Shown piece after piece: positions 1 through 64,000 of a DNA stretch of 64,000 nt (within the stretch, counting starts at the first letter, position 1; the number at the start of each line of letters is the position of its first letter). The position numbers were made by a program, and so were the translations under genes. The notes beneath the pieces are model-generated. The model was not told the origin of the DNA. It saw only the letters and a program-made list of their open reading frames with translations, and did no database searches. The stretch spans positions 69,618 through 133,617 of the forward strand of contig CAVVFV010000010.1 of NCBI GenBank assembly GCA_963747695.1. Direction: 5' to 3'. Source of the DNA: Candidatus Falkowbacteria bacterium (GTDB lineage: Bacteria > Patescibacteriota > Patescibacteriia > Patescibacteriales > WJLG01).

Positions 1-576
1 CGAAACCTTGATTTCTTGTTCGATTTGCGGACTGTGTTTGGTTTTGTCCCGGATGCGTCCGGTCGGTTTCCCGCCCATATTTTCATCAAGATATTCCTGG
101 ATATTTTCCACCCGGCGATAGATGTGGGCGTTATTCCGGCCGACCCAGGTGAACTCGCGGGCGACGCCGATCGCGCCGATCGCATCAAGCTTGTCGGCGT
201 CAAAAAGTATTTTGGCTTCGATACTTTGCGGCGGATGTTCCGAACGATAGCGGTGAGAAATTACGCACTCCTGCACGCGTTTTATCTTTTCCGGCGGATA
301 ACCCAATTCGGCCAATATTTCACCGGCCATTTCAGCGCCCAGGACGGCGTGATCGGTCTTGCCGCTCGGATCCGCTTGTTCCTTGGCTTCCGCGATATCG
401 TGTAAGAGGGTGGCAATCTCCAAAATTTCCCGATCAACCGGCTCGGAAATTACTTCAGCCAAACGCATTGCCAAATTACGGACGCGCCTGACATGATCCA
501 TATCGTGCGTCGGGTCCGACATCCCGCCTAACTCCGCGGCAACGATCTTGGTCAATTTTTGAAAATCAAACGGCAT
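1..576 (-). CDS. HD-domain phosphohydrolase, partial (C-terminus beyond left edge)
   Basis: Absent from the ORF track because there is no stop in the window. Hand translation from ATG 576-574 stays open for all 192 codons: MPFDFQKLTKIVAAELGGMSDPTHDMDHVRRVRNLAMRLAEV...ATLLHDIAEAK...LFDADKLDAIGAIG. This shows the H..HD..D pattern of the HD superfamily. Confidence 0.7.
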   Translation of the reverse strand, partial: MPFDFQKLTKIVAAELGGMSDPTHDMDHVRRVRNLAMRLAEVISEPVDREILEIATLLHDIAEAKEQADPSGKTDHAVLGAEMAGEILAELGYPPEKIKRVQECVISHRYRSEHPPQSIEAKILFDADKLDAIGAIGVAREFTWVGRNNAHIYRRVENIQEYLDENMGGKPTGRIRDKTKHSPQIEQEIKVS

Positions 577-599
577 AGTGAAACATTAATTTCCGAGAA

Positions 600-1508
600 T
601 TATTTCGACCCGAGTATTTTTTTCAACTCATCGATCGCTTCGGCTAAATCCTCTTGCGGCTCCCAGCCCAAGAGTTCCCGCGCTTTCGAGGTGTCGGCCA
701 GACTGTCTCTAGGCTCCAAGCGAGCCGGAATGTTGACCGTCGGTCCGCCGATCAAAGCGGCAATCTCGTTGACCGAATGATTATGGCCGGCGCCGATATT
801 GATCACTTCGCCCATCCCCACTTTAGCGCTTTCGGCAGCTAAGAGATTAGCCCGGACAATATCGCGGACATGAGTGAAGTCGCGAGTTTGTTCGCCGTCG
901 CCGGTGATGGTCATCGCCTCGCCGTTCTGCCACTGGCGCAAAAATTTGGCGATCACCAAAGCATAGGCGCCTTCCGGATCTTGGCGCGGACCAAAAACAT
1001 TAAAGTAGCGCAAACAAACAGTCGGCAATTCATAAACTTCACTCCAAAGGCGGCAATAAAGTTCGCCGATATATTTTTGCAAGCCGTACGGGCTTTTCGG
1101 CAGCGCGATCATATCTTCGGTCAACGGCATTTTAATCTGATCGCCGTAAGCCGAACTGGAAGCGGAATAAACCAATTTCTTGACGCCGGCTTCTTTGGCC
1201 GCCATCAAGACGTTGATCGTGCCTTCGACATTCACTTTATTGCTTTCCCGCGGATGTTCGATGGAATATTGGACTCGGGGCAACGCGGCCAGATGAAAAA
1301 CATATTCCGCATTCTTGAAAATAGGTTTGATCTTTTCCCCGTCAGTAATATCTAAAATATGCAAGGTCGCTTTAGAATTGACGTATTCTTTTTTCCCGGC
1401 CACTAAATTATCAATCACGTGAACGTCAAAATCCAGCTCGACGAGCGCGTCGACTAAATTTGATCCGATGAATCCCGCCCCGCCGGTAACCACGACTTTA
1501 TTGCTCAT
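600..1508 (-). CDS. NAD-dependent sugar epimerase/dehydratase (UDP-glucose 4-epimerase-like extended SDR)
   Basis: 302 aa with an ATG start. Rossmann motif VTGGAGFIGS, catalytic YxxxK (SPYGLQKY), and RYFNVFGPRQ typical of the family. Confidence 0.85.
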   Translation of the reverse strand: MSNKVVVTGGAGFIGSNLVDALVELDFDVHVIDNLVAGKKEYVNSKATLHILDITDGEKIKPIFKNAEYVFHLAALPRVQYSIEHPRESNKVNVEGTINVLMAAKEAGVKKLVYSASSSAYGDQIKMPLTEDMIALPKSPYGLQKYIGELYCRLWSEVYELPTVCLRYFNVFGPRQDPEGAYALVIAKFLRQWQNGEAMTITGDGEQTRDFTHVRDIVRANLLAAESAKVGMGEVINIGAGHNHSVNEIAALIGGPTVNIPARLEPRDSLADTSKARELLGWEPQEDLAEAIDELKKILGSK

Positions 1509-1642
1509 AGTTTAATTTCCAAAATAGATTTATTAACATTTTGCTTTATTTGAAGAACCTCGAATTGTTTTCACTTTATCACCCCGAGCCCCAAAAAGCA
1601 AGAAAAAACGCACACTTAATGACGTTTTTACTATGCCAAATT

Positions 1643-2347
1643 TTAGCGACGTCCGAGATAGGCCAACATTCCTTGGGTTGGATCAATTTTATCGCGCCGG
1701 GCGGAAAAGAATTTTTCCGGGTTATCATAAGTGCATTCTAAGCTTGATAAAATATTTTTCACTCCTGAGTTTCGCAACCGCAGCTCGGCTTCCCCGCCCA
1801 AATCGGCGAACAGCTGGCCGCCGCGCTGTTCGATGTTTTTTTGGTCAAATCGCGCCGCCACTTCTCCTCCCACTTCGTAGTGGCAACTGCCGATATGCGG
1901 GCCGATGACTACTTGGATATTTTCCGGCTGGGCGCTGAACTCCTCATTCATTTTTTTAATGGCCTTTTCCAAGATTCCCCCAATCAAACAATGCCAGCTG
2001 GCGTGAATCATCCCGAGCCCTTTAGTAACCGGGTCAAAACAAAAAATCGGCAGACAGTCAGCCGCCGTTACAGTTAAGAATATATTCTGAACATTGGTAA
2101 TCAAAGCGTCGGTGTTCAATAAATATTTCCCAGCTGCTTCTTGACCGACTAGGCTGACGTTAGTTCCATGGGCAATCCCGCCGGCAACTACCAATCCTGG
2201 ATCGATTTTCAATTTTTTAAAATACTGCTCGCGGTTAGCGCGAACAGCTTCGTCGACCGGCAATTTATTCCACCAGACCATCGAGCCGTCGGACCGTTCG
2301 GAAAGGCCGGCCAAAATTTCCGGATATCCGGAAAAAATTATTTTCAT
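1643..2347 (-). CDS. pgeF: YfiH/PgeF family (DUF152) peptidoglycan editing factor / purine nucleoside phosphorylase-like
   Basis: 234 aa. Family-typical residues are present: HGTNV, TAADCLPI, HASWHC, GPHIGSCHYEVG. Confidence 0.8.
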   Translation of the reverse strand: MKIIFSGYPEILAGLSERSDGSMVWWNKLPVDEAVRANREQYFKKLKIDPGLVVAGGIAHGTNVSLVGQEAAGKYLLNTDALITNVQNIFLTVTAADCLPIFCFDPVTKGLGMIHASWHCLIGGILEKAIKKMNEEFSAQPENIQVVIGPHIGSCHYEVGGEVAARFDQKNIEQRGGQLFADLGGEAELRLRNSGVKNILSSLECTYDNPEKFFSARRDKIDPTQGMLAYLGRR

Positions 2348-2377
2348 AAAATTTTCTTTCTCATATATTTTTGGTCC

Positions 2378-2455
2378 CGCAGCAGTCTCGCCTCGGACTG
2401 CTGCGAAAATTATCTATTAGTTAGTCGGCGTCGCAGTCCGAGGCGAGACTGCGAC
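2378..2455. repeat. Pair of GC hairpins of the GCAGTC-CGAGGCGA-GACTGC family, in inverted orientation to each other
   Basis: 2378-2405 reads CGCAGCAGTCTCGCCTCGGACTGCTGCG and 2430-2455 reads GTCGCAGTCCGAGGCGAGACTGCGAC. The core of the first is the reverse complement of the second. Related copies occur at 46120-46147 and 46182-46207. Confidence 0.75.
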
Positions 2456-2465
2456 GAAACCAAAA

Positions 2466-2912
2466 TTATTTATCCCAGCCGAACTCGCAATATTTTTCTC
2501 CCTTAAGATAACAATTTATCGCGGTTCGAATATAGAGAATTGTATTTTCCGGCAATTGCTTGAGCGGAAACCAGGACAAATCAATACATTTATCCGGTTC
2601 GATATTTTTAATTTCCCCGCCCCACTTTTTAACCTTGAAAAACAGATCGATCCTTTCATGATCGCCGCAATTACGATGCATGGTTAGGGCTAAATCCAAG
2701 TCGTCAACCGATATTATAATTCCTGCTTCTTCCGCCGCTTCCCTTTTCATCGCTTCCCTCATGGTCTCGTTGCTTTCCGCGTGACCGGCGACGAGGCCAT
2801 AGTTGCCGTCTTCAAAACCGGTATTCTGCCTTCTTAAAAGTAAAATTTTTCCATCACGGATGAGCAAAGCGTAAATGGAAGGTATTAATTTAAACCGTTC
2901 TTTATTGGGCAT
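2466..2912 (-). CDS. Nudix hydrolase
   Basis: Nudix box GHAESNETMREAMKREAAEEAGI. The ORF-track start at 2942 is GTG, so the first ATG (2912, MPNKERF...) is preferred. Confidence 0.8.
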   Translation of the reverse strand: MPNKERFKLIPSIYALLIRDGKILLLRRQNTGFEDGNYGLVAGHAESNETMREAMKREAAEEAGIIISVDDLDLALTMHRNCGDHERIDLFFKVKKWGGEIKNIEPDKCIDLSWFPLKQLPENTILYIRTAINCYLKGEKYCEFGWDK

Positions 2913-2942
2913 AAATACTATAAATGTCAGGAATAAACCCAC

Positions 2943-3020
2943 CCCGTCTTCGCCAGGGGCGAATCCACCTCCGCCTCGGCAAGCTTTCGGCGAGACGGGC
3001 CTCCTAGGGGACTTTTTTAC
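2943..3020. repeat. Possible degenerate copy of the GC-rich 'module 2' repeat
   Basis: TCCACCTCCGCCTCGGC...CCTCCTAGGGGACTTTTTT resembles 26717-26772 and 47907-47959 (CCCTCCCCGCCTCG...GAGGGGAC + T run). The similarity was judged by eye only. Confidence 0.35.
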
Positions 3021-3045
3021 TTTTTACTTCTTACTTTTTGCTTAT

Positions 3046-5835
3046 TTACGCCCCACAGCATTTCTTATATTTCTTTCCGCTTCCGCATGGGCAAGGATCG
3101 TTCCTCCCGACTTTCTCGCCGGCGGCATTAAGAGTCTTTTGTTTGACGTTGTCAAAAGCGGAGCGGCCGTCGGCGGAGGCTTCGGCGGTTTTGGCCGGAG
3201 CGGAAAAAGTCCGGGCGCGCTGGAGAAGATTCGGCGCCATAAAACCGAGGGCGCTTAATCCCTGAGCCGAGCCGAATTTATAAATTCCATAGACGACTTC
3301 TTTTTGGATCAGATTATTCAATTCGGAGAACATCCGGAAAGCTTCTTTCTTGTATTCCACTAAAGGATCGCGCTGGCCGTAGCCGCGCAAGCCGATCCCC
3401 CGCCGCATATAATCCATCGAATCGAGATGATCGACCCAGAGCGAATCGATCGAACGCAGCAGAATATTTTTCTCGATATCGCGCCAATCCAGTCCCGCAT
3501 CGGCATAATCCTTTTCCATCTTGCCATAGCGCTCGCCGGCTAAACCGACCAGATGCTCAATAATCTTGGTCCGCACCAGCGCCTTTTCCAATCTTTTTGT
3601 TTCATCGGCAATGCCGGTAAGGTCGGTTTTGAGATCGCTTTGCGCCGGGAAGATCGAATTAACCGTTTCATAAATCTCGTTGATGTTCCAGGTTTTAATA
3701 TCTTCGGCCGCGGTATGAAAAGAAACCACCTGCTCCAATTCTTCTTCGATCATTTCCAGAATTATTTCCGATAATTTTTCCGGTTCGGTTTCGGCAGTCG
3801 CCAAAATAACGTCGCGGCGGCGATAGATCGCTTCGCGATGCTTGTTGATCACGTCGTCATATTCGACCAGATGTTTGCGCAGATCGAAATTATTCGCTTC
3901 CACTTTTTTCTGCGCTGTCTCGATCGAGCCGGTGATCATCCGGTTCTCGATCGGCATATCTTCCGGCAATCGCAAGGTCGTCATCAACTTTTTCATCCGG
4001 TCGCCGCCAAAAATGCGCATCAGGTCATCCTCGCAAGAGAGATAAAATCGGGACATCCCCGGATCGCCCTGGCGTCCGGCGCGACCTCTTAACTGATTAT
4101 CAATGCGGCGGGCTTCGTGGCGCTCGGTGCCGATGACGTACAAACCGCCCAAACTTTTGACTTTCTCGCTTTCTTCTTTCCAAGCCGCAATCTGTTCCGG
4201 AGTCATATCCTTCTCCAGCTGTCCGCCCAGAATTATATCGACGCCGCGGCCGGCCATATTGGTCGCCACCGTAATTGCGCCGAGTCTGCCGGCTTGGGAA
4301 ATGATGCGCGCTTCCCGTTCATGATTCTTGGCATTCAAGAATTCCGGCTGCAAGCCTTCGCGAACCATCAATTCGGAAAGTAATTCATTTTTCTCGATTG
4401 AGATCGTACCGACCAAGATCGGCTGGCCTTGGATATGCTTTTCCTTAATGTCCTTGATCACGGCCTGAAATTTTGCCAGCTCGGTTTTATAAACCAAGTC
4501 GTTCAAATCCTTTCTGACCATTTCCTTATTAGTCGGGATGACCACGACTTCCAATTTATAAATTTTGGCGAATTCTTCCGCCTCGGTGACGGCGGTACCG
4601 GTCATACCGGCAAGTTTTTGATACATCCGGAAATAATTCTGGAAAGTGATGGTCGCCAAAGTCTGCGATTCGCGCTGAATCGCCACGCCTTCTTTGGCTT
4701 CGATCGCCTGGTGCAAACCTTCGCTGTAGCGGCGGCCCGGCATCAAACGGCCGGTGAATTCGTCGACGATCAAAACTTCGCCGTCCTTGACGACATAATC
4801 TTTTTCGCGATGGAAGATGACTTCCGCCTTCAAAGCCTGTTCGATATGGTGAACCTCGCCGATTCCTTTTTCCACGTAAATATTGCCGATACCCAGATAG
4901 CCTTCCATTTTCTCGATGCCGTTTTCGGTCAAAGTGACGGCACGCATCTTTTCGTCGACATTATAATCTTCATTCACTTTCAAACGGCGGACCAAGTCGG
5001 CGAATTTATAATATTTATCGGTTGATTCCTCGGCGGCCGCGGAAATGATCAACGGCGTCCGGGCTTCATCGATCAAGATCGAATCGATCTCATCGACGAT
5101 GGCATAATTCAAACCGCGCTGCACTTTATCGCCGAGCGTCGGGACCATATTATCGCGCAGATAATCGAAACCAAATTCATTGTTGGTGCCGTAGACAATA
5201 TCGCAAGCATAAGCTTCTTTCCTTTCCGCCTTGCGGAAATGGGCCAGGCGTTCATCGTATTTTTCATCTTCATTGGTGTAAGCTGCGTCATAGATGAATG
5301 AAGCTTGATTGATGATCACACCCACGGAAAGTCCCAGAAAATTAAAAATCGGAGCCATCCAGCCGGCGCCGACGCGGGACAAATAATCATTGACGGTAAC
5401 CAACTGCACGCCCAAACCGGTCAATGCGTTCAAGTAAAGCGGCAAAGTCGCCACCAAAGTCTTGCCTTCACCGGTCTTCATTTCCGAAATCTGGCCGCGA
5501 TGCAAAACAATGCCGCCCATTAGCTGGACATCGAAATGCCGCTGGTTGATTTTCCTCTTGGCGGCTTCGCGCATCACCGCAAAAGCGTCAGGAAGGATTT
5601 CGTCCAGCTTAACCTTAAGCTCGTCTTTCGGCCGCTCGATAATTTCCATTTCCGGATCGCTGGACGGTTTCCGCACTGCCAGTCGTTCTTTCAACACCAA
5701 AGTCTGCCCCGCGAGTTCCTCGTCGGACATTTTTGAATATTTTTCTTCTAGTTTATTTATTTGCTCGACAACCGGCTCCAATTCCTTGACAACCTTCTCG
5801 TTCGGATCGCCGAAGATCGCAGTTAAGAATGACAT
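3046..5835 (-). CDS. secA: Preprotein translocase ATPase SecA
   Basis: 929 aa, with DEAD-like motor motifs (MKTGEGKTLV, DEIDSILIDEARTPLIIS) and a C-terminal zinc finger CPCGSGKKYKKCCG. Confidence 0.97.
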   Translation of the reverse strand: MSFLTAIFGDPNEKVVKELEPVVEQINKLEEKYSKMSDEELAGQTLVLKERLAVRKPSSDPEMEIIERPKDELKVKLDEILPDAFAVMREAAKRKINQRHFDVQLMGGIVLHRGQISEMKTGEGKTLVATLPLYLNALTGLGVQLVTVNDYLSRVGAGWMAPIFNFLGLSVGVIINQASFIYDAAYTNEDEKYDERLAHFRKAERKEAYACDIVYGTNNEFGFDYLRDNMVPTLGDKVQRGLNYAIVDEIDSILIDEARTPLIISAAAEESTDKYYKFADLVRRLKVNEDYNVDEKMRAVTLTENGIEKMEGYLGIGNIYVEKGIGEVHHIEQALKAEVIFHREKDYVVKDGEVLIVDEFTGRLMPGRRYSEGLHQAIEAKEGVAIQRESQTLATITFQNYFRMYQKLAGMTGTAVTEAEEFAKIYKLEVVVIPTNKEMVRKDLNDLVYKTELAKFQAVIKDIKEKHIQGQPILVGTISIEKNELLSELMVREGLQPEFLNAKNHEREARIISQAGRLGAITVATNMAGRGVDIILGGQLEKDMTPEQIAAWKEESEKVKSLGGLYVIGTERHEARRIDNQLRGRAGRQGDPGMSRFYLSCEDDLMRIFGGDRMKKLMTTLRLPEDMPIENRMITGSIETAQKKVEANNFDLRKHLVEYDDVINKHREAIYRRRDVILATAETEPEKLSEIILEMIEEELEQVVSFHTAAEDIKTWNINEIYETVNSIFPAQSDLKTDLTGIADETKRLEKALVRTKIIEHLVGLAGERYGKMEKDYADAGLDWRDIEKNILLRSIDSLWVDHLDSMDYMRRGIGLRGYGQRDPLVEYKKEAFRMFSELNNLIQKEVVYGIYKFGSAQGLSALGFMAPNLLQRARTFSAPAKTAEASADGRSAFDNVKQKTLNAAGEKVGRNDPCPCGSGKKYKKCCGA

Positions 5836-5913
5836 TGCTATATTGCTATATTGCTATATTGCTATATTGCTAACGATTTCAAAATCGTTGCGCAACAATA
5901 TAACAATATGACA
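5836..5913. repeat. Intergenic palindrome, CTATATTG-word family (F1), copy 1
   Basis: (GCTATATT)x3 arm, inner hairpin AACGATT-TCAA-AATCGTT (5864-5881), and right arm CGTTGCGCAACAATATAACAATATGACAAT. It abuts the secA ATG directly. Confidence 0.8.
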
Positions 5914-5933
5914 ATATAACATTGATTTTATTT

Positions 5934-6248
5934 TTACTTCACTTCTCTCATCTTCTCCTTAAACTTGATAATTTCGCGTTCCATATGATCCTTCACCTTG
6001 TCGATCGCTTTATACAAATCCTTTTCGGTTTTTTCCACCCGTAATAATTTGCCGTTCAGATCCAAATTTATTTCCGCGCGGTAGATCTCGCCCGATTGCT
6101 GGCCGCCGACGGCTAAGCCGACTTCGAAATGGCAATTGATCACCGGGATATCGCCCAGATATTTTTCCAGCATATCGCACTTTTTCTGGACATAATCGCG
6201 GATGGCATCGGTCAATTCGAGCTTGGTGGCTTTGATTTGGATTTGCAT
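5934..6248 (-). CDS. hpf: Ribosome hibernation promoting factor (HPF/RaiA, short form)
   Basis: MQIQIKATKLELTDAIRDYVQKK... is typical of HPF. The ORF-track start at 6254 is TTG; the ATG at 6248 is preferred. Confidence 0.85.
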   Translation of the reverse strand: MQIQIKATKLELTDAIRDYVQKKCDMLEKYLGDIPVINCHFEVGLAVGGQQSGEIYRAEINLDLNGKLLRVEKTEKDLYKAIDKVKDHMEREIIKFKEKMREVK

Positions 6249-6357
6249 AAGCAAAATACGAGTCTGCGAATGTATCCTAATCTACGCATTTAAATTACGT
6301 AATATTAGAAACAAAGGCAAATTCGTTCTTTATTTTTTATTTTAATATTCTATGGTG

Positions 6358-6386
6358 ATTTTACGGCAAAAATGGCCAAAAGTCAA
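6358..6386 (-). promoter_or_regulatory. Putative sigma-70-type promoter for hpf
   Basis: On the minus strand: TTGACT (6386-6381), 17-nt spacer, TAAAAT (6363-6358), about 110 nt upstream of the hpf ATG. Confidence 0.5.
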
Positions 6387-6428
6387 TTAAAAAAGGCGTG
6401 GATAAACAACGTCTTTTAAAATATCCTC

Positions 6429-6890
6429 CTAAACCAGCTCCTCAAATCGGCTGACCTTATGATTGGCGTCAAAATAAAACCGGGTGTGGATTTTCTCGCC
6501 GGCCAAAAGTCGCGGCAGCCAGTAATGGTCATCGTCCCACATTTTATCCAGCGGTAATTCTTTTATTTTAAACCACTTTAATTCTCCCTCACCGGTATCG
6601 TGCGGTTTGCCTTCCCATTCGCGCGCCACAAAAACGTAAGTATAATTATTAATGCTCTGGTCAGGAAAAATAAATTCGATCTCGCCACGCTGTTCCAAAT
6701 CCTTGATGACGATACCGGTTTCTTCCCGGACTTCCCGCTTCGCCGATTCGGACGGATCTTCGCCCGGTTTTAATTTTCCTCCCGGTCCGTTCCAATTTCC
6801 CTTGCCGAAACCGCGCGCTTTTTTTTGCAACAGAACTTCGCCGCGATCGTTCAAGATATAATTCAAATTGACGATATAAGGAAAATTCAT
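6429..6890 (-). CDS. Nudix hydrolase (MutT / 8-oxo-dGTPase-like)
   Basis: 153 aa with Nudix box GGKLKPGEDPSESAKREVREETGI. Confidence 0.8.
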   Translation of the reverse strand: MNFPYIVNLNYILNDRGEVLLQKKARGFGKGNWNGPGGKLKPGEDPSESAKREVREETGIVIKDLEQRGEIEFIFPDQSINNYTYVFVAREWEGKPHDTGEGELKWFKIKELPLDKMWDDDHYWLPRLLAGEKIHTRFYFDANHKVSRFEELV

Positions 6891-6900
6891 AACGATTTAA

Positions 6901-7001
6901 TAATCAATATCCAATAACCAATATTTAAAAAAATAATCAAATAAAAAAATATTAAATTATTTTGATATTTTTTAACGTATTGGTTATTTTTTATTGGATA
7001 T
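6901..7001. repeat. Intergenic palindrome, ATATCCAATA-word family (F2), copy 1
   Basis: The left arm ATATCCAATAACCAATAT pairs with the right arm GTATTGGTTATTTTTTATTGGATAT. The element starts right after the cca stop codon (7002-7004). Confidence 0.8.
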
Positions 7002-8528
7002 TTATACCTTGTATCCCTTTTTCATATCCTTGTCTTCTTCCTCTCTTTTTTCTTTGATTATCTCCTGGGCTTTGGCGCGCAAAGCGACAGCCTCCATAGC
7101 ATTTAATTCGGACGCGCGCTTAGATAAATAATCTTTATTATTCAATTCCGGATTTTCGATTACTTCGGCCAAAAGTACATCCAAAATCGTGCCAATCTTC
7201 GGCGAAGGAGGAATCTTCAAGTCATTCATCAGATCGGTCCCGTTGATTTTTAACATTTTCACTGAAACCGGATCGTTCTGCACCCGTTCGAACATATATT
7301 GCAGATGCCGCAATTTATACGGCTCGGCTTTGGGAGTTCCCGAACCCAAGCGGTCGGAAATGCGCAAATCGATCAGATCCTTCAGATTTTCTTTGCCGAC
7401 TTTCTTGATCAGCCGGCGCACCGAAGCGGCGGTAACCTCGCCGACATTATAGTAAAACATATGATTGCGGACCAGATTGACGATGCGCTCCGTATCTGCG
7501 GCGGAAAATTTCAAACTCTTGCAAAGTCGTTCGGCCAAACGAGCGCCGACATATTCATGATTATAAAAAGTGGCGATGCCGCCGATGATCTTTTTCGTCT
7601 TCGGCTTGCCGACATCATGGATCAGCGCCGCCATCCGCACCTGCCATTCCTGGCTCGGGCAATGTTTGAGCGACAAGACCCCGTGATCAAAAACCGTATA
7701 GATATGATGCCGGCTCTGCTCGATCCCGACGCCTTGTTCCAATTCCGGAATGATATATTGCAATAATTTGGTTTCATGCAAAGCCATAATGCCGTCATAA
7801 GGGCGGGGGGATTGCAGGATTTTTATCAATTCGGCGGCGACGCGTTCGCGAGCGATGAATTTCAAAGCTCCCGCCATCTTGACGATCGCCCGTTCGGTTT
7901 TATCTTCGATCTTGAAATTAAGCTGGGCGGAAAAACGGATCGCCCGCATCATCCGCAAAGAATCTTCCTTGAAGCGATCATCCGGTTCGCCGACCGCGCG
8001 GATGATTTTTTTCTTGATATCTTTGACTCCGCCGAATAAATCAATGATCTGATAACCTTCATGCTCCAGCAAATATTTAGTCAAATCTTCCTTTAGGGGC
8101 AACCGGCTTTTTGAGCTGCGCATCGCCAAGGCATTGATCGTAAAATCACGCCTAGAGAGATCCGCATCCAAATCTTTTTCAAATACTACTTCGTCCGGAC
8201 GGCGGCGATCGGAATAACCAGCTTCGGAACGATAGGTGGTTATCTCAATGGCATCCAAAACTTTGCTCAGCTTGCCCTCCGTAGCTCCGCCCTGCGGAGC
8301 GGAGGACGGGTTCTTTACCGGCAGAATCACCGTGCCGAAAGCATTTTCATAATGCGCTTCCGGGAATATTTTCAACATTTCTTCCGGCTTGGCATTAGTC
8401 GTGATATCCCAATCGCTTGGCGTTTTGTCCAGCAAAAAATCCCGGACGCAGCCGCCCACGACCCAGGCCTCAAAACCCGCTGCCTCCATTTTGATAATTA
8501 TGTTTTCTAAATATTGGGGGATATTCAT
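7002..8528 (-). CDS. cca: CCA-adding tRNA nucleotidyltransferase with C-terminal HD domain
   Basis: GGCVRDFLL, RRDFTINA, and an HD region (ALIHDVGKP). The ORF-track start at 8534 is TTG; the ATG at 8528 is preferred. Confidence 0.85.
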   Translation of the reverse strand: MNIPQYLENIIIKMEAAGFEAWVVGGCVRDFLLDKTPSDWDITTNAKPEEMLKIFPEAHYENAFGTVILPVKNPSSAPQGGATEGKLSKVLDAIEITTYRSEAGYSDRRRPDEVVFEKDLDADLSRRDFTINALAMRSSKSRLPLKEDLTKYLLEHEGYQIIDLFGGVKDIKKKIIRAVGEPDDRFKEDSLRMMRAIRFSAQLNFKIEDKTERAIVKMAGALKFIARERVAAELIKILQSPRPYDGIMALHETKLLQYIIPELEQGVGIEQSRHHIYTVFDHGVLSLKHCPSQEWQVRMAALIHDVGKPKTKKIIGGIATFYNHEYVGARLAERLCKSLKFSAADTERIVNLVRNHMFYYNVGEVTAASVRRLIKKVGKENLKDLIDLRISDRLGSGTPKAEPYKLRHLQYMFERVQNDPVSVKMLKINGTDLMNDLKIPPSPKIGTILDVLLAEVIENPELNNKDYLSKRASELNAMEAVALRAKAQEIIKEKREEEDKDMKKGYKV

Positions 8529-8651
8529 TAACAAATTTTTAATTTTTTAATTTTTAAATAATTTTTAAAGATTAATTTTTAAAGACATAATGAGGTCGGC
8601 TGTTTAAAAATTAAAAATTGTGGTTTCTTTAAAAATTACAAAAGTTAAAAA

Positions 8652-9596
8652 TTATTTTAAAACTACTATTTCTTCTTCCAACTCAACCTTAAATCTGATC
8701 TTTATTTCCTTCTTCACGAAGTCGATCAATTCGATCACGTCTTTGGCCGTGGCCCGGCCGGTATTGACGATGAAATTGGCGTGCTCGAGAGAAATCTTGG
8801 CGCCGCCGAACGCCTTGCCCTTGAGACCATGGAGATCGATCAGATAGCCGGCGCCGATCTTGCCGCCTTTGGCAATCCCCTGCTCATCGATGAATTCGGC
8901 TAACTGGGGGTTGACACGGCGGATGTCGTCAACGAATAAATTCTTGAAAACCGAACCGGCATTGGGTAATTTGGGCTGGGTGGTATCGCGTTTTTTCATA
9001 TTGTTGTCGACCAAAACATTGATTTGTTCAGCCGGCGCCGGCTTCAATCTTAAGGTGGCCGACCAGATGACCAAATCCGGATTTGTTTTAAAAATGCTGG
9101 CGCGATATCCGAACTGGCAATCTTTCTGGCTCAAAGTTTCCCAGCGATTTTTATGTAAATCATAAGCCTCGACCGTTTCCACGATATCACCCGTGTTCAT
9201 CCCGAAACCGCCGGCATTGCCGCGGACGCAGCCGCCGATCAAAGCTTGCGGGATGCCAAAACCCCATTCCAACCCGGATAAACCGGCCGCGCGGGTCAAA
9301 GAAATGACATAGGCTAAAGAAGCGCCGGCGCCGCAATTAAAGCGAGGTGATAAATTTACCGCTTCGCGATTGGCAAATTTAATCACTAGACCGGGTAAAC
9401 CTTCATCGGCAATCAGAAGATTCGAACCGCCGCCCAAATAATAAATCGGTTCTTTTTCTTTTCTTGCCCACTCCACCGCTTCAACCAGATCTTCCTTAGT
9501 GCCAACTTCGACGAAAAACTTCGCCGGTCCGCCGATTTTGAAGGTGGTCAGCGGCGCGAGGGGTATATTCTTTTTTATTTTTAGTTCAATCGGCAT
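8652..9596 (-). CDS. murB: UDP-N-acetylenolpyruvoylglucosamine reductase
   Basis: 314 aa with an FAD-binding N-terminus (TTFKIGGPAKFF, YLGGGSNLL) and a MurB C-terminal domain. Confidence 0.9.
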   Translation of the reverse strand: MPIELKIKKNIPLAPLTTFKIGGPAKFFVEVGTKEDLVEAVEWARKEKEPIYYLGGGSNLLIADEGLPGLVIKFANREAVNLSPRFNCGAGASLAYVISLTRAAGLSGLEWGFGIPQALIGGCVRGNAGGFGMNTGDIVETVEAYDLHKNRWETLSQKDCQFGYRASIFKTNPDLVIWSATLRLKPAPAEQINVLVDNNMKKRDTTQPKLPNAGSVFKNLFVDDIRRVNPQLAEFIDEQGIAKGGKIGAGYLIDLHGLKGKAFGGAKISLEHANFIVNTGRATAKDVIELIDFVKKEIKIRFKVELEEEIVVLK

Positions 9597-9648
9597 AACC
9601 CTATGTTATCATTTTTAGCCCAAAAATCAAGGGGAAATTAAAAAAATA

Positions 9649-9730
9649 GCCAATACCAAATAACCAGTATTTAAAACAATATTTTAATATTATATTATTT
9701 TTTGGATATTGATTATTTTATATTGGATAT
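9649..9730. repeat. Intergenic palindrome, F2 family, copy 2
   Basis: GCCAATACCAAATAACCAGTATT ... TTGGATATTGATTATTTTATATTGGATAT. It ends at the murC stop codon (9731-9733). Confidence 0.75.
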
Positions 9731-11122
9731 TCAATTATTAACTAGCGCTTCGCCGACCCGGAAGACATCGCCGGCGCCGATCAAGACAACCACCTGCCCG
9801 GGATCGACTGTTTCGCGCAGATATTTTTCACAAGCCGAAAGATCGGTAACATGGACAAAAATCTTACCCGGCTCGAATTCCTTCATCTTCCTGATCAAAT
9901 CTAAACTGGAAACGCCGCCTTGTTTCTCGCGAGCCGAACCGTAAATATCTAAAACCAAAACTTTGTCGGCATCAGAAAAACTTTGGGCGAATTCATTAAA
10001 CAAGGCTTTGGTGCGCGAAAAAAGATGGGGATGAAAAACCGCGATGATTTTTTCCTTGGGATAAGCGGCGCGCAAACCATCGAGCGTCGCCCTGATCTCG
10101 GTCGGGTGATGGCCGTAATCATCGATGATCGTCGCACCGTTGAATTTGCCCATGATTTTGGCCCGGCGGTCCGTGCCGGAAAATTCTTCCAGATAAGTTC
10201 GGATATCTTTCAAGTCCACGTCCAATTCGATGCTGGCGGCAATTACGGCCAAAGCGTTATAAACATTGTGTTTGCCGGAAAGACGGATCGAAAAATCGCC
10301 GATCACTTCGCCATCCATTTTAACTTTAAAAAATTGCTTGAGACCCTGCTGCTTGACGTCATAAGCGAAAAAATCCACGTCTTCCCGCTTCAAGGCATAA
10401 GTGATTATTTTGCCGCGGCAATTGACGTTGGCGATCTTGGCTATCTCGACATCATCAAAATTGGTCACCAAAAATCCTTTCTTAGGAATTTTTTCAATGA
10501 ATTTAACGAAAGCATCGATATAACTTTCCAAGGTGGGATAAAAATCATGATGATCATGATCGATATTATTCAGCAACACTCCTTTGGGATTTAAAAATCT
10601 TAATTTATTCTGATATTCATCGGCTTCGATCACGGCATAATCGGATTCGCCGAAAACTCCGGCGCCATCAAATTGCTCCACCCTCGCCGCCACCAAAACG
10701 TTCGGTTTCTTGCCAGCCTTCCACAAAACATAACCGAGCCAGGCGGTGGTGGTGGTTTTGCCGTGCGAGCCGCAAACGGCAATGCCATATAGCTGGTTGA
10801 AAGCTTCACCTAAAACTTCGCCGTATGTCATCGTCTTGAACTGGCGCGCCAAAGCGACCGCGACTTCGATATTAGTTTCGGGATTATAGGCCGAAGAATA
10901 AACAATCAGATCGGCGTCAGCCGGAATATTATCAGCGTTAAAGCCTTGGTTAACCTTGATGCCATACTTGGCTAAAACCTTATCGGTCATAAAAACTTCC
11001 GCCGTATCCGAGCCGCTCACCGCATAGCCGCGCACCGCCAAAAATTGCGCCAACATAGTCATGCCGACGCCCTTGATGCCGATCAGATAAATTTTCTTGA
11101 GCTTGGAGAGATCCATAAACAT
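9731..11122 (-). CDS. murC: UDP-N-acetylmuramate--L-alanine ligase
   Basis: 463 aa; GIKGVGMTMLAQFL, GSHGKTTTT, Mur ligase middle and C-terminal domains. Confidence 0.93.
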   Translation of the reverse strand: MFMDLSKLKKIYLIGIKGVGMTMLAQFLAVRGYAVSGSDTAEVFMTDKVLAKYGIKVNQGFNADNIPADADLIVYSSAYNPETNIEVAVALARQFKTMTYGEVLGEAFNQLYGIAVCGSHGKTTTTAWLGYVLWKAGKKPNVLVAARVEQFDGAGVFGESDYAVIEADEYQNKLRFLNPKGVLLNNIDHDHHDFYPTLESYIDAFVKFIEKIPKKGFLVTNFDDVEIAKIANVNCRGKIITYALKREDVDFFAYDVKQQGLKQFFKVKMDGEVIGDFSIRLSGKHNVYNALAVIAASIELDVDLKDIRTYLEEFSGTDRRAKIMGKFNGATIIDDYGHHPTEIRATLDGLRAAYPKEKIIAVFHPHLFSRTKALFNEFAQSFSDADKVLVLDIYGSAREKQGGVSSLDLIRKMKEFEPGKIFVHVTDLSACEKYLRETVDPGQVVVLIGAGDVFRVGEALVNN

Positions 11123-11193
11123 CTTGCTATATTGTTATATTGCTATATTGTTAATCTTTTTTCCGTCGTGCAACAATATAACAATATGACAAT
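11123..11193. repeat. Intergenic palindrome, F1 family, copy 2
   Basis: It fills the entire murG-murC spacer. The right arm CGTCGTGCAACAATATAACAATATGACAAT is nearly identical to copy 1. Confidence 0.8.
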
Positions 11194-12268
11194 TTAGCAA
11201 TTTAATATTCCCCGAATAATCTTTTCTACTTCTTCATTCGCCCCTTCCTTGAACAGCGTTTTGATATTTCTTCCCAACTTTTCTCGCTCCGCCGGATTAT
11301 CAAGCAAGTATTTGACGGCCGCGACCAGGGCATCACTGGATAATATCTTCTGATTAAGAACGGCGGCCGCATTATTTTCGATGAGCAGGGCGGCATTATC
11401 TTCCTGGTGGGAATCAGGCATCGGAATGACGATCGCCGGCTTGCCCGCCGCCGCGATTTCCGACAAAGTTCCGACGCCGGCGCGGCAAACGATCAAGCTG
11501 GCCGCCTTCATTGCGTCGGCGACTTGTTCTGAGTTTAAAAATTCATAAGGATGATAGTTGGCGTGCCGCTTGGCAATCATTTTGCCTTTGCCGGTCGAGT
11601 GGATGACCTGGCAAAAAGTAACCAAATTTTCCAAGCCCTGTTCGACCATTTTATTGACCCCCTCCGCCCCCGTTCCTCCGCCGAGGATAAATACCACCGG
11701 TAAATCATTATTCAAGTTGAATTTTTCCTTAATTGAAAATTGAGAATTGGGAATTGAAAATTTCCGATTGGGGTTTCCGGTCCAAACTGCTTTCTTGCCA
11801 TAATCGTCCAACGATTTTTCAAACGTCACGGTGATGACTCGGGCGAACGGTGCCATTAATTTATTAGCCAGCCCGGGTCGGATATCCAGTTGATGAACCA
11901 AGACCGGGACACGCAAAAGCCAGGCGGCCCAAACCACGGGCACGGCCACAAAACTTCCGGCTGATAAAACTAAGTCCGGTTTTTCTCTTAGGATTAAAAA
12001 AAATGCCTGCCAAAAACCCAGCTTGATTTTGGCGACATCCCAAAAATTATGCCAGTCGAAATAACGGCGCAATTTTCCGGCGGCGATGGCGCGATAGCCG
12101 ATGCCCGCCTCTTTAACCATTTGTTTCTCGACGCCGTTCTTCGTCCCGACAAACAAAAACTCAAAACTCCCCGCCGCGTCGCAGCTCCTCGGCGAGCGCC
12201 AATAAGGGCGAAACTGACCCGGCTGTTCCTCCGCCGGTCAAGATGATTTTCTTAGCTTTCTGCTCCAT
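11194..12268 (-). pseudogene. murG: murG (lipid II GlcNAc transferase) interrupted by a single-base frameshift
   Basis: ATG 12268 opens MEQKAKKIILTGGGTAGSVSPLLALAEELRRGGEF, then TGA at 12163-12161. The rest of MurG (FVGTKNGVEKQMV... 320 aa) continues in another frame from 12156. Removing one base from the A4 run (12163-12166) or the C4 run (12169-12172) restores a normal MurG N-terminus. Confidence 0.8.
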
Positions 12269-12288
12269 ATTCCCAATCTTAGACCAAA

Positions 12289-12320
12289 ACAAAAAATAAC
12301 TCAAATTGAGTTATTTTTTG
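12289..12320 (-). terminator. Putative intrinsic terminator (A/T palindrome)
   Basis: AAAAAATAACTCAA-A-TTGAGTTATTTTTT, followed on the minus strand by a T-rich run. It lies between the orphan ORF and murG. Confidence 0.5.
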
Positions 12321-12340
12321 AATATAAATTATAGATCAAA

Positions 12341-12763
12341 TTATTGAACTTCGGCGAAACCGCCTCCAGCGGAAGCAGTGTCCGGTTTTTCCTGTCCAAG
12401 GACGACAGTTGTCCCCAACAATTTTTGTATTTGGGCATCAGTATAACCTTCCTTTTTTAAAGTCCTGATCGTAGTTTCCGAATCAACGCCGCCGAGCTTA
12501 TCTGAATTTACCATCGCCCAGCCGTGGTTCTCTTGTTCTTTCGTCATAAAGCTGGCGGGTTTTTCAGTTTCATCACCGGCAGATGCCATCATTTCTCCTT
12601 CAAGCGGCGCTTCCCTTATTTTATACTTCGCTTTGAGTTCATTATAAGCATCGGTCGAAGAAGTTCCTTTTTTCTGATGATACTCAATCTTGGTCGTATT
12701 TTTATCTTTTTCAAGAGCCGCTGCCGCAGTATCGGCATTAGCCGGAGGCATGTCCCAAGGCAT
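12341..12763 (-). CDS. Hypothetical acidic protein inside the dcw cluster
   Basis: 140 aa with an ATG start and no recognisable motif. It has its own near-consensus promoter, which supports expression. Confidence 0.5.
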   Translation of the reverse strand: MPWDMPPANADTAAAALEKDKNTTKIEYHQKKGTSSTDAYNELKAKYKIREAPLEGEMMASAGDETEKPASFMTKEQENHGWAMVNSDKLGGVDSETTIRTLKKEGYTDAQIQKLLGTTVVLGQEKPDTASAGGGFAEVQ

Positions 12764-12806
12764 AAATTTTTTGTTAATAATTAAGGTATTTCTTAAATCT
12801 TATTAT

Positions 12807-12835
12807 AGTATAGCAAATATAGATGTATCTGTCAA
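12807..12835 (-). promoter_or_regulatory. Putative sigma-70-type promoter for the orphan ORF
   Basis: On the minus strand: TTGACA (12835-12830), 17-nt spacer, TATACT (12812-12807). Confidence 0.55.
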
Positions 12836-12844
12836 GAAAAAAAA

Positions 12845-13996
12845 TCAATTGCGGGCGGCGCTGGTTGTTTGCCGACTGATATTAGCTACTATTCCCAAGC
12901 CGATTAGAGCCGCCATCAAGCTTGACCCACCCTGGGAAACCAGCGGCAGCGGCACGCCGGTCATCGGAATCAAGCCGATGACGCCGCCGACATTGAAAAA
13001 AGTCTGGATGAAGAGCCAGGAGGCCACGCCGATGCAGAGCAGTTTGCCGAAAAGATCAGGCGCATACTTTGCCGCAACAATGATCCGGTAAAAAAGGAAA
13101 AGATAGATTAACAGGAAGGCGGTGTCGAAAACAAAACCGATCTCCTCCGCCATCACGGCGAAGATCGAATCGCCGTAAACTTCGGGCAGATAATTAAATT
13201 TTTGTCTGGATTGACCCAGCCCGCGGCCGAAAATCCCGCCCGACCCGACAGCAATCAGCGATTGATTAAGCTGATAGCATTGGGCTTTCGCGCCCGCGGC
13301 CGTGTCGAAGGCGCATTCGAATCTTTGCATCTGATAAGGCTTGAAATGGATCATCACCACCAAGGCCAGCGCCGCCAAAAGTACCACAATGACCAGATGC
13401 GATATTTTCCCGCCGCCGACAAAATAAACAACCAGGGAAACGACGCCGATAATCGCCAGGGTACCGAAGTCCGGCTGTAACATCATCAAAGCGGCAATCA
13501 CCAATAACACCACCAGGAAAGGCCCGATACCCTGTTTGAAATCAGAAAGGTCTTTCCGCCGCGCTTCCAGCCAGGCGGCGAGATAAATCAGGAAAAATAT
13601 TTTGACGAACTCCGCCGGCTGGAGGGAAAAACCGAAAATATCCACCCAGCTTCTGGCCGTCTCGCCCTTAAGCGCCAGACTGGGAATAAAAACCAATGAT
13701 AAAAAGATGCATGAAAGGATCAGAAAGAAAAAAGCGTATTTGCGCCAGAGATGATAATCGATCTTATAACAAACGTAAAACATCGCCAGGCCGATCAGCG
13801 CGACTACCAATTGCCGCTTGAAGAAATAATCGCTCTCGCCGTAACGAGTGTAAGCGACAACTGCCGAAGCCGACGAAAGGAAAATCAGGCCGAGGACGAC
13901 CAAAAGCCCGATGGTGATCAAGAGTTTCTTGTCGGGCGCATGGGTTACGGCCGTATTTCTTTTTTGGATGGGATGACCCACTTTAAACATTAACAT
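12845..13996 (-). CDS. ftsW: SEDS-family peptidoglycan polymerase FtsW/RodA
   Basis: 383 aa and polytopic; QPAEFVKI, LPEVYGDSIFAVMAEEIGF, PLVSQGGSS. Confidence 0.9.
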   Translation of the reverse strand: MLMFKVGHPIQKRNTAVTHAPDKKLLITIGLLVVLGLIFLSSASAVVAYTRYGESDYFFKRQLVVALIGLAMFYVCYKIDYHLWRKYAFFFLILSCIFLSLVFIPSLALKGETARSWVDIFGFSLQPAEFVKIFFLIYLAAWLEARRKDLSDFKQGIGPFLVVLLVIAALMMLQPDFGTLAIIGVVSLVVYFVGGGKISHLVIVVLLAALALVVMIHFKPYQMQRFECAFDTAAGAKAQCYQLNQSLIAVGSGGIFGRGLGQSRQKFNYLPEVYGDSIFAVMAEEIGFVFDTAFLLIYLFLFYRIIVAAKYAPDLFGKLLCIGVASWLFIQTFFNVGGVIGLIPMTGVPLPLVSQGGSSLMAALIGLGIVANISRQTTSAARN

Positions 13997-13999
13997 GAT

Positions 14000-14099
14000 G
14001 CGAATACTACGAATTTTTCGCGAATACCGCGAACATTTTAACGAATTTCAATTCGCTTCGCGGATTTTGTGGTATTCGCGTAAAATTCGTTGTATTCGT
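14000..14099. repeat. Intergenic palindrome, CGAATAC-word family (F3), copy 1
   Basis: About 48-nt imperfect arms (GCGAATACTACGAATTTTTCGCGAATACC...TTTAACGAATT / reverse complement) centred at 14049-14051, between mraY and ftsW. Confidence 0.8.
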
Positions 14100-14108
14100 A
14101 TTATATGA

Positions 14109-15146
14109 CTAAAACTTGATATCCAGAAAAAATATCGCTAATCCGATGGCCGCGACGACGCCGGCGATCATCCAAAACCGCATAACGATCTTGGGTTCGG
14201 ACCAGCCGATCGCCTGAAAATGATGATGGATCGGCGAAGATTTAAAAACTTTTTTGCCATTTCTAAATTTCTTGGAAATCATCTGGATTATCACCGACAA
14301 TGATTCGATGACAAAAATAAAACCGACAAAAGGCAAGATAAAAACACTGTTAGTAAGCATGGCGATGACGCCCAAGGTAATGCCCAAGCTCATCGCCCCG
14401 GTATCGCCCATAATAAACCGCGCCGGCGTGATATTGAACCAGAGAAACGCGATCAGCGCGCCGATAATCACGCCGCAAAAAGCGGCCAGATCATACCGGC
14501 CCAAAGCGAAAGAGATGACTGAAAAAGAAGCGAAAGCGATCAGCAAAGTGCCGCCGGCCAGACCGTCTAAGCCGTCGGTTTCATTGACCGAGAAGGCGGT
14601 CGCGACGATAACAAAAATGAAGAACGGAATATACCAGGCGCCGATTTCCAGATTCGTCCAAAAAGGAACGTGCAAAGTCGTCCAGTCCAACTTGAAATAA
14701 AACCAGGCGGCGCCAAGCGCGGCGATTGCCGTATAAATCAACAGGCGGTGTTTCATCCGCAAGCCGCCCTTGCCCTGACCGCGGATATCCAACCAATCAT
14801 CAAACAAACCGACCAAAGCGCTAAAGATCAAAATTGCCAACGGCAAAAGGGTTTCCGAGCGGGAAAAAAAGTTCAGCGGCGAAAGACCGGGGAAAATCAA
14901 TCCGGCCAGATAAAAAAAAGCAATTAATATCAGCAAAGTTCCCCAGATCAGGATTCCGCCCATCGTCGGCGTCCCGGCTTTATGGAGGTGCAAAGCGGTA
15001 AAAATCGGGGTGTTGCCGTTGTTGCGGATCTGCTTGCCCATCTTATACTTATACAAAAAATGCGTCAGGATCGGCGTGCAGGCAAAGGCTAAAATAAAAG
15101 ACAGCGAAGTTAGCAATAAGATTCGGACGAGTTGAAGTTCAGGCAT
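14109..15146 (-). CDS. mraY: Phospho-N-acetylmuramoyl-pentapeptide transferase
   Basis: GTPTMGG, FDDWLDI, NETDGLDGLAGG, HHHF. The ORF-track start at 15173 is TTG inside a low-complexity spacer; the ATG at 15146 (MPELQLV...) is preferred. Confidence 0.93.
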   Translation of the reverse strand: MPELQLVRILLLTSLSFILAFACTPILTHFLYKYKMGKQIRNNGNTPIFTALHLHKAGTPTMGGILIWGTLLILIAFFYLAGLIFPGLSPLNFFSRSETLLPLAILIFSALVGLFDDWLDIRGQGKGGLRMKHRLLIYTAIAALGAAWFYFKLDWTTLHVPFWTNLEIGAWYIPFFIFVIVATAFSVNETDGLDGLAGGTLLIAFASFSVISFALGRYDLAAFCGVIIGALIAFLWFNITPARFIMGDTGAMSLGITLGVIAMLTNSVFILPFVGFIFVIESLSVIIQMISKKFRNGKKVFKSSPIHHHFQAIGWSEPKIVMRFWMIAGVVAAIGLAIFFLDIKF

Positions 15147-15346
15147 ATTGTAAGAGAAGAGAGAAAAGAGCAAAGAGCAGAAACAAACGATATCCTTTTC
15201 CGTCTTTTATCTCTCACTTTCAATTCTTATTTTTTTTATTTAGATATAATTAATTTGCTGATGATTTTTCCTTAACAAACTTTTATTAACTATTTTTTAT
15301 CTATCCACATTCTTCTCTCTGATCTATTATCTCTGCTCTTTTATCT

Positions 15347-15763
15347 TTATCGGAAATTCATCCAATAAATCGGACCAAGGGCCAAAGATAGTAAGACATT
15401 AACCAGAATGGCTGTAGCTAAAAGCAGGTGAGCGACAAATTTAAAATTCTTGTTTTTTAGAAAAACGAATAACAGCAAAAAATTCAGCACGCTGACAAAC
15501 AACCCCAGCAAAGGGATCATATACAGTCTTTGCGCATCACCGACCAGGTCAATGCCGAAATCGACCGTAAAATGCAGGACGGTCAGGCTGTCGCCGACCC
15601 GTCGGGCAAAGAGCCAGACAAATCCCCACAAGGAAATGTTCTGCAACACCAAAACAACCAGATAAATCCTGACGAAAAGCAAACCGAAAACCTCGGCCGA
15701 ATTATAAGAAATTTTACCGCGGGCCAAATCAAGATAATGATAAATTTTAGATAAACCCAGCAT
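15347..15763 (-). CDS. Hypothetical polytopic membrane protein
   Basis: Hydrophobic segments throughout. The ATG at 15763 is preferred over the TTG at 15823. No family was recognised. Confidence 0.45.
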   Translation of the reverse strand: MLGLSKIYHYLDLARGKISYNSAEVFGLLFVRIYLVVLVLQNISLWGFVWLFARRVGDSLTVLHFTVDFGIDLVGDAQRLYMIPLLGLFVSVLNFLLLFVFLKNKNFKFVAHLLLATAILVNVLLSLALGPIYWMNFR

Positions 15764-15855
15764 AATGTTATCCGCCTCATGGCGGAGCCGCACTTCGAAT
15801 GCGGCACATCCGAATTTAATCAACCCTATAAGTTTGATTTTATTTTACCTGCTAT

Positions 15856-16998
15856 TCAGGCTTTTGCCAACTTGGTCAGCTCTTCGATATAATCAGGCGA
15901 AATCCAGGCTTTTTCATTAACTCTGATTTTATCAAGTTCCGCGGGATTCTTGACTGCGGCGGCCATTTTTTCTACCAGATCATTGGCGTTTCCCGGCTCG
16001 AATAAAATTCCTCCGGCCGCTTCGAGTAATTCCGTAATCCCGCCGATCTTGGCGCCGATAACCGGCAAGCGTGCCGCGATCGCCTCATAAATAACCGTAG
16101 GCGAATTCTCGTAACAGAGCGAGGGCACCACCAGGCAGTCAGCTGCCGCCATCAGCTCGGCCACTTCGCCGGGATTTTTCCGCCCCAAAATTTTTATTTG
16201 CTTTTTACCAGCCGCAATCTTTTTTAATTGCTCCAGCTGTGAACCCGCGCCGACAATCGTTAATTCCGCAGCTAATTCATTTTCTACAAAAAACTTGATA
16301 AATGTTTCTAGCAAAAATTTAACGCCTTTATGCTCCTCGATTTGACCGACATAGAGAAATTGGAAATTAGCAATTGTAAGTTTGGTATTATTGGAAACGA
16401 TTTGCTTAGAAAAATAGTTTGGCAAAATTATTTTTTTGGAATTCTTAAAAAATCCCCGCTTCTCGTGTTCGTTTAACAGCCATTGGGATGGCGAAATTAC
16501 AGCCGCGGGCGAACCGAGCAGCCGGCGCATCAGCGCTTGATAAATTTTAGCGTGCGGCGAATTCAATAGTTTTTCTTGGCCCCAAAACAGCAAGCCGGAC
16601 GGGTGCAAGAGCTGAATGTCGTGCAAAACATGAATATGTTTGATTTTCATCCGGCGCAATAAGCGCGGAAGCAGATAGCCGATGCCTTGCAAATTATTAG
16701 TTATGGCCAAGTTCGGTTTTTGTTCCTGCAATATTTTTTTTATCTTAAAATAATTGGCTAGATTAAAAATATCCCCCAGATGCCAAAAAAATCTCGTGAC
16801 GAGCGGATATTTATCCAAATTATAAAAAAGCGACGGCAGATAAATAATTTTATCGGCATGCGAACCGGTCGGCGCGGTCGTAATAATAAAAACTTCGTGG
16901 CCAGCTTTTGCCAAGCCTTCCGCGGTTTTTTCCGCGATCCGTTCAGCGCCGCCGCGAACCCAAGGAGCGTATAAATTGTTGATGATTATTATTTTCAT
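15856..16998 (-). CDS. Glycosyltransferase family 4 (GT-B)
   Basis: 380 aa; N-terminal RGGAERIA and the C-terminal E-x7-E region (PSLCYENSPTVIYEAIAARLPVIG). Confidence 0.85.
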   Translation of the reverse strand: MKIIIINNLYAPWVRGGAERIAEKTAEGLAKAGHEVFIITTAPTGSHADKIIYLPSLFYNLDKYPLVTRFFWHLGDIFNLANYFKIKKILQEQKPNLAITNNLQGIGYLLPRLLRRMKIKHIHVLHDIQLLHPSGLLFWGQEKLLNSPHAKIYQALMRRLLGSPAAVISPSQWLLNEHEKRGFFKNSKKIILPNYFSKQIVSNNTKLTIANFQFLYVGQIEEHKGVKFLLETFIKFFVENELAAELTIVGAGSQLEQLKKIAAGKKQIKILGRKNPGEVAELMAAADCLVVPSLCYENSPTVIYEAIAARLPVIGAKIGGITELLEAAGGILFEPGNANDLVEKMAAAVKNPAELDKIRVNEKAWISPDYIEELTKLAKA

Positions 16999-17061
16999 CT
17001 CGATTGGGTACTTAGTTGATTAGGTACTTAGGAAAAAACAGAAAACTAATCACCTAAGCGC

Positions 17062-18249
17062 CTAATTAACTAATATACCAAGTAATATTTTGCTAATTTT
17101 GTCTCTTGAATATTTTTCTTCTATCAATTTACTTGCCGCCGCCCCCATCTCCTTGCGCCTCGCCGGGTTTTCCATTAAAAATTTTATTTTATTTTTTAGA
17201 TCCGCGGCGTCACCGGGTTCAACTAAAAAACCTTCTTGACCGTCGGTAAAAACTCGGCGCACGCCGGGTAAAGTCGAGGCAATCACCGGTAGGCCGGAGG
17301 CCATCGCCTCCAATAAAACGATGCCAAACGCTTCACCGCGATTGACCGAAGGCAGAACCAAACAATCAGCCTGCTGATATTTTTTCGGCAATTCTTCATC
17401 GGTAACTCGTCCGGCAAAAATTACTTGATCGTTTAACCCCAGCTCGCTGACGCGCGTTTCGTAGCAAGGACGCAAATCCCCCGCCCCGACGATTTCCAAT
17501 TGCCAATTAGACTTTTCTTTGGCCAAGGAAGCGAGCGCGTCAAACAAGACATCGAGGCCTTTGAAAAAGTGGGCGCGATCCAGGCCGCCGACAAAAATTA
17601 TTTTAAAAATTGCGTTTCGCGGCTCTTCCGCTTCAAAATAGGGAGAAAGATCTTCGTGCTCGAGAGCCGGCTGGAATCTGAGCGTATCGACGCTAAAAGG
17701 AACTTCCCTGATTTTGCCTTTGTTAACCGACCAGATCGGCGGCGGCAGATTTGCTTCGGCGTAATCCCGCGAGGCGCAAATTATCAAATCTGCTGACTTA
17801 AAAAGCGCTGGAGCAATAAGGCGGGAGGGCAGCGATAAGAGCCGTAACAGCGGCGAAGAAAATTCCGGAGTCATATGAAAATGAATGATCAAACGGGTCT
17901 TGCTCCGCCAAACGAATTTTTTCAACAGCCAGATAATTTCCGCGGCGCCGAAAAAAGGATAATGCAGATAAACCAGATCATAACCGTTGAGCCGCCAGAA
18001 TAATTGCGGCAAAAATCCCCCATTGCCGATTCGGGGAAATCCTCTTAGAAAAATTGCCTTTGCCTTTTTCCCGCTGTCCCACACCCCGTCCTCGCGCGGC
18101 GCGAGTCCACCCCTCTCGAGAGGGGACTTTAAAGCGAAGGTTTCAACCGAATGCCCGGCCGATGACAAAATACGCGCCGTTTCCAGCGCGCTCGTTCCAA
18201 TCCCCCCGATATTCGGCGGATAAACACAAACAATTTGAGCGATCTTCAT
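17062..18249 (-). CDS. Glycosyltransferase family 4 (GT-B) carrying an in-frame repeat-like insert
   Basis: MKIAQIVCVYPPNIGGIGT..., PSVNRGEAFGIVLLEAMASGLPVIA. The ATG at 18249 is preferred because the ORF-track TTG at 18291 runs into the F3-like spacer. Confidence 0.85.
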   Translation of the reverse strand: MKIAQIVCVYPPNIGGIGTSALETARILSSAGHSVETFALKSPLERGGLAPREDGVWDSGKKAKAIFLRGFPRIGNGGFLPQLFWRLNGYDLVYLHYPFFGAAEIIWLLKKFVWRSKTRLIIHFHMTPEFSSPLLRLLSLPSRLIAPALFKSADLIICASRDYAEANLPPPIWSVNKGKIREVPFSVDTLRFQPALEHEDLSPYFEAEEPRNAIFKIIFVGGLDRAHFFKGLDVLFDALASLAKEKSNWQLEIVGAGDLRPCYETRVSELGLNDQVIFAGRVTDEELPKKYQQADCLVLPSVNRGEAFGIVLLEAMASGLPVIASTLPGVRRVFTDGQEGFLVEPGDAADLKNKIKFLMENPARRKEMGAAASKLIEEKYSRDKISKILLGILVN

Positions 18250-18302
18250 AATTATAACGCGAATACCACGAATTATACGCCAATACCGCAAACAAATAAT
18301 TA

Positions 18303-18719
18303 TTACATTTTTTCTTTGCTAAACAACCATTTTTGCCAAAGATAGGCGATGATAAAAACGACTGCCGCTTCCAGGATATCGGTGACGCCGACGCTCTTAT
18401 TGATGAAAAAAGCGATGATCAAGATGGCGGCCGGCAGCGCGAAAAGAAAAATATCGCTCTTTAGTTTATCAGTAAAATTCAGTTGCAAGGTCAAATCCGA
18501 ATTGCCGTCCCGCTCTTTCTTCTTGGCTCTCTCGCGCCAGAGCTTCAAATTGATTAAAAAAATCAGGACCAAGACTGCCAAGGGCGCCAGCGATTCCAAG
18601 AAGCGGCGAAAATTTTCAAAATTATCGCCGGCGATAAAATAAATAATCGCCAAACCGATAATAGTGATTCCAAAAATAAAATTGATAAAATCGATCAGCA
18701 GATCTTTAGCCGTGGTCAT
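18303..18719 (-). CDS. Hypothetical membrane protein
   Basis: 138 aa with about four hydrophobic helices; no motif recognised. Confidence 0.5.
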   Translation of the reverse strand: MTTAKDLLIDFINFIFGITIIGLAIIYFIAGDNFENFRRFLESLAPLAVLVLIFLINLKLWRERAKKKERDGNSDLTLQLNFTDKLKSDIFLFALPAAILIIAFFINKSVGVTDILEAAVVFIIAYLWQKWLFSKEKM

Positions 18720-18765
18720 CGAATCAATTAAAAGTTAAAAATTAAAAATGAAAAATATTTGAAAA

Positions 18766-19104
18766 TTATTTCATTCCCGGATTTTTTCCGCTTAAGGCCA
18801 GTTCGCGGACGATTTTGGTCAGATCTTTATCCATTTTTTCAATTTTCAAGCGCAACCGAAAATTCATATAGAATAATACTGCCACCGCGGCGTAAAGGAT
18901 GATTTGGATGCCGGAAGCGGAAAAACCCAAGGCGGCGGCCAGCCGATCGAGATCTTTGACAAAAATAACCCCGGCGGCCGCGATGATCCAGAACGCCAGC
19001 CAAAAAATAAATTCATTGGCGGAAACCTTAGCTTGTTTTTTTAAAACAAATAATCTGAAAACAAAAATCAGGATTATTATCAATGCGATTGCTTGCTGAA
19101 GCAT
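18766..19104 (-). CDS. DUF2304-type small membrane protein
   Basis: 112 aa. The C-terminal pattern LFYMNFRLRLKIEKMDKDLTKIVRELA and the position directly next to a GT2 gene match what I remember of DUF2304. Confidence 0.65.
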   Translation of the reverse strand: MLQQAIALIIILIFVFRLFVLKKQAKVSANEFIFWLAFWIIAAAGVIFVKDLDRLAAALGFSASGIQIILYAAVAVLFYMNFRLRLKIEKMDKDLTKIVRELALSGKNPGMK

Positions 19105-19172
19105 TTTAGTTAAAAGTTAAAAATTAAAAGTGAAAAATATTTTTAATTTTTCATTTTTAACTTTTAATTGTA

Positions 19173-19856
19173 TTAGTCCATTAACTTGGCCAAAATTATA
19201 TCTTTGACAATTCTGATCCCTCCGGCTCCCATCCCGCGGCCGCCGAACAATCCCTGTCCGGTGCGATGATAAGTGACTTTGATTGGCACTTCTTTGATGA
19301 TTATTTTATTTTTAACGATTTTATACAATATCTCGCTATTGTGAGCCATGCCTTTTTGCTCAATCGGAATCTTCCGCCAGGCGGCTGCCGTCAACGCGCG
19401 AAAACCGGATTGCGGATCGGTCAATCTGACTCCCAACAGCCAGCGGTTAACCAGCCGAGCGATCGGCATAATCACTTTTTTCTTAAACGCCGGCATATTC
19501 GATTCTTTGCCTAAAAACCGCGAGCCCAAAACCGCCTCAGCTTCTCCGGCCAGCAACGGCGCCAAGACTTCCGGGATGTCGGCAACGGAAAATTGGCCGT
19601 CCGCGTCAAAATGAAAAATTATCTCCGCCCCGTTCCGCAAAGCATATTGATTGCCGGTTTCCAGCGACGCGCCCTGCCCGCTGTTGATCGAATGCCTTAA
19701 GACCGTAGCTCCGGCCAAACGGGCTAATTCCGCTGTTCGATCGGTCGAACCATCGTCCACCACGACCACTTCTTCCACCGACGGTTTGACTTTGGCCACC
19801 ACTTCGCTGAGATATTTTTCTTCGTTTAAGGCCGGAATAATGCAAAAAATCCTCAT
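19173..19856 (-). CDS. Glycosyltransferase family 2 (polyprenol-phosphate sugar transferase-like)
   Basis: 227 aa; IIPALNEEKYL, VVVDDGSTDRT, FDADGQ. Confidence 0.85.
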   Translation of the reverse strand: MRIFCIIPALNEEKYLSEVVAKVKPSVEEVVVVDDGSTDRTAELARLAGATVLRHSINSGQGASLETGNQYALRNGAEIIFHFDADGQFSVADIPEVLAPLLAGEAEAVLGSRFLGKESNMPAFKKKVIMPIARLVNRWLLGVRLTDPQSGFRALTAAAWRKIPIEQKGMAHNSEILYKIVKNKIIIKEVPIKVTYHRTGQGLFGGRGMGAGGIRIVKDIILAKLMD

Positions 19857-19961
19857 AAATCACATTTGGATAAAATTTATTCAGTATCTGGATAATAGCA
19901 TTGATTTAAGCCAAAAATCAAGCCCTTTTTTGCGCAATGATTGTTTAAAAAACAAGTCTTA

Positions 19962-22900
19962 TTATCTCTTCGCGCCCGAATAAGCGATGGCGCGGACAAT
20001 GTTCCAGGCCAAGGCATTGGCCGGCGCATGTCCATAATTAAGGCGAAAAGTTTTAGTCGCGCTGATTTCGCTGGCCAAATTTCGTTGTGTTGGAATCAAA
20101 CCGTAAGCGATGACCATCACCGCGTTTTGATCGTAAGTATCAGCCAGCGCCGGACTGCGGCCATAGACTTTCTTAAATTCGAGCTTGGCCTGATTCTCCG
20201 CAGCTGCGCTGCGCGCACTCGGCCAACGTCCGTTACTGATCTTGATCACATCCGACCATTCCGCTTCCGAGTCGGGCAATTTACCATAAGCCTGGAAATA
20301 AGAATTAATCACTCCGGCCCGTTCGCCCGATCCTAAACGCAAAGTGCTCGGAGTGCCGTAGACGATAAAATCGTTGACTACTGTTTTGTCTGCGGCAGGC
20401 AGCGTTTGATCCAGATTAAAAATCGCCTGATATTTTTTTTGGCTGGCCTGCTCCCCGGCTGGATCGGCTGGGACGTTCAGATCGGCCAAAAGATTTTGCA
20501 CATTAGCGGAACTGACAATCCCGGCTTCAGATGAAATAATTTGTAATATTCCGGCTGACGGAAGAGCCGGAGCGACCGGGGTCAGCGGAGATGTCGGAAC
20601 AGAAACCAGATTGCTTGGAATTGTTCCGCAAACCATTGATCTGGCCGCCTGCTGGGCGGAGGTTAACGGACAGTTAGCCGGAGACTGGCTTAAAATATTG
20701 CGATATTGGAATCCATTGACGCAGCTTCCCCAATCACCATAGACCACGCTGGAACAGGATGGAAGACTGGGGGTGCCGCCACCCGAAACGGGGATGATTT
20801 CAAATGAGGCCGTGACGGAAATATCGGCCATGACATTGATATCGGTGCGGGGATTGGCCGTCGAACCATCGCTCCAGCTCGCGAACCGATAGCCGGGATT
20901 AGGCGTCGCGGTCACTGCCGAACCGTTCGCGCCGATGGCGACAACTTGAGCGGCATCGCCGGAGATCGAACCATTGGTTCCGGCCGAATATGCCAGCGAG
21001 CGGCTTTGGACTTGCACCGCGACGGTGGCGGAGTTATTGGTATAATCGGAATCGATCAGCCAGGATTTATCTTCTTTGCCGAAAACCACGTAGACTTTCC
21101 CGGCCTGATCTCCGCCTTCATTATTTTCATATGAACCGATCACCATGTCAGCATAACCATCGCCATTGAGATCGCCAAAATTTGCCGAATTATGATTTTT
21201 CAAAGTCAGCATTTCATTATCATCTTGTTCCCGCCAATAGGCCGCCGAAGCTGTCGCCACGCCTTGACCGGTCTCCCATCCCGAAGGCTTGCCCATCATC
21301 AGATATACCTTGCCGGTTGTCTGATCGACGCCGTTATTATCGATTTCAAAATCATTATAGCCGTCGGCATTGAAATCTCCCACTGAAGCCACTTCACGGA
21401 TCATGTCGGTAGCGGTGGCCCCGTTGTAAGAAGCATCTGAAGCACTGGCGACATTCTCATCCAACTGCCATCCCGATTTCTTGCCCAAAATGACAAAAAT
21501 TCTGCCGTCGAGAATCGGCGAACCGGAAATATGCAGCTCGTTCAAACCGATATCACCTATTCCGTCGCCGTTAACATCACCGATGCTGCCTTCAAAAATC
21601 AGTTTGTTTTTATACCCTTCACCCAAGAAAGAAGCATCGGCAACAGTTCCCGCATCCATCTGTTCCTGCCAGCCGGAAGTCCTGCCGAAAATAAGATAAG
21701 CTTTGCCGGCCAGCAGTCCGTTCTGGGAATTCTGGTCAGTGGAAAGCCCGATATCATTAATACCATCACCGTTGACGTCACCAAGCGGCTCTTCATTGTC
21801 ATAAATCAAATAGGGCAATTGGTTGTTGGCGGCTTCGCCGATAATCGAAGCATCGGCAGGCTGACCCTGCTGCCAGCCGCTCGGTCTGCCAAAAAATAAA
21901 AATGTTTCTCCTCGGCCGCCGTCGCCCTCGGTGTCAGAAATGCGAAAATCATCAATTCCGTCGCCATTGATATCTCCCAATGCCAACGGGGAATAAAGAT
22001 CATCGGTGGCTCCGGTAAAAGAGAATTCTGTCGAAGTACCGACCTGCTCGCCTGCCCAGCCTGATCTTTTACCGAAAAGAACGTAGTAAAAATTATGAAG
22101 ATCGATGAGACCCAAATCATCGATTCCGTCATGGTTGACGTCGCCGGGATTGCTGACCGGCTCGACGCCAGTGAGGGCCGTGTCAAAAAAATCAGTCGAA
22201 TTTCCGATATCGACCGGACCGGTCGGCCAGCCCGTTTTTTTCCCAAAAATTATATAGGTTATCAAGTTATCATCCGGCAAGGTTACGTCGACAAAGACCA
22301 AATCCTTCAATCCGTCGCCATTAAGATCAATCGGGTCGAGATAATCAAAACCGCCCAAAGCGCCTCCGACCCGATTGTCAAAATAATTAAGCACATTATC
22401 AGCCGAGGTTACCGGAACATCTTTCTGCCATCCGGTCGGCTTGCCGAAAATCACATTTTCATATCCATAAGTGCTGTCCTGGCTATAGCCGCTCGCGACA
22501 AAATCATCATAGCCATCGCCGTTGATATCTCCGACTGAATAATCGTTGACTCCCAGCCAATCCCCGTCGTGTTCGCCGACGAAGGAGGCGTCAGTCGAAG
22601 TATCGGTCAGGTTTCCCTTGGGTAAATCGATCGGCGTCGAAGTCGGCGTAAAACTTACTGTCGCCGTCGGGTCCATAACATCGCTGGAAAAATCTGTCGG
22701 AACTTGCACGGTCAAGGTCAAGGTCGTGGTGGCATCCGGAGTCATTGTTCCCACGGTCCAGAGTCCGGAAGAATAATCATATGATCCTTGCGCGGCCGAA
22801 GAAGATTGATAGATAAATTGGCTCGGCGCCTTGGCATCAGCCACTTGGACGCCGGGAGTAATCTCGCTGCCGGTATTGGCGACGGTAAAAGTGTAAGTTA

Positions 22901-23429
22901 TCGAATCGCCCGGATTCGGAGTCGGATTGTTCACAGTTTTAGTGACTGATAAATCGGTGGCACGAGCCATCCGGCGGATGACTTTGAAATTGGGAGAATA
23001 ATAGCGGTCATTGACGCCATTGCCCGCCGAGCTGAACACCCAGTCATCCAAGGTCGCCTTGGCGCTGCTTTCAATCTTAGTGATGGTTACATCGGAAAGA
23101 ATACCATCAGAAGGATTCCAATACTTTTCCGGCAGTCCGTCATTATTGATGTCAAGAAAAAAATCAGTATGACCGTCCCAGTTGAAATTGCCAGACTTGA
23201 CCACGCTGGTTGAACCGTCTGAATCATAGAATGTTTCAAAACCGTTGACCGTGTTAGCGTCATTATTGCGCGCCTGTTCCAAATTTCCGTCGCCATCAAC
23301 GTCAGCGTAGATAGTACTGGGCGGAGCAGCTTGGGTAACATTCTGGGCCAGCGGGAAAACCAGAGAAGAGAGAAAAATAAAAATCAATGAAACTATTTCC
23401 AATTTTTTTCTGAACGACTGTCTTTTCAT
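19962..23429 (-). CDS. Large secreted FG-GAP/VCBS-repeat protein with DUF11-like and InlB-B-type repeats
   Basis: 1155 aa. Signal-like N-terminus; TVNNPTPNPGDSITYTFTVANTG; ten DxNxDG-type loops (GDINGDGYDDF, GDVNGDGIDD ...); ATPNPGYRFASWSDGSTANPR; a C-terminal three-fold YG-x-x-P repeat. Confidence 0.85.
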   Translation of the reverse strand: MKRQSFRKKLEIVSLIFIFLSSLVFPLAQNVTQAAPPSTIYADVDGDGNLEQARNNDANTVNGFETFYDSDGSTSVVKSGNFNWDGHTDFFLDINNDGLPEKYWNPSDGILSDVTITKIESSAKATLDDWVFSSAGNGVNDRYYSPNFKVIRRMARATDLSVTKTVNNPTPNPGDSITYTFTVANTGSEITPGVQVADAKAPSQFIYQSSSAAQGSYDYSSGLWTVGTMTPDATTTLTLTVQVPTDFSSDVMDPTATVSFTPTSTPIDLPKGNLTDTSTDASFVGEHDGDWLGVNDYSVGDINGDGYDDFVASGYSQDSTYGYENVIFGKPTGWQKDVPVTSADNVLNYFDNRVGGALGGFDYLDPIDLNGDGLKDLVFVDVTLPDDNLITYIIFGKKTGWPTGPVDIGNSTDFFDTALTGVEPVSNPGDVNHDGIDDLGLIDLHNFYYVLFGKRSGWAGEQVGTSTEFSFTGATDDLYSPLALGDINGDGIDDFRISDTEGDGGRGETFLFFGRPSGWQQGQPADASIIGEAANNQLPYLIYDNEEPLGDVNGDGINDIGLSTDQNSQNGLLAGKAYLIFGRTSGWQEQMDAGTVADASFLGEGYKNKLIFEGSIGDVNGDGIGDIGLNELHISGSPILDGRIFVILGKKSGWQLDENVASASDASYNGATATDMIREVASVGDFNADGYNDFEIDNNGVDQTTGKVYLMMGKPSGWETGQGVATASAAYWREQDDNEMLTLKNHNSANFGDLNGDGYADMVIGSYENNEGGDQAGKVYVVFGKEDKSWLIDSDYTNNSATVAVQVQSRSLAYSAGTNGSISGDAAQVVAIGANGSAVTATPNPGYRFASWSDGSTANPRTDINVMADISVTASFEIIPVSGGGTPSLPSCSSVVYGDWGSCVNGFQYRNILSQSPANCPLTSAQQAARSMVCGTIPSNLVSVPTSPLTPVAPALPSAGILQIISSEAGIVSSANVQNLLADLNVPADPAGEQASQKKYQAIFNLDQTLPAADKTVVNDFIVYGTPSTLRLGSGERAGVINSYFQAYGKLPDSEAEWSDVIKISNGRWPSARSAAAENQAKLEFKKVYGRSPALADTYDQNAVMVIAYGLIPTQRNLASEISATKTFRLNYGHAPANALAWNIVRAIAYSGAKR

Positions 23430-23438
23430 ATCACGATT

Positions 23439-24698
23439 TTAACTGATAATTTTTAAAACCTCGTCGACCGGGACTAAGCCGTTTAGTGTTTTGATTAATG
23501 CGTCTTCGGCCAAAGAATAGCCGTCTTGTTTCTTAAATTCATTCTTAATTGCGGAAAAATGTCCGGTCTTGATCAAATCTTTAACGGCCGGGGTAATTTC
23601 CCTGACTTCAAAAATCCCGATCTTGCCTGCCGAGCCGGAATTACGGCAACGCGAGCAGCCGCGACTCTTGTAAAAAACCAGCTCCAGGGGAGAGGCTATC
23701 CTTTTCGCGATAATGTTATCTTTCTTCAGCCGGGGCAATAATTTATTGAGTGATAAATTTGCTTCCAGCCGGCGCCAATTTTCTTGGCTGATCTTCTGCC
23801 TGGTCAAACAATAAGGGCAATTTTTGTCGACGAGGCGCTGAATGATGATCAATTTAGTGTTGGCTGAAAACACTGACAGCGGCAAACCTAAATCACGTAA
23901 TAATTCCAGGGTGCCGGCCAGATCGCGACTATTGATTCCGGCCAAAACAAAATGACCGGCCGCGGCTAAATGAAAGGCGGCCTCGGCCGTTTCTGCATCA
24001 TTGACCTCGCCGATCATCACCACGTCGGGATCTTGGCGCCGGAGCTCATTTACCGCCGCGCCCGAGCTGAAACCCACGCGGGGATTTATCCGACTTTGGT
24101 TTATTTCCGGCAAATCCGCCGCGACATCTTTTTCGACCGTCGCAATATTCAATTCCGGACAATTAAGAAAATCGATCAAACTATAAAGCGTGGTGATTCG
24201 TCCCGAATCATTGGTTCCGATTACGGCGATCAAACCGGCGCCAGCTGCCAGCTTGGCTTTAACTTTCGGCAAAGCCTGGGCGTTGAACCCCAACCGTCCC
24301 AAGCCGGGAAGCTCGAATTTTTCCTTGGTTAAACTGACCACGATCTTTTCTCCGCTCGCCACAGGATGAACTCCCAGGGAAAATATTATTTTGTAACCCA
24401 AATAATCTTTTTTAAAACTTCCTTTTTCCGGCGAATTATCCCGGGGACAATCCAACCCGGCCATTTCTTTGACGCCTGAGATCACCGCGGCTTCGATCTT
24501 TTTCGACAAGTAAAGGGTTTTTTTCAATCCGCCGTTGGCCATAAAATCAACCGCCAGCTCATCGCCGCGCGATTCAAAATAAATCTCGTCAGCCCCACAG
24601 CCGATCGCAAAATTAAAAATCTTGTCGATCACCCGGATCGCTCGGATATCGGCGCTGAGAGACAATTGTTCCTTTATTTCTTTTTTAAGAGATAACAT
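23439..24698 (-). CDS. GspE/PilB-family secretion ATPase homologue with degenerate catalytic motifs
   Basis: 419 aa. The family scaffold is present (GADEIYFES, DPDVVMIGEVNDAETA, CPYC...CSRC). However, Walker A reads GTNDSGRITT where GPTGSGK(S/T)T is expected, and the His box reads AGHFVLAGINS where TGHLVLSTLHT is expected. Confidence 0.8.
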   Translation of the reverse strand: MLSLKKEIKEQLSLSADIRAIRVIDKIFNFAIGCGADEIYFESRGDELAVDFMANGGLKKTLYLSKKIEAAVISGVKEMAGLDCPRDNSPEKGSFKKDYLGYKIIFSLGVHPVASGEKIVVSLTKEKFELPGLGRLGFNAQALPKVKAKLAAGAGLIAVIGTNDSGRITTLYSLIDFLNCPELNIATVEKDVAADLPEINQSRINPRVGFSSGAAVNELRRQDPDVVMIGEVNDAETAEAAFHLAAAGHFVLAGINSRDLAGTLELLRDLGLPLSVFSANTKLIIIQRLVDKNCPYCLTRQKISQENWRRLEANLSLNKLLPRLKKDNIIAKRIASPLELVFYKSRGCSRCRNSGSAGKIGIFEVREITPAVKDLIKTGHFSAIKNEFKKQDGYSLAEDALIKTLNGLVPVDEVLKIIS

Positions 24699-24801
24699 AA
24701 AAAATTAAATAACAAATATTCAATATCCAATATCCAAACAATATTCCAATATTTTAATATTAAAATATTTTTTTGATATTGGTTATTTTTTATTGGATAT
24801 T
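24699..24801. repeat. Intergenic palindrome, F2 family, copy 3 (overlaps the end of the upstream CDS)
   Basis: The right arm GATATTGGTTATTTTTTATTGGATATT (24775-24801) is identical to copy 1 over 23 nt. It includes the last three codons and the stop (24790-24801) of the UXS-like gene. Confidence 0.8.
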
Positions 24802-25815
24802 CTCTTCTATCCCCTTCAAGCCTTTGCTCGCTCGCAGCTCGTCAATCGTCTTTTCCAATCCTTTATCCAGAGTAACAACCGGCAGCCAGCCCAGATTATT
24901 GGTAGCCAAAGTAATGTCCGGTAAGCAAAGTTCGGTCATGAAAAAGTGCGCCGACTCATAAACAATTTTTGACTGCGAACCGGTCTGCTCGATTATTCGT
25001 TGTGCCAGGTCGGCCAGCTTGACGTCGACATCAGAGCCGACATTAAGCGGACCGACCAGATCGGTTTCCATTATTTTCAACGCCGCATCGATGACGTCGG
25101 AAACATAGCAGAAAGATGAAGTAAAACCCTCGTCGCCGTAAATCACCAAGTCCTTGTTGTCCAAAGCATTGCTGACGAAATCCGGGATCATCTGATTATC
25201 GTTCAAAGGCATCCGCGGACCGTAAGTGCGGAAAATGCGGATAATCTTGGCATCAACGCCGTGAATTTCCCGATACGTATGGATGAAGGTCTCCGCGAAC
25301 CGCTTGCCTTCGTCATAGCAGGCTCGTTCGCTTAAAAAATCCACCGCGCCGATATCATCCTCTTTGATTTTCGGATTATTAATGCGGCGCGGGCCGTAAA
25401 CCACCGAGGACGAAAAATGCAATATCTTCGCCTCGTATTTTTTGGCCAGCTCCAAAACGTTTTTAATGACATAGGAATTAGCCAGCAAAGTGGCTTCGCA
25501 ATTCTTCTGGAAATTCTTGGCCGAATTCGGACAGGCCAGATTATAAATTTCCTGGATGCCCTGGAATTGGATCTTGAATTTTTGCAACGACTGCTCGTTT
25601 TCCAGATCGATCGGTTGGCTCAAATCCTGGCGCAGGAAGGCAAAATCCGGCTCGGCGAAAAGATGGTCGATGTTCCGTTCATTGCCGGTGGAAAAATTAT
25701 CCAGGCAGATCACTTTGCAGGTCTTAATTAGTTCGTCGCAGAGATGTGAACCGATAAAACCCGCTCCCCCGACGACCAGTACGTTTTTCTTTTCAAATAT
25801 CGCGTGTTTAGCCAT
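24790..25815 (-). CDS. UDP-glucuronate decarboxylase-like SDR (UXS family)
   Basis: 341 aa; VVGGAGFIGSHL, ACYDEGKRFAET, RIFRTYGPRM. Confidence 0.85.
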   Translation of the reverse strand: MAKHAIFEKKNVLVVGGAGFIGSHLCDELIKTCKVICLDNFSTGNERNIDHLFAEPDFAFLRQDLSQPIDLENEQSLQKFKIQFQGIQEIYNLACPNSAKNFQKNCEATLLANSYVIKNVLELAKKYEAKILHFSSSVVYGPRRINNPKIKEDDIGAVDFLSERACYDEGKRFAETFIHTYREIHGVDAKIIRIFRTYGPRMPLNDNQMIPDFVSNALDNKDLVIYGDEGFTSSFCYVSDVIDAALKIMETDLVGPLNVGSDVDVKLADLAQRIIEQTGSQSKIVYESAHFFMTELCLPDITLATNNLGWLPVVTLDKGLEKTIDELRASKGLKGIEENIQ

Positions 25816-25840
25816 AAAATTATAAATGATAAATTATAAA

Positions 25841-26440
25841 TTATAAATTTTTTACCTCTTTGACCATTTTCAATTCATTTAAAATTCCAATGCCTCTTAA
25901 ATATTTATGGTTAATCAATTTTTTTGCCTTAGAAAGAGTAATTTTATTGGTGTAAGCCCTGCCGTACTTTGCCAAGAGCCAATCGATGATATCGTCGAAT
26001 TTGAATCCGCGCAGAGTCCGCCAATAAAAGAATAGTGGCAGGATATCAAAAGCGGACATCGCATCGGCGTTGGAAACAATTTTTTCTTCGATAGTTTTAG
26101 GCCTTGGTTGTTTGGCGGATCGATGAGCCAAAATAATATTTTTTACTTTATCAATTTTAACTTGCGGGTAATTCAATTTTTTTAATATTTTTTCCGCCCT
26201 TACCGCCCCCAAAATATGATGATCATCCTCCTTGGCGGCCCTTTTTCCAATTTTAGGCAGGCGGCCGATATCGTGAAGCCAAGCCGCAATTTCCACCAAC
26301 TCTTTATCTTTAACTTGATATTCTCGCGCTAAAAGCAGCGAATACTTTACCACCGGCGCAAAATGATAATAAAAATCTTCCTTATAATCAGTTTCATCCC
26401 AAACAATCTTCTTTATTTTTTCAACAATATTTTTTAGCAT
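25841..26440 (-). CDS. HD-domain protein
   Basis: WLHDIGR and ILAHR motifs. The ATG at 26440 is preferred over the TTG at 26449. Confidence 0.7.
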   Translation of the reverse strand: MLKNIVEKIKKIVWDETDYKEDFYYHFAPVVKYSLLLAREYQVKDKELVEIAAWLHDIGRLPKIGKRAAKEDDHHILGAVRAEKILKKLNYPQVKIDKVKNIILAHRSAKQPRPKTIEEKIVSNADAMSAFDILPLFFYWRTLRGFKFDDIIDWLLAKYGRAYTNKITLSKAKKLINHKYLRGIGILNELKMVKEVKNL

Positions 26441-26472
26441 GCGTTTCAAAAATATAACAATTAATTACCTTG

Positions 26473-26772
26473 TAGCGCGCATTGGAAAATTTTGGATAAG
26501 ACGCGTAGCGTATCACCGCCGCTGGCGGGACAAGGAAGCCGTGCAAAATTGCGTTGCTTGAGGAGGCGCCGCGCCGACGAGGTTAGCAATTTTGCTAGGT
26601 TTCATAGTGGAGCGTCCCAAAATTTGTCCAGCTCGCAGTTTTCTTGCCCCGTCATTTTTGCGGGGTTGTGTCACTTTTTTTAAAAAAAGTGGCGAAATAA
26701 TATTGTCAGTAATAGACCCTCCCCGCCTCGCTCACGCTCGGCACCCCTCCCGAAGAGGGGACAAAATTTTTT
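26473..26772 (+). repeat. Structured repeat, copy A (core 26473-26693) plus GC-rich module 2 (26702-26772)
   Basis: Stems S1 26484-26495/26617-26629, S2 26535-26540/26598-26603 (one G.U if the plus strand is the RNA), S3 26543-26552/26586-26595. A/T palindrome at 26671-26693, then hairpin CCCCTC-CCGAA-GAGGGG (26744-26760) plus a T-rich run. The strand assignment is tentative. Confidence 0.75.
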
Positions 26773-26820
26773 CGTTGCGGCGTTATGCGTTATGAGTTAC
26801 GCGCTATGCGTTTTGCGATT

Positions 26821-29082
26821 TTAATTTTTAATTGAAATTGTTCCCACATTCACTCCGCCCATAAAAGTTGAGTCAAAGGCGTAATAAGAATCGAGGAAAT
26901 TGCCTTGCAAATCAAAAACTCGCACATGCGGACCGCCGCCCGGACCGGCGCCGGTAATTATTTCAGCCAAGCCGTCGCCGTTGGTGTCGCCGGCAGCGAT
27001 GTTGACGCCGCCGTGGAAGCTTTGGTCATAGGCGAAGAACTGACTCTGTAATTTTCCCAGGTTGTTAAAAATACGGATTTGCGGACCGCCGCCTTTGCCC
27101 GGGGCGGTCACGATCTCCTCTTGATGGTTAACCACGCTGCCGTTGATATTAGCGATCGCGACGTTAACGCCGCCGTGAAAATTCTGGGCATAGGCCAGAA
27201 ACTGACTTTTGACTTTACCTGCCGAGGTGAAAATCTTGACTTGAGGCTGAAAGCCCGAACCGGGCGCCGTAACGATCTCAAACTTGCCGTCGCCGTCCAC
27301 GTCTCCCGCGGCGATATTCACTCCGCCCAAAAATTTGGAGTCATAGGCGATGAATTCATTTTTCAGCTTGCCTTGATTATCAAAAACTTTTATATCCGGT
27401 TTCAAGCCTGAGCCGGGCGCGGTAACAATCTCATCTTTGCCGTCGCCGTCAAAATCTCCGGTTGCCACCTTAACCCCGCCGCGGAAATCAGCCGCATAGG
27501 CATAAAATTGGCTTTTTAATTTCCCGTCCGCGCTGAAGACTTTTACGCGACCGGCAACCCCGGAACCGGGACCGACGATGATCTCGGTTTTATTATCACC
27601 ATCGACGTCTCCGGACGCCAAATAAACTCCGCCATTCGGATTGGCGTTAAATTTGGTGATCAAGGTGTCGTCGGGCTGTACTTCTCTCACTTCGGCCGAA
27701 TCGCCGGAGGCCGGCGCTAAGAGCAGCTTAACGCTTTGATCTTGTTTTTCTCGATCCGCCAAGGCGACGGCGTTTAAAGCGTTAACCCGGCCACTGCCCA
27801 ATTCGCCCTTATAATTAGGATTTAATTTGCTGATATCGTCGGCGGTGGCCAAAAGAATATCCTTGATCTGCTGCGCTTTGGCTCCGGGATCTGTCCCCTC
27901 TAATAATGCCAAAACACCCACTACCACCGGAGTCGCCATCGAAGTTCCCGACCAATAACCGCTATAATATTGATCAAGGACGGTATTATTGATCTGCTCG
28001 GTCGGCGCATAAACGGCAGTACTGAAAAAACCTTCTCCCGGAGCGGCAATGTCCACGCATTTCGAACCATAACTGGAAAAAGAGGCTTTTTGATCGACCG
28101 CATCAGTCGCGGCCACCCCGATCACCATATTATTATTGCCGTCATCGCAAGCCGGATACATCGGAGTTATATCAAGATCGTATCCTTGACCTTGTGATTC
28201 CTCGTTGCCCGCCGCCGCCACGACGATCACTCCGGCGTTATAAGCGCGGGTGATCGCTTCATATAAAGCGCGGCTATAATCCAGGCCGACAAAACTCAGA
28301 TTGATTATCGCGGCCCGGTTGTTAATAGCATAATCGATGGCTCTGACCACATCGGAAGTCCGCCCCTCGCCTTTATCATCCAAAACTTTAAGCGACATGA
28401 TCTTCGCCTGCCAGGTAATGCCGGTGATCCCCTTGCCGTTATTGCCGACGGCGGCGATGATCCCGGCGACGATCGTGCCATGCATCACTCCGGCTTCGGT
28501 GAAACCATCTTCAAATTTAGGCGAGGGATCGGGCACATTGTTCACAAAATCCCAGCCATGCGCGTCGTCGATAAAACCGTTATGATCATCGTCGATTCCG
28601 TTGCCCGGGATCTCACCGGGATTGGTCCAGATGTTGGCCGCCAGATCGGGGTGATCGATTTGCACGCCGGTATCGATCACGGCGATCACCACGTTGGGAG
28701 TCTGCCGGATCCTGTCCCAGGCTAAGGGCGCGCGAATGCGGTCCAAATACCACTGTTTGGTATAATCGGGATCGGACGGGATGACCGATGCCTGATAAAC
28801 ATAGTTCGGTTCGGCATATTCCACATCGCTCCTTTTTTCATACTGCGCGATAAGATCACTGATTTTGACGCCGGCCGGAACTGCAACAGTCGCCGGTTCA
28901 GGGGAAGTTTTATACTTCACCAAAATTTCATCGCTGACTGCCGGCGCCGTTGCCGGAACTTTATCCGTCGGGCCGGAAGATTGAACGGCTCTGGCCGTTA
29001 AAGGCGACTGGGAAAAACAAAATCCGCCGATGAGGATCAGCACGAATATTTTACCGAAAAAATTGGCGAGTTTTCCCGTCAT
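26821..29082 (-). CDS. Secreted subtilisin-like (S8) serine protease with C-terminal FG-GAP-like repeats
   Basis: 753 aa with a signal-like N-terminus. The catalytic triad contexts are VIDTGV, HGTIVAG and GTSMATP. Five C-terminal repeats of the type GDVDGDGK-EIVTAPGSG...VKVF. Confidence 0.9.
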   Translation of the reverse strand: MTGKLANFFGKIFVLILIGGFCFSQSPLTARAVQSSGPTDKVPATAPAVSDEILVKYKTSPEPATVAVPAGVKISDLIAQYEKRSDVEYAEPNYVYQASVIPSDPDYTKQWYLDRIRAPLAWDRIRQTPNVVIAVIDTGVQIDHPDLAANIWTNPGEIPGNGIDDDHNGFIDDAHGWDFVNNVPDPSPKFEDGFTEAGVMHGTIVAGIIAAVGNNGKGITGITWQAKIMSLKVLDDKGEGRTSDVVRAIDYAINNRAAIINLSFVGLDYSRALYEAITRAYNAGVIVVAAAGNEESQGQGYDLDITPMYPACDDGNNNMVIGVAATDAVDQKASFSSYGSKCVDIAAPGEGFFSTAVYAPTEQINNTVLDQYYSGYWSGTSMATPVVVGVLALLEGTDPGAKAQQIKDILLATADDISKLNPNYKGELGSGRVNALNAVALADREKQDQSVKLLLAPASGDSAEVREVQPDDTLITKFNANPNGGVYLASGDVDGDNKTEIIVGPGSGVAGRVKVFSADGKLKSQFYAYAADFRGGVKVATGDFDGDGKDEIVTAPGSGLKPDIKVFDNQGKLKNEFIAYDSKFLGGVNIAAGDVDGDGKFEIVTAPGSGFQPQVKIFTSAGKVKSQFLAYAQNFHGGVNVAIANINGSVVNHQEEIVTAPGKGGGPQIRIFNNLGKLQSQFFAYDQSFHGGVNIAAGDTNGDGLAEIITGAGPGGGPHVRVFDLQGNFLDSYYAFDSTFMGGVNVGTISIKN

Positions 29083-29202
29083 AATATCTTGATTATATCA
29101 TACTTAACCGACGCCCGCCAAATGATTATTTGCTTAAAAATAATGGAAAAAAAAGAACCGACAACGCTTGATTGTCGGTTCGAGAAAAGCTTTACCGGAC
29201 AT

Positions 29203-29583
29203 TCAGGCCAGCAGTTCGGATAGCAATTCGGCGAATTGCCCGATTTGCAACGGTTTGCAAACAAAACCGTTATAAAGATGGCGAGCGTTTTTGTCCGGAA
29301 TGGCCACGTTCGCGGGATCTGCCGCGACGAGAAAGATAAAACCGTCATACCCGGCTCCGCGCATGGCCACGGCGATCGGATAGGCAAGCTCGTCTTTAAG
29401 AAGTTTGCCGTCCAGAATAGCAAAGGCGATTTCCGCAAGATGAGTCAAAGCAAATTCCTTTGCCGCGTAAAATTCGTCGATGATCGTCACTGAATACCCA
29501 GGGAAAAAACCTTTAATCAAATCCAAATAGAACTTCTTTACTTCAGCATTGTCTTCGGCGATCAAAATAGTCTTTTTTTCCAA
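29203..29583 (-). CDS. Single-domain response regulator (REC only), orphan
   Basis: 126 aa; ILIAEDN, AILDGKL, FVCKPL. The TTG start is preceded by AAGGAGG at 5-nt spacing. Confidence 0.75.
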   Translation of the reverse strand: MEKKTILIAEDNAEVKKFYLDLIKGFFPGYSVTIIDEFYAAKEFALTHLAEIAFAILDGKLLKDELAYPIAVAMRGAGYDGFIFLVAADPANVAIPDKNARHLYNGFVCKPLQIGQFAELLSELLA

Positions 29584-29632
29584 AATATCCTCCTTGTTTA
29601 AAGGGCAAAATGGCGATTATTTATGTGCCCAA

Positions 29633-29661
29633 TTTTTACCATATTTCAAAATATAAGTCAA
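29633..29661 (-). promoter_or_regulatory. Putative promoter for the orphan response regulator
   Basis: On the minus strand: TTGACT (29661-29656), 17-nt spacer, TGG-TAAAAA (extended -10-like, 29638-29633). Confidence 0.45.
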
Positions 29662-29664
29662 CGC

Positions 29665-30945
29665 TCATTGCTCTCGGATATAATCAAGGGTTTCCTTGGC
29701 GCATTTTTTCCAGCTGAATTCCTTGGCGCGGCTAATTCCCTTGGCGATCAATTCGGATCTAAGGTCAGGATCAGCGATAATCTTTTCCATCACCCGCGCC
29801 ATATCTTCCTTGTCATGCGGATCGAAAAACAAAGCCGCCTCGCCAGCCACTTCCCGCAAAACCGGAATGTCAGAAGCGGCGGATGGGACTCCGCTAGCCA
29901 GAGCCTGCAGCAAAGTAATGCCAAAACCTTCGTGCAGCGAAGGCAAGATAAAAGCCTCCGCTCCGTTAAAAATATAAGGGATATCTTCTTCGTGCGCCCA
30001 GCCCGGCATAATTACCTCGTTTTGCAAGCCAAATTCGTGGACAATATATTTTATTTCATCAAAACCATAGCTGGCATCGCCGATCAAAACTAATTTTTCC
30101 TGACGATTTTCATGATAATGTTTGAATTTGACAAAAGCCTCGATCAGCAGCGGCGTATTTTTTTTCTTTTCCAACCTCCCGACGTATAAAAAATAAGGAC
30201 GGCTTAACCCATATTTTACCAAAACCTCGGCGACCCTTTTCTCGTCATTAATCTTCTTATATAACCGGTCATTGAACCCGTTTCGAATCACCTTGATTTT
30301 TTTTTCTCTGGCTTGATAAACCTGCAAAATTTCATCTTTGGTAAATTGCGAGACGGTAATGACGCGAGCCGAATGATCAAGCGAATGCTTGGTGGACCAA
30401 TCAAGGTAATCAGTGGAATTAGCCCCATATTGGCCACCGGTCATCAGCCGCGCCAAAAAATTTATCACCCGGCTGCCGCGCCCGCGCCGCGGACCGAGTT
30501 TATTCTCTTCATAAACTCCGGTATCTCTTTTAAAAGCTACGTCGTGGATTGTGTTGACTGTTCGGCGCGGATGGATCAAGGGAATGCCATGGGCGGGAAC
30601 GAACAAGACATCCGGCGGATTGAAAAGCATCGCCAGCGACAATCGGCCGAGGGTCCAAAAATAAGAAAAAGGCCAGCGTAAAACTTTGGCCTTGAAATTA
30701 TGATGCGGGCTCTTAGCGATCTGATAGCCGCTTTGATCATAGCTGACTTCCGATTCTTTTTCCTGCGGCAAAAAATCTAAAGTGGTCAAATCCGCCAGAT
30801 CGGGCGACAGCGGCTGATCGGTATAGAGAATGAATTGATCTTCGCTATCGAGCTGAGCAAAATATTTGATCAGATAATAAGAATACCATTCGGTGCCGCT
30901 CTTATGAGTTCTGTTGGCCCTTGAGGCATCTATTCCGATGATCAT
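29665..30945 (-). CDS. Glycosyltransferase family 4 (GT-B)
   Basis: 426 aa; C-terminal PSLHEGFGITLLQALASGVPSAASD. Confidence 0.85.
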   Translation of the reverse strand: MIIGIDASRANRTHKSGTEWYSYYLIKYFAQLDSEDQFILYTDQPLSPDLADLTTLDFLPQEKESEVSYDQSGYQIAKSPHHNFKAKVLRWPFSYFWTLGRLSLAMLFNPPDVLFVPAHGIPLIHPRRTVNTIHDVAFKRDTGVYEENKLGPRRGRGSRVINFLARLMTGGQYGANSTDYLDWSTKHSLDHSARVITVSQFTKDEILQVYQAREKKIKVIRNGFNDRLYKKINDEKRVAEVLVKYGLSRPYFLYVGRLEKKKNTPLLIEAFVKFKHYHENRQEKLVLIGDASYGFDEIKYIVHEFGLQNEVIMPGWAHEEDIPYIFNGAEAFILPSLHEGFGITLLQALASGVPSAASDIPVLREVAGEAALFFDPHDKEDMARVMEKIIADPDLRSELIAKGISRAKEFSWKKCAKETLDYIREQ

Positions 30946-31039
30946 AATGTAAAATTAAAAAGTCAAAATTAAAAATTATTGAGTCCGCCCCAGGCGGACG
31001 AAATACCTTAATTTTACATTTTGAGATTTACATTTTTAA

Positions 31040-32047
31040 TTACTTCGTTGCCAAAATCGATCTTTTATAAGAATCCAAATTATCCAGTGCTATACCAGTG
31101 CCTTTGGCGACGCAAAGCAACGGTTCGTCGGCGACATAGACCGGGACGCCGATGGTGCGCGAAACCAGCTGGTCGATATTCCGCAAGAGCGAACTGCCGC
31201 CAGCCATCACGATCCCCTTATCCATGATATCGGCGGACAATTCCGGCGAGGTGTCATTCAAGACTTTTTTGATCGCCGCAATGATCGCCTCCAATTCATT
31301 CTGGATCGCTTCGGTGACATCATCACTGATCACATTGATGCTCCGGGGCAAACCGGAAACGACATCCCGCCCGCGGACTTCCATCGTTAATTTATTTTTC
31401 AAATACAAGGCGGCGCCGACGTTGATCTTTATTTCTTCCGCCGTGCGCTCGCCGATCGAGAGATTGTATTTGCGGCGGATATGCTCAGCGATCGCCACGT
31501 CGAATTTATTGCCGCCGACTTTCACCGAATTGACGCAAACGATGCCGCCCAAAGAGATGACCGCCATTTCCGCGGTGCCGCCGCCGATGTCCACGATCAT
31601 ATGGCCGGAAGACGAACCGATGGGAATATCCGCGCCGATCGCCGCGGCGATCGGTTCCTTAATTATGTAAGCGGCTTTGGCGCCGGCGGAGATGGTCGCT
31701 TCGATTACCGCGCGGCGTTCAGTCGAAGAAATTCCGGCCGGCACGGCCACCATCACTTCCGGACGGAACAAACGAAAATTTCCCAAAGTCTTATTAATGA
31801 AATATCTCAACATCGCTTCGGTGGTACGGTAATCAGCGATCACCCCGTCCTTTAATGGTTTGACGGCAATAATATTATCAGGCGTGCGGCCGAGCATTTC
31901 CTTGGCTTCATTGCCAACCGCCAAAATTTTCCGATCATCAATCGAAACAGCGACCACGGACGGTTCGTTAATTACAATGCCCTTCCGGGGCAGATGCACC
32001 AGAGTGTAAGTCGTACCTAAGTCAATTCCGATTGATTTGATAAACAT
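31040..32047 (-). CDS. mreB: Rod-shape determining actin homologue MreB
   Basis: 335 aa; IGIDLGTTYT, MIVDIGGGTAEMAVISLGG, GIVMAGGSSLLRN. Confidence 0.95.
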   Translation of the reverse strand: MFIKSIGIDLGTTYTLVHLPRKGIVINEPSVVAVSIDDRKILAVGNEAKEMLGRTPDNIIAVKPLKDGVIADYRTTEAMLRYFINKTLGNFRLFRPEVMVAVPAGISSTERRAVIEATISAGAKAAYIIKEPIAAAIGADIPIGSSSGHMIVDIGGGTAEMAVISLGGIVCVNSVKVGGNKFDVAIAEHIRRKYNLSIGERTAEEIKINVGAALYLKNKLTMEVRGRDVVSGLPRSINVISDDVTEAIQNELEAIIAAIKKVLNDTSPELSADIMDKGIVMAGGSSLLRNIDQLVSRTIGVPVYVADEPLLCVAKGTGIALDNLDSYKRSILATK

Positions 32048-32054
32048 GATTAAA

Positions 32055-32133
32055 TTGTTATATTGCTATATTGTTATATTGCTATTTTTAAAATCGTTGC
32101 GCCAACAATATGGCAATATAACAATATGACAAT
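32055..32133. repeat. Intergenic palindrome, F1 family, copy 3
   Basis: TTGTTATATTGCTATATTGTTATATTGC ... CGTTGCGCCAACAATATGGCAATATAACAATATGACAAT. It ends 7 nt from the mreB ATG. Confidence 0.8.
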
Positions 32134-32212
32134 CTTTTTTTGGATAGCTAATAGCCCCGACACTTTACGGAAAATTAAAAATGGAAAATTAAAAAAACTT
32201 TTGTCTTTAACC

Positions 32213-33310
32213 CTATTTTCTATTCTTAATAGCCTCAATATCCAATAATTCTTGAACTTTTCTTCTCAATCCCATGCTGCTGGTAATATATCTGGGCACC
32301 TTCTTGCCAACAACAACGTCGTTTATTATGCCAATTAGCTCATCCGGAGAATATACATGGCCATCGGAACCCGTTGCTGAGATCTTTTCCTGGGCAATAT
32401 TTTTTAACAAACCTCTAATGTCTTGAGCCCCGGCAATCGTCACCTCGTCGCTTATTTCTTTTATCATTTTTCCTTCTTCCGCTTGAGATACGACAACATC
32501 CGCGCCGGTCTGGAGACTTTTTAATCTAGCAATGCCTTGTTTAATTTTTTCATCATACCCGCTAGCCTTATCTTGCCGGTTATCATGTCGATGAAGTTTC
32601 CTTGAACTATCAAAATCATAAATTGATTTTTTTAGTTTTTGAATTTCTTCTTCCGGCGATTCGGAGTTAGCCATTTTTTCAGACTCTGCTTTTTTGTCAT
32701 TGCTCACGGAACCGCCTTCTAATTCCCCTTCTAATGATTTTATTTGTTCTAGAAGAGAATCTGTATCCAAAAAATGCACAACTTGTTGATTACCAATATT
32801 TTTTGCAGCACGATTGTTCTGTTCTTTCCAGTCTTTTAAAGTTGCCTTGAGATTATCCAATTTTTTTATTTTTTCTTCACTTTCCGTTTCTGTTAGTTGC
32901 TTCTCCTGACCATTTTTTTTAATCTCATTCAGGGCAGCAAGAGCTTGCTCGGGACTTTTGTCCTTCAAATATTTATCCATTGACTCGGGAGAAATATGAT
33001 CTCCTAATGCCACATAAGCAGCCATCGCTTCTTGTTCCAGTTTAAAGGCGGCACTAAACTCATTCCTTAGACTGACCATCACTTCATCATCTTCCCCGGA
33101 AATTCCTTCATCACGCTTACTGTCCATACTCCGCTGAATACGACTACATGCTTCTGATAGATCCTGATATCGCTTAACCCCATTCAAATATTCGCGAACT
33201 ATCTCTTCCTGGCTAGCTTGCTGTTTTACTTCTGAGTTTTCCGGCGTGGCGGTCGGCCCAGCTTCTTGATCATTATCGTTTTTTATTTCTTCTTTCATAA
33301 TTATTATCAT
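32213..33310 (-). CDS. Hypothetical acidic, probably coiled-coil protein
   Basis: 365 aa, E/K-rich, with no motif recognised. The start may be 33310 or 33298 (both ATG). Confidence 0.5.
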   Translation of the reverse strand: MIIIMKEEIKNDNDQEAGPTATPENSEVKQQASQEEIVREYLNGVKRYQDLSEACSRIQRSMDSKRDEGISGEDDEVMVSLRNEFSAAFKLEQEAMAAYVALGDHISPESMDKYLKDKSPEQALAALNEIKKNGQEKQLTETESEEKIKKLDNLKATLKDWKEQNNRAAKNIGNQQVVHFLDTDSLLEQIKSLEGELEGGSVSNDKKAESEKMANSESPEEEIQKLKKSIYDFDSSRKLHRHDNRQDKASGYDEKIKQGIARLKSLQTGADVVVSQAEEGKMIKEISDEVTIAGAQDIRGLLKNIAQEKISATGSDGHVYSPDELIGIINDVVVGKKVPRYITSSMGLRRKVQELLDIEAIKNRK

Positions 33311-33316
33311 TAATAA

Positions 33317-35332
33317 TTAAAAATTTATACTGAACTCCTTGTCCGTCGTCACATCAGAACTCCAGATAATATTATTTCCGCTGACATCAGCTCCGGTTAG
33401 CGGATTGTATGATTTTATCACAGATGGGGCGGTTACGTCAACCTTGACGGTTTGGACCATATTTCCCGGCTGCTTTTGCAAATAAAGGCCGTAATTTCCT
33501 TGAGAAAATTGGTCGGCCAGATCAGCGGGTAATTTATAAGAAATGGTCAAAGTAGTGCTCTTGCCCAAACGGACATTCAATAATCCCGGCACGACCGTCT
33601 TGCCGAATTCAGTATAAGTCTTGTCCGGCACGGTAAATCCGGTCGCGCTGGTCACTTCGCTTCCTTGGGGCAGATAGATCCGGGCGTAATCTTTATAATC
33701 ACTCGTCCGCCAATCAGCAATACCTGAATTGGTATAAGTTATTTTCAAATTACCATACAGGCCGTCGGCTTGCTGCTCGACTTGATAATTGATGTTCCGC
33801 TTCATCACCGAATCGGTTTTGAGCGAGGCAAAGTTAGCGTCAACCAGCATTAAATAATCGCCGTCCGTCATCTTGATTTCTCCGCCGGCGCCCAAATTTT
33901 CCGCCAATGCTTCTTGATATTCGTTAGGCAGATAAACCAAAATATTTTTATCTTTGACGGCTTCATTAAGTTTGGCCAGCGCCGCCGGCCATAAACTGTA
34001 ATCCATACTGAAAAGTTTGTCCTTCATTTGCGCCAGAATCTTGCCGATAATCTCTTTGCGCTGCCAAGATGTTTCATTTTCCGAAGCAAAATCCTGCTCG
34101 ACTTTATATTGCAGCAAGTCCGTAAAATTATCCTTGGTAAATGTCTCGCCGTTGATGGTTATCGGGCCGGTGAGATCCAAGAGCGAAGTGACGAATTCGG
34201 GGGTGATGGCGATGACGCCGCTGAAAGTTCCGGAAAAATTATTGATTTGATCCTTGGCCGGCAAAAGATTATTTTCCTTGTTATAAAACCAAATAATCTG
34301 CTGCGCCGAAGTCGGCCAATCCGGCGACCAATTGGAATCGCGCATATACCAGGTCGGATTAAGATATTTTTTGATCGGATCCGGCGGCACGACGGCCAGC
34401 AAATGCAAAGCTTCCATCGGCTCATCCAGATGATAGATATCGTGCGAATCAAACCGGACCACATCGCCGTTCTCAGTCTGCAAAATCCCGTAAGTTCCCA
34501 AAAATCCTCCGGTCGGTCGCAACTCAGTATCATTCTCAAACAAAACCAGGAAGGTCGATTCCGCGGGATACCCGAAAAATTGCGGCGCCAGTTGCGAGAT
34601 CACAGTCGCTTCCGACAACAGAGTGGAAGCTTGCGTCAGCTTGCTTTTCGCATCGTCGATCTTCCCCTTGAACGAGCCGAGTATTCCATCCGCTTCAACC
34701 TGATCCAAATTGACCAAAGCCAAATCCAGATCGGCCTTGAGCCCGTTCATCTCCGGGCCCGATTCATAAATCGATTTTAACAAGGCCTGTTTTTGTTCGC
34801 CGGAAAATTGGGAATAATTGGTGCCGAATTCTCCGCCCATAATCCCGTTCCATTGCGCTCCCAGGCTCGCCGCCTCGTTCAAAGCCTTGCTGATCACCCC
34901 GGCGCTCTGCACCAACGAATCAAGATCGGCCAATTCTTTTTGTCCGATGTTAAGATTCTTCACCAAGATATTGGCGCGCAGCGCCGCCAGCTCATTCGCC
35001 AGCGCGGTAAAAGAACTCTCCGCCGCGAGCGAATCGTCGCCCATGGCGCCGAAATTTCGCTGTTGCGCCGCGGTAAGGGAATCCTGCAAATTATTCTTTC
35101 CGGAAATCGCCAGATTATAAGCTCCCTTGAATTGAAAAAATAAAATTCCCGCCGCGATCAAACCGAGAACGAAAATAACGACCAAAAATAATACCAGGTA
35201 TTTTAAAAACGAAAGGATCGGCCGATGAGATTTTTTAGGCAGCTGCAAATGCAGCGCCGACGCTAAAGTGCTGACGTTAGCGTGGCCGGTGAGAAAATCG
35301 ATTTTTTTGTGTTTTTTTCGCCAAAACATCAT
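33317..35332 (-). CDS. Large N-terminally membrane-anchored extracytoplasmic protein (DUF4012-like)
   Basis: 671 aa with one N-terminal TM helix. The central RPTGGFLGTYGIL segment and overall size resemble what I remember of DUF4012; this was not verified. Confidence 0.5.
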   Translation of the reverse strand: MMFWRKKHKKIDFLTGHANVSTLASALHLQLPKKSHRPILSFLKYLVLFLVVIFVLGLIAAGILFFQFKGAYNLAISGKNNLQDSLTAAQQRNFGAMGDDSLAAESSFTALANELAALRANILVKNLNIGQKELADLDSLVQSAGVISKALNEAASLGAQWNGIMGGEFGTNYSQFSGEQKQALLKSIYESGPEMNGLKADLDLALVNLDQVEADGILGSFKGKIDDAKSKLTQASTLLSEATVISQLAPQFFGYPAESTFLVLFENDTELRPTGGFLGTYGILQTENGDVVRFDSHDIYHLDEPMEALHLLAVVPPDPIKKYLNPTWYMRDSNWSPDWPTSAQQIIWFYNKENNLLPAKDQINNFSGTFSGVIAITPEFVTSLLDLTGPITINGETFTKDNFTDLLQYKVEQDFASENETSWQRKEIIGKILAQMKDKLFSMDYSLWPAALAKLNEAVKDKNILVYLPNEYQEALAENLGAGGEIKMTDGDYLMLVDANFASLKTDSVMKRNINYQVEQQADGLYGNLKITYTNSGIADWRTSDYKDYARIYLPQGSEVTSATGFTVPDKTYTEFGKTVVPGLLNVRLGKSTTLTISYKLPADLADQFSQGNYGLYLQKQPGNMVQTVKVDVTAPSVIKSYNPLTGADVSGNNIIWSSDVTTDKEFSINF

Positions 35333-35420
35333 AAGATTCGATAAATTTGCCGATTACAAATTTATAGTTAAGCGATATTATTATACTTGTTTTTTTAAAT
35401 TTTGGCAATGATAAATTTTT

Positions 35421-36980
35421 CTATTTCTTTTCCAACAATAAAACTTGCGCCGTATCATTCGAGCCATTAGGCCAACTACCTACTTCAGTGAAACCGCGGG
35501 CTTTAAGCCAATCATAGACGATGTTATAAATGCCAGGGAAAGCGCCATTGCCGTCGGAAACAAGAAAAAAAACTCGTCGGGAGTCTCCCAAAAGATCACT
35601 CAATTGTCCGACAGTAGCCTGATTGGTCGTCGGATAAATATTGGATTTAATCGCCGAGAGCAGTTGATCGCCGCTGCGATATTTTTCATCCAAGGGAGCG
35701 CCGACAGGAAGTTTTCCCCGGTAATAAAAATTAAGCGACAAAACATTAGTATAGAGCGACCCGACGACTTTATCGCCGGGGCGTTCATTTTGGCTAATGT
35801 AATCAGCCGCGCCTTGCCAATTATCACTAATCAATGTCACCCGGGACAGGGCGGAAAACGATAAGACGGTCAGAACAATATAAAGGAAGATCACAACCGC
35901 CCGCCAGCTCCGGTCTAACCGGAAAAAACCATAGCCGAGCAGTAAAAAAAGACCGATGGCCGGAATTATGGCGTAACGCAAAACATATAAATGTACAGAA
36001 AACAAACCGGCGAAGGAAAGAATAAAAATCACCAGGCAGAAAAAGGTAGCGGGAGTCAGGAAAACCCGCACATGGAAAGATTTTATTTTGTCCCAGTTGA
36101 CTGCCGCAAAAGCCGAAAATCCTAAAATAGCCAGCAGAGAAAAAGCCAAAACTTCGAAAAAGTATTGATTGAAAGGCGTCAAATACATTAAAGAATCAAA
36201 AAAGGGAATGATCCAAAATTGTGCGCCTTGAGTTTGAAAATACCAGGCGCTCCCCCCGAGGGAGCTAAGATGCAGCCGCCAAAAATACCAGAACCAAGAA
36301 CCGTAAACGGCGAAGATGATCAGCGTCGGAAGCCAAAAATTTCTCAGTATCTCTTGAATCTTCTTTTGCCGGGTTAAAAGGAGATAAAGCAGATAGACTC
36401 CCTCGAGCGCGATCACCAGCCCGGCGGTCAGATGGGAAAATAAAGCCGTTAAAGTAAAGAGCGTAAAGAGAGCAGCAATGGTAAACATTCCCCGGCCGCG
36501 CGCCTTGATCAATTTCCAAAAAAATAAAAAGGAGAGGACGGCCGTCAAAAATAGCATCGAATACATCCTGGCCCAGACGCCGTAAAAACAAAAGAGCGGC
36601 GAAAAAGCATAAAGCGCGGCAGCCGCCAAGCCGGCCCGGCGCGAAGCGAAGATTTCTTTCCCCAAAAAATACAAAGCGATGATCGCCGCCAAACTTAATA
36701 AAACCGAGGACAGATGAGCCGAAATTTCCGAGGTACCAAAAATCGCGAACCAAAAATGCAAAAAATAATAATGGAGCGGCGGATGCATTTCCCATTTAAC
36801 ATAAGACCAAATTTGCGCCAACGGTTTTTCCGCCACCGAGAAAGAGATCATTTCATCGAAGGTCAAGCCTCGCAGCAGGGTAAGCACCCAAAGCCGGGCA
36901 GCCAAACCGGCCGCGGTTATGACCGACAAAATAAACCAAGTCTGTTTAAATATTTTTTTGGAAAAAAATTCCGGCTTCAT
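35421..36980 (-). CDS. Polytopic GT-C glycosyltransferase (ArnT/PMT, GT39/GT83-like)
   Basis: 519 aa with more than 10 hydrophobic helices and a C-terminal soluble domain. It directly follows a polyprenol-phosphate sugar synthase gene. Confidence 0.7.
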   Translation of the reverse strand: MKPEFFSKKIFKQTWFILSVITAAGLAARLWVLTLLRGLTFDEMISFSVAEKPLAQIWSYVKWEMHPPLHYYFLHFWFAIFGTSEISAHLSSVLLSLAAIIALYFLGKEIFASRRAGLAAAALYAFSPLFCFYGVWARMYSMLFLTAVLSFLFFWKLIKARGRGMFTIAALFTLFTLTALFSHLTAGLVIALEGVYLLYLLLTRQKKIQEILRNFWLPTLIIFAVYGSWFWYFWRLHLSSLGGSAWYFQTQGAQFWIIPFFDSLMYLTPFNQYFFEVLAFSLLAILGFSAFAAVNWDKIKSFHVRVFLTPATFFCLVIFILSFAGLFSVHLYVLRYAIIPAIGLFLLLGYGFFRLDRSWRAVVIFLYIVLTVLSFSALSRVTLISDNWQGAADYISQNERPGDKVVGSLYTNVLSLNFYYRGKLPVGAPLDEKYRSGDQLLSAIKSNIYPTTNQATVGQLSDLLGDSRRVFFLVSDGNGAFPGIYNIVYDWLKARGFTEVGSWPNGSNDTAQVLLLEKK

Positions 36981-37694
36981 TTATTTAAGATCATTCTTAT
37001 TGAATCGCAGCAGCAAAACCCGTAGCAGCGCTTCGCAAAATATTTTAAAACTGAATTTGGATTTTCCCGCTTCCCGCTCGGCGAAAATAATTGGAATCTC
37101 CTTGATGGTGAATCCTTGCCGATAAGCCAAATAAGTCGTTTCGATCTGAAAAACATAGCCCTGGGAATCGAGCGCCGCCAGATCGATCTTTTCCAAAACC
37201 GCCCGCCGATAGCCTTTAAAACCGCCGGTCAAATCGCGGATGGGCACGCCCAGGATCACGCGGGCATAGATATTTCCCAGCCAACTCACCGCTCTTCTGG
37301 TTAAGCCCCAGTTCTTGATGCCGCCGCCTTTGACGTAGCGTGAACCCAAGACCAAATCGGATTTTTCCAACTCTTTCAAAAAATCCGGCAGATAACGGCT
37401 GTCGTGGGATAAATCCGCGTCCATTTCCATAATATAGTCGGCGCCGGCATCCAACGCCGCTTTAAAACCGGCGATATAAGCGGAGCCCAAACCGCCTTTT
37501 TGGCCGCGATGGATCACCTCGATTCCGGAAAATTCCGCCTTAAGTTCCTCGGCCAATTGACCCGTGCCGTCGGGAGAATTGTCGTCGACAATGGTCAAAA
37601 AGATATTTTCCAGTCTTAAAGCCAAAATTTCCTTAACCAATCTGGCTAAATTATTTTTTTCATTATACGTCGGGATGACGATGATCGTTTTCAT
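36981..37694 (-). CDS. Polyprenol-phosphate mannose/glucose synthase (GT2, DPM1-like)
   Basis: 237 aa; IPTYNEKNNL, TIVDDNSPDGTG, MDADLSHD. Confidence 0.88.
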   Translation of the reverse strand: MKTIIVIPTYNEKNNLARLVKEILALRLENIFLTIVDDNSPDGTGQLAEELKAEFSGIEVIHRGQKGGLGSAYIAGFKAALDAGADYIMEMDADLSHDSRYLPDFLKELEKSDLVLGSRYVKGGGIKNWGLTRRAVSWLGNIYARVILGVPIRDLTGGFKGYRRAVLEKIDLAALDSQGYVFQIETTYLAYRQGFTIKEIPIIFAEREAGKSKFSFKIFCEALLRVLLLRFNKNDLK

Positions 37695-38314
37695 ATCTTT
37701 TTAACCACAAAAAACCAATGTAATTTTAAAGGTTGGGAATAAATTTTGATAATCTGGAAAAAGGGACTCAACAGATCAATCACTTCATCCTGGTTGCGGT
37801 GCCGATGATACGGCTCCGCGTGGAAATGCCGGCGCGAAAAAGACAGCTTCCTGAATTTCCACAGCCATGAGTTGCCGGGCACCGACCCGATCAGCACGCC
37901 ACCTTTGCCGAGAACGCGGCTGATTTCCGCCAGAGCCAGGTCCGGCCGGAGCAGATGTTCCAGCACTTCGCTGCAAACGACGGTGCCGAAAAAATCATCG
38001 GGAAAAGGAAGCGTTTTTTCCAAATCGGCCAGATAATAATTATTTTCGGGAGCATTTAGCTTGGCCTTATCGAGATTACGCGGATTAAGATCCGCCCCGG
38101 CCGATTGAGGCGGCAAATGCCGGGAGATCAATCCGGTTCCGCAGCCCGCATCCAAATATTTTTCCCGTCCGAACTCTTGGATCAGTTTGATCAGTTCATT
38201 TTCGCGGAAGCGGTGCAGCAAAGTTTCCGGTCCGACAAAATGATCAGCGGCTTCCGCCCAATCGTAATCTTCCACTTCCTGATAATATTTTTTTACTTTT
38301 TCGTTATCAATCAT
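37691..38314 (-). CDS. Class I SAM-dependent methyltransferase
   Basis: Motif I is YLDAGCGTGL. The ATG at 38314 is preferred over the TTG at 38323. There is a 4-nt overlap with the downstream GT2 gene. Confidence 0.8.
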   Translation of the reverse strand: MIDNEKVKKYYQEVEDYDWAEAADHFVGPETLLHRFRENELIKLIQEFGREKYLDAGCGTGLISRHLPPQSAGADLNPRNLDKAKLNAPENNYYLADLEKTLPFPDDFFGTVVCSEVLEHLLRPDLALAEISRVLGKGGVLIGSVPGNSWLWKFRKLSFSRRHFHAEPYHRHRNQDEVIDLLSPFFQIIKIYSQPLKLHWFFVVKKI

Positions 38315-38323
38315 ATTTACCAA

Positions 38324-40078
38324 TCAATTATTCGTCCGGACAAAAATTTCCGCCGTCCCGTCGTTATAAACGGAATGCCACTGCGCTGAACCCCGCAAGT
38401 AATCGAGCAAGCCGAAACTGTCTTTTATCTCGTTGGTGATATTACCCTCGTTAAGCGAAAAATACCATTTTTCCCAATTTTTTACTACCGGATAATCTTC
38501 CTTGGGATTGATCAAAACCAAACCGATATCGTAATATTGCAATTGGCCGGCCATTTTCTGCTTATCCAAAAATGCGCCGTATTCTTCGAGCACGGTTCCG
38601 CCATGCAAAGGATATTCCGGCAAACGGCCGTCGCCGAATAATTTTCTTTCCGGGTATTGCCAGATCAGATATCCGCCCCAGCCGTAATCATTAAAAATGT
38701 TCAAATCGTTCCATTCCGGATGCGACCGCAAAAAAGCTACCGCTGCGTAAGGATAAGCATTCTGATAGGTTTTTTCCGGATGGTTGGTGAAATTAATTTT
38801 AAAAAAAACGAGAGTGCCGGCCAGGAGCAAAACCAGGGATAAAAAGATCAAAAGCAAATTATTTAAATTAAAAAAATTACGATTAGCTGCCAAGGCCGGT
38901 GCCGCGGCGGCGGCGGACTTTTTTTTCTTCAAGAAAATAAAGTCCAAAAAGGATTTCCGCGGCGGCGGCGTTCCCAATGATGTCTGGTTTGGCGGCGTGC
39001 GCCGCGAAAAACTGAACTTAAAAAAATTAATAAAAAATTGAGCGATGATCGGCAAAGAAACGATGAACAAGAGCGGGAAATGCCGGCGCGCCATAATGGC
39101 CATCACTGTGAAAAGCAGGAGCAGGATCAGTTCGTAAAGATCAACCTTGCGATAATGATCGCCTTTTAAGATAAAGACCGTGACCAATAAAAACGCTAAC
39201 CAGATCAAAACTATTTCCACAAAAAAAAGCTGCGGATAAATGAAAGGAAACGCATATTGCCCCTGCCACTCCGAAAGATGAGCCTGAAAATAAGTGTCGC
39301 GCAACCCCAGAGAAAATTGATAGAGGCGCCAGCCATAAGGAGTGGCGAAAGTTGCCGCCAGAGCGGCCAAGGAAAAGCCCGCAAAAACGCCGACCTGCTG
39401 CCAATTTAAAATCCGGCTGTAATCGATAAAGCGAAACGGAAATTTTTGCGCGCTCCACAATTCCCCGGCTTTAACGACCGTGAATAAAGCCAAAACCACC
39501 AGACCGATAAAAAACCCTCCGTGGGCCGAAGCCCAAAAAAGAAAGAGCGGAATCAGCCATAGCAGCAGCCGATAATCCCTTTTTTTCTGATAGAGATATA
39601 TAATGATAGTTAAAAGGAGCAAACAAAGAACGGTTATTTCCTGAACTCTGACACCCAAAAGCGGCAAACTGGCGTAGGCGCCGAAAGCCTGCAGAAGCAA
39701 AACAAAAAACAGTCCCCGGTCGTTGTCCAAAAAATACTTTCTGGTGAAGGCCAGTTGGATCAGCAAAGCTGCCAAAAAAAGCAGCGCGAACATAATGCTT
39801 AAAACTATATAGCCGAAATAGTGATAAACCAAATAAAGCGCTGCTTCCGATAACCATTCCATATCCACCCAATGCGTACCTAAAAGCGTGTAATCCTCGT
39901 GATTGATATCGGGCACGGCGTGAGTCTGCCAGATTTGTTCGCCCATTTTCAAATGCCAGCCGAAATCCGGATCAAGGTAAGCGAAAGAATTGTAAAGCAA
40001 GAAAATAAAAACAAGGGCGTAAAACACGACCAGCAAGACATTTAACCAAATTTTACCCGGCTTTTTTTCTTCTGACAT
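38324..40078 (-). CDS. Large polytopic membrane protein (possible GT-C-like), with internal low-complexity insert
   Basis: 584 aa and many TM helices. The insert RRTPPNQTSLGTPPPRKS...KKKKSAAAAAPALAA is encoded by GCG-triplet runs around 38880-39000. No family was recognised. Confidence 0.55.
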   Translation of the reverse strand: MSEEKKPGKIWLNVLLVVFYALVFIFLLYNSFAYLDPDFGWHLKMGEQIWQTHAVPDINHEDYTLLGTHWVDMEWLSEAALYLVYHYFGYIVLSIMFALLFLAALLIQLAFTRKYFLDNDRGLFFVLLLQAFGAYASLPLLGVRVQEITVLCLLLLTIIIYLYQKKRDYRLLLWLIPLFLFWASAHGGFFIGLVVLALFTVVKAGELWSAQKFPFRFIDYSRILNWQQVGVFAGFSLAALAATFATPYGWRLYQFSLGLRDTYFQAHLSEWQGQYAFPFIYPQLFFVEIVLIWLAFLLVTVFILKGDHYRKVDLYELILLLLFTVMAIMARRHFPLLFIVSLPIIAQFFINFFKFSFSRRTPPNQTSLGTPPPRKSFLDFIFLKKKKSAAAAAPALAANRNFFNLNNLLLIFLSLVLLLAGTLVFFKINFTNHPEKTYQNAYPYAAVAFLRSHPEWNDLNIFNDYGWGGYLIWQYPERKLFGDGRLPEYPLHGGTVLEEYGAFLDKQKMAGQLQYYDIGLVLINPKEDYPVVKNWEKWYFSLNEGNITNEIKDSFGLLDYLRGSAQWHSVYNDGTAEIFVRTNN

Positions 40079-40130
40079 ACTTTATTATTATAGCAAACTA
40101 TAAGACATAATCCGAACTTTGACACATAAT

Positions 40131-40237
40131 GAGAATACTACGAATTGTTCGCGAATACTACAAATAGATTTAACGAATTTTAATTGAATAATTCGTTAAA
40201 TAGTTCGCTGTATTCGCGAAGAATTCGTAGTATTCGC
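40131..40237. repeat. Intergenic palindrome, F3 family, copy 2
   Basis: GAGAATACTACGAATTGTTCGCGAATACTAC...TTTAACGAATT / AATTCGTTAAA...GTATTCGCGAAGAATTCGTAGTATTCGC. The arms closely resemble 14000-14099. It lies in the divergent spacer. Confidence 0.8.
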
Positions 40238-40252
40238 ATCATGTTTTTTGCA

Positions 40253-40281
40253 TTGACAAAAGTAACTGGTTTTGATATAAT
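40253..40281 (+). promoter_or_regulatory. Consensus sigma-70-type promoter for the CAP-domain gene
   Basis: TTGACA (40253-40258), 17-nt spacer, TATAAT (40276-40281), about 55 nt upstream of the ATG at 40336. Confidence 0.65.
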
Positions 40282-40335
40282 TATCTTAGATAGGATCAAA
40301 ATCGATCTTATCAGAAACAAAAATAAAAACAAAAA

Positions 40336-41013
40336 ATGAAAAATTTGCAAAAACGGGCGAATTCACCGATTTCTCTTTTTTATTGCCTAAAATTAAATAA
40401 CTTTATCTATGCGACTTCCCTTTTTGCCATAGTGCTGGGGATTTTTTTGTGCCCAAAAACGGCTTTGATGGCCTCGATTACTCCTGAGCGGATAATTTCT
40501 TTGACCAACGCCGAACGGAACCGGGCCGGTCTTGATTCGCTTTATTCAAGCGATCGGCTGACGCAAGCAGCCAATGCCAAGGCGCAAGCCATTTTGGATA
40601 GCCAGACCTTCGATCATACCATCAACGGCAAAAAATTTTCCAGCTGGATCAAAGCGACCGGCTATCAATATTATCTGGTGGGAGAAAATCTGGCAATGGA
40701 TTTCATCACCGCCGAAGGAGTAACTAAAGCTTGGCTGGCCTCGCCGGAACATCGTGCTAATATTTTAAATGACGAATACAATGAGACGGGCGTGGGTGTG
40801 GCCGAGGGAAAATTCGCCGGACAAAATACGATCATCGTCGTCCAGCTTTTCGGCGACCCGATCATCAGGTCCGCCCCGATCCCGGAAGGCATTTCCCGCC
40901 TAAATGAAAGAATTGTGCCCGCGGGAAATGGCTCTAATAACTATTTGTCCGCTTATCACCATTGGTTGGGAAACTTATCCTTTTTGTCCGCTCGCCAAAT
41001 TTATTTATTTTAG
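40336..41013 (+). CDS. Secreted CAP/SCP (PR-1, YkwD-like) domain protein
   Basis: 225 aa with an N-terminal hydrophobic anchor; LTNAERNRAGL, GENLA, ASPEHRANIL. It is the only plus-strand gene. Confidence 0.75.
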   Translation: MKNLQKRANSPISLFYCLKLNNFIYATSLFAIVLGIFLCPKTALMASITPERIISLTNAERNRAGLDSLYSSDRLTQAANAKAQAILDSQTFDHTINGKKFSSWIKATGYQYYLVGENLAMDFITAEGVTKAWLASPEHRANILNDEYNETGVGVAEGKFAGQNTIIVVQLFGDPIIRSAPIPEGISRLNERIVPAGNGSNNYLSAYHHWLGNLSFLSARQIYLF

Positions 41014-41033
41014 AAAAAATTTAATACCACTAT

Positions 41034-41066
41034 CAAAAAATATCCGTCGAAACGGATATTTTTAAT
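41034..41066. terminator. Bidirectional intrinsic terminator between convergent genes
   Basis: AAAAAA-ATATCCGT-CGAA-ACGGATAT-TTTT: an 8-bp stem flanked by A and T runs. Confidence 0.75.
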
Positions 41067-41092
41067 TTTGCATTTTTAATTTGTAATTGATT

Positions 41093-41710
41093 CTAGTCTG
41101 CGCCGTATACTCCGCGGGAATAATCATTATCGTTTTTAATCTTCAGAATAAACCGCTCAATGTTGACTTGGTGATTATTGTCGTCAAAAACCACTTCCGC
41201 CAGATATTTATCATGTTGTTCATGATAAAAAATCAAAGCGCGATTAACATTGATAAAATCGACTGCATCCACTGCTGAACTGCCGTCGCCCGCGCCATTC
41301 GTGGCAGCCAAGGTGGAAATATTTTGACGGGTGTAGGCCTCCACCTCGCCCATCATCCGGTCAAAATTATCGGCGACAGAATTGACGCGCGGGGCGGCAT
41401 CGACCGCGACTATCCTTTGCTGTTTGACTCCGTAAGCGAATTGCAAGCTAACGCTAAAAACAAAAACCAGGAAAACCACGGCCATAACTGAAAAAAGAGA
41501 ATAAACCGCCACACCAAGATAAAAATTTTCTTGTTTCTTCTGAATTTTTTTTCTCTGCCTCATATGATTATATAAAATAAATAAAATTGGCAGGGCGGCA
41601 ATCAGCCAAAATTTACCGTCCGTTAATTTTTTCCGGACAACCTTAAAATAACGGTTTTTGCGTTTTACCTTGAAGTTTTTCGGCTGCAGAAAAAATTTTA
41701 ATTTCGCCAT
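41093..41710 (-). CDS. Hypothetical membrane protein
   Basis: Two hydrophobic helices and no motif. The first ATG is at 41710 (the ORF-track 41722 is TTG). With that start it overlaps the upstream gene by 68 nt, so the start is uncertain. Confidence 0.4.
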   Translation of the reverse strand: MAKLKFFLQPKNFKVKRKNRYFKVVRKKLTDGKFWLIAALPILFILYNHMRQRKKIQKKQENFYLGVAVYSLFSVMAVVFLVFVFSVSLQFAYGVKQQRIVAVDAAPRVNSVADNFDRMMGEVEAYTRQNISTLAATNGAGDGSSAVDAVDFINVNRALIFYHEQHDKYLAEVVFDDNNHQVNIERFILKIKNDNDYSRGVYGAD

Positions 41711-42905
41711 ATTGTCCGTCAAAGCCGGGCTTAATTTCTAATTTTCCTTCTCTAACCCTTTTTATTCCCAGCGCGACGAGGGGCAGAATTTTTTCCGCTA
41801 TTTTTTCAAGCGGCAAATCCATCAAAATGGATAATTCCGGTCCAAGCTGTTTGATCAACCGATCATATTCGGTTTTCACCTTTTTTGAGCTGCGCGATTT
41901 AACCCCCAAAGCCTCGGCGATTATTTTGTCCAGTTCAACCAATTTGATATAGGGATAACTTTTGGGCGACTTGCCGCCCTCGGGGCGGTCCGCCAGTTCC
42001 TCGACGCGGGAAAGCACTCCGACAGTCAGAGGTTTCTTGCACACCGGGCAAATGCCTTTATGCTTCTTGGTTTCCTCGGGCGTAAAAGAAATATTATGCG
42101 CGGCATGGCCGTCATAATGATACATCCCTTCTTCCGGATAAAATTCGATCGTCTTAATGATCTTCGTTAAATCCTTATTCTTTATTATATCATAAATTTC
42201 TTGATAGGAAAAATCGTTTAAGTCAAACACGTTACATTCTCTTCCTAGATTAGCCAAGCTATGCGCATCGGAATTTGAAAGTAGCGTCAAGTCGTCAAGC
42301 GCGGATAACCGCCAATTCATTTCCGGGTCGCTCGACAAACCGGTTTCATAGGCATAAATATTTTTCGTCTGTTCGCGGAAACATTCTTCCATCTTATCAA
42401 ATCCGGATTTGGAACCGAACACCGAAAACCAAGGAGTCCAGATATGCGCCGGATAAATCAGAAATTGCGGATGAATGCTCAAACAAATTTTTACCAAGTC
42501 CGGAGCCGACATGCCCAAGATTGGGCGTCCGTCCGAGCGGATATTGAATTTTTTGTCCAGATATTCGTTCAACTTTTTGGCCGCCGCGATATTCGGCGCC
42601 ATAATTACCAGATGAATCCGCCGGGCGTGCGGCCCGCCGTCTTTGTAGATCAGGGCGACTTCGGTCGAAAGAATGAATTTTATCTTATCATCGGCCGCCT
42701 TCTTTAATTTATATAATCCTCCGCCCTTTACTTCTTCCAATTCGTCTTCGATATTCTTGAACCACAAAGGATAAGTAAAATCGCCGGTGGCAATGATATC
42801 GATACCCTTGATCCGACAAGCCGCGTCGATATTGCCCAAAGTCAGCGCGCTGGAGCAGGCGCGGGAATATTTCGAATGGATATGGAAATCTAAAATTTGT
42901 TTCAT
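41643..42905 (-). CDS. Endonuclease Q-like PHP-domain nuclease
   Basis: 420 aa. It is collinear with my memory of archaeal EndoQ: DFHIHSKYSRA, GLSSDPEMN, LSNSDAHS, the zinc knuckle CPVCKKPLTVGV, and the C-terminal GFDGQYGEIKIF. Confidence 0.8.
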   Translation of the reverse strand: MKQILDFHIHSKYSRACSSALTLGNIDAACRIKGIDIIATGDFTYPLWFKNIEDELEEVKGGGLYKLKKAADDKIKFILSTEVALIYKDGGPHARRIHLVIMAPNIAAAKKLNEYLDKKFNIRSDGRPILGMSAPDLVKICLSIHPQFLIYPAHIWTPWFSVFGSKSGFDKMEECFREQTKNIYAYETGLSSDPEMNWRLSALDDLTLLSNSDAHSLANLGRECNVFDLNDFSYQEIYDIIKNKDLTKIIKTIEFYPEEGMYHYDGHAAHNISFTPEETKKHKGICPVCKKPLTVGVLSRVEELADRPEGGKSPKSYPYIKLVELDKIIAEALGVKSRSSKKVKTEYDRLIKQLGPELSILMDLPLEKIAEKILPLVALGIKRVREGKLEIKPGFDGQYGEIKIFSAAEKLQGKTQKPLF

Positions 42906-43093
42906 ATTATCGATATCTTAGCATCTTTGATTCGATTTTGGCAAAAAATGTGAGGAGAGTAAATTAGTTGATTAGTTGATTGGGTACTTAGTTGTAAATT
43001 TTTTTAAGCTCTCAGTTAAAAAAACGTCAGCGAAAAGCTAACGGTTTTTTATATACGGTAATCAAATAATTATACCAAAAATAAATTTCCTTA

Positions 43094-43246
43094 AAGCGAG
43101 CATTGAAAAATTTCGGAATAAGCACGAGTGTAGAAGCCGTGCAAAATCGCGATGTCCGAAGTCCAGCGATTTTGCTAGGCTTCTTAGCGAGTGCGCCGAA
43201 ATTTTTCCTGCGAGCAATCATTTGTGCTTTTTTTTAAAAAAGTAGC
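43094..43246 (+). repeat. Structured repeat, copy B (minimal form)
   Basis: S1 43105-43116/43196-43207, S2 43133-43138/43178-43183, S3 43141-43150/43166-43175, a 15-nt apical loop, and an A/T palindrome at 43225-43246. The strand is tentative. Confidence 0.75.
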
Positions 43247-43251
43247 AAATA

Positions 43252-44634
43252 CTATATAATTTCCTTGAGTCCCTTGATCATCTTTTGCGCCAATTCATCA
43301 GCCTTGTCCGGCGAATCGCTTTCCGCGTAAATACGGGCGATCGGCTCGGTATTAGATGACCTGACCTGCACCCATTCGTGATCAAAATCAATCCGCAAAC
43401 CATCGACTCTATCGATTGAAAAATCGCGATATTTTTCTGCCAAGCTTGAATAGATCGGCGGCCAATCGATCTTGCCGGCCAATTCTATTTTATTCTTCGC
43501 GATAAAATAAGCCGGGAAAGTCTTTCTTAATTCCGAACATTTACCTTTAAAATCAGCCAGTCCGCTTAAAAATAAAGCGATGCCAACCAGCGCGTCCCGG
43601 CCGTAATGCAACTCGGGATAGATCACTCCGCCATTACCTTCGCCGCCGATAATCGCTTTCACTTCTTTCATTTTCGCCACCACATTAACTTCGCCCACGG
43701 CCGAAGAAAAATATTTCCCGCCGTGTTTTTCGGTGATATCTTTTAGCGCTCGGCTGGATGACAAATTGGAAACAGTATTGCCCGGACCGCTTTTGCTCAA
43801 AACATAATCAGCTACGGCGACCAAAACATATTCTTCGTTAAAAAAACTCCCGTCTTCACTGACTATCGATAAGCGGTCGCCGTCGGGATCGACCACGATG
43901 CCAAGATCGCATTTTTTTTCCACCACCAGAGCGGACAAATCGGCCAAATTTTTATCAAGCGGCTCCGGCGAATGGGCAAAACGTCCGGACTGATCGCAAT
44001 TCAATTTCTCGATTGCGTTTATGCCCAATCTTTTTAGAAGTTCAGGGATGTCTCGTCCGCCGACCGAATTTATTCCATCGACTGCAATTTTTAAATCACG
44101 CATGGCGATCGCCGGCCGATCTACCAAACCCAAGGCTAAAATTTTATCCAAATGTTGATTTAACAAAAAATCATCGCAGATTATTTTACCAAAATCTTTT
44201 TCCGCGGCTAAATCAAATCGCGAATCTTCAGCAATCGTTAAAACTGATTCGCCTTCAACCTTGGACAGGAATTCTCCGCTCGGCCCCACCAACTTCAAAC
44301 CGTTCCAGCCATTGGGATTATGCGAAGCAGAAATAATAATACCGCCGGAGGCCTTACTGGATATGACTGCCATCTGTAAGCCGGGAGTTGACAATAGACC
44401 AGCGTTGATAACTTCGACGCCCAAACTTACTAAGGCATTAGCCGCCAAATTTTGATAAATTTCCCCGGAAGGACGCGCATCGCGGCCGATGATCACTTTG
44501 GGCCGCTTGGATTTATCTTTCAAAAATTGGCCGAAAGCCATGACAAATTTAACCGTCTCAAGCGCTCCCAGGCCTTCACCGGTTCGGCCGCCGATCGTGC
44601 CGCGGATGCCAGAAATTGATTTGATCAATGTCAT
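43252..44634 (-). CDS. Phosphohexomutase (phosphoglucosamine mutase / phosphomannomutase-like)
   Basis: 460 aa; SGIRGTIG, active-site loop ISASHNPNGWNGLK, VDPDGDRL. Confidence 0.88.
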   Translation of the reverse strand: MTLIKSISGIRGTIGGRTGEGLGALETVKFVMAFGQFLKDKSKRPKVIIGRDARPSGEIYQNLAANALVSLGVEVINAGLLSTPGLQMAVISSKASGGIIISASHNPNGWNGLKLVGPSGEFLSKVEGESVLTIAEDSRFDLAAEKDFGKIICDDFLLNQHLDKILALGLVDRPAIAMRDLKIAVDGINSVGGRDIPELLKRLGINAIEKLNCDQSGRFAHSPEPLDKNLADLSALVVEKKCDLGIVVDPDGDRLSIVSEDGSFFNEEYVLVAVADYVLSKSGPGNTVSNLSSSRALKDITEKHGGKYFSSAVGEVNVVAKMKEVKAIIGGEGNGGVIYPELHYGRDALVGIALFLSGLADFKGKCSELRKTFPAYFIAKNKIELAGKIDWPPIYSSLAEKYRDFSIDRVDGLRIDFDHEWVQVRSSNTEPIARIYAESDSPDKADELAQKMIKGLKEII

Positions 44635-44638
44635 ATAC

Positions 44639-45376
44639 TTATACCAATAAATCTTCAGCGATGGCCAGTTCAGCGGGACTGTTGATCCCTATGGCCTCAT
44701 GCGCTTCGATCGGCAAGCTGGAAATATTCAGTCCCGATTGAAAAGCGATCTTCACCATATCGGTCAGATAATATTCGCTTTGCTTATTATTGTTAGTGAG
44801 TTGGTCGATATTTTCCCAGAGCCAGGATTTTTTGAAACAAAAAAGTCCCGGATTCACCTCGGTAATCTTCCTGGTTTCCTCGTCGGCATCCTTGAATTCT
44901 TTGATCTCAACTATCTTGCCGTTACCGTCGCGAATAATTCTTCCCCAATGCAGAAAATTTTCCCGCCAATCGGAAAAATCAGGAAGCGCCACTGTCATCA
45001 TCGTCAATTCGCCCTGATGCGCCTTGACCAAATTCCTGATCGTCTCTTGGGTGATGAAAGGATGATCGCCATAAAGCCCGATCAGATTTTCAATCTCCTC
45101 TCCTACTTTTTGCCGGGCGCAGGCAAAGGCATGGCCGGTCCCCAGCTGCTTATCCTGGATGGCATAATCACAATCAAATTCCTGTAAAGCTTTCCGGATG
45201 ATTGCTTCGTTTGAAGGCGAAACGACGATAATCGGCCGGTCACAAACTCCGGAAGCCTTAACTTCTCTTAATAACCGCTTAATCATTGGCTCTCCTCTGA
45301 TCTCGATCAAGACCTTGGGCAACTCAGAGTTCATCCTCGTCCCCTTGCCCGCCGCCAAAACAACCACTTTATTCAT
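44639..45376 (-). CDS. Sugar-1-phosphate nucleotidyltransferase (GlmU N-terminal-domain-like, no acetyltransferase domain)
   Basis: 245 aa; LAAGKGTRMNSELPKVL, GTGHA. Confidence 0.85.
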   Translation of the reverse strand: MNKVVVLAAGKGTRMNSELPKVLIEIRGEPMIKRLLREVKASGVCDRPIIVVSPSNEAIIRKALQEFDCDYAIQDKQLGTGHAFACARQKVGEEIENLIGLYGDHPFITQETIRNLVKAHQGELTMMTVALPDFSDWRENFLHWGRIIRDGNGKIVEIKEFKDADEETRKITEVNPGLFCFKKSWLWENIDQLTNNNKQSEYYLTDMVKIAFQSGLNISSLPIEAHEAIGINSPAELAIAEDLLV

Positions 45377-45424
45377 AAAGATAATTTAATGTCTTAGTTT
45401 TACTATAATAACAAATAAAACCAA

Positions 45425-45455
45425 ATAAAAAAAGCCCCGGGAGTCTGCAGGGCTT
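45425..45455 (-). terminator. Putative intrinsic terminator
   Basis: The minus strand reads AAGCCC-loop-GGGCTT followed by TTTTTTT, downstream of the 45485 stop. Confidence 0.55.
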
Positions 45456-45484
45456 GTGACAAAACTAGCAGCTAATCATGAATT

Positions 45485-46033
45485 TCAAGCTGGTTTTTTC
45501 TTAATGGGCAGTTGTTCAAATACGACTTCTTCCTCCGAATCGATTTCGATGTGAGAGATTTCCTGCGGGCCGAGCGGTTCATTCGTTTTCTTTGGCAGAC
45601 CGAGTGCATTAACGATCGAGTGCATATCGTCCGCGAATTTATCCGGCGCTTCTCGGGACGGAGTTGTTTTTTTGAATTTCCCCGCCGGATAGCCGGATTC
45701 CGCTTCGTCATCGGCGCCACGAGTTTTCGGAACCGGCTTCTCGGGCAGCTGGGCGTCAAATTCCTTGGTTAAATCCGTGCCAAAACCCGAGTATCTCTGA
45801 ACCGACAGACTCAATCGGACATCTTCCGGATCAGCCGGATTAAATCCGATGGTGATAACTTTCCGCGGCTCGCCATTTTTACTGACAAAATAAAATGTCC
45901 CGGGATAAGAATTATGGCAATAGACGACGGTCGGAAACAGCTTCATCAGCGTCCGGAAAAGAAATGCGCCGATCACCGCCCACGCCTTCGCCAGAGCCTT
46001 AAAGAACGCTTCATATCTTCCACTAATATCCAC
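45485..46033 (-). CDS. Hypothetical protein
   Basis: No motif recognised. AAGGAGG lies 5 nt upstream of the GTG at 46033, whereas the ORF-track GTG at 46039 overlaps the SD itself. Confidence 0.5.
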   Translation of the reverse strand: MDISGRYEAFFKALAKAWAVIGAFLFRTLMKLFPTVVYCHNSYPGTFYFVSKNGEPRKVITIGFNPADPEDVRLSLSVQRYSGFGTDLTKEFDAQLPEKPVPKTRGADDEAESGYPAGKFKKTTPSREAPDKFADDMHSIVNALGLPKKTNEPLGPQEISHIEIDSEEEVVFEQLPIKKKPA

Positions 46034-46119
46034 AATCACCTCCTTGGTTAATGAAATATCTCCAAACTATTTCTCTATCTTTTATCATATTTATGAATCA
46101 AAGTCAACGCTTTAAAAAA

Positions 46120-46207
46120 GGTCACAGTCCGCGGCGAGACTGTGACCGAACCAAAGACATTTTTTATTAATTACCGTAAGCGTCGCGGTCCGAGATGAGA
46201 CTGCGAC
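46120..46207 (-). terminator. Two GC hairpins of the GCAGTC...GACTGC family downstream of the AT-rich cassette
   Basis: 46182-46207 reads GTCGCGGTCCGAGATGAGACTGCGAC and 46120-46147 reads GGTCACAGTCCGCGGCGAGACTGTGACC. The latter is followed on the minus strand by TTTTTT (46119-46114). Confidence 0.65.
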
Positions 46208-46216
46208 AGAATCAAC

Positions 46217-46594
46217 CTATAAAATGGTTTTTTCTTTTTTAGCTTTCAAAATTAATTTATCAAAATCTTCCCGGGGTATAAGCGGGCAAAACTGACCCCA
46301 AATCCACTTGTTCTTTGCCCTACCAATTTTGCCAACTATATAATATCCAACCCTATATTCAATATCTCCAATTTTATTTGAATTTTTATGAGTTATAATT
46401 CCATCAGATTTTTCTTTTCTCAATCTTTCAACAACAAAGACCTTTTTATCCAAATTTGATTGTATCATCAAGGTCATCGCTTCTTTAATAAAATAAAACC
46501 TGCCTTTTCTGCCAATATCTTTCATTCCTATTAGCTTATCTTTGTCTTGCCAAAATTGTTGCTTTTTTCTCTTTATAAATTCTTGTGCTGTCAT
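46217..46594 (-). CDS. Hypothetical protein, third gene of the AT-rich cassette
   Basis: 125 aa. The ATG overlaps the upstream stop (ATGA, 46591-46594). No motif recognised. Confidence 0.55.
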   Translation of the reverse strand: MTAQEFIKRKKQQFWQDKDKLIGMKDIGRKGRFYFIKEAMTLMIQSNLDKKVFVVERLRKEKSDGIITHKNSNKIGDIEYRVGYYIVGKIGRAKNKWIWGQFCPLIPREDFDKLILKAKKEKTIL

Positions 46595-46956
46595 ATTTTT
46601 ATTTTTTTTATTATATTGAGTACGCTTTTATTGTATTCGTAGGAAGTATATTTTTTTGGCTCAATTTTCTTTAGTGCTTCAGAGCTTAATTCAAAAATTT
46701 CTATATTACTTGATTCCTTTACGTTGCACACAATAAAGATAGAAAAAATATCGTTTTTTATTTTTTCATATTGTTTATCGGTGAAAGATAAAAAATCTAA
46801 ATTTTTATAAGCTTTATTTTTGGTCTTAACTTCCGCATATTTGCCGTCGACAATTAAATCAAAGGTTTTTTTGTTTGACTCCTCAACAATTCTTCCCCTT
46901 TTGCGCAAATATTCTTTCAATATACTCATTCCTTTTGCTTCAATTGGATTTGGCAT
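46591..46956 (-). CDS. Small PD-(D/E)xK-like nuclease (DUF3883/Mrr-like layout), second gene of the cassette
   Basis: 121 aa. FDLIVDGKYAEVKTK gives D-x8-E-x-K, followed by LSFTDKQYEKI...FSIFIVCNV. Confidence 0.55.
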   Translation of the reverse strand: MPNPIEAKGMSILKEYLRKRGRIVEESNKKTFDLIVDGKYAEVKTKNKAYKNLDFLSFTDKQYEKIKNDIFSIFIVCNVKESSNIEIFELSSEALKKIEPKKYTSYEYNKSVLNIIKKIKI

Positions 46957-46983
46957 AATTTTCTCTATTGCGAGCGATAAATA

Positions 46984-47664
46984 TTATTTATGAAGTTTAT
47001 CCAATATTTCAATTCTTCTCATAAAATTAGGTAAATCTAAATCGATTAAACTCGAACCTTTCCCCTTTTGGTATATTTGACGAAGATACAAAGATACCGA
47101 AAATACGTATAGGTCTAAAAATTTATTCATTTCGTTTGGAAGATTTAAAGTTTTCACCGCGATGATAGATAGCGGATTTAATCCTCTTTCGTCCGAAGAT
47201 ATTGGCATCCAATAAATAAGCAAGGGGTTAATTTTAAAAGTCTCATATCCTGCTGGCCTTTTCATCGGAATCAAAACTTTCGTCACTCCGTTCGGATGTT
47301 CCTTTTCGCCGGACAGATCAGTTTTTAATTGACCTTTCCAATAATGTTCAACTATTTTTTTTATTTCATCGTCGTTCGCATCTGATCTTAGTCTTGCACC
47401 TCCAATAGCAGTCGCGGCCCAATTTTTTATTTCGCATTGAAGCAATTGACTACCATCAACGATCCACCTATCCAATCTGTGTCCTCTTTTGGTTCCCTGA
47501 GTAACAGGGTCATCAAGAAGTTTTACTTCATTATTTCTAAAATGTTTGTAAACAGCGGCATTCAACTCCTCGCCCATCATTGATATAATGGCATTTGCAT
47601 CTCCCTTTTTAGAATCAACTTGGTCGTCAAAAAAATCAAGCAAATCTTTAATATTTAATTTCAT
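46984..47664 (-). CDS. Putative PD-(D/E)xK restriction-endonuclease-fold protein, first gene of the cassette
   Basis: 226 aa. A helix-borne E (GEELNAAV), then LDRWIVDGSQLLQCEIKNW, which gives D-x12-E-x-K. Confidence 0.5.
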   Translation of the reverse strand: MKLNIKDLLDFFDDQVDSKKGDANAIISMMGEELNAAVYKHFRNNEVKLLDDPVTQGTKRGHRLDRWIVDGSQLLQCEIKNWAATAIGGARLRSDANDDEIKKIVEHYWKGQLKTDLSGEKEHPNGVTKVLIPMKRPAGYETFKINPLLIYWMPISSDERGLNPLSIIAVKTLNLPNEMNKFLDLYVFSVSLYLRQIYQKGKGSSLIDLDLPNFMRRIEILDKLHK

Positions 47665-47679
47665 AAATTTTATTCTTTA

Positions 47680-48005
47680 TAGCGAGCATTGAAAAATTTT
47701 GGAAATGGCGCGCAGCGCAGAAACCGTGCAAAATTGCGTTGTCCGAAGTCCCTCACCATTTCTGTTATCAAACAGAAATGGTGAGGGGCAAGTATAGCAA
47801 TTTTGCTAGGTTTCATAGCGGAGCGGCCCAAAATTTTTCCTGCGAGCAGTTTTTGCGCCACTTTTTTAAAAAAGTGGCAAAGATTTTTGAAATATTGTCG
47901 GGAATAGACCCACCCCACCTCGCCGGGCTCGGCACCCCTCCCAAGAGGGGAATTTTTTACACACCCCGGCCTTCGGCCACCCCTCTTAATAGAGGGAACT
48001 TTATA
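47680..48005 (+). repeat. Structured repeat, copy C (core 47680-47878) plus module 2 (47894-47959) and an extra GC hairpin (47961-48005)
   Basis: S1 47691-47702/47828-47839, S2 47720-47725/47809-47814, S3 47728-47737/47797-47806. The apical insert is a perfect 16-bp hairpin (47751-47786). The palindrome is CCACTTTTTTAAAAAAGTGG, followed by CCCCTC-CCAA-GAGGGG plus a T run. The strand is tentative. Confidence 0.8.
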
Positions 48006-48084
48006 TTTTAGTATTATCACTAATTCCCTAAAATAGCAAAAAGCCCTCTTTAAAAGGCTTTTTGAGTATAAAAAAACATCATTA

Positions 48085-48199
48085 TTCTGGCGGCTTCCTA
48101 CTCTACCAGGGCTCAGGCCCAAGTACCATCGGAGCAAGCGGGCTTAACTTCTGAGTTCGGGATGGGATCAGGTGTGACCCCGCCGCGATGCCACCAAAA
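48085..48199 (-). rRNA. rrf: 5S ribosomal RNA
   Basis: The reverse strand reads UUUUGGUGGCAUCGCGGCGGGGUCACACCUGAUCCCAUCCCGAACUCAGAAGUUAAGC...CUGGUAGAGUAGGAAGCCGCCAGAA, and the terminal helix closes. Confidence 0.9.
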
Positions 48200-48422
48200 T
48201 AATGATGTCTTTCGTATGTCAGCGCAAGAACGCTGACAACTGAATACTATAGATAATCTTGTAAAGAAATATGTCGTTCGTATTTTTCATCTTAGAAACA
48301 AAAATGTGGGAAAATCAAATGGTTTATTAGTATCCCTCCGCTCAATATCTTACGATACTTACACGTAGGACCTATCAAGGCAGTATTCTCCTGCCAACCT
48401 GTGAAACCTAATCTTAGAGACA

Positions 48423-48453
<31 letters not shown>

Positions 48454-48622
48454 AAAACCGAAGGTAGCTACTCGGCAATGCCCCTGGCGGGACAGTCGAT
48501 ACACCAGAGCTTCGTTAATCCCGGTCCTCTCGTACTAGGGATTAGACTCTTCAAGTTTCCGCGACCATAGTAGATAGGAGACCAACCTGTCTTACGACGG
48601 TTTGAACCCAGCTCGCGTGCCT

Positions 48623-48653
<31 letters not shown>

Positions 48654-49206
48654 GCTTCTACACCCCCAGGATGAGACGGGCCGACATCGAGGTGCCGAAC
48701 CTGGTCGTCGCTGTGGACGCTTGGACCAGACTAGCCTGTTATCCCCAGAGTAGCTTTTATCCGATGAGCTTCCACCATCCTATATTGGATGGTCGGATCA
48801 CTAAGTTCTGCTTTCGCAACTGCTCGACGTGTCAGTCTTGCAGTAAAGCCGGCTTGTGCCTTTGCGCTATCTCCCGGGTTTCCATTCCGGGATAGCCGAC
48901 CTTTGTAAACGCCTCAGTTACTTTTTATGAGGCATCCGCCCCAGACAAACTACCCGCCAGACACTGTTCCCCGGAAGGATTCACTTCCTAGGGTAAGAAT
49001 TTAGAACAAACAAGGGTGGTATCTCACTGGTGCCCGAAGGCTCCCACCTATTCTGAACATGCGTATCCCAAATCCAATATCAAGTTATAGTAAAGCTTCA
49101 TGGGGTCTTTTCGTCCAGCTATGGTTAATGAGCATCTTCACTCATCCTGCAATTTCGCCGAGTGCATCGTTGAGACAGCGCCCAACTAGTTACGCCATTC
49201 AAGCAC

Positions 49207-49246
<40 letters not shown>

Positions 49247-49250
49247 GATT

Positions 49251-50005
49251 CATTGATGTTAAACCTCTCTTAGGTTCCTCTGATCGAGGCTTTATGTCTC
49301 CATAAAGATCGGACTATATCATCCGCGGTTTTCCGGACGGAAAGCGCGCGGTTCGGCGTGTAGTCTCTGAGGATTATCTACTCGCGATTCTTCAAAATCG
49401 CTTTGGTTATATTTTCTTTTTCTTCCGCGGCCGGCATTTAATTCTTCTCTTAATGCGACGATTCTTTTTAAACCGTCTTCGTTTAAATGCTCTTTGCTGA
49501 AAACTAATTCAGCGATCCGGCTGAAGATTGAAAAATTTTTCTTTTTCGTCTGGGAAAGGAAATAAAATTTCCGAAAAAACGGAATCACTTTCTCTTGGAT
49601 GGAAAGCGGATTGCTGACGACATACATATGCAATCCGTCGCGCCGTTCGACTAATCTTCCGCAGCCTAAAATCTTTTTAAACTGCGAGAGGATATAACTT
49701 TCCTTTTGGGAAACGTTAAATGTCAGAACGACTTGCCAGCCCATTTTATGGTCCGGCCTCTTTCTCAAAGAGACATTGAAACTTCCTTCACCATCGGTAA
49801 AACCGGCGAAATAGTAACCTATTTCCGGTTTTATGTTGTTTAACCAATCCTGATTCATAGATTCTTTCCTGCGGATTGTCCGCCAATGACTTTTAAAGTC
49901 ATGTTAACTTTTTGATTTTTACTGCGGATTAAATTTTCCACGAGTACAAAAAGCTTGGGCGGATGTTCCCGCATTTAGCCAAATTTTTTAACTACAATTC
50001 TGTTC
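49251..50005 (-). mobile_element. Group I intron in 23S rRNA helix 69 (E. coli U1917/A1918 site)
   Basis: The 5' exon ends in U (50006). Intron nt 11-16, GUAGUU (49990-49995), pair with exon AACUAU to form P1 with a U.G wobble. The last intron nt is G (49251). The ligated exons restore a helix 69 loop UAACUAUAA. Confidence 0.88.
49319..49858 (-). CDS. LAGLIDADG homing endonuclease (single-motif, I-CreI size class), intron-encoded
   Basis: 179 aa with an ATG start. It carries the motif YFAGFTDGEGSFNV and lies wholly inside the intron. Confidence 0.88.
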   Translation of the reverse strand: MNQDWLNNIKPEIGYYFAGFTDGEGSFNVSLRKRPDHKMGWQVVLTFNVSQKESYILSQFKKILGCGRLVERRDGLHMYVVSNPLSIQEKVIPFFRKFYFLSQTKKKNFSIFSRIAELVFSKEHLNEDGLKRIVALREELNAGRGRKRKYNQSDFEESRVDNPQRLHAEPRAFRPENRG

Positions 50006-51444
50006 ATAGTTATCGCCGGCGTTCATCCACGCTTCGGTTCAAGGCTTCATCCCGCTTACGCGGGATTAACCCCTCTCCTTAACGTTTGGACACTGGCCAG
50101 GCGTCACTCCCTATACATCCTCTTACGAGTTAGCAGAGAGCTGTGTTTTTGGTAAACAGTCCGTTGGGCTCTTTCGCTGCGGCCCATCTTGCGATGGGCA
50201 GGCCTTCTTGCGAACTTACGGCCGATTTTTTGCCGAGTTCCTTAACGATGATTCTCTCGTGCACCTTAGTCTTCTCGACTCGCCAACCTGTGTCGGTTTT
50301 AGTACGGGTACCGTTTCCTTAACCCTAGAGAGTTTTCTGGGAAGTCCCTCCCCGCAAATTGACGATCTATTGCTAGACCATCTGCAAACAACCTCTTGAA
50401 ATATCGCTCCGGATTTGCCTGGAGCTATTCTTGAAGCAATTAGCGCATATACCAATATCGCGCTTGCGGTTCGAAACTTCGTTATCCCATTGGAAAAAAA
50501 CGGTAGTGCTGGAATATTAACCAGCTTATCCATCGGCTACGCCCCCATTACAAAGGCCTCGTCTTAGGACCGACTAACCCTGGGCCGATTTACGTTGCCC
50601 AGGAAACCTTAGGCTTTCGGTGGGCGGGGTTTTAACCCGCCTTTGTGCTACTCATGCCAACATTCTCTCTTCTTGCCGCTCCACCACGTCTCGCGGCGTG
50701 GCTTCAGCGCAGGCAAGAATGCTCCTCTACCGATCCATAATAATAAATTACTATGAATCCCGTATCTTCGGTAATATACTTAGCCCCGATAAGTCTTCGG
50801 CGCGAAACAACTTGACTAGTGAGCTATTACGCTATCTTTAAAGGATGGCTGCTTCTAAGCCAACCTCCTAGTTGTCGCAGTCACGACACCACCTTTTACA
50901 CTTAGTATATATTTAGGGACCTTAGATTACGATTTGGGCTGTTTCCCTTTTGACCGATGAAGCTTAGCCCCCATGGTCTGACTCCCGAGTTATGTTGAAT
51001 GGTATTCGGAGTTTGGTTAAGAATAATATCTTGCGACTTACCCTCATTCAGTGCTCTACCCCCATTCATAAACACTCGAGGCTAGCCCTAAAGCTATTTC
51101 GAGGAGAACCAGCTATTGCCTAGTTCGATTGAAATTTCATCCCTAACCACAAATCATCCCCTAGTGTTGCACGGCTAGTGGGTTCGGTCCTCCATCCGTC
51201 TTTCGACGAACTTCAACCTGTCTGTGGTTAGATCACCAGGCTTCGGGTCTTATACGCGCGACAAACGGGCTATTAACCCTCGCTTTCACTACGCCTGCTC
51301 CGCAGAGCGGATTAGGCAAGCCGCGCGCAATAAACTCGTTGGCTCATTCTTCAATAGGCACGCCGTCACTCTGGCTTGCGCCAAAGCTCCGACTCCTTAT
51401 AAGTATATGGTTTCAGGTACTATTTCAACTCCCTCACCGGGATG

Positions 51445-51481
<37 letters not shown>

Positions 51482-52693
51482 ATCATAAAAAGTATTTAGT
51501 CTTGGATCATAGTCGACCCGGATTCACGCGGGATTTCACGAGTCCCGCGCTACTTAAGAATAATAAAGACGGTTCAATAATGCGTGTCGCGTACGGGGCT
51601 ATCACCCTCTTTGGCCTAGCTTTCCAGCTAGCTTCTGCTACACATTATCACATCCCGCTTCGTCCATCCCAAGGGACAAAAGATACTATTCTTGCAACTA
51701 CCCGTGAACATGTGGACTTGGATCCTTCCTAATCCCATACCCGAAGGCACAGGATTATTCAGTTCATGAGATTTAGACTGGTCCCCTTTCGCTCGCCACT
51801 ACTTGGGGAATCAGGTTTTCATTAAAATCCCGAAAGTAAACGGAACTTTAATGAAAACCTTTTTTATTAATTTCTTTTCCTCCGGCTACTAAGATGTTTC
51901 AGTTCACCGGGTAATCTACCTCTCTTGCGAGAGGTCATCCTGTCTTCAACAGGATAGGTTTCCCCATTCGGAAATCCTCGGATCAAAGGTTGCTTGCCAC
52001 CTCCCCGAAGCTTATCGCAGGCTGCTACGTCCTTCATCGTCTTTTTATGTCAAGGCATCCACCATACACCCTTAATGAGATTTTCCCACACTCCTATTTC
52101 TAAGAGTGTGTTGCTCATTTTTATCTTTAACTTTTTAACTTACTCTAAACTTTTTGGAAGTTTATAGTTCATTAACTTTTGCTGACGTTTTTAGACCTCT
52201 AATTAATTTTTCTTTACCTCTTTGTCCCACGAACGCGCGGGACAAAAATTATCTAAGTATTCAGTTGTCAAAGTTCTTTACGAAAACAGTATTTTAGAAA
52301 ACGATTTTTAAATCATTTTCTAAATTCTAATTTCGTTAAAAAATATTCGTGATATATTTGTTCGTAGTATTCGGATATTTCGTAGGTTCGGATTATATTT
52401 TGGCATTTAAAAAAACCGCTTATCAAGCGGTCAGCAAAACTTGCGGGCAAGTCATTTGTTAACTGCTTGAAATAAGAGAAGTTAATAAGCGATTTATCAT
52501 ATGGTTTGCCTTTGGGACTTTCGCCGAATGCCCTATTCGGCCTAAATCTCCAAAATTCGGCAAATTTATTTTAAAATTTTTTAGCCGATATGATTATATC
52601 GCCCAAAAAATTTTCAAATAAATTTGGCTCGAATTTTGTAAATTTATGCTCGAATAAGCAATCGACGACAGCCCCTGTTTTGTGATGTTATAA

Positions 52694-52721
52694 ATTATAC
52701 ATTATAGAAAATATCTGTCAA
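52694..52721 (-). promoter_or_regulatory. Putative promoter of the 23S-5S unit
   Basis: On the minus strand: TTGACA (52721-52716), 16-nt spacer, TATAAT (52699-52694), about 600 nt upstream of the mature 23S 5' end. Confidence 0.55.
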
Positions 52722-52733
52722 GAGGTGCGAGGC

Positions 52734-52815
52734 AAGTAAAAAGTAATAAGTAAAAAGTAACAAAATATAGCTAATAATAAATAATTTTTTACTTTTTACT
52801 TATTACTTTTTACTT
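52734..52815 (-). terminator. Long perfect A/T-rich inverted repeat after pilT (AAGTAAAAAGTAA-word family)
   Basis: 27-nt arms: AAGTAAAAAGTAATAAGTAAAAAGTAA (52734-52760) and its exact reverse complement (52789-52815), with a 28-nt loop. It begins 5 nt after the pilT stop. Confidence 0.6.
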
Positions 52816-52819
52816 TTGT

Positions 52820-53854
52820 TCACAGGGCGCCCAGACTTTTCAACTGGGTATCGGAAATCTCCTCGCTGATCTTGCCGGCTTTGAAGAGATTGCGCAGGTC
52901 GCGCTCGGCTGAAATCATCCCCGCCTCCTGCCCCGATTGGATCACGCTCTGGATCTGGGCGATTTTATTCTCACGGATCAAATTGGCCACGGCGGAATTT
53001 CTGATCATTATTTCCCGCGTCGCGATGCGGCCGCCGCCGACCGCGGGCAAAAGCCGCTGAGAGATGACCATTTCTAAAGTCATCGAAAGCTGAGTCCTGA
53101 CCTGCCCCTGCTGATCGGAAGGGAAAACGTCGACAATGCGATCAATCGATTGCGCCGCGTTGTAGGTATGTAAAGTTGCCAAAACCAAGTGGCCGGTTTC
53201 CGCCAAGGTGATGGTGGCGGCGATGGTTTCCAGATCGCGCATCTCGCCGACCATGATCACGTTCGGATCCTGGCGCAAAGCGTGTTTCAAGCCGGATTCA
53301 AAAGTCGGGATATCGCTCCCCAATTGGCGCTGGATGATAATGCTCTTGTTCGGCTTAAATAAAAATTCGATCGGATCCTCAAGGGTAATGATCTTGCGGC
53401 TGAAATTATCATTGATGTAAGAAATTATCGCCGCCAGCGTGGTCGATTTGCCGCAGCCGGTCGGTCCGGTCATCAGCACCAAGCCGCGATTTTTATTAAT
53501 GACTTCCTTGACGATCTTGGGCACGCCGATGCTGTCCATCGACGGCGATTCTTTGTTGATGATGCGAGCCGCCAAACCGACATTTTCCTTTTCATAATGG
53601 ATATTGACGCGGAAGCGAGTGTCATCGATCGCGTAGCCGAAATCCAGGTCGCGGTTATCCTCGAACATCTGCTGCTGTCTTTCGGTCAGGAGGGAAAAGA
53701 CCATCTCCTGCAGTTCCTTCTTGGCCAAAGTCGAAAATTTATTGAGCGGCTCCAACTCACCGTCGATCCTTAGTACCGGCAAAATACCGACGTTGAGATG
53801 CAAGTCGGAAGCGCCTTTATCGATCGCAATTTGAAAGAGATCTTTGATATTCAT
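52820..53854 (-). CDS. pilT: Type IV pilus retraction ATPase PilT
   Basis: 344 aa; Walker A GPTGCGKSTT, DPNVIMVGEMRD, GHLVLATLHT. Confidence 0.92.
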   Translation of the reverse strand: MNIKDLFQIAIDKGASDLHLNVGILPVLRIDGELEPLNKFSTLAKKELQEMVFSLLTERQQQMFEDNRDLDFGYAIDDTRFRVNIHYEKENVGLAARIINKESPSMDSIGVPKIVKEVINKNRGLVLMTGPTGCGKSTTLAAIISYINDNFSRKIITLEDPIEFLFKPNKSIIIQRQLGSDIPTFESGLKHALRQDPNVIMVGEMRDLETIAATITLAETGHLVLATLHTYNAAQSIDRIVDVFPSDQQGQVRTQLSMTLEMVISQRLLPAVGGGRIATREIMIRNSAVANLIRENKIAQIQSVIQSGQEAGMISAERDLRNLFKAGKISEEISDTQLKSLGAL

Positions 53855-53947
53855 ATTTAGAGAATTTTATAATTTTTAATTTTTTCAATTTTTAAAAATT
53901 AATCCTTAAAAATTCTTTAAAAATTTAAAAATTACAAAAATTCGCGG

Positions 53948-54643
53948 TTACTGCCAACTCTTAACCTCTAATCCATTCTTCGCTGCTTCCACTTCGGCTT
54001 CCTGCTTAGAGGAACCGTGGCCGACAGCGATGAGTTCTTCGGAAACATATAAACCGATATCGAAGATCTTGGCATGGTCCGGCCCTTCTTCTTTCAAGAC
54101 GCGATAATGAGGAGTGATGCCGAATTTTTCCTGCGCGATTTCCTGAAATTTCGACTTGGGGTCGAAATATAATTCATTTTTTAAAATATAATCAAGCTTG
54201 GTGATGATTTTGTTGGTGATAAACTCCTTAGCCTTTTCCGTACCCTGATCTAGATAGATCGCGCCGATCAGCGCTTCCACCGCATCAGCCAAAATAAATT
54301 GCCGGGCTTTGGAGTTGCTGTCTTTAGCTTCCCCGCGCGATAAAAGCAGATTGTCTTCGATTCCCACTTCGGCCGCGATTACGGCGAGCATTTTGGCATT
54401 AACCAGACTGGCGCGCCAGTTGGTCAAGTCACCTTCTTGTTCCTTGGGATATTTTTTATAGAGGAATTCAGTGACGATCAATTCCAAAACCGCGTCGCCC
54501 AAAAATTCCAAACGTTCGTTATGATTGAGATAAAAATCCGAATGTTCATTGAGATAAGAGCGGTGGACCAAGGCTTGCTGCAGCAAATCCTTGTTTTTGA
54601 AGACGACACCGATTCGCCCTTCGAGAGATGAGAGATCACTCAT
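53948..54643 (-). CDS. rnc: Ribonuclease III
   Basis: 231 aa with the signature NERLEFLGDAVLE and a C-terminal dsRBD. Confidence 0.93.
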   Translation of the reverse strand: MSDLSSLEGRIGVVFKNKDLLQQALVHRSYLNEHSDFYLNHNERLEFLGDAVLELIVTEFLYKKYPKEQEGDLTNWRASLVNAKMLAVIAAEVGIEDNLLLSRGEAKDSNSKARQFILADAVEALIGAIYLDQGTEKAKEFITNKIITKLDYILKNELYFDPKSKFQEIAQEKFGITPHYRVLKEEGPDHAKIFDIGLYVSEELIAVGHGSSKQEAEVEAAKNGLEVKSWQ

Positions 54644-54789
54644 ATGGCTGGTTGCCGAACTGTTAGCTCGTTAAATTATGCTTGATAATTTAAAGATTTA
54701 ACAGGCAGACAAGATTAATTAATTACAAATTACAAATTATTAATTACAAATAAAAATTACTAATAGTCCGATAAAATAATTTGTAATTT

Positions 54790-55272
54790 CTAATTTGTAA
54801 TTTCTAATTTCTTTTCCGGTTCCGCGGGCTTCTCCCCCCTTACTTTCTGCTCTTCGGTCAATTCATTCTTGAACATCGCGCCCAAAACGCCGTTGACGAA
54901 CTTGCCGGAGGATTCGCCGCCAAAAGCTTTGGCGATCTCGATTGCTTCGTTGATCGCCACCTTGGGCGGAATATCGTCGCGGAATAAAAGTTCATAAGCG
55001 CCGATGCGCAAGATGTTGCGGTCGACGATGGTGATCTGCTCGATCGGCCAATCGGTCGCGTATTTGGAAATCAGACCATCGATCTTTTCCGCATTATCCA
55101 AAACGCCTTTCACCGTCTCAGTGACAAAACCGTGGTCGTCAAAACCCGGCGCGAAATTTTCAAAATTATTTTTGATCAATTCCGCGACATCGGCATCGGA
55201 TTTCCGGCCGTTAAAATCCCAGGTAAACAGGGTTTGCATGGCCATCGTTCTGGCCAGGTGCCTATTTGACAT
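54790..55272 (-). CDS. nusB: Transcription antitermination factor NusB
   Basis: 160 aa; [10 protein letters not shown]..., [24 protein letters not shown]. Confidence 0.88.
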
Positions 55273-55403
55273 AAAGATAAATTTTTAATTTTGTAATTTT
55301 GTAATTTTTAAATAATGCTTAATTTTTAAAAATTAGGCATTAAAAATTATTTCAAAAATTTAAAAATTAAAAATTATATATCTATAACAAAAACAGCCGG
55401 GGG

Positions 55404-55601
55404 TTATTTCCCTTTGGCTGTTTTGACTTTCACTTTGACGGCTTCGCGGCCCTTGTAGGTTCCGCAGACGGAACAGGCGCGATGCGGCTGGACGGCTTGT
55501 CCGCATTTTGAACAGACATTCAATTTTGTTTTTTTCAAAGCAAAATGAGAGGCTCTTGCTCTTACCGAACTTTTAGGTCTTCTTTTTGGCGGTACTGGCA
55601 T
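55404..55601 (-). CDS. rpmF: 50S ribosomal protein L32
   Basis: 65 aa; MPVPPKRRPKSSVRARASH..., zinc ribbon CSKCG...CSVCG. Confidence 0.92.
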   Translation of the reverse strand: MPVPPKRRPKSSVRARASHFALKKTKLNVCSKCGQAVQPHRACSVCGTYKGREAVKVKVKTAKGK

Positions 55602-55798
55602 AAAATTAAGTAAAAAGTAAAAAGTTAAAAGTAATAAAGTTACTTGTATTTAAAGAATATCCGAAAAAATCATAAAAGTCAAGAATAATTGCTTTAAAGC
55701 ATAAAAGCATAAAAACATCGGAGCAACTTTTGAATAACTAAAACGGCATATAATTTCACGTGCTCATCTGTTCTTATGCTTTTTTGTTCGGCTGATTT

Positions 55799-56170
55799 CT
55801 ATTTGCCTTTTATCAGGTATTCTTTGACTTTTTCGACTACCTCATTGATCGGATGCTGGGTTTTGACCAAATAATCGCTCGCCCCCAAGCTCAAGCCCTC
55901 TTTGATCTTTTCATCGTCGCCCAGATTCGACATAATGATTACCGGGATCAGCTTCATTTCCTCGTCGGCCTTTAATTCCCCGAGCACGGTCAAGCCGTCC
56001 TTTTTGGGAAGCATGATGTCCAAAAGGATCAGATCGGGTTTGCCGCTTTTCACCGCGGGCATAACCGCGGCGCCATCAGTTACGGTAAGCACCGTAAATT
56101 TTTCCTTTTCAAATTTTTCTCGAAGAACCTTTGACAAGATCTCTTCGTCTTCAGCGATTAAAAGTTTCAT
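55799..56170 (-). CDS. Single-domain response regulator (CheY-like REC)
   Basis: 123 aa; LLIAEDEE, LILLDIMLPKKDG, IIMSN, YLVK. Confidence 0.85.
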   Translation of the reverse strand: MKLLIAEDEEILSKVLREKFEKEKFTVLTVTDGAAVMPAVKSGKPDLILLDIMLPKKDGLTVLGELKADEEMKLIPVIIMSNLGDDEKIKEGLSLGASDYLVKTQHPINEVVEKVKEYLIKGK

Positions 56171-56344
56171 ATTATTATATTTAATAAATAAATGATATTA
56201 AACGGCAGGGCGAGCCCTGCGCCGATCTTCCTGATAGGTGTCGCTGCCGCAAGCGGACGGAGTATTTTATCGGCGCTCGCTCGGAAATGATCTCCGCTAG
56301 GCGCGGGATCATTTCGCTCGCTCCGCTTGATAATAAACAATGTC

Positions 56345-56749
56345 TTACGACTTCTTCCCCCCAAAATGATTCATCGCCAATTTCTGTTTGATCTTGGCCA
56401 CGACATCATCGAGCTTCCAATTCGTCTTAATCATAAAATCCTGAACGCCGTGTTTGATCGCCTCATCGATCTGCGGACCATAAGTGACATTGGTCAGCAG
56501 AATTACCGGCGTCGCTACGGATTTTTTGTCCTCGCGCAGCTTTTTCAACATCGTGACGCCGTCCATTTTTGGCATCAAAATGTCTAAGAGGATCAAATCC
56601 GGACGTTCGGACAAAGCCTTGTGCAAACCTTCCAGCCCGTCCTTGGCCTGGATGACGTCAAAACCTTCCTGGACCAGTTTTTCCGTGACGATATTAAGCA
56701 GCATCGAGTCATCTTCGGCGATTAATATTTTTTTTCTAATTTCGCTCAT
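56345..56749 (-). CDS. Single-domain response regulator (CheY-like REC)
   Basis: 134 aa; ILIAEDDS, LILLDILMPKMDG, ILLTN, FMIK. Confidence 0.85.
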   Translation of the reverse strand: MSEIRKKILIAEDDSMLLNIVTEKLVQEGFDVIQAKDGLEGLHKALSERPDLILLDILMPKMDGVTMLKKLREDKKSVATPVILLTNVTYGPQIDEAIKHGVQDFMIKTNWKLDDVVAKIKQKLAMNHFGGKKS

Positions 56750-56781
56750 AGCACTTAATTTTAAATTAAATTATAAATAAT

Positions 56782-59040
56782 TTATTTTGGCACTGTAAAA
56801 TAAAAAGTCGTGGCGGCCCGAGTCGATTTGAACCAGATCTTTCCGCCATTAGCCTCAACCGCCGCCTTGGCAATGAATAATCCCAAACCGCTGCCGACAT
56901 ATTGCAGGTTCCGCGCGTTCTTACCGCGATAAAATTTGGAAAAAACTTTGGCCTGATCACTCTTGGCGATCATCGGCCCATAATTTCGGATGCCGACTAA
57001 GTAATTATTGTTCCCCGCTCCGATCGTGACGTCGATCTTGCCGTTTTCCGGCGCAAAATTGCAGGCATTATTCAAGATGTTGCTGAAGGCTTCGGAAAAA
57101 AGCAGCGGATCGATATTGACGGATTTCAATCGGATTTTAGCCTTCAAATTGATTTTTTGATTTTTCTTTTCGAGCGTCGGCCGCAACTGTCTAATGGCTG
57201 CTTCAATCAACGGCACTAGCTTAACTGTTTTTTTGTTAACTGATAATTTCCCCGCCGCGATCCGCGTGACATTCAACAGGCCGTTCACTAAGCCGATCAG
57301 CCGCTCATTGGAAATAATCAGATCGCGCGTGTACTCTTTTTGTTTATCGCTCAAACCCCCGGTTTGCGTCATCATTTCCAAAATCCACTTCGTAACCGAA
57401 AGAGGCGTGCGTAATTGATGCGAGGCCAGCGAAAGAAAATCATTTTTTGCCTGATCCAATTCCTTTTCATAGGTGATGTCGCGAAAAACATTGATGGCGC
57501 CGATAGTCTTACCGGCGGAAATAACCGGTGAAATCGCGCGGGAAACCGGGAATCTCTTCCCTTTTTTCCCCGAATAATAATAGGGCGTGATGCTGGCGAA
57601 CGTCAGTCCGGTTTTCAAAACATTTTCAAAATCACTTTTTTCCGGAGGGATCTCATTGCCCCTTTCGTCTTCCTTGCGTAAAATCGTATACCATTTTTTT
57701 CCTTTTGCCTCTTTTTCCGTGCAAGCGAGCATCCTTAAAGCCGTCCGGTTGATCAGGATAATGTCGTCGTTCTTGTCCACGGCGATTACTCCGTCAGCGA
57801 TACTGGCCAGCAGCGCTTCGTCTTTGGCGGCGATTTCTTTCAATGAATTCTCGACTTTTTTAAGCTCAGTAAGATCAACCAATATCCCCCTGATCCCATT
57901 GGCAGAATTTTTTCGCACCGCAAAACGAGAATAGACCATGGCGGGAAAAACACTGCCATCCTTCCTCAAGGCCAAAAAATCATTGGTACCGTTGTCGGCC
58001 GCTTTTACGGGGGTTAAAATAACTTTTGCCGCCCGCTGGCGGTCCACTCGGGCGATCAATTGCAAAATATTCAATCCTTTAGCCAAAGCCTTTTCCTGAT
58101 AACCAAAGTTGGTCAAGCCGTTGCGATTCAGGAAAGTCAATTTCCCCTGATGATCCATTTCAAAAACAGTTTGCGGCAAAAGATCGACCAAATTTTTAAA
58201 ACGCTCTCGGCTTTGGCGCAATTCTTGTTCGCTCCGTTTATACTCAGTAATATCTCTGACTGATTCAATCGCGCCGACCATCTTGCCATTCTCATCATAT
58301 AAAGGCGAGGCAATCGACGACAGATAAGCGCCCTGGCCGCCATTGAGGCGGGGAATGAACATTTCCGCGGCCAGACGATCATTTTCCTTATGAATATAGG
58401 AATATTTTTTCTCAATTCTTCTGTCATTTTTTATGACGAGATCCATCAAGACCGGGCGCCTTTTGCCGTAAAAAGGCAAGGCATACTGATAATCATCCCT
58501 GCCCAAAATATTTTTCCTTGGCACACCGGTTAATATCTCCATCTTTTCGTTCCAAGCGATAACCCGATGTTCCAAATTTACGGCCATGGTCGCGTCGGGC
58601 AAAAAATTAACCAAAGCCGCCAAGCGTTGCTGGGAAGCTTGCAGCTCTTCTTCAGCTTTTTTTCGGGAAGTCACGTCCCGAAAAAAACCGATCATCATTT
58701 CTTTTCCCTCGAGTTTTACGGGAATCGAAGAATTAATGTCCATGAAAAAAATCCGGCCGTTCTTTCCCTTGATGGGCACGTTTCGGGAAATGGAAATTTC
58801 TCTCCGCGCCAAGCGGCCAAAATCCTTTAAAACCCGGCCCGCCTCGGACTTAGGATGAATATCCTCGACCCGCATTTTTTTTAACTGTTTTAATGAGCAC
58901 CCCAACATCCGACAGATCGATCGATTGCCATAGTAAAATTTCTTGGTGGCAATGTCCGCCAATAAGACCCCGTCGGGGACATTATCGAAAAAATCGCGGA
59001 AGTCTTGGTCCGACTTATTCTTTTTATTCATCATTGGCAT
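56782..59040 (-). CDS. Multi-PAS sensor histidine kinase
   Basis: Several PAS-like segments, the H-box LSLASHQLRTPLS and a C-terminal HATPase region. The ATG at 59040 is preceded by GGAGGGGGA; the ORF-track start at 59058 is GTG. Confidence 0.85.
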   Translation of the reverse strand: MPMMNKKNKSDQDFRDFFDNVPDGVLLADIATKKFYYGNRSICRMLGCSLKQLKKMRVEDIHPKSEAGRVLKDFGRLARREISISRNVPIKGKNGRIFFMDINSSIPVKLEGKEMMIGFFRDVTSRKKAEEELQASQQRLAALVNFLPDATMAVNLEHRVIAWNEKMEILTGVPRKNILGRDDYQYALPFYGKRRPVLMDLVIKNDRRIEKKYSYIHKENDRLAAEMFIPRLNGGQGAYLSSIASPLYDENGKMVGAIESVRDITEYKRSEQELRQSRERFKNLVDLLPQTVFEMDHQGKLTFLNRNGLTNFGYQEKALAKGLNILQLIARVDRQRAAKVILTPVKAADNGTNDFLALRKDGSVFPAMVYSRFAVRKNSANGIRGILVDLTELKKVENSLKEIAAKDEALLASIADGVIAVDKNDDIILINRTALRMLACTEKEAKGKKWYTILRKEDERGNEIPPEKSDFENVLKTGLTFASITPYYYSGKKGKRFPVSRAISPVISAGKTIGAINVFRDITYEKELDQAKNDFLSLASHQLRTPLSVTKWILEMMTQTGGLSDKQKEYTRDLIISNERLIGLVNGLLNVTRIAAGKLSVNKKTVKLVPLIEAAIRQLRPTLEKKNQKINLKAKIRLKSVNIDPLLFSEAFSNILNNACNFAPENGKIDVTIGAGNNNYLVGIRNYGPMIAKSDQAKVFSKFYRGKNARNLQYVGSGLGLFIAKAAVEANGGKIWFKSTRAATTFYFTVPK

Positions 59041-59163
59041 GATCCCCCTCCCCCTCACAAATTTAAAATTAAGGAGTAGCCGGATAAAATTTTAACCGAA
59101 CCCTCCCTAAAATTAATATCAAATGAATTAATCCTTAAATGCGACAACGTCAATTGCCGGGCG

Positions 59164-60957
59164 TCATTCATTAATCTCCTTGATATTATCCGTCACGTAT
59201 TTTTTGGCTTTTTTCAACTTATCTTTCGTCTGCTTCAATAAAAATTCCGTCTCCGCCGCTTCGTTCTCATCGATCTTGCCGTCGTCATAATGATGCAGCA
59301 TCGTATCCAGATTTTTATCCGTACTGTCAAGGATATTGTTCACGTCGCGCTGCGCAATGATCACTTTACGGGCAGCCTGTTTGCGCCAGAGTCGGCGGGA
59401 ATACCAACCGCATAAGAACATCAAGATAACAATTATCGAGATGCCGATCCAGAGCCAGAGTTGAGTAATCTCCCACGACCAGATGACAAACACCGGCTTT
59501 TCTCTGACTGAAAAAATTTCCGATTTGACGGGCAAACTCAAAGCGCCGCGATAATCTTTAGCTGTTAATTCCACATAATATTGCCCGATCCGGAAAGGCC
59601 CGTCGAACTTAGCCACCCAAGTTCCGTCTTGATCCGCATTGGCGGCGGTTTGGCTGATCACCACGTTATTTATATCTTTTAACGATAAAGCCAACGAGGC
59701 ATTCGGCACCGAATTGCCTTCCAGGATCAAGTCGCTGATCTGGGCGTAAACATTCTTGGAAATGGAGGTGATGACCGGGGACTGGAGCGGGTTGATGTTA
59801 AATTGAAAGCTATTCTCCCGGATATTTCCGGCCGCATCGACCGCTTTTACCGTAACATTATGTTGCCCGGGCGTCTCGGGGGCTAAGGTTAAAGTTCCGC
59901 TCGCGACCTTGACCTCGTCACTGTTATCAACCCTGACCAAATAATGATCAAGTCCCGATAATCCATCGCTGGTGCCGAATTCCAAAGTCCGAATCGGGCT
60001 GTCGGTGGCGGTTGATTCCAGCGTGCTGATGGTAAAAGGCAGCGGCGGTACGGTGTCAATGGCAATGCGATAAGTGGTGATCGGACCCCAGCCGACATTA
60101 TTTTGAAACATGATGTGCCAATACCAAATTCCATCGCTCAAAGACGGAAAAGTTTTGGCGTCAAAAAGCCCCTCGGACTTGGTTGGCAGCGCGAATTTTA
60201 AATTTTGATTGACCGCCGAACTGATGCCGGAAACGTCATCAGGCAAATCCCACTGCGTCAAGAAATCAGTTACCTCATTATACCAACTTTTCTGATCCGG
60301 ATATAACGGCACGCTGACCACTGGCGCGATCGGCAATTTTTTGGTCACGGTCGGTTTTCTGGTAATCGGCGCCGGCGCCGGCATCAACGGCTTAGTGGTA
60401 GTCGCGGTAACGGGCAGCTTAGGAGCATTCAACGAAGGAACTACGTTATATTGCGCCGATGAGATTGAAGAAAGAATATTGCTGCCGCTGCCGTCCGAGG
60501 CGGTGACCGCCGCGTCGCTGATCGTTACCGGAGCATTACCGGAGGCGTTCGCCGTAAAAGTTATCTTCAAAACGCCGACGGAAGACCCGACCAAACCGCT
60601 GGTGCTGCCGCCGATAAAACTTACCGTGCCGCCGCTGTTGGAAAAAGTCGGTTGCTCGAGCCAAAAATTAAAGATTGAAGACGGCGAGGAAAAATCCAAG
60701 GACTTCACTTGCAGCGCATTGGCGGGAAATTGCACCGTCGCCTGCGCCGCATTGAATGCCTGACCTTGGCTGTCGATTCTTACTTCGACGTCAAAAGTTT
60801 GGCCAATCTGATATTGACCGACTTCCGGCGATAAAAATAAGGTGGCAGCCTCAACGGCCGGAACCTGAGCCGCAAAAATCATTGCCACGGCCAAAATCAT
60901 AAAAACCGCAGTCAATCCAAAAGAAAATCTTACTTTATTCATAAATATCATCATCAT
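59164..60957 (-). CDS. Membrane-anchored cohesin-domain surface protein
   Basis: 597 aa with a signal-like N-terminus. The cohesin-like module is LFLSPEVGQYQIGQTFDVEVRIDS...GVLKITFTANASGNAPVTIS. It also has an Ig-like middle region and a C-terminal TM helix plus charged tail. The start is ambiguous among ATGs at 60942-60957. Confidence 0.75.
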   Translation of the reverse strand: MMMIFMNKVRFSFGLTAVFMILAVAMIFAAQVPAVEAATLFLSPEVGQYQIGQTFDVEVRIDSQGQAFNAAQATVQFPANALQVKSLDFSSPSSIFNFWLEQPTFSNSGGTVSFIGGSTSGLVGSSVGVLKITFTANASGNAPVTISDAAVTASDGSGSNILSSISSAQYNVVPSLNAPKLPVTATTTKPLMPAPAPITRKPTVTKKLPIAPVVSVPLYPDQKSWYNEVTDFLTQWDLPDDVSGISSAVNQNLKFALPTKSEGLFDAKTFPSLSDGIWYWHIMFQNNVGWGPITTYRIAIDTVPPLPFTISTLESTATDSPIRTLEFGTSDGLSGLDHYLVRVDNSDEVKVASGTLTLAPETPGQHNVTVKAVDAAGNIRENSFQFNINPLQSPVITSISKNVYAQISDLILEGNSVPNASLALSLKDINNVVISQTAANADQDGTWVAKFDGPFRIGQYYVELTAKDYRGALSLPVKSEIFSVREKPVFVIWSWEITQLWLWIGISIIVILMFLCGWYSRRLWRKQAARKVIIAQRDVNNILDSTDKNLDTMLHHYDDGKIDENEAAETEFLLKQTKDKLKKAKKYVTDNIKEINE

Positions 60958-61031
60958 ATTTTAAAAATAATTGGTGATTTTTCTCCGCCGCCGTGCCGCC
61001 AAACTCCGCATAAATCAGCTAAGGTTAAATG

Positions 61032-64000
61032 TTATTTAATTTTAGCAGCTTGCAAGAAAATACTCAAATCAGAAATGTCGATTTTTCCGTCGCCGTTCAA
61101 GTCCGACCGCGGATCTTTTTTTTGCCAAAGAATCAGAAAAATACTCCAATCCTGCACGTCGATCTTCCCGTCATTATTGAAATCGGCGCTCGGCAAAGTG
61201 GACGAGGAAACGATAAAATTCCTGGTCAAGGAATATTCGCCGGCGACACCGGTAATATTATCGATCTGACGGACTTTAACCGTGTGGGTGCCGTAAGGCA
61301 GCGCCGCCGTATTGACGAGGATCTGATAGGCGCCGGCGGAATCGGAAGTGACGCTGTAAGTCTGGCCATTGTCCAAAAGTACCGTAACCTGGTTATTCGG
61401 CGCCGCATAACCGATCACCTTGATAAAATCTCCCCTGGTCAAAACCGAGCGTACGAGATCAATCGTCGGCGGAATGATTACCTTGTCGATTTCCACCGTC
61501 GTAAGATTGAAACTGACATTGAAGATCCGGGCTTGCGTCTCTCGTCCGTCTTTATCCTTGGCCAATAAGCTGAAAACATCGTCTCCGGCGGAAAAACCGG
61601 TAACCGTAATACTGAAACTGCCGTCGCTGGCAGCGCTGCCGGTTTCTTTCAAGACGTTCATCCCTTGGCTCACTTGCGAAACCAGAATCTGAGCGGCGGC
61701 AAAAGCTTCTCCTTTGATAGTCAGTGATAACGGCTGCGGAACCGAACGGCTGCTGACCGGCGCCGGTTGGCCGCCTGACGATCCGCCCACCGCCGCAAAT
61801 ATGACGTTTTGTATGGAACTGACATCAAGGCCGGTGGCCTCGGTGTCGGAGAGCGAAAGATTTACCGTTTCCGCGACCGCATCGGTGATAACTTTCACGC
61901 CAACGCCATTGACGATACTGACCAGTCCGCCGCCGCTGGCTGCGCCGCTGGTGACCAGCGTCACTCCTTGCTCGTAAGAATTGTCGACATTGCCCAAATT
62001 ATCCTGCGCCTCGATCTCCACGGCGATATGGTCGCCGGCTCTGCCGTTCGCCGGGTTGATGATGACGAATTTCGTGGCGGTCACCGGAATAAAAGTTACG
62101 GTAACCGAATCCGAGCCATCAACGATACCGGCGACTCCGTCGGGAGCGACTGAATTGTCCGAAGCAGTGACTGTCCAGATCCCGGCCGTATTGTCATAAT
62201 ACCAGAAATTTGCCGTTGAACTTGCATTGGCAATCGACACCGAAGTAATTTGACCGCCCAGCGTGGCCGCGTCAAAAAACTTGGTAGTCGTCCCGGTGGA
62301 ATTGGAATAAAGATACACGACATTGGTACCGGCGGTTACCGGATTAGAAAATTGATCGCGCCGCGAAACTTCGAAGCCGAGCCTGGTGCCCGCCGTCATA
62401 TTGCCCGGATTATTCAAAACAAATTCCGTGACCGCGCCGGACGCGACCGCCAAAACATCCTGGGCATCAAGGATGCCGGTCGGGCCGTCCGGAGCGGTTG
62501 AGTTGTCGGAAACCCTAATCTGCCAATTTCCCGATTTTTCATCATAGTACCAAAAATCCGCCGCGGAATTTCCCGGTGAAATATTAATCAAGCTAATCGC
62601 GCTGCCGCCAATCGCCGCATCATAAAACCTTTTGTTGATGCCGTTGGAATCGGAGTAAAGATAAACCGCGGTATTGCCGGTCGTGATCAGATTGCCGAAT
62701 TGATCTTCGCGCTTAACCGTATAATCAGCCCGAGTTCCGGCAACGATTCCCGCCGGATTACTGAGAATGAATTTATAAACCGGCCCGGCGGCAAAAACCA
62801 AATCCTGAGTCGAGCTGATATCCAGCCCGGTCGTTTGCGTGTCAGACAAAGAAAGATTAACCGTTTCCGCAACCGTATCCGTAATCACCGCCGTCCCCAC
62901 TCCATTGACGATATCCACCAACCCTCCGCCGGTGGCCGCGCCGCTGGCCAAAAGTGTTACGCCATTTTGATAAGAACCGTCGACATTATTATTATTGTCC
63001 ACTGCCTTGATGGTAACGTTGATATGGTCGCCGACCGTGCCATCGATCGGATTAACAATAATAAATTTAGTGGCGACGATCGGCACGGCTGAAACGTTAA
63101 CCGTGTCCGTGGCGTCAATGATGCCGGCTGCTCCGTCGGGCGCCGCGGAATTGTCTGAACCGGTTACCGTCCAAGCACCGACATTCTGATCAAAATACCA
63201 AAAATTTGTTTCAGAATTTCCATCAGTGATGCTAACCGAACTGACCGGGCTGCTGGTGCCGTCAGTCGAGTAGAAAATCGGAGCGGTCGGAGTAGAATTG
63301 GAAAAAAGATATACATTATCCTGGCCGGCAGTTACCAAATTAGCAAATTGATCCTCGCGCGTTACCGTATAACCCAATAATGTTCCGGCCGTCATATCGC
63401 CCGGATTATCCAAGAGATATTTATAAGTGGCCGCGGCCGATACGGTTACTGAAACCGAAGCATCGATAATTCCGGTAATACCGTCCGGTGCCGAGGAATT
63501 ATCAGAAGCCGTGATGGTCCAATTACCGGCCTTGTCATCATAATACCAAAACGCCGCGGTGGAAGATCCGTTGCCAAGCGCTGCCGAGGTGATTGCAGTG
63601 CCGGCGGCGGCCGCATCATAAAATTTATAATTTGCTCCGCTGGAATTGGAGTATAAATAAACGGTCTCGCTGGTAGAGGTGACGCTATTGCCATATTGAT
63701 CAAGACGGCTGACGAGATAGCCTTGTCTTGTCCCGGCGGTCATCCCACCGGGATTATTCAAAGTATATTGAGAAGTCGGTCCGGGTATTACTTCGATCGC
63801 CGCGGCAGCATCCTGGATTCCGGCGTTCCCGTCCGGAGCGATTGAATTATCGGAAGCGGTGATAATCCAGTTACCCGCCTTTTCATCATAATACCAAAAA
63901 CCGGCGGTCGTATTCCCGCTGCTGATGATGACCGAAGTAATTAGATTTCCATTGACTCCGGCATCATAAAAAGCCTGATGAACGCCATTGGAAGTTGAAT
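61032..64000 (-). CDS. Giant repeat surface protein ending in a type I dockerin (partial; N-terminus beyond right edge)
   Basis: The ORF-track start at 63761 is TTG inside a repeat. Hand translation of 63762-63998 stays open and continues the repeat (…FWYYDEKAGNWIITASDNSIAPDG…). The C-terminus is DFNNDGKIDVQDWSIFL...DLNGDGKIDISDLSIFL. Confidence 0.85.
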   Translation of the reverse strand, partial: STSNGVHQAFYDAGVNGNLITSVIISSGNTTAGFWYYDEKAGNWIITASDNSIAPDGNAGIQDAAAAIEVIPGPTSQYTLNNPGGMTAGTRQGYLVSRLDQYGNSVTSTSETVYLYSNSSGANYKFYDAAAAGTAITSAALGNGSSTAAFWYYDDKAGNWTITASDNSSAPDGITGIIDASVSVTVSAAATYKYLLDNPGDMTAGTLLGYTVTREDQFANLVTAGQDNVYLFSNSTPTAPIFYSTDGTSSPVSSVSITDGNSETNFWYFDQNVGAWTVTGSDNSAAPDGAAGIIDATDTVNVSAVPIVATKFIIVNPIDGTVGDHINVTIKAVDNNNNVDGSYQNGVTLLASGAATGGGLVDIVNGVGTAVITDTVAETVNLSLSDTQTTGLDISSTQDLVFAAGPVYKFILSNPAGIVAGTRADYTVKREDQFGNLITTGNTAVYLYSDSNGINKRFYDAAIGGSAISLINISPGNSAADFWYYDEKSGNWQIRVSDNSTAPDGPTGILDAQDVLAVASGAVTEFVLNNPGNMTAGTRLGFEVSRRDQFSNPVTAGTNVVYLYSNSTGTTTKFFDAATLGGQITSVSIANASSTANFWYYDNTAGIWTVTASDNSVAPDGVAGIVDGSDSVTVTFIPVTATKFVIINPANGRAGDHIAVEIEAQDNLGNVDNSYEQGVTLVTSGAASGGGLVSIVNGVGVKVITDAVAETVNLSLSDTEATGLDVSSIQNVIFAAVGGSSGGQPAPVSSRSVPQPLSLTIKGEAFAAAQILVSQVSQGMNVLKETGSAASDGSFSITVTGFSAGDDVFSLLAKDKDGRETQARIFNVSFNLTTVEIDKVIIPPTIDLVRSVLTRGDFIKVIGYAAPNNQVTVLLDNGQTYSVTSDSAGAYQILVNTAALPYGTHTVKVRQIDNITGVAGEYSLTRNFIVSSSTLPSADFNNDGKIDVQDWSIFLILWQKKDPRSDLNGDGKIDISDLSIFLQAAKIK

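Follow-up and report, generated by a model that had tools for sequence, protein, structure and literature searches.

What becomes of a secretion ATPase that has lost the residues needed to use ATP, and with which of its neighbors does it work? To our knowledge, the prevailing view holds PilB/GspE motors to be universally conserved engines that depend obligately on catalysis. The DNA analyzed here, a 64,000-nucleotide stretch from a Candidatus Falkowbacteria bacterium that we call the window, encodes a GspE/PilB-like protein (hereafter X) whose nucleotide-binding motifs look ruined, and which lies a few nucleotides upstream of a gene for a giant FG-GAP surface protein. The locus raises the question of whether X is a true member of the family, whether it is still an enzyme or even a gene under selection, and which adjacent gene is its real partner. 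The features considered are collected in Table 1.

Table 1. Features of the X locus, with positions in the window
Feature	Position	Strand	Remarks
Membrane protein, 137-139 aa, conserved	18303..18719	(-)	After DUF2304 in most loci reaching that far
DUF2304 small membrane protein, GacJ/Rv3632 homologue	18766..19104	(-)	PF10066 E 1e-18
GT2 glycosyltransferase, GacI/PpgS type (putative polyprenyl-phosphate-sugar synthase)	19173..19856	(-)	Pfam Glycos_transf_2 E 9e-22
Secreted DUF11 / FG-GAP / InlB-B-repeat surface protein, 1155 aa	19962..23429	(-)	
X, PilB/GspE-derived pseudo-ATPase, 419 aa	23439..24698	(-)	ATG start
AT-rich epimerase-X spacer, 91 nt, repeated (G)GATATTG units	24699..24789	(-)	
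NAD-dependent nucleotide-sugar epimerase/dehydratase (extended SDR)	24790..25815	(-)	Pfam Epimerase E 6e-38, GDP_Man_Dehyd E 5e-36
Secreted S8 subtilase with FG-GAP repeats	26821..29082	(-)	Conserved in block upstream of epimerase
PMT_2 (GT-C fold) membrane glycosyltransferase	35421..36980	(-)	Pfam PF13231 E 3e-12
Bona fide PilT	52820..53854		About 29 kb from X; the window's only canonical secretion-ATPase P-loop

The Pfam T2SSE profile (PF00437) covered residues 20-415 of X with profile positions 8-369 of 370 (E 2.3e-61), and phmmer matched X to V. cholerae EpsE (1p9r) with an E of 1.4e-49. On sequence, X matched EpsE, PilF, and PilB at E 1e-44 to 1e-49, and its identity to PilB/GspE references was ~27-33% over ~400 residues. 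The best Foldseek matches of the AF2 model of X (pLDDT 78, with the P-loop and Asp box as the lowest-confidence part at pLDDT 55-69) were Geobacter PilB, Thermus PilF, and EpsE at E about 1e-33, the Geobacter PilB match having an E of 4e-34 and a TM of about 0.6. X is made up of the N2D and CTD domains, matching the T2SSE fold. The N1/GSPII (T2SSE_N) domain gave no PF05157 match in X and is absent from all members of the X family, which are about 402-432 aa long (most 415-421), whereas canonical PilB has about 560-600 aa. X scored 224 bits against the NCBIfam GspE equivalog (TIGR02533, cut-off 630) and 220 bits against that for PilB (TIGR02538, cut-off 676), and all NCBIfam equivalog cut-offs lay far above its scores. 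A tetracysteine zinc-binding CM domain, CXXC-X21-40-CXXC, is specific to assembly ATPases (PMC5061722). In X the Cys4 motif is intact (C294-PY-C297 ... C348-SR-C351), with a loop of 50 residues between the Cys pairs as against 21-40 in that definition; the CPYC...CSRC signature, correctly read in the initial annotation, is kept in 23 of 23 orthologues and is invariant in the X clade. By fold, X belongs to the GspE/PilB family, and it is a naturally degenerate variant of this already known family.

X aligned with EpsE without gaps across all of the motifs and stayed in register, which rules out a shift: the motifs have been changed in place. In this phmmer alignment, the EpsE Walker A motif GPTGSGKSTT stands opposite GTNDSGRITT in X, the Asp box TVEDPIE opposite TVEKDVA, the Walker B region DPDVVMVGEIRD opposite DPDVVMIGEVND, and the His box TGHLVMSTLHTN opposite AGHFVLAGINSR. 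The Walker A sequence of X (G161-TNDS-G166-R167-I168) departs from the GxxxxGK[ST] consensus. The replacements of Lys by Arg (R167) and of Ser/Thr by Ile (I168) were as first described, the latter being unique to the window's genome, with T168 at least 90% conserved in orthologues. The accompanying claim that the glycines were lost stood only in part: the family-typical P-T-G (162-164) is gone, but G161 and G166, which define GxxxxGK[ST], are retained. In the Asp box, the first Glu (E189) is invariant, and the D, the P, and the second Glu are lost family-wide. The catalytic Glu of Walker B (hhhhGE-x-RD in PilB), E231, is retained in at least 90% of orthologues; the Arg that follows it is lost, being N in the window (...IGEVND) and variable across the family. 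The His box of X reads AGHFVLAGINS as against the canonical TGHLVLSTLHT, where the first His is mostly retained and no member has the second; at the intervening Thr (T411 equivalent), 97% of X sequences carry Gly.

The losses extend beyond those initially listed, which did not include both N2D Arg fingers, the Arg of GE(K/R)xVxRL, or the whole N1/GSPII domain. One Arg finger is lost through the change of PQDGR to PEKGS, and the other, the R of D-x-R-V-S, is S107 in X, and 81% of family members have Ser there. X also lacks the Arg of GE(K/R)xVxRL (GEKIVVSL), at a position that is variable in the family. In total, X departs from canonical PilB, by a change or by variability, at 55 positions whose conservation in the latter reaches at least 85%, among them many arginines and the T411 equivalent. 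About 80 canonical PilBs were near-invariant at all six motifs, and every X family member was degenerate there. The destruction of Walker A and the His box was thus upheld, and X emerged as a GspE/PilB member whose catalytic apparatus is lost more extensively than first stated. Judged by sequence, the motif pattern of X is far outside the normal variation of the PilB family. The roles of the catalytic and inter-subunit residues of PilB were defined by McCallum et al.

It might be argued that X is still an NTPase that works via non-canonical residues, for example with Arg167 standing in for the Walker A Lys. X does conserve Ser165, E189, the catalytic E231, and the backbone glycines of the P-loop, and about 85% of members have Arg or Lys where Walker A has its Lys. 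However, six otherwise well-conserved orthologues have C, Q, T, I, L, or V at this position; the whole family has lost the second Asp-box Glu, both Arg fingers, the Walker B Arg, and the second His-box His, and the Walker A Thr is also Ile in the X of the window. We consider retained activity of this kind very improbable.

About 35 orthologues of X were found, all in Patescibacteria, at 35-72% identity, and the degeneracy was common to all of them. A metagenome scan gave only five X loci, two of which duplicated earlier loci, indicating that the family is rare. Deep-branching members (P0022, P0023, P0123, P0284, L010, and P0128) retain GxxxxGKT, the other motifs being already gone, and crown-group members vary freely at the Walker A Lys (R/C/Q/T/I/L/V). 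Two other groups of proteins were set aside. An exhaustive profile search, considered for Rosetta-stone fusions, gave proteins of ~1000 aa that scored between the X clade and canonical PilB; the seven read fully were tandem PilB-PilB fusions, uninformative on X because they carry two canonical P-loops and their scores are simply additive. Short, partly degenerate PilB-like proteins (L025 and P0145/L090), considered as intermediates that might point to function, fall outside the X family and lie in other contexts with pilus-type genes nearby: that of L025 adjoins T2SSF, and that of L090 is near a 546-aa T2SSE.

The suspicion that X is a decaying, functionless gene remnant arises from its speed of evolution, which is 3-4x that of the epimerase: among close relatives, X is 64-72% identical where the epimerase is 91-92% identical. 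Against this, the reading frame is intact throughout the orthologues down to 35% identity, dN/dS is about 0.14-0.20, which means purifying selection, the Cys4 motif never varies, and 24 positions are conserved in X only (e.g., K9, K26, K96, K103, G254, K328, and H380). The selection and conservation data rule out a pseudogene or a one-off decay, and we give a remnant practically no credence. X is very probably catalytically dead yet functional. Since the gene is conserved and selected, it is reasonable to read X as a regulatory or scaffold-like derivative, in line with the regulatory role among those suggested from the sequence at the outset.

If X has a function, the closest candidate partner is the FG-GAP giant, and X had initially been proposed as its functional mate. 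The junction was matched base by base and confirmed the 9-nt spacing: the X stop codon TAA (23441-23439) is followed by 9 nt, 'aatcgtgat', and then by the FG-GAP ATG at 23429. Such spacing suggests co-transcription, and possibly translational coupling, in the window's genome. Moreover, a weak consensus scan of the minus strand from 25815 to 19962 found no terminator-like site, which only mildly supports co-transcription. X could then serve the giant as its own chaperone or as a dedicated partner in its export or assembly, and an orthologous gene does directly follow X in five lineages (the window, L001, L004, L009/L091, and L094), the last of which is outside the crown group. But these are only five of 16 independent loci. 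The gene is absent from the other 11, which include crown-group L002 and all deep branches, and X is still under purifying selection there; L002 is nested among FG-GAP-positive relatives. In addition, the N-terminus of the FG-GAP protein reads by eye as an ordinary Sec-type signal peptide, and X is without the means of energizing export. The FG-GAP protein also evolves fast (48-58% identity where the epimerase has 91-92%). The distribution of the gene largely refutes the proposed pairing, to which we now assign very little weight. In a subset of lineages the gene for the giant has been inserted, as an accessory, between X and GT2, and the giant is not an obligate partner of X; it may be a passenger of the operon and possibly a glycosylation substrate.

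The conserved partners of X lie instead on its two sides. The epimerase is directly upstream of X in all 16 independent loci, and GT2 (with DUF2304) follows downstream in every one of the 15 that reach far enough; the sixteenth, L094, stops inside the FG-GAP gene. The order epimerase-X-GT2 persists even where X identity has fallen to 40%, with S8 at 52% and MreB at 85%. Epimerase and X are separated by as little as 3, 5, and 8 nt, and X and GT2 by 2, 16, and -4 nt (a 4-nt overlap); the long AT-rich spacer of the window is conserved only among its closest relatives, the gap in other lineages being 3-10 nt. The flanking slots vary, holding HD, S51, PNPOx, or nothing, with FG-GAP present or absent; rearrangement therefore occurs, and nonetheless the epimerase and X are never split. 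All X members share a syntenic block of >25 kb, however, so that, given the narrow phylogeny, the adjacency of the three genes could partly reflect shared ancestry. Gene fusions of X with the epimerase, GT2, or DUF2304 were looked for, and none was found. The X family is small, restricted to Patescibacteria, and fixed between the epimerase and a putative module of the GacI/GacJ type, within a block for envelope biogenesis that also carries PMT_2.

As to the nature of this module, the top NCBIfam match of GT2 was PpgS (NF058614; E 3e-42, 4-224 of 227), at 144 bits where the equivalog cut-off is 370, and the second was AglJ. DUF2304 lies directly downstream after a gap of 68 nt. From homology, GT2 and DUF2304 are predicted to be a synthase module of the GacI/GacJ (PpgS/Rv3632) type. 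For the epimerase, every NCBIfam equivalog was below its cut-off. PMT_2, which has an orthologue at the equivalent position in L001, L004, and the P0017 locus, is a candidate for the extracytoplasmic transferase that would use the lipid-linked sugar, and the S8 subtilase might, speculatively, be a glycosylation substrate. At the Rfam gathering threshold, only 23S and 5S rRNA were detected in the window, and no structured RNA or riboswitch was found near X. An anti-phage defense role was rejected, with zero PADLOC matches for X or the FG-GAP protein.

A role in the type IV pilus is the most likely of the rival readings, and hetero-oligomerization with an active PilB encoded elsewhere had already been suggested at the outset. 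X could modulate the motor as a non-hydrolyzing subunit that co-assembles with or caps the genome's active PilB, or docks to PilC/PilM, thereby tuning pilus extension; in that case its place in a glycosylation operon would mean no more than co-regulation, or nothing at all. The two hallmarks of assembly ATPases, the N2D+CTD fold and the Cys4 domain, are indeed kept in X, a genuine PilT at least is present in the organism, many CPR bacteria have type IV pili, which are widespread among them (PMC6744442), ATPase-ATPase interactions and possible PilB-TfpB hetero-oligomers have been discussed (PMC11656802), and the other short, partly degenerate PilB-likes (L025 and L090) do adjoin pilus genes. 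Yet in none of the 16 loci does X adjoin pilB, pilC, pilM, or a pilin gene. In the window, no pilC/M/N/O or pilin gene was found within about 10 kb on either side of X, which bears out the initial observation that none is adjacent, and the whole 64 kb contains no prepilin motif in any frame and no pilin. Mixed rings with a PilB of about 30% identity are made less likely by the replacement of the Arg fingers and of the His-box Thr and His in X, some of them by new conserved residues such as G254. We regard modulation of the pilus motor as unlikely.

The position of X, always within an operon for cell-surface sugar modification, suggests instead that a motor has been put to new use in a non-enzymatic role, as scaffold or regulator. 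X would be a conserved, now catalytically disabled descendant of a patescibacterial PilB assembly ATPase. It has retained the N2D+CTD fold, the catalytic Glu, the backbone glycines of the P-loop, and the Cys4 zinc domain, and has lost the N1 domain as well as the residues for Mg-ATP coordination, for hydrolysis, and for relaying the nucleotide state between subunits, namely the Walker A Lys/Thr, the second Asp-box Glu, the Walker B Arg, the second His-box His with the neighboring Thr, and both Arg fingers. X would no longer be a motor. Probably held in an 'apo-like' PilB conformation, it may sit at the membrane's cytoplasmic face and scaffold or regulate without being an enzyme; there it would organize or control the synthesis of a lipid-linked sugar that decorates surface proteins or wall polymers. 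Taken whole, the proposal that X is a conserved non-catalytic component with an operon-linked role in envelope glycosylation seems to us evenly balanced between right and wrong, and any specific mechanism for X is doubtful at best.

One such mechanism would make X a pseudoenzyme sensor, whose remnant P-loop binds a nucleotide or nucleotide-sugar without hydrolyzing it and allosterically switches the GacI/GacJ-like synthase on the membrane. The remnant pocket is conserved (G161, S165, G166, T170, E189, Q201, D223, and E231), and occupancy by the ligand would act through PilB-style inter-lobe movements of X. We offer this sensor as a long shot. If it were true, the chassis of a pilus motor would have been reused as a metabolic or regulatory glycosylation switch in episymbiotic CPR bacteria, and the glycosylation of adhesins (FG-GAP proteins, perhaps pilins) might be coupled to precursor supply.

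The literature searched, a 2024 review on PilB and its cofactors among it, contains no description of a PilB paralogue that is naturally degenerate. If our reading of X as a non-catalytic glycosylation component is true, X would plainly exemplify a secretion motor that has become a pseudoenzyme outside the pilus gene neighborhood. The surface structures of Patescibacteria are thought to mediate host attachment, and X bears on how the cell surface is constructed in these bacteria. Its significance is limited by the small size and narrow phylogenetic range of the family, and by a mechanism drawn from sequence and gene order only.

Among secretion ATPases, X shares the bilobed N2D+CTD fold with V. 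cholerae EpsE (1P9R/4KSR), G. metallireducens PilB (5TSG/5TSH), and T. thermophilus PilF (5IT5/5OIU), which served as the reference structures. Like PilB/GspE, it has a C-terminal tetracysteine zinc domain, and of the atypical Walker B strand it keeps the catalytic Glu. Unlike them, it is without the N1/GSPII domain, the Walker A Lys/Thr, the second Asp-box Glu, the Walker B Arg, the second His-box His, and both Arg fingers, and none of its loci has pilC, pilM, or pilin genes alongside it. PilU with PilT and TfpB with PilB (Acinetobacter baylyi) are paralogues that need the primary motor (PMC11656802). As paralogues within the PilT-like family they resemble X and set a precedent for a division of labor; however, they are motor ATPases within pilus systems, whereas X has lost the catalytic motifs and its gene lies away from pilus genes.

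The functional precedent for X is PilB of M. xanthus, a non-hydrolyzing form of which is tied to glycan synthesis. A Walker A mutant that is deficient in hydrolysis still signals to polysaccharide production (PMC5544727; PMC11656802), and the nucleotide-free conformation regulates exopolysaccharide independently of pilus assembly (Black et al. 2017, PMC5544727). X, if our reading holds, would be the natural counterpart of this nucleotide-free PilB. The two nevertheless differ: M. xanthus PilB is a bona fide motor with an engineered mutation, has an N-terminal c-di-GMP-binding domain, and acts upstream of the Dif chemosensory pathway, whereas X is an N1-less, naturally degenerate paralogue that sits inside a glycolipid-synthesis operon.

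On the glycosylation side, GacJ and Rv3632 belong to DUF2304 (bioRxiv 10.1101/180810). GacI pairs with GacJ in a complex in which GacJ stimulates the enzyme, Rv3632 likewise stimulates PpgS, and a GT-C enzyme completes the sugar transfer outside the membrane; the Rv3634c epimerase and the GT-C proteins Rv3779/GacL have their roles in these characterized systems (bioRxiv 10.1101/180810; PMC9671496). The window follows the same gene logic as GacI/GacJ of S. pyogenes and PpgS/Rv3632 of M. tuberculosis and C. glutamicum with the GT-C proteins GacL and Rv3779: its counterparts are the epimerase, the PpgS-like GT2, DUF2304 directly downstream, and the PMT_2 GT-C in the block, although GT2 falls below the PpgS equivalog cut-off. 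X would then be an unexpected added component of this class of envelope-modification systems, since the characterized GacI/GacJ and PpgS/Rv3632 systems work without a PilB-like protein, whereas the window has one between the epimerase and GT2.

X, the PilB/GspE-derived protein of the window, was matched end to end by the Pfam T2SSE model (PF00437; E 2.3e-61). Its nearest solved relatives by sequence were V. cholerae EpsE, Thermus PilF, and Myxococcus and Geobacter PilB (E 1e-44 to 1e-49). An AlphaFold2 model was built from 23 orthologues (mean pLDDT 78), and among its Foldseek matches Geobacter PilB, Thermus PilF, and EpsE (E about 1e-33) ranked above BfpD, DotB, and PilT. Together, these matches show that X has the N2D and CTD core of an assembly ATPase. 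The N1/GSPII domain is wholly missing: PF05157 gave no match, and X has 419 aa versus about 570 aa in canonical PilB. X was far under the cut-off of all NCBIfam equivalog models.

Coordinates of features in the window and in related loci (P and L numbers, homologous proteins and loci from database searches; a P locus is the contig region around that protein)
Feature	Location	Coordinates	Strand	Remarks
DUF2304	window	18766..19104	-	
GT2	window	19173..19856	-	
FG-GAP giant	window	19962..23429	-	1155 aa
X	window	23439..24698	-	419 aa, ATG start; real ORF
EPIM-X spacer	window	24699..24789	-	91 nt, AT-rich, repeated (G)GATATTG units
Epimerase/dehydratase (EPIM)	window	24790..25815	-	NAD-dependent, nucleotide-sugar
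S8-epimerase slot	window	25841..26449	-	HD-domain protein; weak Cas3-HD-like and RVT_1 matches
126-aa ORF	window	29203..29583	-	no Pfam match; block-conserved, 126-142 aa in related loci
PMT_2 GT-C enzyme	window	35421..36980	-	same position kept in related loci
Four consecutive ORFs (125, 121, 226, 155 aa)	window	46217..48137	-	no Pfam match
5S rRNA	window	48085..48198	-	
23S rRNA	window	48307..52086	-	3780 nt versus 2925-nt Rfam model
LAGLIDADG homing-endonuclease ORF	window, inside 23S rRNA gene	49319..49858	-	E 1e-17
PilT/PilU-family retraction ATPase	window	52820..53854	-	TIGR01420, 422 bits versus 319-bit cut-off; intact GPTGCGKST P-loop
DUF4012 gene	L025	3359..5365	-	
Short PilB-like	L025	7950..9164	+	no N1; GPAHSGKTTA / TIEDQSEY / GEIED / TGHQLFSTLPAK
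T2SSF-like gene	L025	10282..11058	+	258 aa, PilC-like; few genes downstream of short PilB-like
Short PilB-like	L090	3409..4620	+	no N1 domain, partial motif loss
RVT_1 genes	P0122 locus	13080..14544		locus coordinates
RVT_1 gene	P0014 locus	525..1559		locus coordinates

The HMMER alignment of X to EpsE was gapless across the catalytic core, ruling out shifted but intact motifs; the losses reported in the initial annotation are in register and broader than it had listed. From EpsE to X, Walker A changed from GPTGSGKSTT to GTNDSGRITT, the Asp box from TVEDPIE to TVEKDVA, Walker B from DPDVVMVGEIRD to DPDVVMIGEVND, the His box from TGHLVMSTLHTN to AGHFVLAGINSR, and the arginine-finger region from PQDGR...D-V-R-V-S...GERVVMRL to PEKGS...I-F-S-L-G...GEKIVVSL. 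In Walker A, Lys is replaced by Arg and Ser/Thr by Ile, as described initially, and the family-typical P-T-G is gone; however, both defining glycines of GxxxxGK[ST], said to be lost, are kept. The Walker B-strand catalytic Glu (E231), the first Asp-box Glu (E189), and, as first noted, the Cys4 zinc motif are also retained. McCallum et al. report complete conservation in the family for two arginine fingers, the catalytic Glu, an Asp-box Glu, and the residues of Walker A and Walker B, and high conservation for a His-box His; in their account, the His box with its Thr is the inter-subunit coupling element. Set against these roles, X lacks most family residues for Mg-ATP binding, hydrolysis, and subunit coupling.

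The top group of the homologue search contained 24 proteins (42-100% identity to X, PF00437 only), 23 of which were full length (402-428 aa), followed by a sharp break to ordinary PilBs of about 570 aa with ≤33% identity. Deeper members (P0121-P0123, P0127, P0128, P0272, P0273, P0277-P0280, and P0284) were added by an exhaustive search with a profile and by a second search of the word index, giving ~35 sequences in all. Named sources were Patescibacteria or Falkowbacteria, except for two MAG labels (Nanoarchaeia and Methylomirabilis) that look like binning errors. In a motif table, all six motifs were nearly invariant in canonical PilBs (about 80 sequences, with many from Patescibacteria), whereas all six were degenerate in every member of the X family, with no intermediates inside it. 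Four cysteines were invariant in the family, and the mean column identity was 66%. Nei-Gojobori dN/dS was 0.14-0.20 for the window X against its orthologues and 0.035-0.075 for the adjacent epimerase gene, both approximate because dS was near saturation. Column by column, 38 positions were identically conserved in X and canonical PilB, 55 conserved in canonical PilB were altered or free in X, and 24, including K9, R22, K26, K96, K103, G254, K328, and H380, were ≥85% conserved in X and not in canonical PilB. This pattern points to new constraint rather than decay. A pseudogene is refuted by the size of the clade, the dN/dS of X, and the X-specific positions. X is thus a PilB derivative that is folded and under selection but lacks the catalytic and coupling residues of the PilB family, and with its orthologues it forms a conserved clade and is not an accident. 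On these comparisons, X is very probably both catalytically dead and functional.

GxxxxGKT still stands in deep-branching members (P0022, P0023, P0123, P0284, L010, and P0128), in which the Asp box, His box, and Arg fingers are already gone. Outside these branches the Walker A Lys position is mostly Arg, and in the crown group it is free to vary (C/Q/T/I/L/V). An order of loss can thus be read, in which the Asp box, His box, and Arg fingers would have preceded the Lys. Because this position varies freely, residual NTPase activity in X seems unlikely.

The PilT of the window is isolated: its neighbours are RNase III, NusB, and the rRNA operon, and other pilus genes are absent nearby. The presence of this bona fide PilT and documented ATPase-ATPase interactions (PMC11656802) favor X as a non-hydrolysing modulator of a genuine pilus motor. 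However, pilus genes accompany X at no locus, its N1 domain is absent, and its subunit-interface motifs are remodelled; we regard such a modulator as improbable. The representative search also yielded proteins of about 1000 aa (P0124-P0140), each aligned with the profile over two or three segments; the seven whose whole sequences were read consist of two complete canonical PilB modules in tandem, each with GPTGSGKTTT. These are covalently duplicated assembly ATPases, unrelated to the X family. The short PilB-like genes of L025 and L090 lie in a context unlike that of X. In each case a pilus-type gene follows a few genes further on: the 258-aa PilC-like gene in L025, and in L090 a T2SSE of 546 aa accompanied by a response regulator. 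P0145 reads GPTNSGRTTT and has no His box. Since such partial losses occur in a different context, short PilB paralogues seem to have degenerated more than once in Patescibacteria.

The 23S rRNA gene of the window is intron-interrupted, as indicated by its excess length and the LAGLIDADG ORF; this is common in CPR bacteria. There was no 16S rRNA within the window. The four-ORF stretch adjoining the 5S rRNA gene has the lowest GC of the window (0.35), and its 155-aa ORF, which overlaps that gene, may be spurious.

Context was readable at 16 independent X loci, window included. EPIM was directly upstream of X in all 16, and each locus that reached far enough had GT2 then DUF2304 downstream. EPIM-X gaps were small in many loci (3, 5, 8, and 10 nt), and X and GT2 were in some loci 2 or 16 nt apart or overlapped by 4 nt. 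The EPIM-X-GT2 order held at 40% X identity, where S8 was 52% and MreB 85% identical to those of the window. The flanking slots varied: that between S8 and the epimerase is empty in L002 and L004, holds an S51 peptidase in L001, and has a PNPOx-like gene in both L005 and the P0014 locus, and the FG-GAP gene between X and GT2 is present or missing. Because of this variation, EPIM-X-GT2 constancy is not just frozen gene order; synteny of the whole block could come partly from shared ancestry. By position, X is an obligate member of this operon, which is predicted to be of the GacI/GacJ type. The EPIM-X spacer is conserved in L001 and L009, and L002 and L092 have other, ATTGTT-type repeats at this position; it could be a promoter or operator, or merely AT-rich sequence.

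The initial annotation had paired X with the secreted FG-GAP giant. Their 9-nt junction is exact in the window, but an FG-GAP orthologue follows X in only 5 of the 16 loci (window, L001, L004, L009/L091, and L094) and is missing from 11 (L002, L005, L006, L010, L088, L089, L092, and the P0014, P0017, P0022, and P0122 loci). In the neighbour-joining tree, the positive loci fell in the crown group and the P0019 subclade, with one negative locus nested among them and all deep branches negative. This distribution means that the FG-GAP gene was either gained late and then lost in places or gained more than once, and it largely refutes X as a chaperone of the giant. The giant, whose N-terminus reads as a typical Sec signal peptide, is the fastest-evolving gene of the block (48-58% identity).

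The block around X is an envelope-biogenesis region. From high to low coordinates, all on the minus strand, it runs PMT_2, DUF4012, an unannotated 365-aa ORF, MreB, GT4, a small protein, and the S8/FG-GAP peptidase; then an HD-domain protein, the epimerase, X, the FG-GAP gene where present, GT2, and DUF2304; and finally a membrane protein, two GT4, a membrane protein, MraY, FtsW, a small ORF, MurG, and MurC. DUF4012 is tied to capsule/EPS clusters in Gram-positive bacteria. L088 has an 82-aa Response_reg protein at the position of the 126-aa ORF, which may be a degenerate receiver-like protein. Reverse-transcriptase (RVT_1) genes lie in or beside the block in the P0122 and P0014 loci, one in the former adjoining a bAvd/23S_rRNA_IVP-type gene, which suggests diversity-generating retroelements near the surface-protein genes. 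PMT-type enzymes O-glycosylate secreted proteins in actinobacteria, which makes the FG-GAP giant and the S8/FG-GAP peptidase possible, though speculative, substrates of the glycosylation pathway.

We propose that X would no longer be a motor and would act in the lipid-linked-sugar pathway, at the cytoplasmic membrane face, as a scaffold or regulator without enzymatic activity. Its inter-subunit His-box Thr has become a conserved Gly and its Arg fingers are gone, so a closed ATP-bound interface would be disfavoured and an apo-like conformer left. In M. xanthus, a Walker A mutant PilB unable to hydrolyse ATP can nevertheless drive exopolysaccharide production, with the nucleotide-free conformation as the proposed signalling state (PMC5544727; PMC11656802). 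This precedent and the remodelled subunit interface make a scaffold or regulator plausible. The family is small and narrow and the case is built on sequence and synteny; whether X functions with the glycosylation operon appears evenly balanced, and any specific mechanism is at best doubtful. Neither a naturally degenerate PilB/GspE paralogue nor a GacI/GacJ-type operon with a PilB-like gene was described in the open-access full text that we searched, and a 2024 PilB-cofactor review discusses multiple PilB homologues and no inactive one (PMC11656802).

The best NCBIfam match of GT2 was PpgS, the mycobacterial polyprenyl-phospho-GalNAc synthase (full length, E 3e-42, under the equivalog cut-off), followed by AglJ, an archaeal dolichyl-phosphate enzyme. 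The DUF2304 family includes GacJ, which complexes with the GT2 GacI and increases Vmax >300-fold, and Rv3632, which stimulates PpgS; in both systems the nucleotide sugar comes from an epimerase, and a GT-C enzyme (GacL, Rv3779) moves the sugar from the lipid carrier to the wall polymer outside the membrane (bioRxiv 10.1101/180810; PMC9671496). The window resembles the GacI/GacJ and PpgS/Rv3632 systems in that epimerase, GT2, DUF2304, and GT-C genes are all there.

Follow-up and report, generated by a model that had tools for sequence, protein, structure and literature searches.

The window analysed here, a stretch of 64,000 nucleotides from a Candidatus Falkowbacteria genome assembly, is a Patescibacteria-type chromosome segment on which nearly all genes lie on the minus strand. 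These include a 23S rRNA gene with an extra inserted sequence and a 5S rRNA gene, both on the minus strand, as well as cell-wall synthesis genes and the genes for SecA, MreB, type IV pilus ATPases, NusB and RNase III (53948-54643 in the window's gene annotation). A search of the window for tRNA and tmRNA genes gave no match, and a transposase is absent among the genes of the 64 kb. Long hairpin families of other kinds lie directly before start codons in this DNA.

In the gaps between minus-strand genes we found three copies of a structured repeat (A, B and C), all on the same strand and each built of two hairpins: HP1, which is long and imperfect, and after it HP2, which is rich in A/T. The gaps between the copies, 4.6 and 16.6 kb long, hold several housekeeping genes. 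An earlier reading of this DNA from sequence alone had described the stems of these copies, and all 14 of its stem coordinates and sequences match the window exactly. The unit ends it gave were slightly too short: a left AATAAATTTCCTT block and a right AAAGATTTTTGA tail past the A/T palindrome are also conserved. A repeat finder independently returned the two halves of the element as three-copy families (D11 and D15), and no fourth copy was detected in the window, neither by searches with up to three mismatches nor with a covariance model.

Copy C is flanked by the 5S rRNA gene, which has its own terminator, and by a gene for a 226-aa protein of unassigned function. Its A/T-rich left block (47665-47681, plus strand; family consensus AATAAATTTCCTTRTAGCG), placed by a flank profile of 43 copies and by counting TANNNT positions, contains a -10-like TAAATT; 1-17 nt separate it from the 226-aa gene, which is divergent and has its start codon at 47664. 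HP1 (47682-47847, plus strand), supported by its fold (-99.1 kcal/mol, z = -10.3) and by pair counts, is built from a closing GC/GCA stem with a tandem G.A loop, stem S1, a small stem, stems S2 and S3 and an apex. The variable apex slot, which in other copies is filled with other modules, holds a private hairpin of 16 bp in the fold (47751-47786, plus strand) that is perfect, as the first description had it. HP2 (47848-47890, plus strand) rests on the folds, a terminator-like call on the plus strand and covariation in nine of ten HP2 pairs; it consists of a T-run, GCCAC-T6/A6-GTGGC and AAAGA, which together form an extended A/T hairpin, and is followed by TTTTTGA, giving it a terminator-like appearance on the plus strand. 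Two units of another repeat, M3, lie 3' of the copy (47903-48009, plus strand), the first of which (47903-47958) has a canonical plus-strand terminator shape.

Copy B is the minimal form. Its left block AATAAATTTCCTTAAA (43080-43095, plus strand), recognised by sequence and flank profile, is followed by an HP1 (43096-43215, plus strand; -66.1 kcal/mol, z = -8.1) with a 15-nt loop and without an apical hairpin, and by a degenerate HP2 (43220-43251, plus strand; GTGC...GTAGC with a bulge, from sequence and fold). This HP2 adjoins, with 1-nt spacing, the stop codon (43252-43254) of a phosphoglucomutase-family gene. In a public assembly, a 64-aa gene is called across copy B.

Copy A has a subtilase gene on one side and an HD-domain gene on the other. 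The left block AATTAATTACCTTGTA (26459-26474, plus strand; flank profile and neighbour call) lies about 19 nt from the ORF start of the HD-domain gene, and HP1 (26475-26636, plus strand) contains three G.U pairs when read on the plus strand, where it folds at -92.2 kcal/mol (z = -4.3 against dinucleotide shuffles), compared with -72.4 kcal/mol on the minus strand. One small GC hairpin (TCACCGCCGCTGGCGGGACAAG; 26513-26534, plus strand) sits in the left internal loop of the fold and is also present in the orthologous, internally deleted copy of locus L114. A second one (CCCCG...CGGGG; 26646-26665, plus strand), likewise placed by folding, lies in the linker between HP1 and HP2, a position at which L114 carries a different 20-nt palindrome. 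HP2 (GTCAC-T7/A7-GTGGC; 26668-26698, plus strand; fold and pair counts) completes the copy, and 3' of it there is, by module comparison, an M3 unit with plus-strand terminator shape (26711-26772, plus strand). A reverse transcriptase (RVT_1) match in the neighbouring HD-domain gene did not pass the cut-off (E = 4e-4) and was rejected as noise.

The edges of the unit became apparent from the flank profile of 43 copies, in which conservation begins about 22 nt before HP1 (consensus AATAAATTTCCTTRTA), starting at AATAAATTTCC, and stops right after AAAGATTTTTGA. The TAAATT hexamer ends about 7-9 nt 5' of the first paired G in HP1; this -10-like box is an A/T-rich sequence inside an A/T-rich flank, and a conserved -35 box was sought in the flanks and not found. 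At the other end, AAAGA pairs with the T-run ahead of HP2, so that the extended HP2 is directly followed by TTTTT, and a consensus scan classed HP2 as terminator-like on the plus strand. According to the flank listing, a T-run follows HP2 in about two-thirds of the copies, while about one-third, including B and A, are without a good one. These promoter-like and terminator-like features suggest a putative self-contained transcription unit of about 190-210 nt on the plus strand. M3 is a separate GC-hairpin repeat of about 50 nt, composed of ACCCNCCCCGYC, a hairpin, CCACCCCTCC, a loop, GAGGGG and a T-run, and it follows about 40% of the copies at a distance of 45-65 nt downstream and in the same orientation. 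It has a canonical terminator shape on the plus strand only and is present even where there is no plus-strand gene, as in the window. We rejected M3 as a part of the element, since it is also found by itself (window position 18110), arrayed in tandem (L010) and in inverted orientation within other copies (L008, L041). With its CGTC beside a GC palindrome and its tandem arrays, M3 is more REP-like than the main element.

The three copies belong to a far larger family. An exact-pattern scan of 185,579 species-representative genomes retrieved nine further copies in three metagenome-assembled genomes (MAGs), six of them in Patescibacteria MAG STD1_31, and the right-arm pattern matched 101 stretches in metagenomes, about 35 of which are true copies and come mainly from a few peat or sediment samples. 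In total, the pattern scans yielded about 47 further distinct copies from Patescibacteria genomes and peat or sediment metagenomes, a sample biased to well-folded copies by retrieval patterns that demanded intact arm motifs. Our model-based alignment holds 47 distinct copies, including two from a relative (locus L112). With three copies in the 64 kb of the window, two in 18 kb of L112 and six exact-pattern matches in about 188 kb of STD1_31 contigs, the overall density is about one copy per 20-30 kb, from which, for a genome of about 1 Mb (a size that is itself an estimate), we infer tens of copies per genome. What the sequence-only reading had presented as a three-copy element is thus a high-copy dispersed repeat, with dozens of copies per genome in many genomes. 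In short-read assemblies of this organism, contigs are interrupted at copy A and within copy C, which is what a repeat would be expected to cause. Phage, plasmid and IMG/VR collections contained no match, apart from one viral match that is due to chance and also appears in the metagenome scan, and a description of such a repeat in Patescibacteria was not found in the literature. The family is best read as previously undescribed and confined to a clade of Patescibacteria.

Covariation across these copies shows that the fold is under selection. In a MAFFT-only alignment of 22 copies, RNAalifold predicted 45 pairs, 17 of which covary, with standard pairs in 97.9% of the cells; when the 47 copies are aligned to the model, pairing is kept in 99.0% of 2103 cells and 30 of the 45 pairs show double changes. 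The covariation score of the latter alignment (0.243) falls to 0.03-0.06 when partners are slid by 1-3 columns, and none of 500 shuffles reached any of the observed covariation measures, although a model-based alignment leans to structure and the copies are phylogenetically related, so that p-values overstate their independence. Several apparent compensations are block swaps of whole arm modules, such as AAATTTTGG...GACGC / GCGTC...CCAAAATTT against AAATTTCCG...ATCAC / GTGAT..GGAAATTT. Stem S3 exists in at least five mutually compensated versions, and in HP2 alone nine of ten pairs covary (GCCAC/GTGGC, GCTAC/GTAGC, GCAAC/GTTGC, GTAC/GTAC, GTTC/GAAC). The double substitutions between copies B and C described in the earlier reading are real and recur in the larger sample. 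Its conclusion of selection on a folded single strand, as opposed to decay of a duplicated spacer, holds in both alignments.

Asymmetric internal loops (ATTG versus TCC(A/T), GT/TA, and 17 versus 14 nt) are kept in about 47 copies, and small hairpins have inserted into the apex, into either internal loop or into the linker that joins HP1 to HP2, but into none of the stems. This is the pattern expected from selection on a folded molecule and the opposite of the 'perfection' that template switching produces. The apex had been described as free to vary, and we indeed observed different modules exchanged in the one slot (AT-hairpin, GC1, GC2, long and private types). The stem sequence is itself highly conserved beyond pairing (AAAATTT, GCAAAAT), possibly because the element is recognised as double-stranded DNA. 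As suspected from the window, the element corresponds to no known RNA family, 6S, SRP, IS605-orfB/HEARO-type RNAs and riboswitches included: with Rfam 15 at the gathering threshold only the 23S and 5S rRNAs of the window pass, and in E-value mode the best hits are animal miRNA hairpin models, chance matches that score 26 bits against a gathering score of 107.

Several observations agree on which strand folds. Among the non-Watson-Crick cells, reading the plus strand gives 24 G.U and eight A.C (binomial p = 0.007), a count in which copies are non-independent and one chimeric copy supplies three of the G.U cells. The ratio of G.U to A.C is the same 5:2 beside minus-strand and plus-strand gene pairs in a per-copy tally against neighbour orientation. 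The plus-strand RNA fold is the more stable one in 42 of the 47 copies, by 5.8 kcal/mol on average (Wilcoxon p = 7e-8), and in all three copies of the window, where none of 200 dinucleotide shuffles was as stable as the plus-strand fold (z between -4.3, in copy A, and -10.3, in copy C). The plus strand, earlier deduced as the folded one from copy A, is thus upheld across the family, and G.U excess and fold stability together indicate that the selected fold is that of the element's own plus strand, whichever strand the neighbouring genes transcribe.

The genes around the copies are ordinary and mutually unrelated (epimerase, TypA, Hsp20, an acetyl-CoA synthetase-like gene and others), and neither a recurrent gene family nor a transposase was found within 2.5 kb of the 47 copies. 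Neighbour orientation, taken from a simple ORF-based call, could be fully classified for 33 copies: 15 lie between two minus-strand genes and 11 between two plus-strand genes, five are in convergent (+,-) and two in divergent (-,+) gaps. In 17 of these 33, including all three of the window, the upstream gene is on the other strand. Of 20 copies whose upstream gene is co-oriented, six follow, at 18-49 nt, a hairpin-plus-T-run terminator that belongs to that gene. Both counts led us to reject a simple terminator of the upstream gene as the element's role, and mixed orientation and unrelated neighbours exclude a riboswitch or leader of the downstream gene. At two loci, an accessory gene is bracketed by two inverted copies; the one at L067 is SIR2-like in appearance, an assignment that we presume from its sequence by eye.

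Comparison with related genomes revealed that sites are gained, lost and refilled. The relative GCA_028707065.1 (locus L112), which was found via its phosphoglucomutase gene (83% identical to that of the window), has the same gene order, and at site B it has a 42-nt gap where the window has copy B and about 140 nt more. The only feature at this junction is a TTTGCCA-like microhomology, and the filled and empty sites differ by about 300 nt, which is more than the element; the relative may instead have lost this DNA by deletion between TTTGCCA microhomologies. Between the gene for a CAP-domain protein and the gene next to it, L112 has a full copy plus M3; in the window, near-identical flanks there enclose a different palindrome, 130 nt long, which belongs to another repeat family. 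3' of the rRNA operon, a copy is present in each genome in the same relative orientation, of different subtypes and with unrelated genes around. One orthologous gap is occupied in one orientation in L005 and in the opposite orientation in L101 and L087, there by a different subtype and with M3 added. These empty or alternatively filled sites and opposite orientations indicate that the element behaves as mobile or readily replaced DNA. At the orthologue of site A in L114, the copy has the same private loop insertion as copy A, its centre is lost and its arm subtypes are mismatched, i.e., it is chimeric and internally deleted; the site is an old one. L057 is another copy with chimeric arms, and to judge from such sequences, copies evidently recombine with each other. 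Target-site duplications were sought at the flanks and at site B, the one filled/empty pair, other slots being occupied by different inserts, and terminal inverted repeats in the flank profile; neither were found, and the extreme ends share only a weak AAAAAT..TTT..CC resemblance. Of the features by which the sequence-only reading proposed to recognise a mere MITE, the relative thus provides the empty or alternatively filled sites, while a clear combination of terminal inverted repeats and target-site duplication was not found.

Copies at the same site in two genomes further show how stems fare in place. Identity is 99% at paired and 81% at unpaired positions, with flanks at about 82%, in the pair L079/L019; the corresponding values are 93%, 78% and 85-88% in L105/L091 and 84%, 64% and 75% in L065/L037. 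All differing stem pairs are still paired in the latter two cases, whose differences probably include module replacement, and the single one in L079/L019 is broken. The pair L079/L019 seems to have diverged in place while its stems were preserved, and this argues for a function at the locus or for frequent correction from intact copies, since selection for transposition cannot have this effect.

We consider it probable that the element is a high-copy, non-autonomous, mobile and hairpin-dependent intergenic repeat whose plus strand is the selected fold, with propagation and transcription of the kind proposed in the following. The unit is asymmetric, composed of the A/T-rich left block, an imperfect HP1 of about 65 bp with fixed internal loops and an exchangeable apex, a T-run, HP2 and a second T-run. 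It may propagate as a whole via a single-stranded form of its plus strand that is recognised by an enzyme encoded elsewhere, as proposed for REPINs. Its own weak promoter, with the TAAATT box about 7 nt before HP1, and the terminator formed by HP2 and its U-run may define a hairpin RNA of about 190-210 nt. In the minus-strand context of the window, such an RNA would run antisense to every neighbour, and genes with starts 11-19 nt off its left end would be transcribed away from it. An inserted element would in addition place a very stable stem-loop into any read-through transcript and, in plus orientation, would stop transcription. It is also possible, though unlikely in our view, that the element is a self-contained small-RNA gene, with promoter box and terminator of its own, which in a streamlined genome of about 1 Mb has reached dozens of copies, each kept intact at its locus by host-level selection; mere transcription of the element appears somewhat likelier than such a host-selected RNA function.

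The most serious rival, which we still regard as rather doubtful, is a hairpin transposon acting purely at the DNA level, resembling a giant REPIN or IS200/IS605 end, in which the plus-strand hairpins serve as single-stranded DNA substrate of a trans-encoded HUH/Y1 (RAYT-like) enzyme and any transcription is incidental. The polymorphism of presence and orientation, the strand-specific fold, compensatory changes such as those reported for REPINs (PMC3116915), the absence of a transposase beside the copies and the co-resident M3 as a CGTC-tagged REP-like module all fit this explanation. Yet it fails to explain why same-site stems are kept far better than loops and flanks, as selection for transposability cannot preserve resident copies, and it gives no reason why the T-runs are conserved or why conservation breaks off abruptly behind TTTTTGA. 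Moreover, only a minority of copies has GTAG at the foot of HP1, the element strand is unbiased relative to gene strand (a proxy for replication direction), and the loci inspected, about 330 kb in all, showed neither a RAYT nor a Y1 gene. A cis-acting element in the mRNAs of the neighbours that was spread by duplication, be it a terminator, an RNase III processing site or a stabilising 5' or 3' stem-loop, would account for copies that take up an entire intergenic gap and reach close to start or stop codons (distances in the window are 1-19 nt), and it would fit the terminator-like HP2 with its U-run, the RNase III encoded in this genome (53948-54643) and the position of the other long hairpin families immediately 5' of start codons. 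We nevertheless hold it to be quite improbable, given the mixed orientation, with both orientations at one orthologous site, a G.U excess that stays on the plus strand of the element even beside minus-strand neighbours, co-oriented upstream genes that are often terminated before the element, and neighbouring gene families that are mutually unrelated.

Two explanations dispense with a selected fold altogether. Long inverted repeats are homogenised by template switching and gene conversion, and a neutral quasi-palindrome whose arms are kept complementary by template-switch correction or arm-to-arm gene conversion would agree with the evident block swaps of whole arm modules between copies. Such correction should, however, erase mismatched loops, and the asymmetric loops persist in about 47 copies from many genomes; it also predicts no asymmetry between G.U and A.C, where we counted 24 against eight, and hairpin insertions avoid the stems, making this reading highly improbable. 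Still less credit can be given to a small protein encoded on one strand of the element, to which the 64-aa gene called across copy B in the public assembly and a minus strand that is stop-free over >90% of its length in 24 of 47 copies might point: the lengths of the copies are evenly spread modulo 3 (13, 16 and 18 copies), none of the frames is conserved or stays open in the majority of them, and the variation is compensatory in stems instead of codon-periodic.

Patescibacteria are considered to have streamlined genomes with little mobile DNA. Here, one structured repeat appears to make up about 1% of the sequence, beside several hairpin families that use the same intergenic slots, and this raises the question of whether long intergenic stem-loops and RNase III organise transcription in very tight gene arrays. 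The family is a covariation-rich candidate for a new Rfam-type model, a clade marker and a cause of assembly breaks in the MAGs of this clade, and it offers a natural system for studying how hairpin repeats spread without a recognisable transposase. If the small-RNA reading were true, the element would represent either trans-acting hairpin RNAs whose apex modules confer specificities or an element that spreads through its RNA, and either would be a new multi-copy structured RNA class specific to the Candidate Phyla Radiation.

In kind, the element is nearest to structured repeats dispersed in other bacterial genomes. REPINs, hairpin-forming REP doublets mobilised by RAYTs, are among them; compensatory changes across their hairpin were read as a sign that it is the hairpin which replicates as a unit (PMC3116915). 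Our element shares with them the non-autonomous hairpin unit, compensatory changes, apparent selection on a single-stranded fold and the occurrence in clusters or nests with other repeats (PMC3116915). While a REPIN joins two short GC-rich REPs symmetrically and carries an invariant tag, the element described here is a 200-nt, A/T-rich and asymmetric arrangement of HP1 plus HP2. Its HP1 arms are not REP-like palindromes themselves, the HP1 foot reads GTAG in about eight of 43 copies and ATAG, ATCG, ATTG or GCTG in the rest of the flank listing, with no invariant GTAG/CGTC, and no RAYT gene flanked by repeats was seen in the 8-18-kb loci around the copies. Correia/NEMIS elements and classical MITEs are likewise small, free of ORFs, high in copy number and polymorphic in their sites, with possible outward effects on transcription. 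Classical MITEs, in contrast to our element, are bounded by terminal inverted repeats, with target duplication and a matching resident IS. The inverted arms of our element are internal, with HP2 beyond them, and neither a duplication nor, in the window or around the 47 copies, a parent IS was found. Integron attC sites can be dismissed, as the copies lie kilobases apart among housekeeping genes, in mixed orientations and with no GTTRRRY core at their ends. Retron msd and 6S-like RNAs were also rejected on account of the dispersal among housekeeping genes, the lack of an adjacent reverse transcriptase or integrase and the absence of matches to Rfam models.

Further examples are found among the structured intergenic repeats. 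The bcr1 repeat of the Bacillus cereus group (about 155 bp) is transcribed, dispersed at non-conserved locations and carries compensatory changes that keep a dsRNA structure (PMC3184786). Our element resembles it in being dispersed and intergenic, in a distribution that differs between relatives and in its compensatory changes. It differs in belonging to another phylum, in the absence of sequence similarity and of bcr1's 5-bp flanking direct repeats, which were not found around the element, in its two hairpins with an exchangeable apex, and in its transcription, which is reported for bcr1 and presumed here from sequence features. ERIC/IRU and pneumococcal BOX elements are intergenic imperfect palindromes that occur in both orientations, are unexpectedly conserved between species and form stable RNA structures (PMC3184786). 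Like these, the element is an imperfect palindrome between genes, found in both orientations and with insertions at fixed internal sites. It has homology to neither: the terminal inverted repeats and TA duplications of ERIC were not found in it, and whereas BOX is assembled from boxA, boxB and boxC modules, our element is a fixed hairpin with a variable apex. The element is therefore a new family of a known kind, a structured intergenic repeat and one of several hairpin families in the intergenic slots of these genomes, which the palindrome, its two orientations, the compensatory changes and the fixed-site insertions place with ERIC, BOX and bcr1 as members of a functional class, not of a homology family.

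Besides the two-hairpin repeat treated as the main element, the window carries further hairpin and palindrome repeats. A second family of long hairpins, likewise intergenic (5821-5925, 11110-11200 and 32041-32135), is built from tandem 8-nt repeats, (TTGCTATA)n, and an inverted partner, which together give hairpins of 78-90 nt with z-scores of -5 to -8. Read on the minus strand, each hairpin ends at, or a few bases from, a start codon: that of secA, of a Mur ligase gene or of mreB. A third family consists of palindromes with the motif GCGAATACTACGAATT (13993-14027, 18252-18286 and 40120-40250); its copy at 40120-40250 has a folding energy of -55.8 kcal/mol (z -11) and sits in precisely the gap between genes where the syntenic relative GCA_028707065.1 carries the main element. 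The repeat finder also returned a short hairpin repeat (D17, GTCGCAGTC..GACTGCGAC) in three copies, at 2428-2463, 46119-46154 and 46180-46215.

Differences from the same relative extend to genes. In the interval from the rRNA operon to the nucleotidyltransferase gene, it carries genes unrelated to those of the window; this interval is thus a variable region. The minus-strand 23S rRNA gene (48307-52086) spans 3780 nt, compared with 2925 positions in the model, and contains an ORF for a LAGLIDADG endonuclease (49319-49858). Its exons are nearly identical in both genomes and the inserted blocks are differently placed, which indicates that intron content differs among close relatives.

Three further minus-strand genes deserve mention. 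The 226-aa protein encoded beside main-element copy C (46984-47664) had no Pfam match, and its sequence (…RLDRWIVDG…LLQCEIKNW…) suggests a candidate PD-(D/E)xK nuclease fold. The 909-aa ORF at 61032-63761, likewise without a Pfam match, is composed of tandem 348-nt (116-aa) repeats (repeat-finder families D3 and D12) and probably encodes a repetitive surface protein. The phosphoglucomutase-family protein (43252-44634) has a handful of matches in Patescibacteria (63-83% identity), followed as next-closest relatives by Bacteroidota proteins (55-60% identity), and its gene may have been acquired laterally.

Copies of the main element, a bacterial repeat, also occur in a MAG labelled Candidatus Nanoarchaeia (DATJQC010000029.1, locus L002, and DATJQC010000018.1, locus L006). 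Both contigs are 99.8-100% identical to Ga0335071 metagenome contigs across the compared 500-nt flanks. This bin probably contains foreign contigs or bears the wrong label.

Among the loci from other genomes and metagenomes, intergenic slots seem to gather differing inserts. At L059 (330-640), the main element follows a gene's stop codon and precedes that gene's terminator, whereas the equivalent slot of L010 (2990-3700) holds four units of the small GC-hairpin repeat M3, a small ORF that by eye appears endonuclease-like (DUF559-like), and one more M3. At two other loci, a single accessory gene lies between two inverted main-element copies: a frameshifted gene whose sequence looked SIR2-like (L067, 684-2474), and one for a 339-aa membrane-anchored protein without assigned function (L019, 3061-4429). 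This layout, inverted element copies around one gene, is similar to that of a composite cassette. The M3 unit itself (window 18110-18125, 26711-26772 and 47903-48009; L010 3011-3176) measures about 50 nt and comprises ACCCNCCCCGTC, a GC hairpin, CCACCCCTCC, a loop and GGAGGGG; it occurs solitary, as four tandem copies with a 50-nt period, or inverted within other repeats. With its CGTC tag adjoining a GC palindrome, M3 resembles REP elements; on that likeness, these genomes would be expected to encode a RAYT-type enzyme.

Follow-up and report, generated by a model that had tools for sequence, protein, structure and literature searches.

In Ruminococcus flavefaciens, a large non-enzymatic adhesion protein is anchored by the cell-bound single cohesin of ScaE (type III; CttA/ScaB X-dockerins; 2zf9, 4iu2/4iu3). 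CttA and ScaB carry a C-terminal Ig-like X domain plus dockerin, and the genes of adhesin and anchor, cttA and scaE, are neighbours. In Clostridium thermocellum, dockerin proteins are tethered by the surface-anchored cohesin(s) of SdbA, OlpB, Orf2p and OlpA/OlpC (3ul4, 4dh2). Outside cellulose degradation, cohesins and dockerins occur in the toxin/glycosidase complexes of Clostridium perfringens (2ozn, 2jh2, 2w1n, 2vo8), and non-cellulosomal use extends to the cohesin of Archaeoglobus fulgidus (2xdh) and the amylosome of Ruminococcus bromii (9qfa). Cohesins and dockerins from non-cellulosomal settings often have no known partner, as with 2xdh of A. fulgidus. The canonical dockerin-binding face of cohesins is the 8-3-6-5 sheet.

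The window analysed here is a stretch of DNA of 64 kb in which a gene for a repeat protein ending in a dockerin is followed by a gene for a membrane-anchored cohesin protein. Taken together, the evidence makes it probable that the pair encodes a dedicated non-cellulosomal cohesin–dockerin anchor, which presents a variable Ig-repeat protein at the surface of Patescibacteria (CPR) cells. A literature search of incomplete coverage found no description of this cassette, which is absence of evidence only.

Gene layout and the cohesin protein

The coordinates given in the earlier note for the 597-aa ORF were correct, and the ORF shares one orientation, the minus strand, with the gene preceding it. 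The following features were assigned to the cohesin gene and its upstream boundary:

59164..60957, minus strand: ORF of the 597-aa cohesin protein (ORF coordinates)
60847..60957, minus strand: signal-peptide-like N-terminus, residues 1-37 (...AVEA/ATLF), with the hydrophobic segment 8-42
60412..60852, minus strand: cohesin module, residues 36-182 (PF00963, AF2, Foldseek)
59476..60411, minus strand: Pro/Thr-rich linker (residues ~183-215) and three conserved, beta-rich Ig-like stalk domains (~216-494) (Big_13, motifs)
59395..59475, minus strand: single transmembrane helix, residues 495-521 (Kyte-Doolittle peak 2.36)
59167..59394, minus strand: charged cytoplasmic tail of 75 aa (IAQRDV...KYV.DNIKEI; 15 K+R, 15 D+E)
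60958..61031, minus strand: intergenic spacer of 74 nt between dockerin gene and cohesin gene (from sequence)
61032..61034, minus strand: stop codon of the large repeat-protein gene, which lies 5' of the cohesin gene

No terminator-like site was present on the minus strand of the 74-nt spacer, and one weak promoter-like match was located close to it at 61067..61039 (minus strand). In relatives, the gap between the dockerin and the cohesin gene typically measured a few to ~100 nt. The two genes are probably co-transcribed.

Scanning the full-length 597-aa protein against Pfam yielded no cohesin, only Big_13, and the NCBIfam full-length scan was likewise without a cohesin. The isolated module 36-182 matched PF00963 (Cohesin) with E=1.3e-7 and 32.4 bits, above the cut-off of 24.1; detection by Pfam therefore hinges on the boundaries chosen for the query. 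PF00963 also matched 38 of 46 members of the cohesin family. A single-sequence search of the PDB with the module returned nothing useful (CBM77 at E ~1) and a profile search only marginal matches to R. flavefaciens cohesins (E=0.02). The identity of the module was settled by fold search. The AF2 model was all-beta with a pLDDT of 94, and the top 50 Foldseek matches in the PDB were all cohesins, led by 6kge_A (E=5.5e-10, TM 0.73) and reaching TM 0.75. The model agrees with the nine-stranded flattened beta-sandwich (jelly-roll) of solved cohesins, and in the fold comparison it lacked the helix insertion typical of type II. The strands corresponding to the 8-3-6-5 sheet were more conserved than those of the opposite sheet (1.30 vs 1.90 bits entropy; Mann-Whitney p=0.005). 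The cohesin-like module proposed in the earlier note was thereby confirmed.

The remaining architecture was described there as a signal-like N-terminus, Ig-like middle domains, one C-terminal transmembrane helix and a charged tail. Hydropathy and residue counts bore out the first and the last two. Segment 495-521 was the sole hydrophobic segment apart from the N-terminus, and 47 of 53 homologues showed both the N-terminal signal-like segment and the single C-proximal transmembrane segment by hydropathy. The A-A-T-L start of the mature cohesin module was conserved across the family. In the tail, R537, D538, Y587, I592 and I595 were nearly invariant among 53 homologues, and no meaningful Pfam match was obtained for it. 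The Ig-like middle domains were upheld weakly, by a Big_13 match of 34.7 bits at residues 353-388. An NCBIfam match of the stalk region to an OmpL47-type barrel remained under its cut-off, and Pfam gave no match for residues 183-317. Stalk motifs such as VPLYPD..KWYN and WYLHV.F.NN.GWG were strongly conserved. An LPXTG motif near the C-terminus was absent from the sequence, and Pfam gave no SLH match.

The repeat protein and its C-terminal dockerin

The gene upstream of the cohesin gene was resolved into three parts:

61731..64000, minus strand: partial body of the repeat protein, continuing past the window end (translation)
61200..61730, minus strand: two Ig-like modules just before the dockerin (Big_6, Big_13, AF2)
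61035..61184, minus strand: C-terminal dockerin (Dockerin_1, dockerin_GC, family profile, AF2)

The reading frame was open to the window end at 64000, with at least 988 aa translated within the window and at least 1387 aa on the identical public contig L001, where the frame is also truncated by the contig end. In the body, repeats of ~115 aa (NNPG.MTAGT...FWYYD...ASDNS.APDG) alternated with two copies of a ~97-aa module of the pattern ATKF.I.NP...VAETVNLSLSDT; Pfam matches of the body repeats were only weak. The ~97-aa module was also the N-terminal domain of homologues of ~550 aa, and the VKF...LSLSDT module recurred in the homologues P0123-P0157. Complete partner proteins began with signal-peptide-like N-termini, and partner length ranged from ~430 to more than 3300 aa among the loci. 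The dockerin-ended repeat protein, called giant in the earlier note, is not of giant size at every locus.

The 177-aa Ig-like segment matched Pfam Big_6 with 37.3 bits and Big_13 with 27.5 bits. Its second module was X-module-like, directly adjoined the dockerin and was conserved in 34 homologues. AF2 modelled this Ig-like module together with the dockerin (147 aa) at a pLDDT of 93, the Ig-like part as a beta-sandwich with fold matches to Ig-like domains of Bap (7dm0), SiiE (2yn3) and intimin. The Ig-like part dominated this fold search, which was therefore uninformative on the dockerin; a dockerin-only profile was searched against PDB sequences instead.

The dockerin consists of two 12-residue Ca-type loops, DFNNDGKIDVQD and DLNGDGKIDISD, each followed by a helix, in the order DFNNDGKIDVQD-WSIFLILW-QKKDPRS-DLNGDGKIDISD-LSIFLQAAKIK. 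Both loops showed the tandem Ca2+-loop pattern with D/N at positions 1, 3, 5 and 12, and the loop aspartates were invariant in 29 dockerin homologues. With Pfam Dockerin_1 (PF00404; cut-off 22.9), the full-length protein scored 24.5 bits, and cutting out the 55 aa of the module raised this to 31.3 bits. Both HMMs whose use the earlier note had proposed exceeded their cut-offs, Dockerin_1 with either query and Cohesin with the isolated module. The NCBIfam model dockerin_GC reached 35.7 with a cut-off of 29, and PF00404 was carried by ~30 of 55 homologues. With the family profile, the best PDB match was 2y3n_B (3.3e-7), followed by 4fl4_A, 2jnk/2ozn and 2yik, all ahead of the best EF-hand protein (1.5e-5).

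In the AF2 model, the dockerin was arranged as loop-helix, short helix and loop-helix, with helices at 107-118 and 134-143 of the 147 aa and only a 3-residue helical turn between the two repeats. A beta-strand and coil preceded loop 1. The dockerin spans 50 residues from first to last conserved position with a 7-residue linker, the usual size being ~60-70 with a linker helix; relatives from other lineages had 3-5 extra linker residues. The duplicated calcium-loop pattern had been read as a type I dockerin. Dockerin_1, dockerin_GC, the profile and AF2 agree on a dockerin, while the 'type I' label is only approximate, given the short length and the conserved Ig-like neighbour on the N-terminal side, an arrangement as in X-dockerins.

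A canonical EF-hand pair, with an entering helix before each loop, was considered and rejected, there being no helix before loop 1 and dockerins outranking EF-hands with the profile. A broader doubt about the domain names is that the C-terminal module is a Ca2+-binding EF-hand pair which stabilises the last Ig domain and that the cohesin-like sandwich is a glycan or protein binder unrelated to dockerin recognition. EF-hand_5 and EF-hand_1 scored level with Dockerin_1 on the isolated 55 aa, EF-hand proteins led the single-sequence PDB search with the dockerin, and CBM77 was all that the cohesin module found in such a search. These observations are outweighed by the rank of solved dockerins over EF-hand proteins in the profile search, the strand and coil in place of an entering helix, the NCBIfam score above its cut-off, the share of homologues carrying PF00404 and a fold match specific to cohesins. 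Misleading names would also give no reason why the modules are constantly encoded side by side, and such an error is very improbable.

Conservation and neighbourhood of the gene pair

In 86/86 related loci having upstream DNA, the gene before the cohesin gene lay on the same strand and ended in a dockerin; two further loci, making 88 in total, were without upstream sequence. The order held in 6/6 loci from an exact-protein look-up and in 79/79 GTDB-species loci with upstream DNA. Every named record among the related loci was of Patescibacteria, and the organism itself, regarded in the earlier note as a probable episymbiont, is indeed a Patescibacterium, one of the ultrasmall CPR bacteria. The cassette order recurred in many candidate phyla, among them Wolfe-, Yonath-, Nomura-, Staskawicz-, Colwell-, Magasanik-, Falkow- and Uhrbacteria. 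In the reverse direction, a search with the Ig-module plus dockerin region (XDoc-type) gave 31 loci having at least 500 nt downstream. A cohesin-family gene followed within 1.5 kb in 24 of these, and in at least 25 after inspection, as locus L090 had been missed solely by the threshold; L105 carries cohesins further downstream. Generic dockerin matches had a cohesin gene downstream in 5/30 loci.

Contig L086 carried two paralogous cassettes, each with a dockerin subtype beside its own cohesin subtype; one dockerin ended in ...DFSIFIRSIKRK, the other in ...DFSIMLFWWTG. In 13 loci, the cohesin gene after a dockerin ending in ...WTG was of a divergent subtype. Partner proteins shared a conserved dockerin end, whereas their bodies varied between lineages in length and type of Ig-like repeat. 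That the neighbours form a cognate pair is supported by the gene order, without exception in loci with upstream DNA, by the reverse linkage and by the matched subtypes on L086.

Gene adjacency shows functional linkage, not binding. APC-corrected mutual information between the proteins (80 pairs) reached a maximum of 0.353 vs 0.294 in shuffled alignments, with top pairs scattered over both sheets and the termini. This covariation is unconvincing, since a common phylogeny would by itself account for the margin over the shuffled alignments. It leaves some room for a reading without mutual binding of the two modules, in which the cohesin captures dockerins encoded elsewhere or a host ligand and the adjacency reflects nothing beyond co-regulation or a shared secretion-assembly route. 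Non-cellulosomal cohesins with unknown partners are a precedent, 2xdh being among the fold matches, and the dockerin count covers 64 kb of genome, so that others may exist. Such a reading is nevertheless quite unlikely given that linkage is near-universal both ways, that subtypes are matched where two cassettes share one contig and that conservation of the partner is confined to its dockerin end, the body being variable. The cohesin and dockerin modules of the proposed anchor probably bind each other.

The cohesin family comprised 2959 clusters (50% identity, E<=1e-30), some of them giant proteins with the Ig-like repeat in common but otherwise unrelated. Its members had one cohesin per protein, and full-length homologues occurred in many candidate phyla. 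The window was rich in cell-envelope genes (MurC-like ligase, FtsW/RodA, MraY, glycosyltransferases, PMT_2) and also encoded SecA. The same anchoring chemistry could serve another purpose, with the dockerin protein, tethered to the membrane by the cohesin stalk, being a structural envelope or S-layer-like component or part of a pilus or fibre sheath, and not a host adhesin. A very widespread and conserved cassette is what a housekeeping envelope element would show, although the cluster number includes unrelated proteins; the full-length homologues across many candidate phyla and the envelope genes of the window point the same way. Length and repeat type vary among close lineages, however, which is more adhesin-like (diversifying selection) than expected of a lattice-forming S-layer, and no S-layer-type domain was detected by Pfam. 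A purely structural role is thus unlikely, and display of a variable Ig-repeat protein by the anchor is preferred.

Among the window ORFs, exactly one was of cohesin type and one of dockerin type. The 20 other large ORFs scanned contained no glycoside hydrolase, Pfam found no CBM on the cohesin or the dockerin protein, and no catalytic domain was detected on the latter. The absence of a cellulosome context and of a nearby glycoside hydrolase, as stated in the earlier note, holds for the ORFs scanned. A cellulosome or amylosome was rejected: the proteins have a single cohesin each, the 64 kb contain a single cohesin ORF, no CBM was matched, and the sole dockerin of the window was on the Ig-repeat protein, not on an enzyme.

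Downstream of the cohesin gene, three two-component genes were identified:

56782..59058, minus strand: PAS histidine kinase (Pfam on the identical contig L001)
56345..56749, minus strand: single-domain response regulator (Pfam on the identical contig L001)
55799..56170, minus strand: single-domain response regulator (Pfam on the identical contig L001)

These genes (55799..59058) are a frequent third element of the cassette. At least 52 of the 88 loci have a CheY-like response regulator after the cohesin gene in the same orientation, and in ~44 it is directly adjacent. The cultured Saccharibacterium Southlakia possesses an essential 'dockerin-domain' protein, SEML1_0315 (PMC10633639). Upstream of its gene lie a PAS histidine kinase, a response regulator and a tRNA, and the downstream neighbour is an alpha/beta hydrolase; a cohesin is not reported.

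Proposed function and comparison with known systems

For the proposed anchor, both proteins would be exported via the Sec pathway, and the 597-aa protein would be held in the membrane by its single C-terminal transmembrane helix. The cohesin would sit at the distal end of a stalk formed by the Pro/Thr linker and the three Ig-like domains. There, the upstream-encoded Ig-repeat protein is predicted to dock via its C-terminal Ig-module-plus-dockerin. This contact would be Ca2+-dependent. The docked protein may then be displayed at the surface as a fibre, adhesin or envelope component, its body varying by lineage and its dockerin end and the cohesin anchor staying constant. One might speculate that it mediates host-cell attachment, an idea that comes solely from the adhesin-like Ig-repeat architecture with its fold matches to Bap, SiiE and intimin.

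A further, decidedly doubtful thought is that the cassette is a widespread load-bearing contact organelle that also signals, the cohesin stalk reporting engagement of or tension on the adhesin. The conserved cytoplasmic tail and the downstream CheY-like response regulator, together with the PAS histidine kinase, would then relay to the cell. If so, contact with a host would be sensed from the outside in and might control, for instance, growth or type IV pili, and paralogous cassettes with matched subtypes would be several independent 'sockets' per cell.

To our knowledge, little is understood of how Patescibacteria/CPR cells hold on to a host, type IV pili apart, and most of their conserved surface proteins are unannotated. 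The gene pair is a concrete, testable candidate for how large proteins are hung on the surface of these cells. Its gene order recurs in many candidate phyla, and the family numbers hundreds to thousands of sequence clusters. Cohesin–dockerin biology would gain a non-enzymatic form with a single, membrane-anchored socket and a genetic link to two-component signalling. The two subtypes are putative, naturally orthogonal plug-and-socket pairs and possible parts for protein assembly.

The R. flavefaciens system resembles the locus in its single cell-bound cohesin, its Ig-like module next to the dockerin and its adjoining adhesin and anchor genes, and ScaE and the CttA complex were among the fold matches of the cohesin model. 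However, ScaE is a sortase-attached wall protein (LPXTG) and also carries a whole cellulosome, whereas the protein studied here has a transmembrane helix and a conserved cytoplasmic tail, without LPXTG near the C-terminus and without enzyme or scaffoldin context. Its fold resembles archaeal and type I cohesins (TM 0.72-0.75) more closely than it does ScaE (0.66-0.68). The OlpA and OlpC cohesin complexes of C. thermocellum were among the close fold matches, and the scaffoldins of this species tether dockerin proteins to the surface, as is proposed here. They are SLH-anchored to Firmicute wall polymer and serve cellulose degradation, while no SLH, CBM or GH was detected here.

Use outside cellulosomes is shared with C. 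perfringens, A. fulgidus and R. bromii. The A. fulgidus cohesin was the fourth-best fold match and C. perfringens cohesins ranked 11, 12 and 29; the dockerin profile matched the dockerins of C. perfringens and of R. bromii Amy12. Those systems join enzymes together or have unknown partners. None of them is known to form a conserved cassette of adhesin-like protein and TM-anchored single-cohesin stalk or to be followed by two-component genes, both of which are present here. SiiE, Bap and LapA (LapE-retained, LapG/LapD-controlled) combine a long, variable Ig-like repeat protein with a linked retention device, as is proposed for the present locus, and the linkage of signalling genes to retention genes is LapD-like. 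These adhesins are type 1-secreted Gram-negative RTX proteins held in an outer-membrane pore. Here, in contrast, export is presumably by Sec, and retention would be by a cohesin–dockerin contact on a stalk in the cytoplasmic membrane.

Cohesin and dockerin modules of the gene pair

The earlier note had described adjacent cohesin and dockerin genes in the same orientation. Both genes were located on the minus strand, and the spacer of 74 nt read between them was confirmed on the sequence. No terminator-like site was seen on the coding strand of this spacer.

Features of the gene pair in the window
59164..60957, minus strand, 597-aa cohesin ORF
61032 (with stop codon) up to the window end, still open there, minus strand, dockerin-ended ORF, 988 aa or more within the window

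The upstream ORF comprised at least 1387 aa on a public contig of identical sequence, which was itself cut. On sequence evidence, the window originates from a Patescibacteria (CPR) genome. The nearest homologues of the 597-aa protein were affiliated with 'Patescibacteria group', Falkowbacteria, Magasanikbacteria, Uhrbacteria and Wolfebacteria. The 23S rRNA gene (48307..52086, minus strand) comprised 3780 nt versus 2925 nt of the model and held a LAGLIDADG homing endonuclease ORF (49319..49858, minus strand, 65 bits), which is an intervening sequence. A long 23S rRNA gene with such an ORF is typical of CPR. A 5S gene was present after the 23S gene at 48085..48198; no 16S gene adjoined the latter, and a gene for a PilT-like ATPase was located upstream instead.

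In scans of the full-length 597-aa protein, cohesin was reported neither by Pfam, with Big_13 as the sole match, nor by NCBIfam. Scanned alone, the N-terminal module (residues 36-182) matched PF00963 Cohesin with E=1.3e-7 and 32.4 bits at a gathering score of 24.1. The same match was obtained for 38 of 46 homologous modules and was precomputed on approximately 40% of the full-length homologues, and two sources named family members 'cohesin domain-containing protein'. The AF2 model, based on an alignment of 46 homologues, was all-beta with a pLDDT of 94. All 50 best PDB fold matches of this model were cohesins, with E values from 5.5e-10 and TM scores up to 0.75. Type I cohesins and the non-cellulosomal cohesin of Archaeoglobus fulgidus were nearest; fold scores were lower for type II cohesins and for ScaE and other type III cohesins. 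The cohesin assignment proposed earlier is solid because of the isolated-module match, the family annotations, the model and the all-cohesin fold matches.

The upstream protein ended with ...DFNNDGKIDVQDWSIFLILWQKKDPRSDLNGDGKIDISDLSIFLQAAKIK, which had been read as a dockerin. Dockerin_1 scored 24.5 bits on the full-length protein and 31.3 bits on the isolated module (cut-off 22.9), and NCBIfam dockerin_GC scored 35.7 (cut-off 29). An EF-hand protein was weighed as the alternative, since EF-hand models equalled the Dockerin_1 score on the isolated module and EF-hand proteins led a PDB search with the single sequence. When a 29-member family profile was used instead, dockerins were carried by the four top-ranked solved sequences (E 3.3e-7 to 1.4e-6), and the highest-ranked EF-hand protein followed behind them with E 1.5e-5. 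The leading entries were 2y3n_B, 4fl4_A, 2jnk/2ozn of Clostridium perfringens and the endoglucanase 2yik, which was matched at its C-terminal dockerin region. The last 147 aa were modelled by AF2 (pLDDT 93) as an Ig-like sandwich, a loop-helix, a short helical turn and a second loop-helix. Loop 1 had no entering helix in this model; the predicted arrangement is that of a dockerin and not that of an EF-hand. The module was short with 50 aa.

Two Ig-like modules preceded the dockerin (Big_6, 37.3 bits; Big_13, 27.5 bits). The last one was conserved jointly with it, as is the adjoining module in X-module–dockerin dyads. Of 55 proteins homologous to this C-terminal region, about 30 had a precomputed PF00404 match. 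Tandem double dockerins were observed at the C-terminus of protein P0122 and of the 2373-aa partner in the closest relative (L002/L008; gene 2782..9903 of L002).

Conservation of the cassette and matched subtypes

The main new result is that the pair is a conserved cassette. Five homologues of the cohesin protein (38-65% identical, exact-protein look-up) were all encoded in the same order, with the large gene first and the cohesin gene behind it in the same orientation. The large genes encoded 1637 to more than 3360 aa, all ending with the same dockerin, and the gap to the cohesin gene was 14-97 nt. Response-regulator and/or histidine-kinase genes came next. A GTDB scan with one genome per species returned 80 loci, of which all named ones were Patescibacteria: Wolfe-, Staskawicz-, Yonath-, Nomura-, Colwell-, Jorgensen-, Azam-, Harrison-, Adler-, Lloyd-, Magasanik- and Uhrbacteria as well as 'Paceibacterota' and 'Minisyncoccia'. 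Wherever a scanned locus extended upstream, the cohesin gene came after a co-oriented dockerin-ended ORF; the two were separated by a response-regulator gene in two cases. Overall, the pair was present in 86 of 88 loci, and the other two had no upstream sequence.

In the reverse direction, metagenome contigs were searched with the Ig-module and dockerin region. A cohesin-family gene followed within 1.5 kb in 24 of the 31 whole-region matches that had at least 500 nt downstream. Among the remainder, one locus was missed only by the threshold and another had cohesin genes at a distance of 2-3 kb. For generic matches to the dockerin alone, a cohesin-family gene was located downstream in 5 of 30 cases. 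Partner proteins were not always giant; their length spanned about 430 to over 3300 aa, and many had about 550 aa. Only their C-terminal end was conserved. Four complete partners had signal-peptide-like N-termini.

A second dockerin subtype ended with ...DFSIM.(Y/F)(Y/W)WTG, and 13 loci then carried a divergent, shorter cohesin protein. These cohesins scored 37-90 bits on the profile of family-1, the family of the 597-aa protein, versus approximately 180-205 bits for its members. Twelve metagenome contigs of this subfamily (L094, L099, L100, L103, L107, L109, L110, L112, L115, L116, L132 and L140) encoded a dockerin protein of ~240-630 aa, ending ...DFSIM..YWTG, and then a cohesin protein of ~300-390 aa. 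The Patescibacteria contig L086 held both cassettes about 6 kb apart, at 8289..11768 and 15916..19870. Here, the dockerin ending ...DFSIFIRSIKRK adjoined the family-1 cohesin-TM gene, and the dockerin ending ...DFSIMLFWWTG adjoined two shorter divergent cohesin genes. Such paralogous cassettes, each with its own plug (dockerin) beside its own socket (cohesin), would be expected of dedicated cognate pairs, and this subtype-matched arrangement cannot be put down to species phylogeny.

Anchor protein, predicted interface and proposed display

Hydropathy indicated a signal-peptide-like N-terminus at 8-42 of the 597-aa protein, with likely cleavage after AVEA, and one further hydrophobic segment at 495-521. 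Both segments were present in 47 of 53 homologues. Between cohesin and TM helix, a Pro/Thr-rich linker was followed by a conserved, beta-rich stretch of about 280 residues. This stalk had weak database support, with a Big_13 match of 34.7 bits and a match to an OmpL47-type barrel under its cut-off. The family was strikingly uniform with 560-630 aa and 38-69% identity over the full length. A profile search over 1.84 billion cluster representatives yielded 2959 proteins at E<=1e-30. The best 150 of these were mostly full-length, single-stretch matches; the others among them were giants repeating the Big_13-like middle domain 10-44 times. The metagenomic proteins P0176 (4269 aa), P0202 (5271 aa) and P0273 (6906 aa) carried 32-44 tandem copies of this domain (profile positions ~282-370), and several other giants had 10-21 copies.

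Cytoplasmic tail of the cohesin protein
59167..59394, minus strand, 75 aa, conserved family-wide with IAQRDV after the TM helix and KYI.ENI.EI at the end

The tail contained 15 basic and 15 acidic residues, and R537, D538, Y587, I592 and I595 were near-invariant. No known-domain match to the tail was found. Being conserved and without known domain, it would imply an intracellular partner.

In solved type I complexes, the 8-3-6-5 sheet is the dockerin-binding face. Model strands were mapped onto the canonical topology by strand-order alignment with Clostridium thermocellum cohesins. On this inferred mapping, the 8-3-6-5 sheet was better conserved than the opposite sheet, with a mean column entropy of 1.30 versus 1.90 bits (Mann-Whitney p=0.005). 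The majority of the invariant residues (FNAAQAT, FNFWL, F.GG, AVTASDGSGTN) lay within this sheet or the loop that follows strand 8. This conservation would lend indirect support to an interface. Mutual-information covariation across 80 paired cohesin and dockerin modules was not convincing.

It is established that the membrane-anchored stalk carries a single cohesin, that the secreted Ig-repeat protein encoded next to it carries a single dockerin, and that both genes are strictly co-inherited. Physical binding is inferred. The dockerin would bind the cohesin with Ca2+, and the variable protein would thereby be displayed at the stalk tip, outside the wall. The cassette resembles the ScaE–CttA anchoring complex of Ruminococcus flavefaciens and giant-adhesin retention systems in architecture, and the Ig-like module adjoining the dockerin matched Bap, SiiE and intimin domains in the fold search. 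Because of these likenesses, an adhesin or fibre appears the most plausible cargo; a structural role of the displayed protein in the envelope is a serious alternative. Of the 88 loci, at least 52 had a same-strand gene for a CheY-like response regulator downstream, which was the immediate neighbour in about 44. In the window, the genes after the cohesin gene encode a PAS histidine kinase and then two response regulators. These linked genes, together with the conserved tail, suggest that the cassette may be coupled to signalling.

Other putative surface-related genes of the window
52820..53854, minus strand, PilT-like T2SSE ATPase, 344 aa, type II/IV secretion family
23439..24698, minus strand, PilB-like T2SSE ATPase, 419 aa, type II/IV secretion family
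19962..23429, minus strand, 1155-aa protein with DUF11, FG-GAP and InlB B-repeat-like domains, without dockerin
26821..29082, minus strand, 753-aa subtilase with FG-GAP repeats, without dockerin

The two ATPases are consistent with type IV pili, and the two large proteins are probably surface-exposed. The position of the PilT-like gene downstream of the cassette was kept in the close relative L002.

Comparison with known systems

Cohesin and dockerin modules outside cellulosomes are already known. Examples were among the PDB matches of both modules, and some members of the cohesin family were already auto-annotated as cohesin-domain proteins. A full-text literature search of incomplete coverage yielded no description of the cassette itself. 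The nearest mention was an essential 927-aa 'dockerin-domain' protein (SEML1_0315) of the cultured Saccharibacterium Southlakia epibionticum (PMC10633639). In the SEML1_0315-0318 locus, its gene comes directly after same-strand genes for a response regulator and a PAS histidine kinase. This gene neighbourhood is of the same kind as that of the cassette in the window, yet no adjoining cohesin gene is reported (PMC10633639).

One component of the cassette is a stalk protein that has a single cohesin, a TM anchor and a conserved cytoplasmic tail; the gene before it always encodes a dockerin-ended variable Ig-repeat protein. The cassette spans many Patescibacteria lineages in at least two matched subtypes, often with a response regulator after it. 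Its wide distribution lies within a phylum that is poorly understood, and it can be tested directly. As the earlier note had stated, the pair stands outside a cellulosome context: no enzyme or scaffoldin context was seen within the 64-kb window, which held exactly one cohesin-type and one dockerin-type ORF. The features that define a cellulosome, or a sortase- or SLH-anchored scaffoldin, are missing from the cassette; what it has in common with these systems is the plug-and-socket principle.
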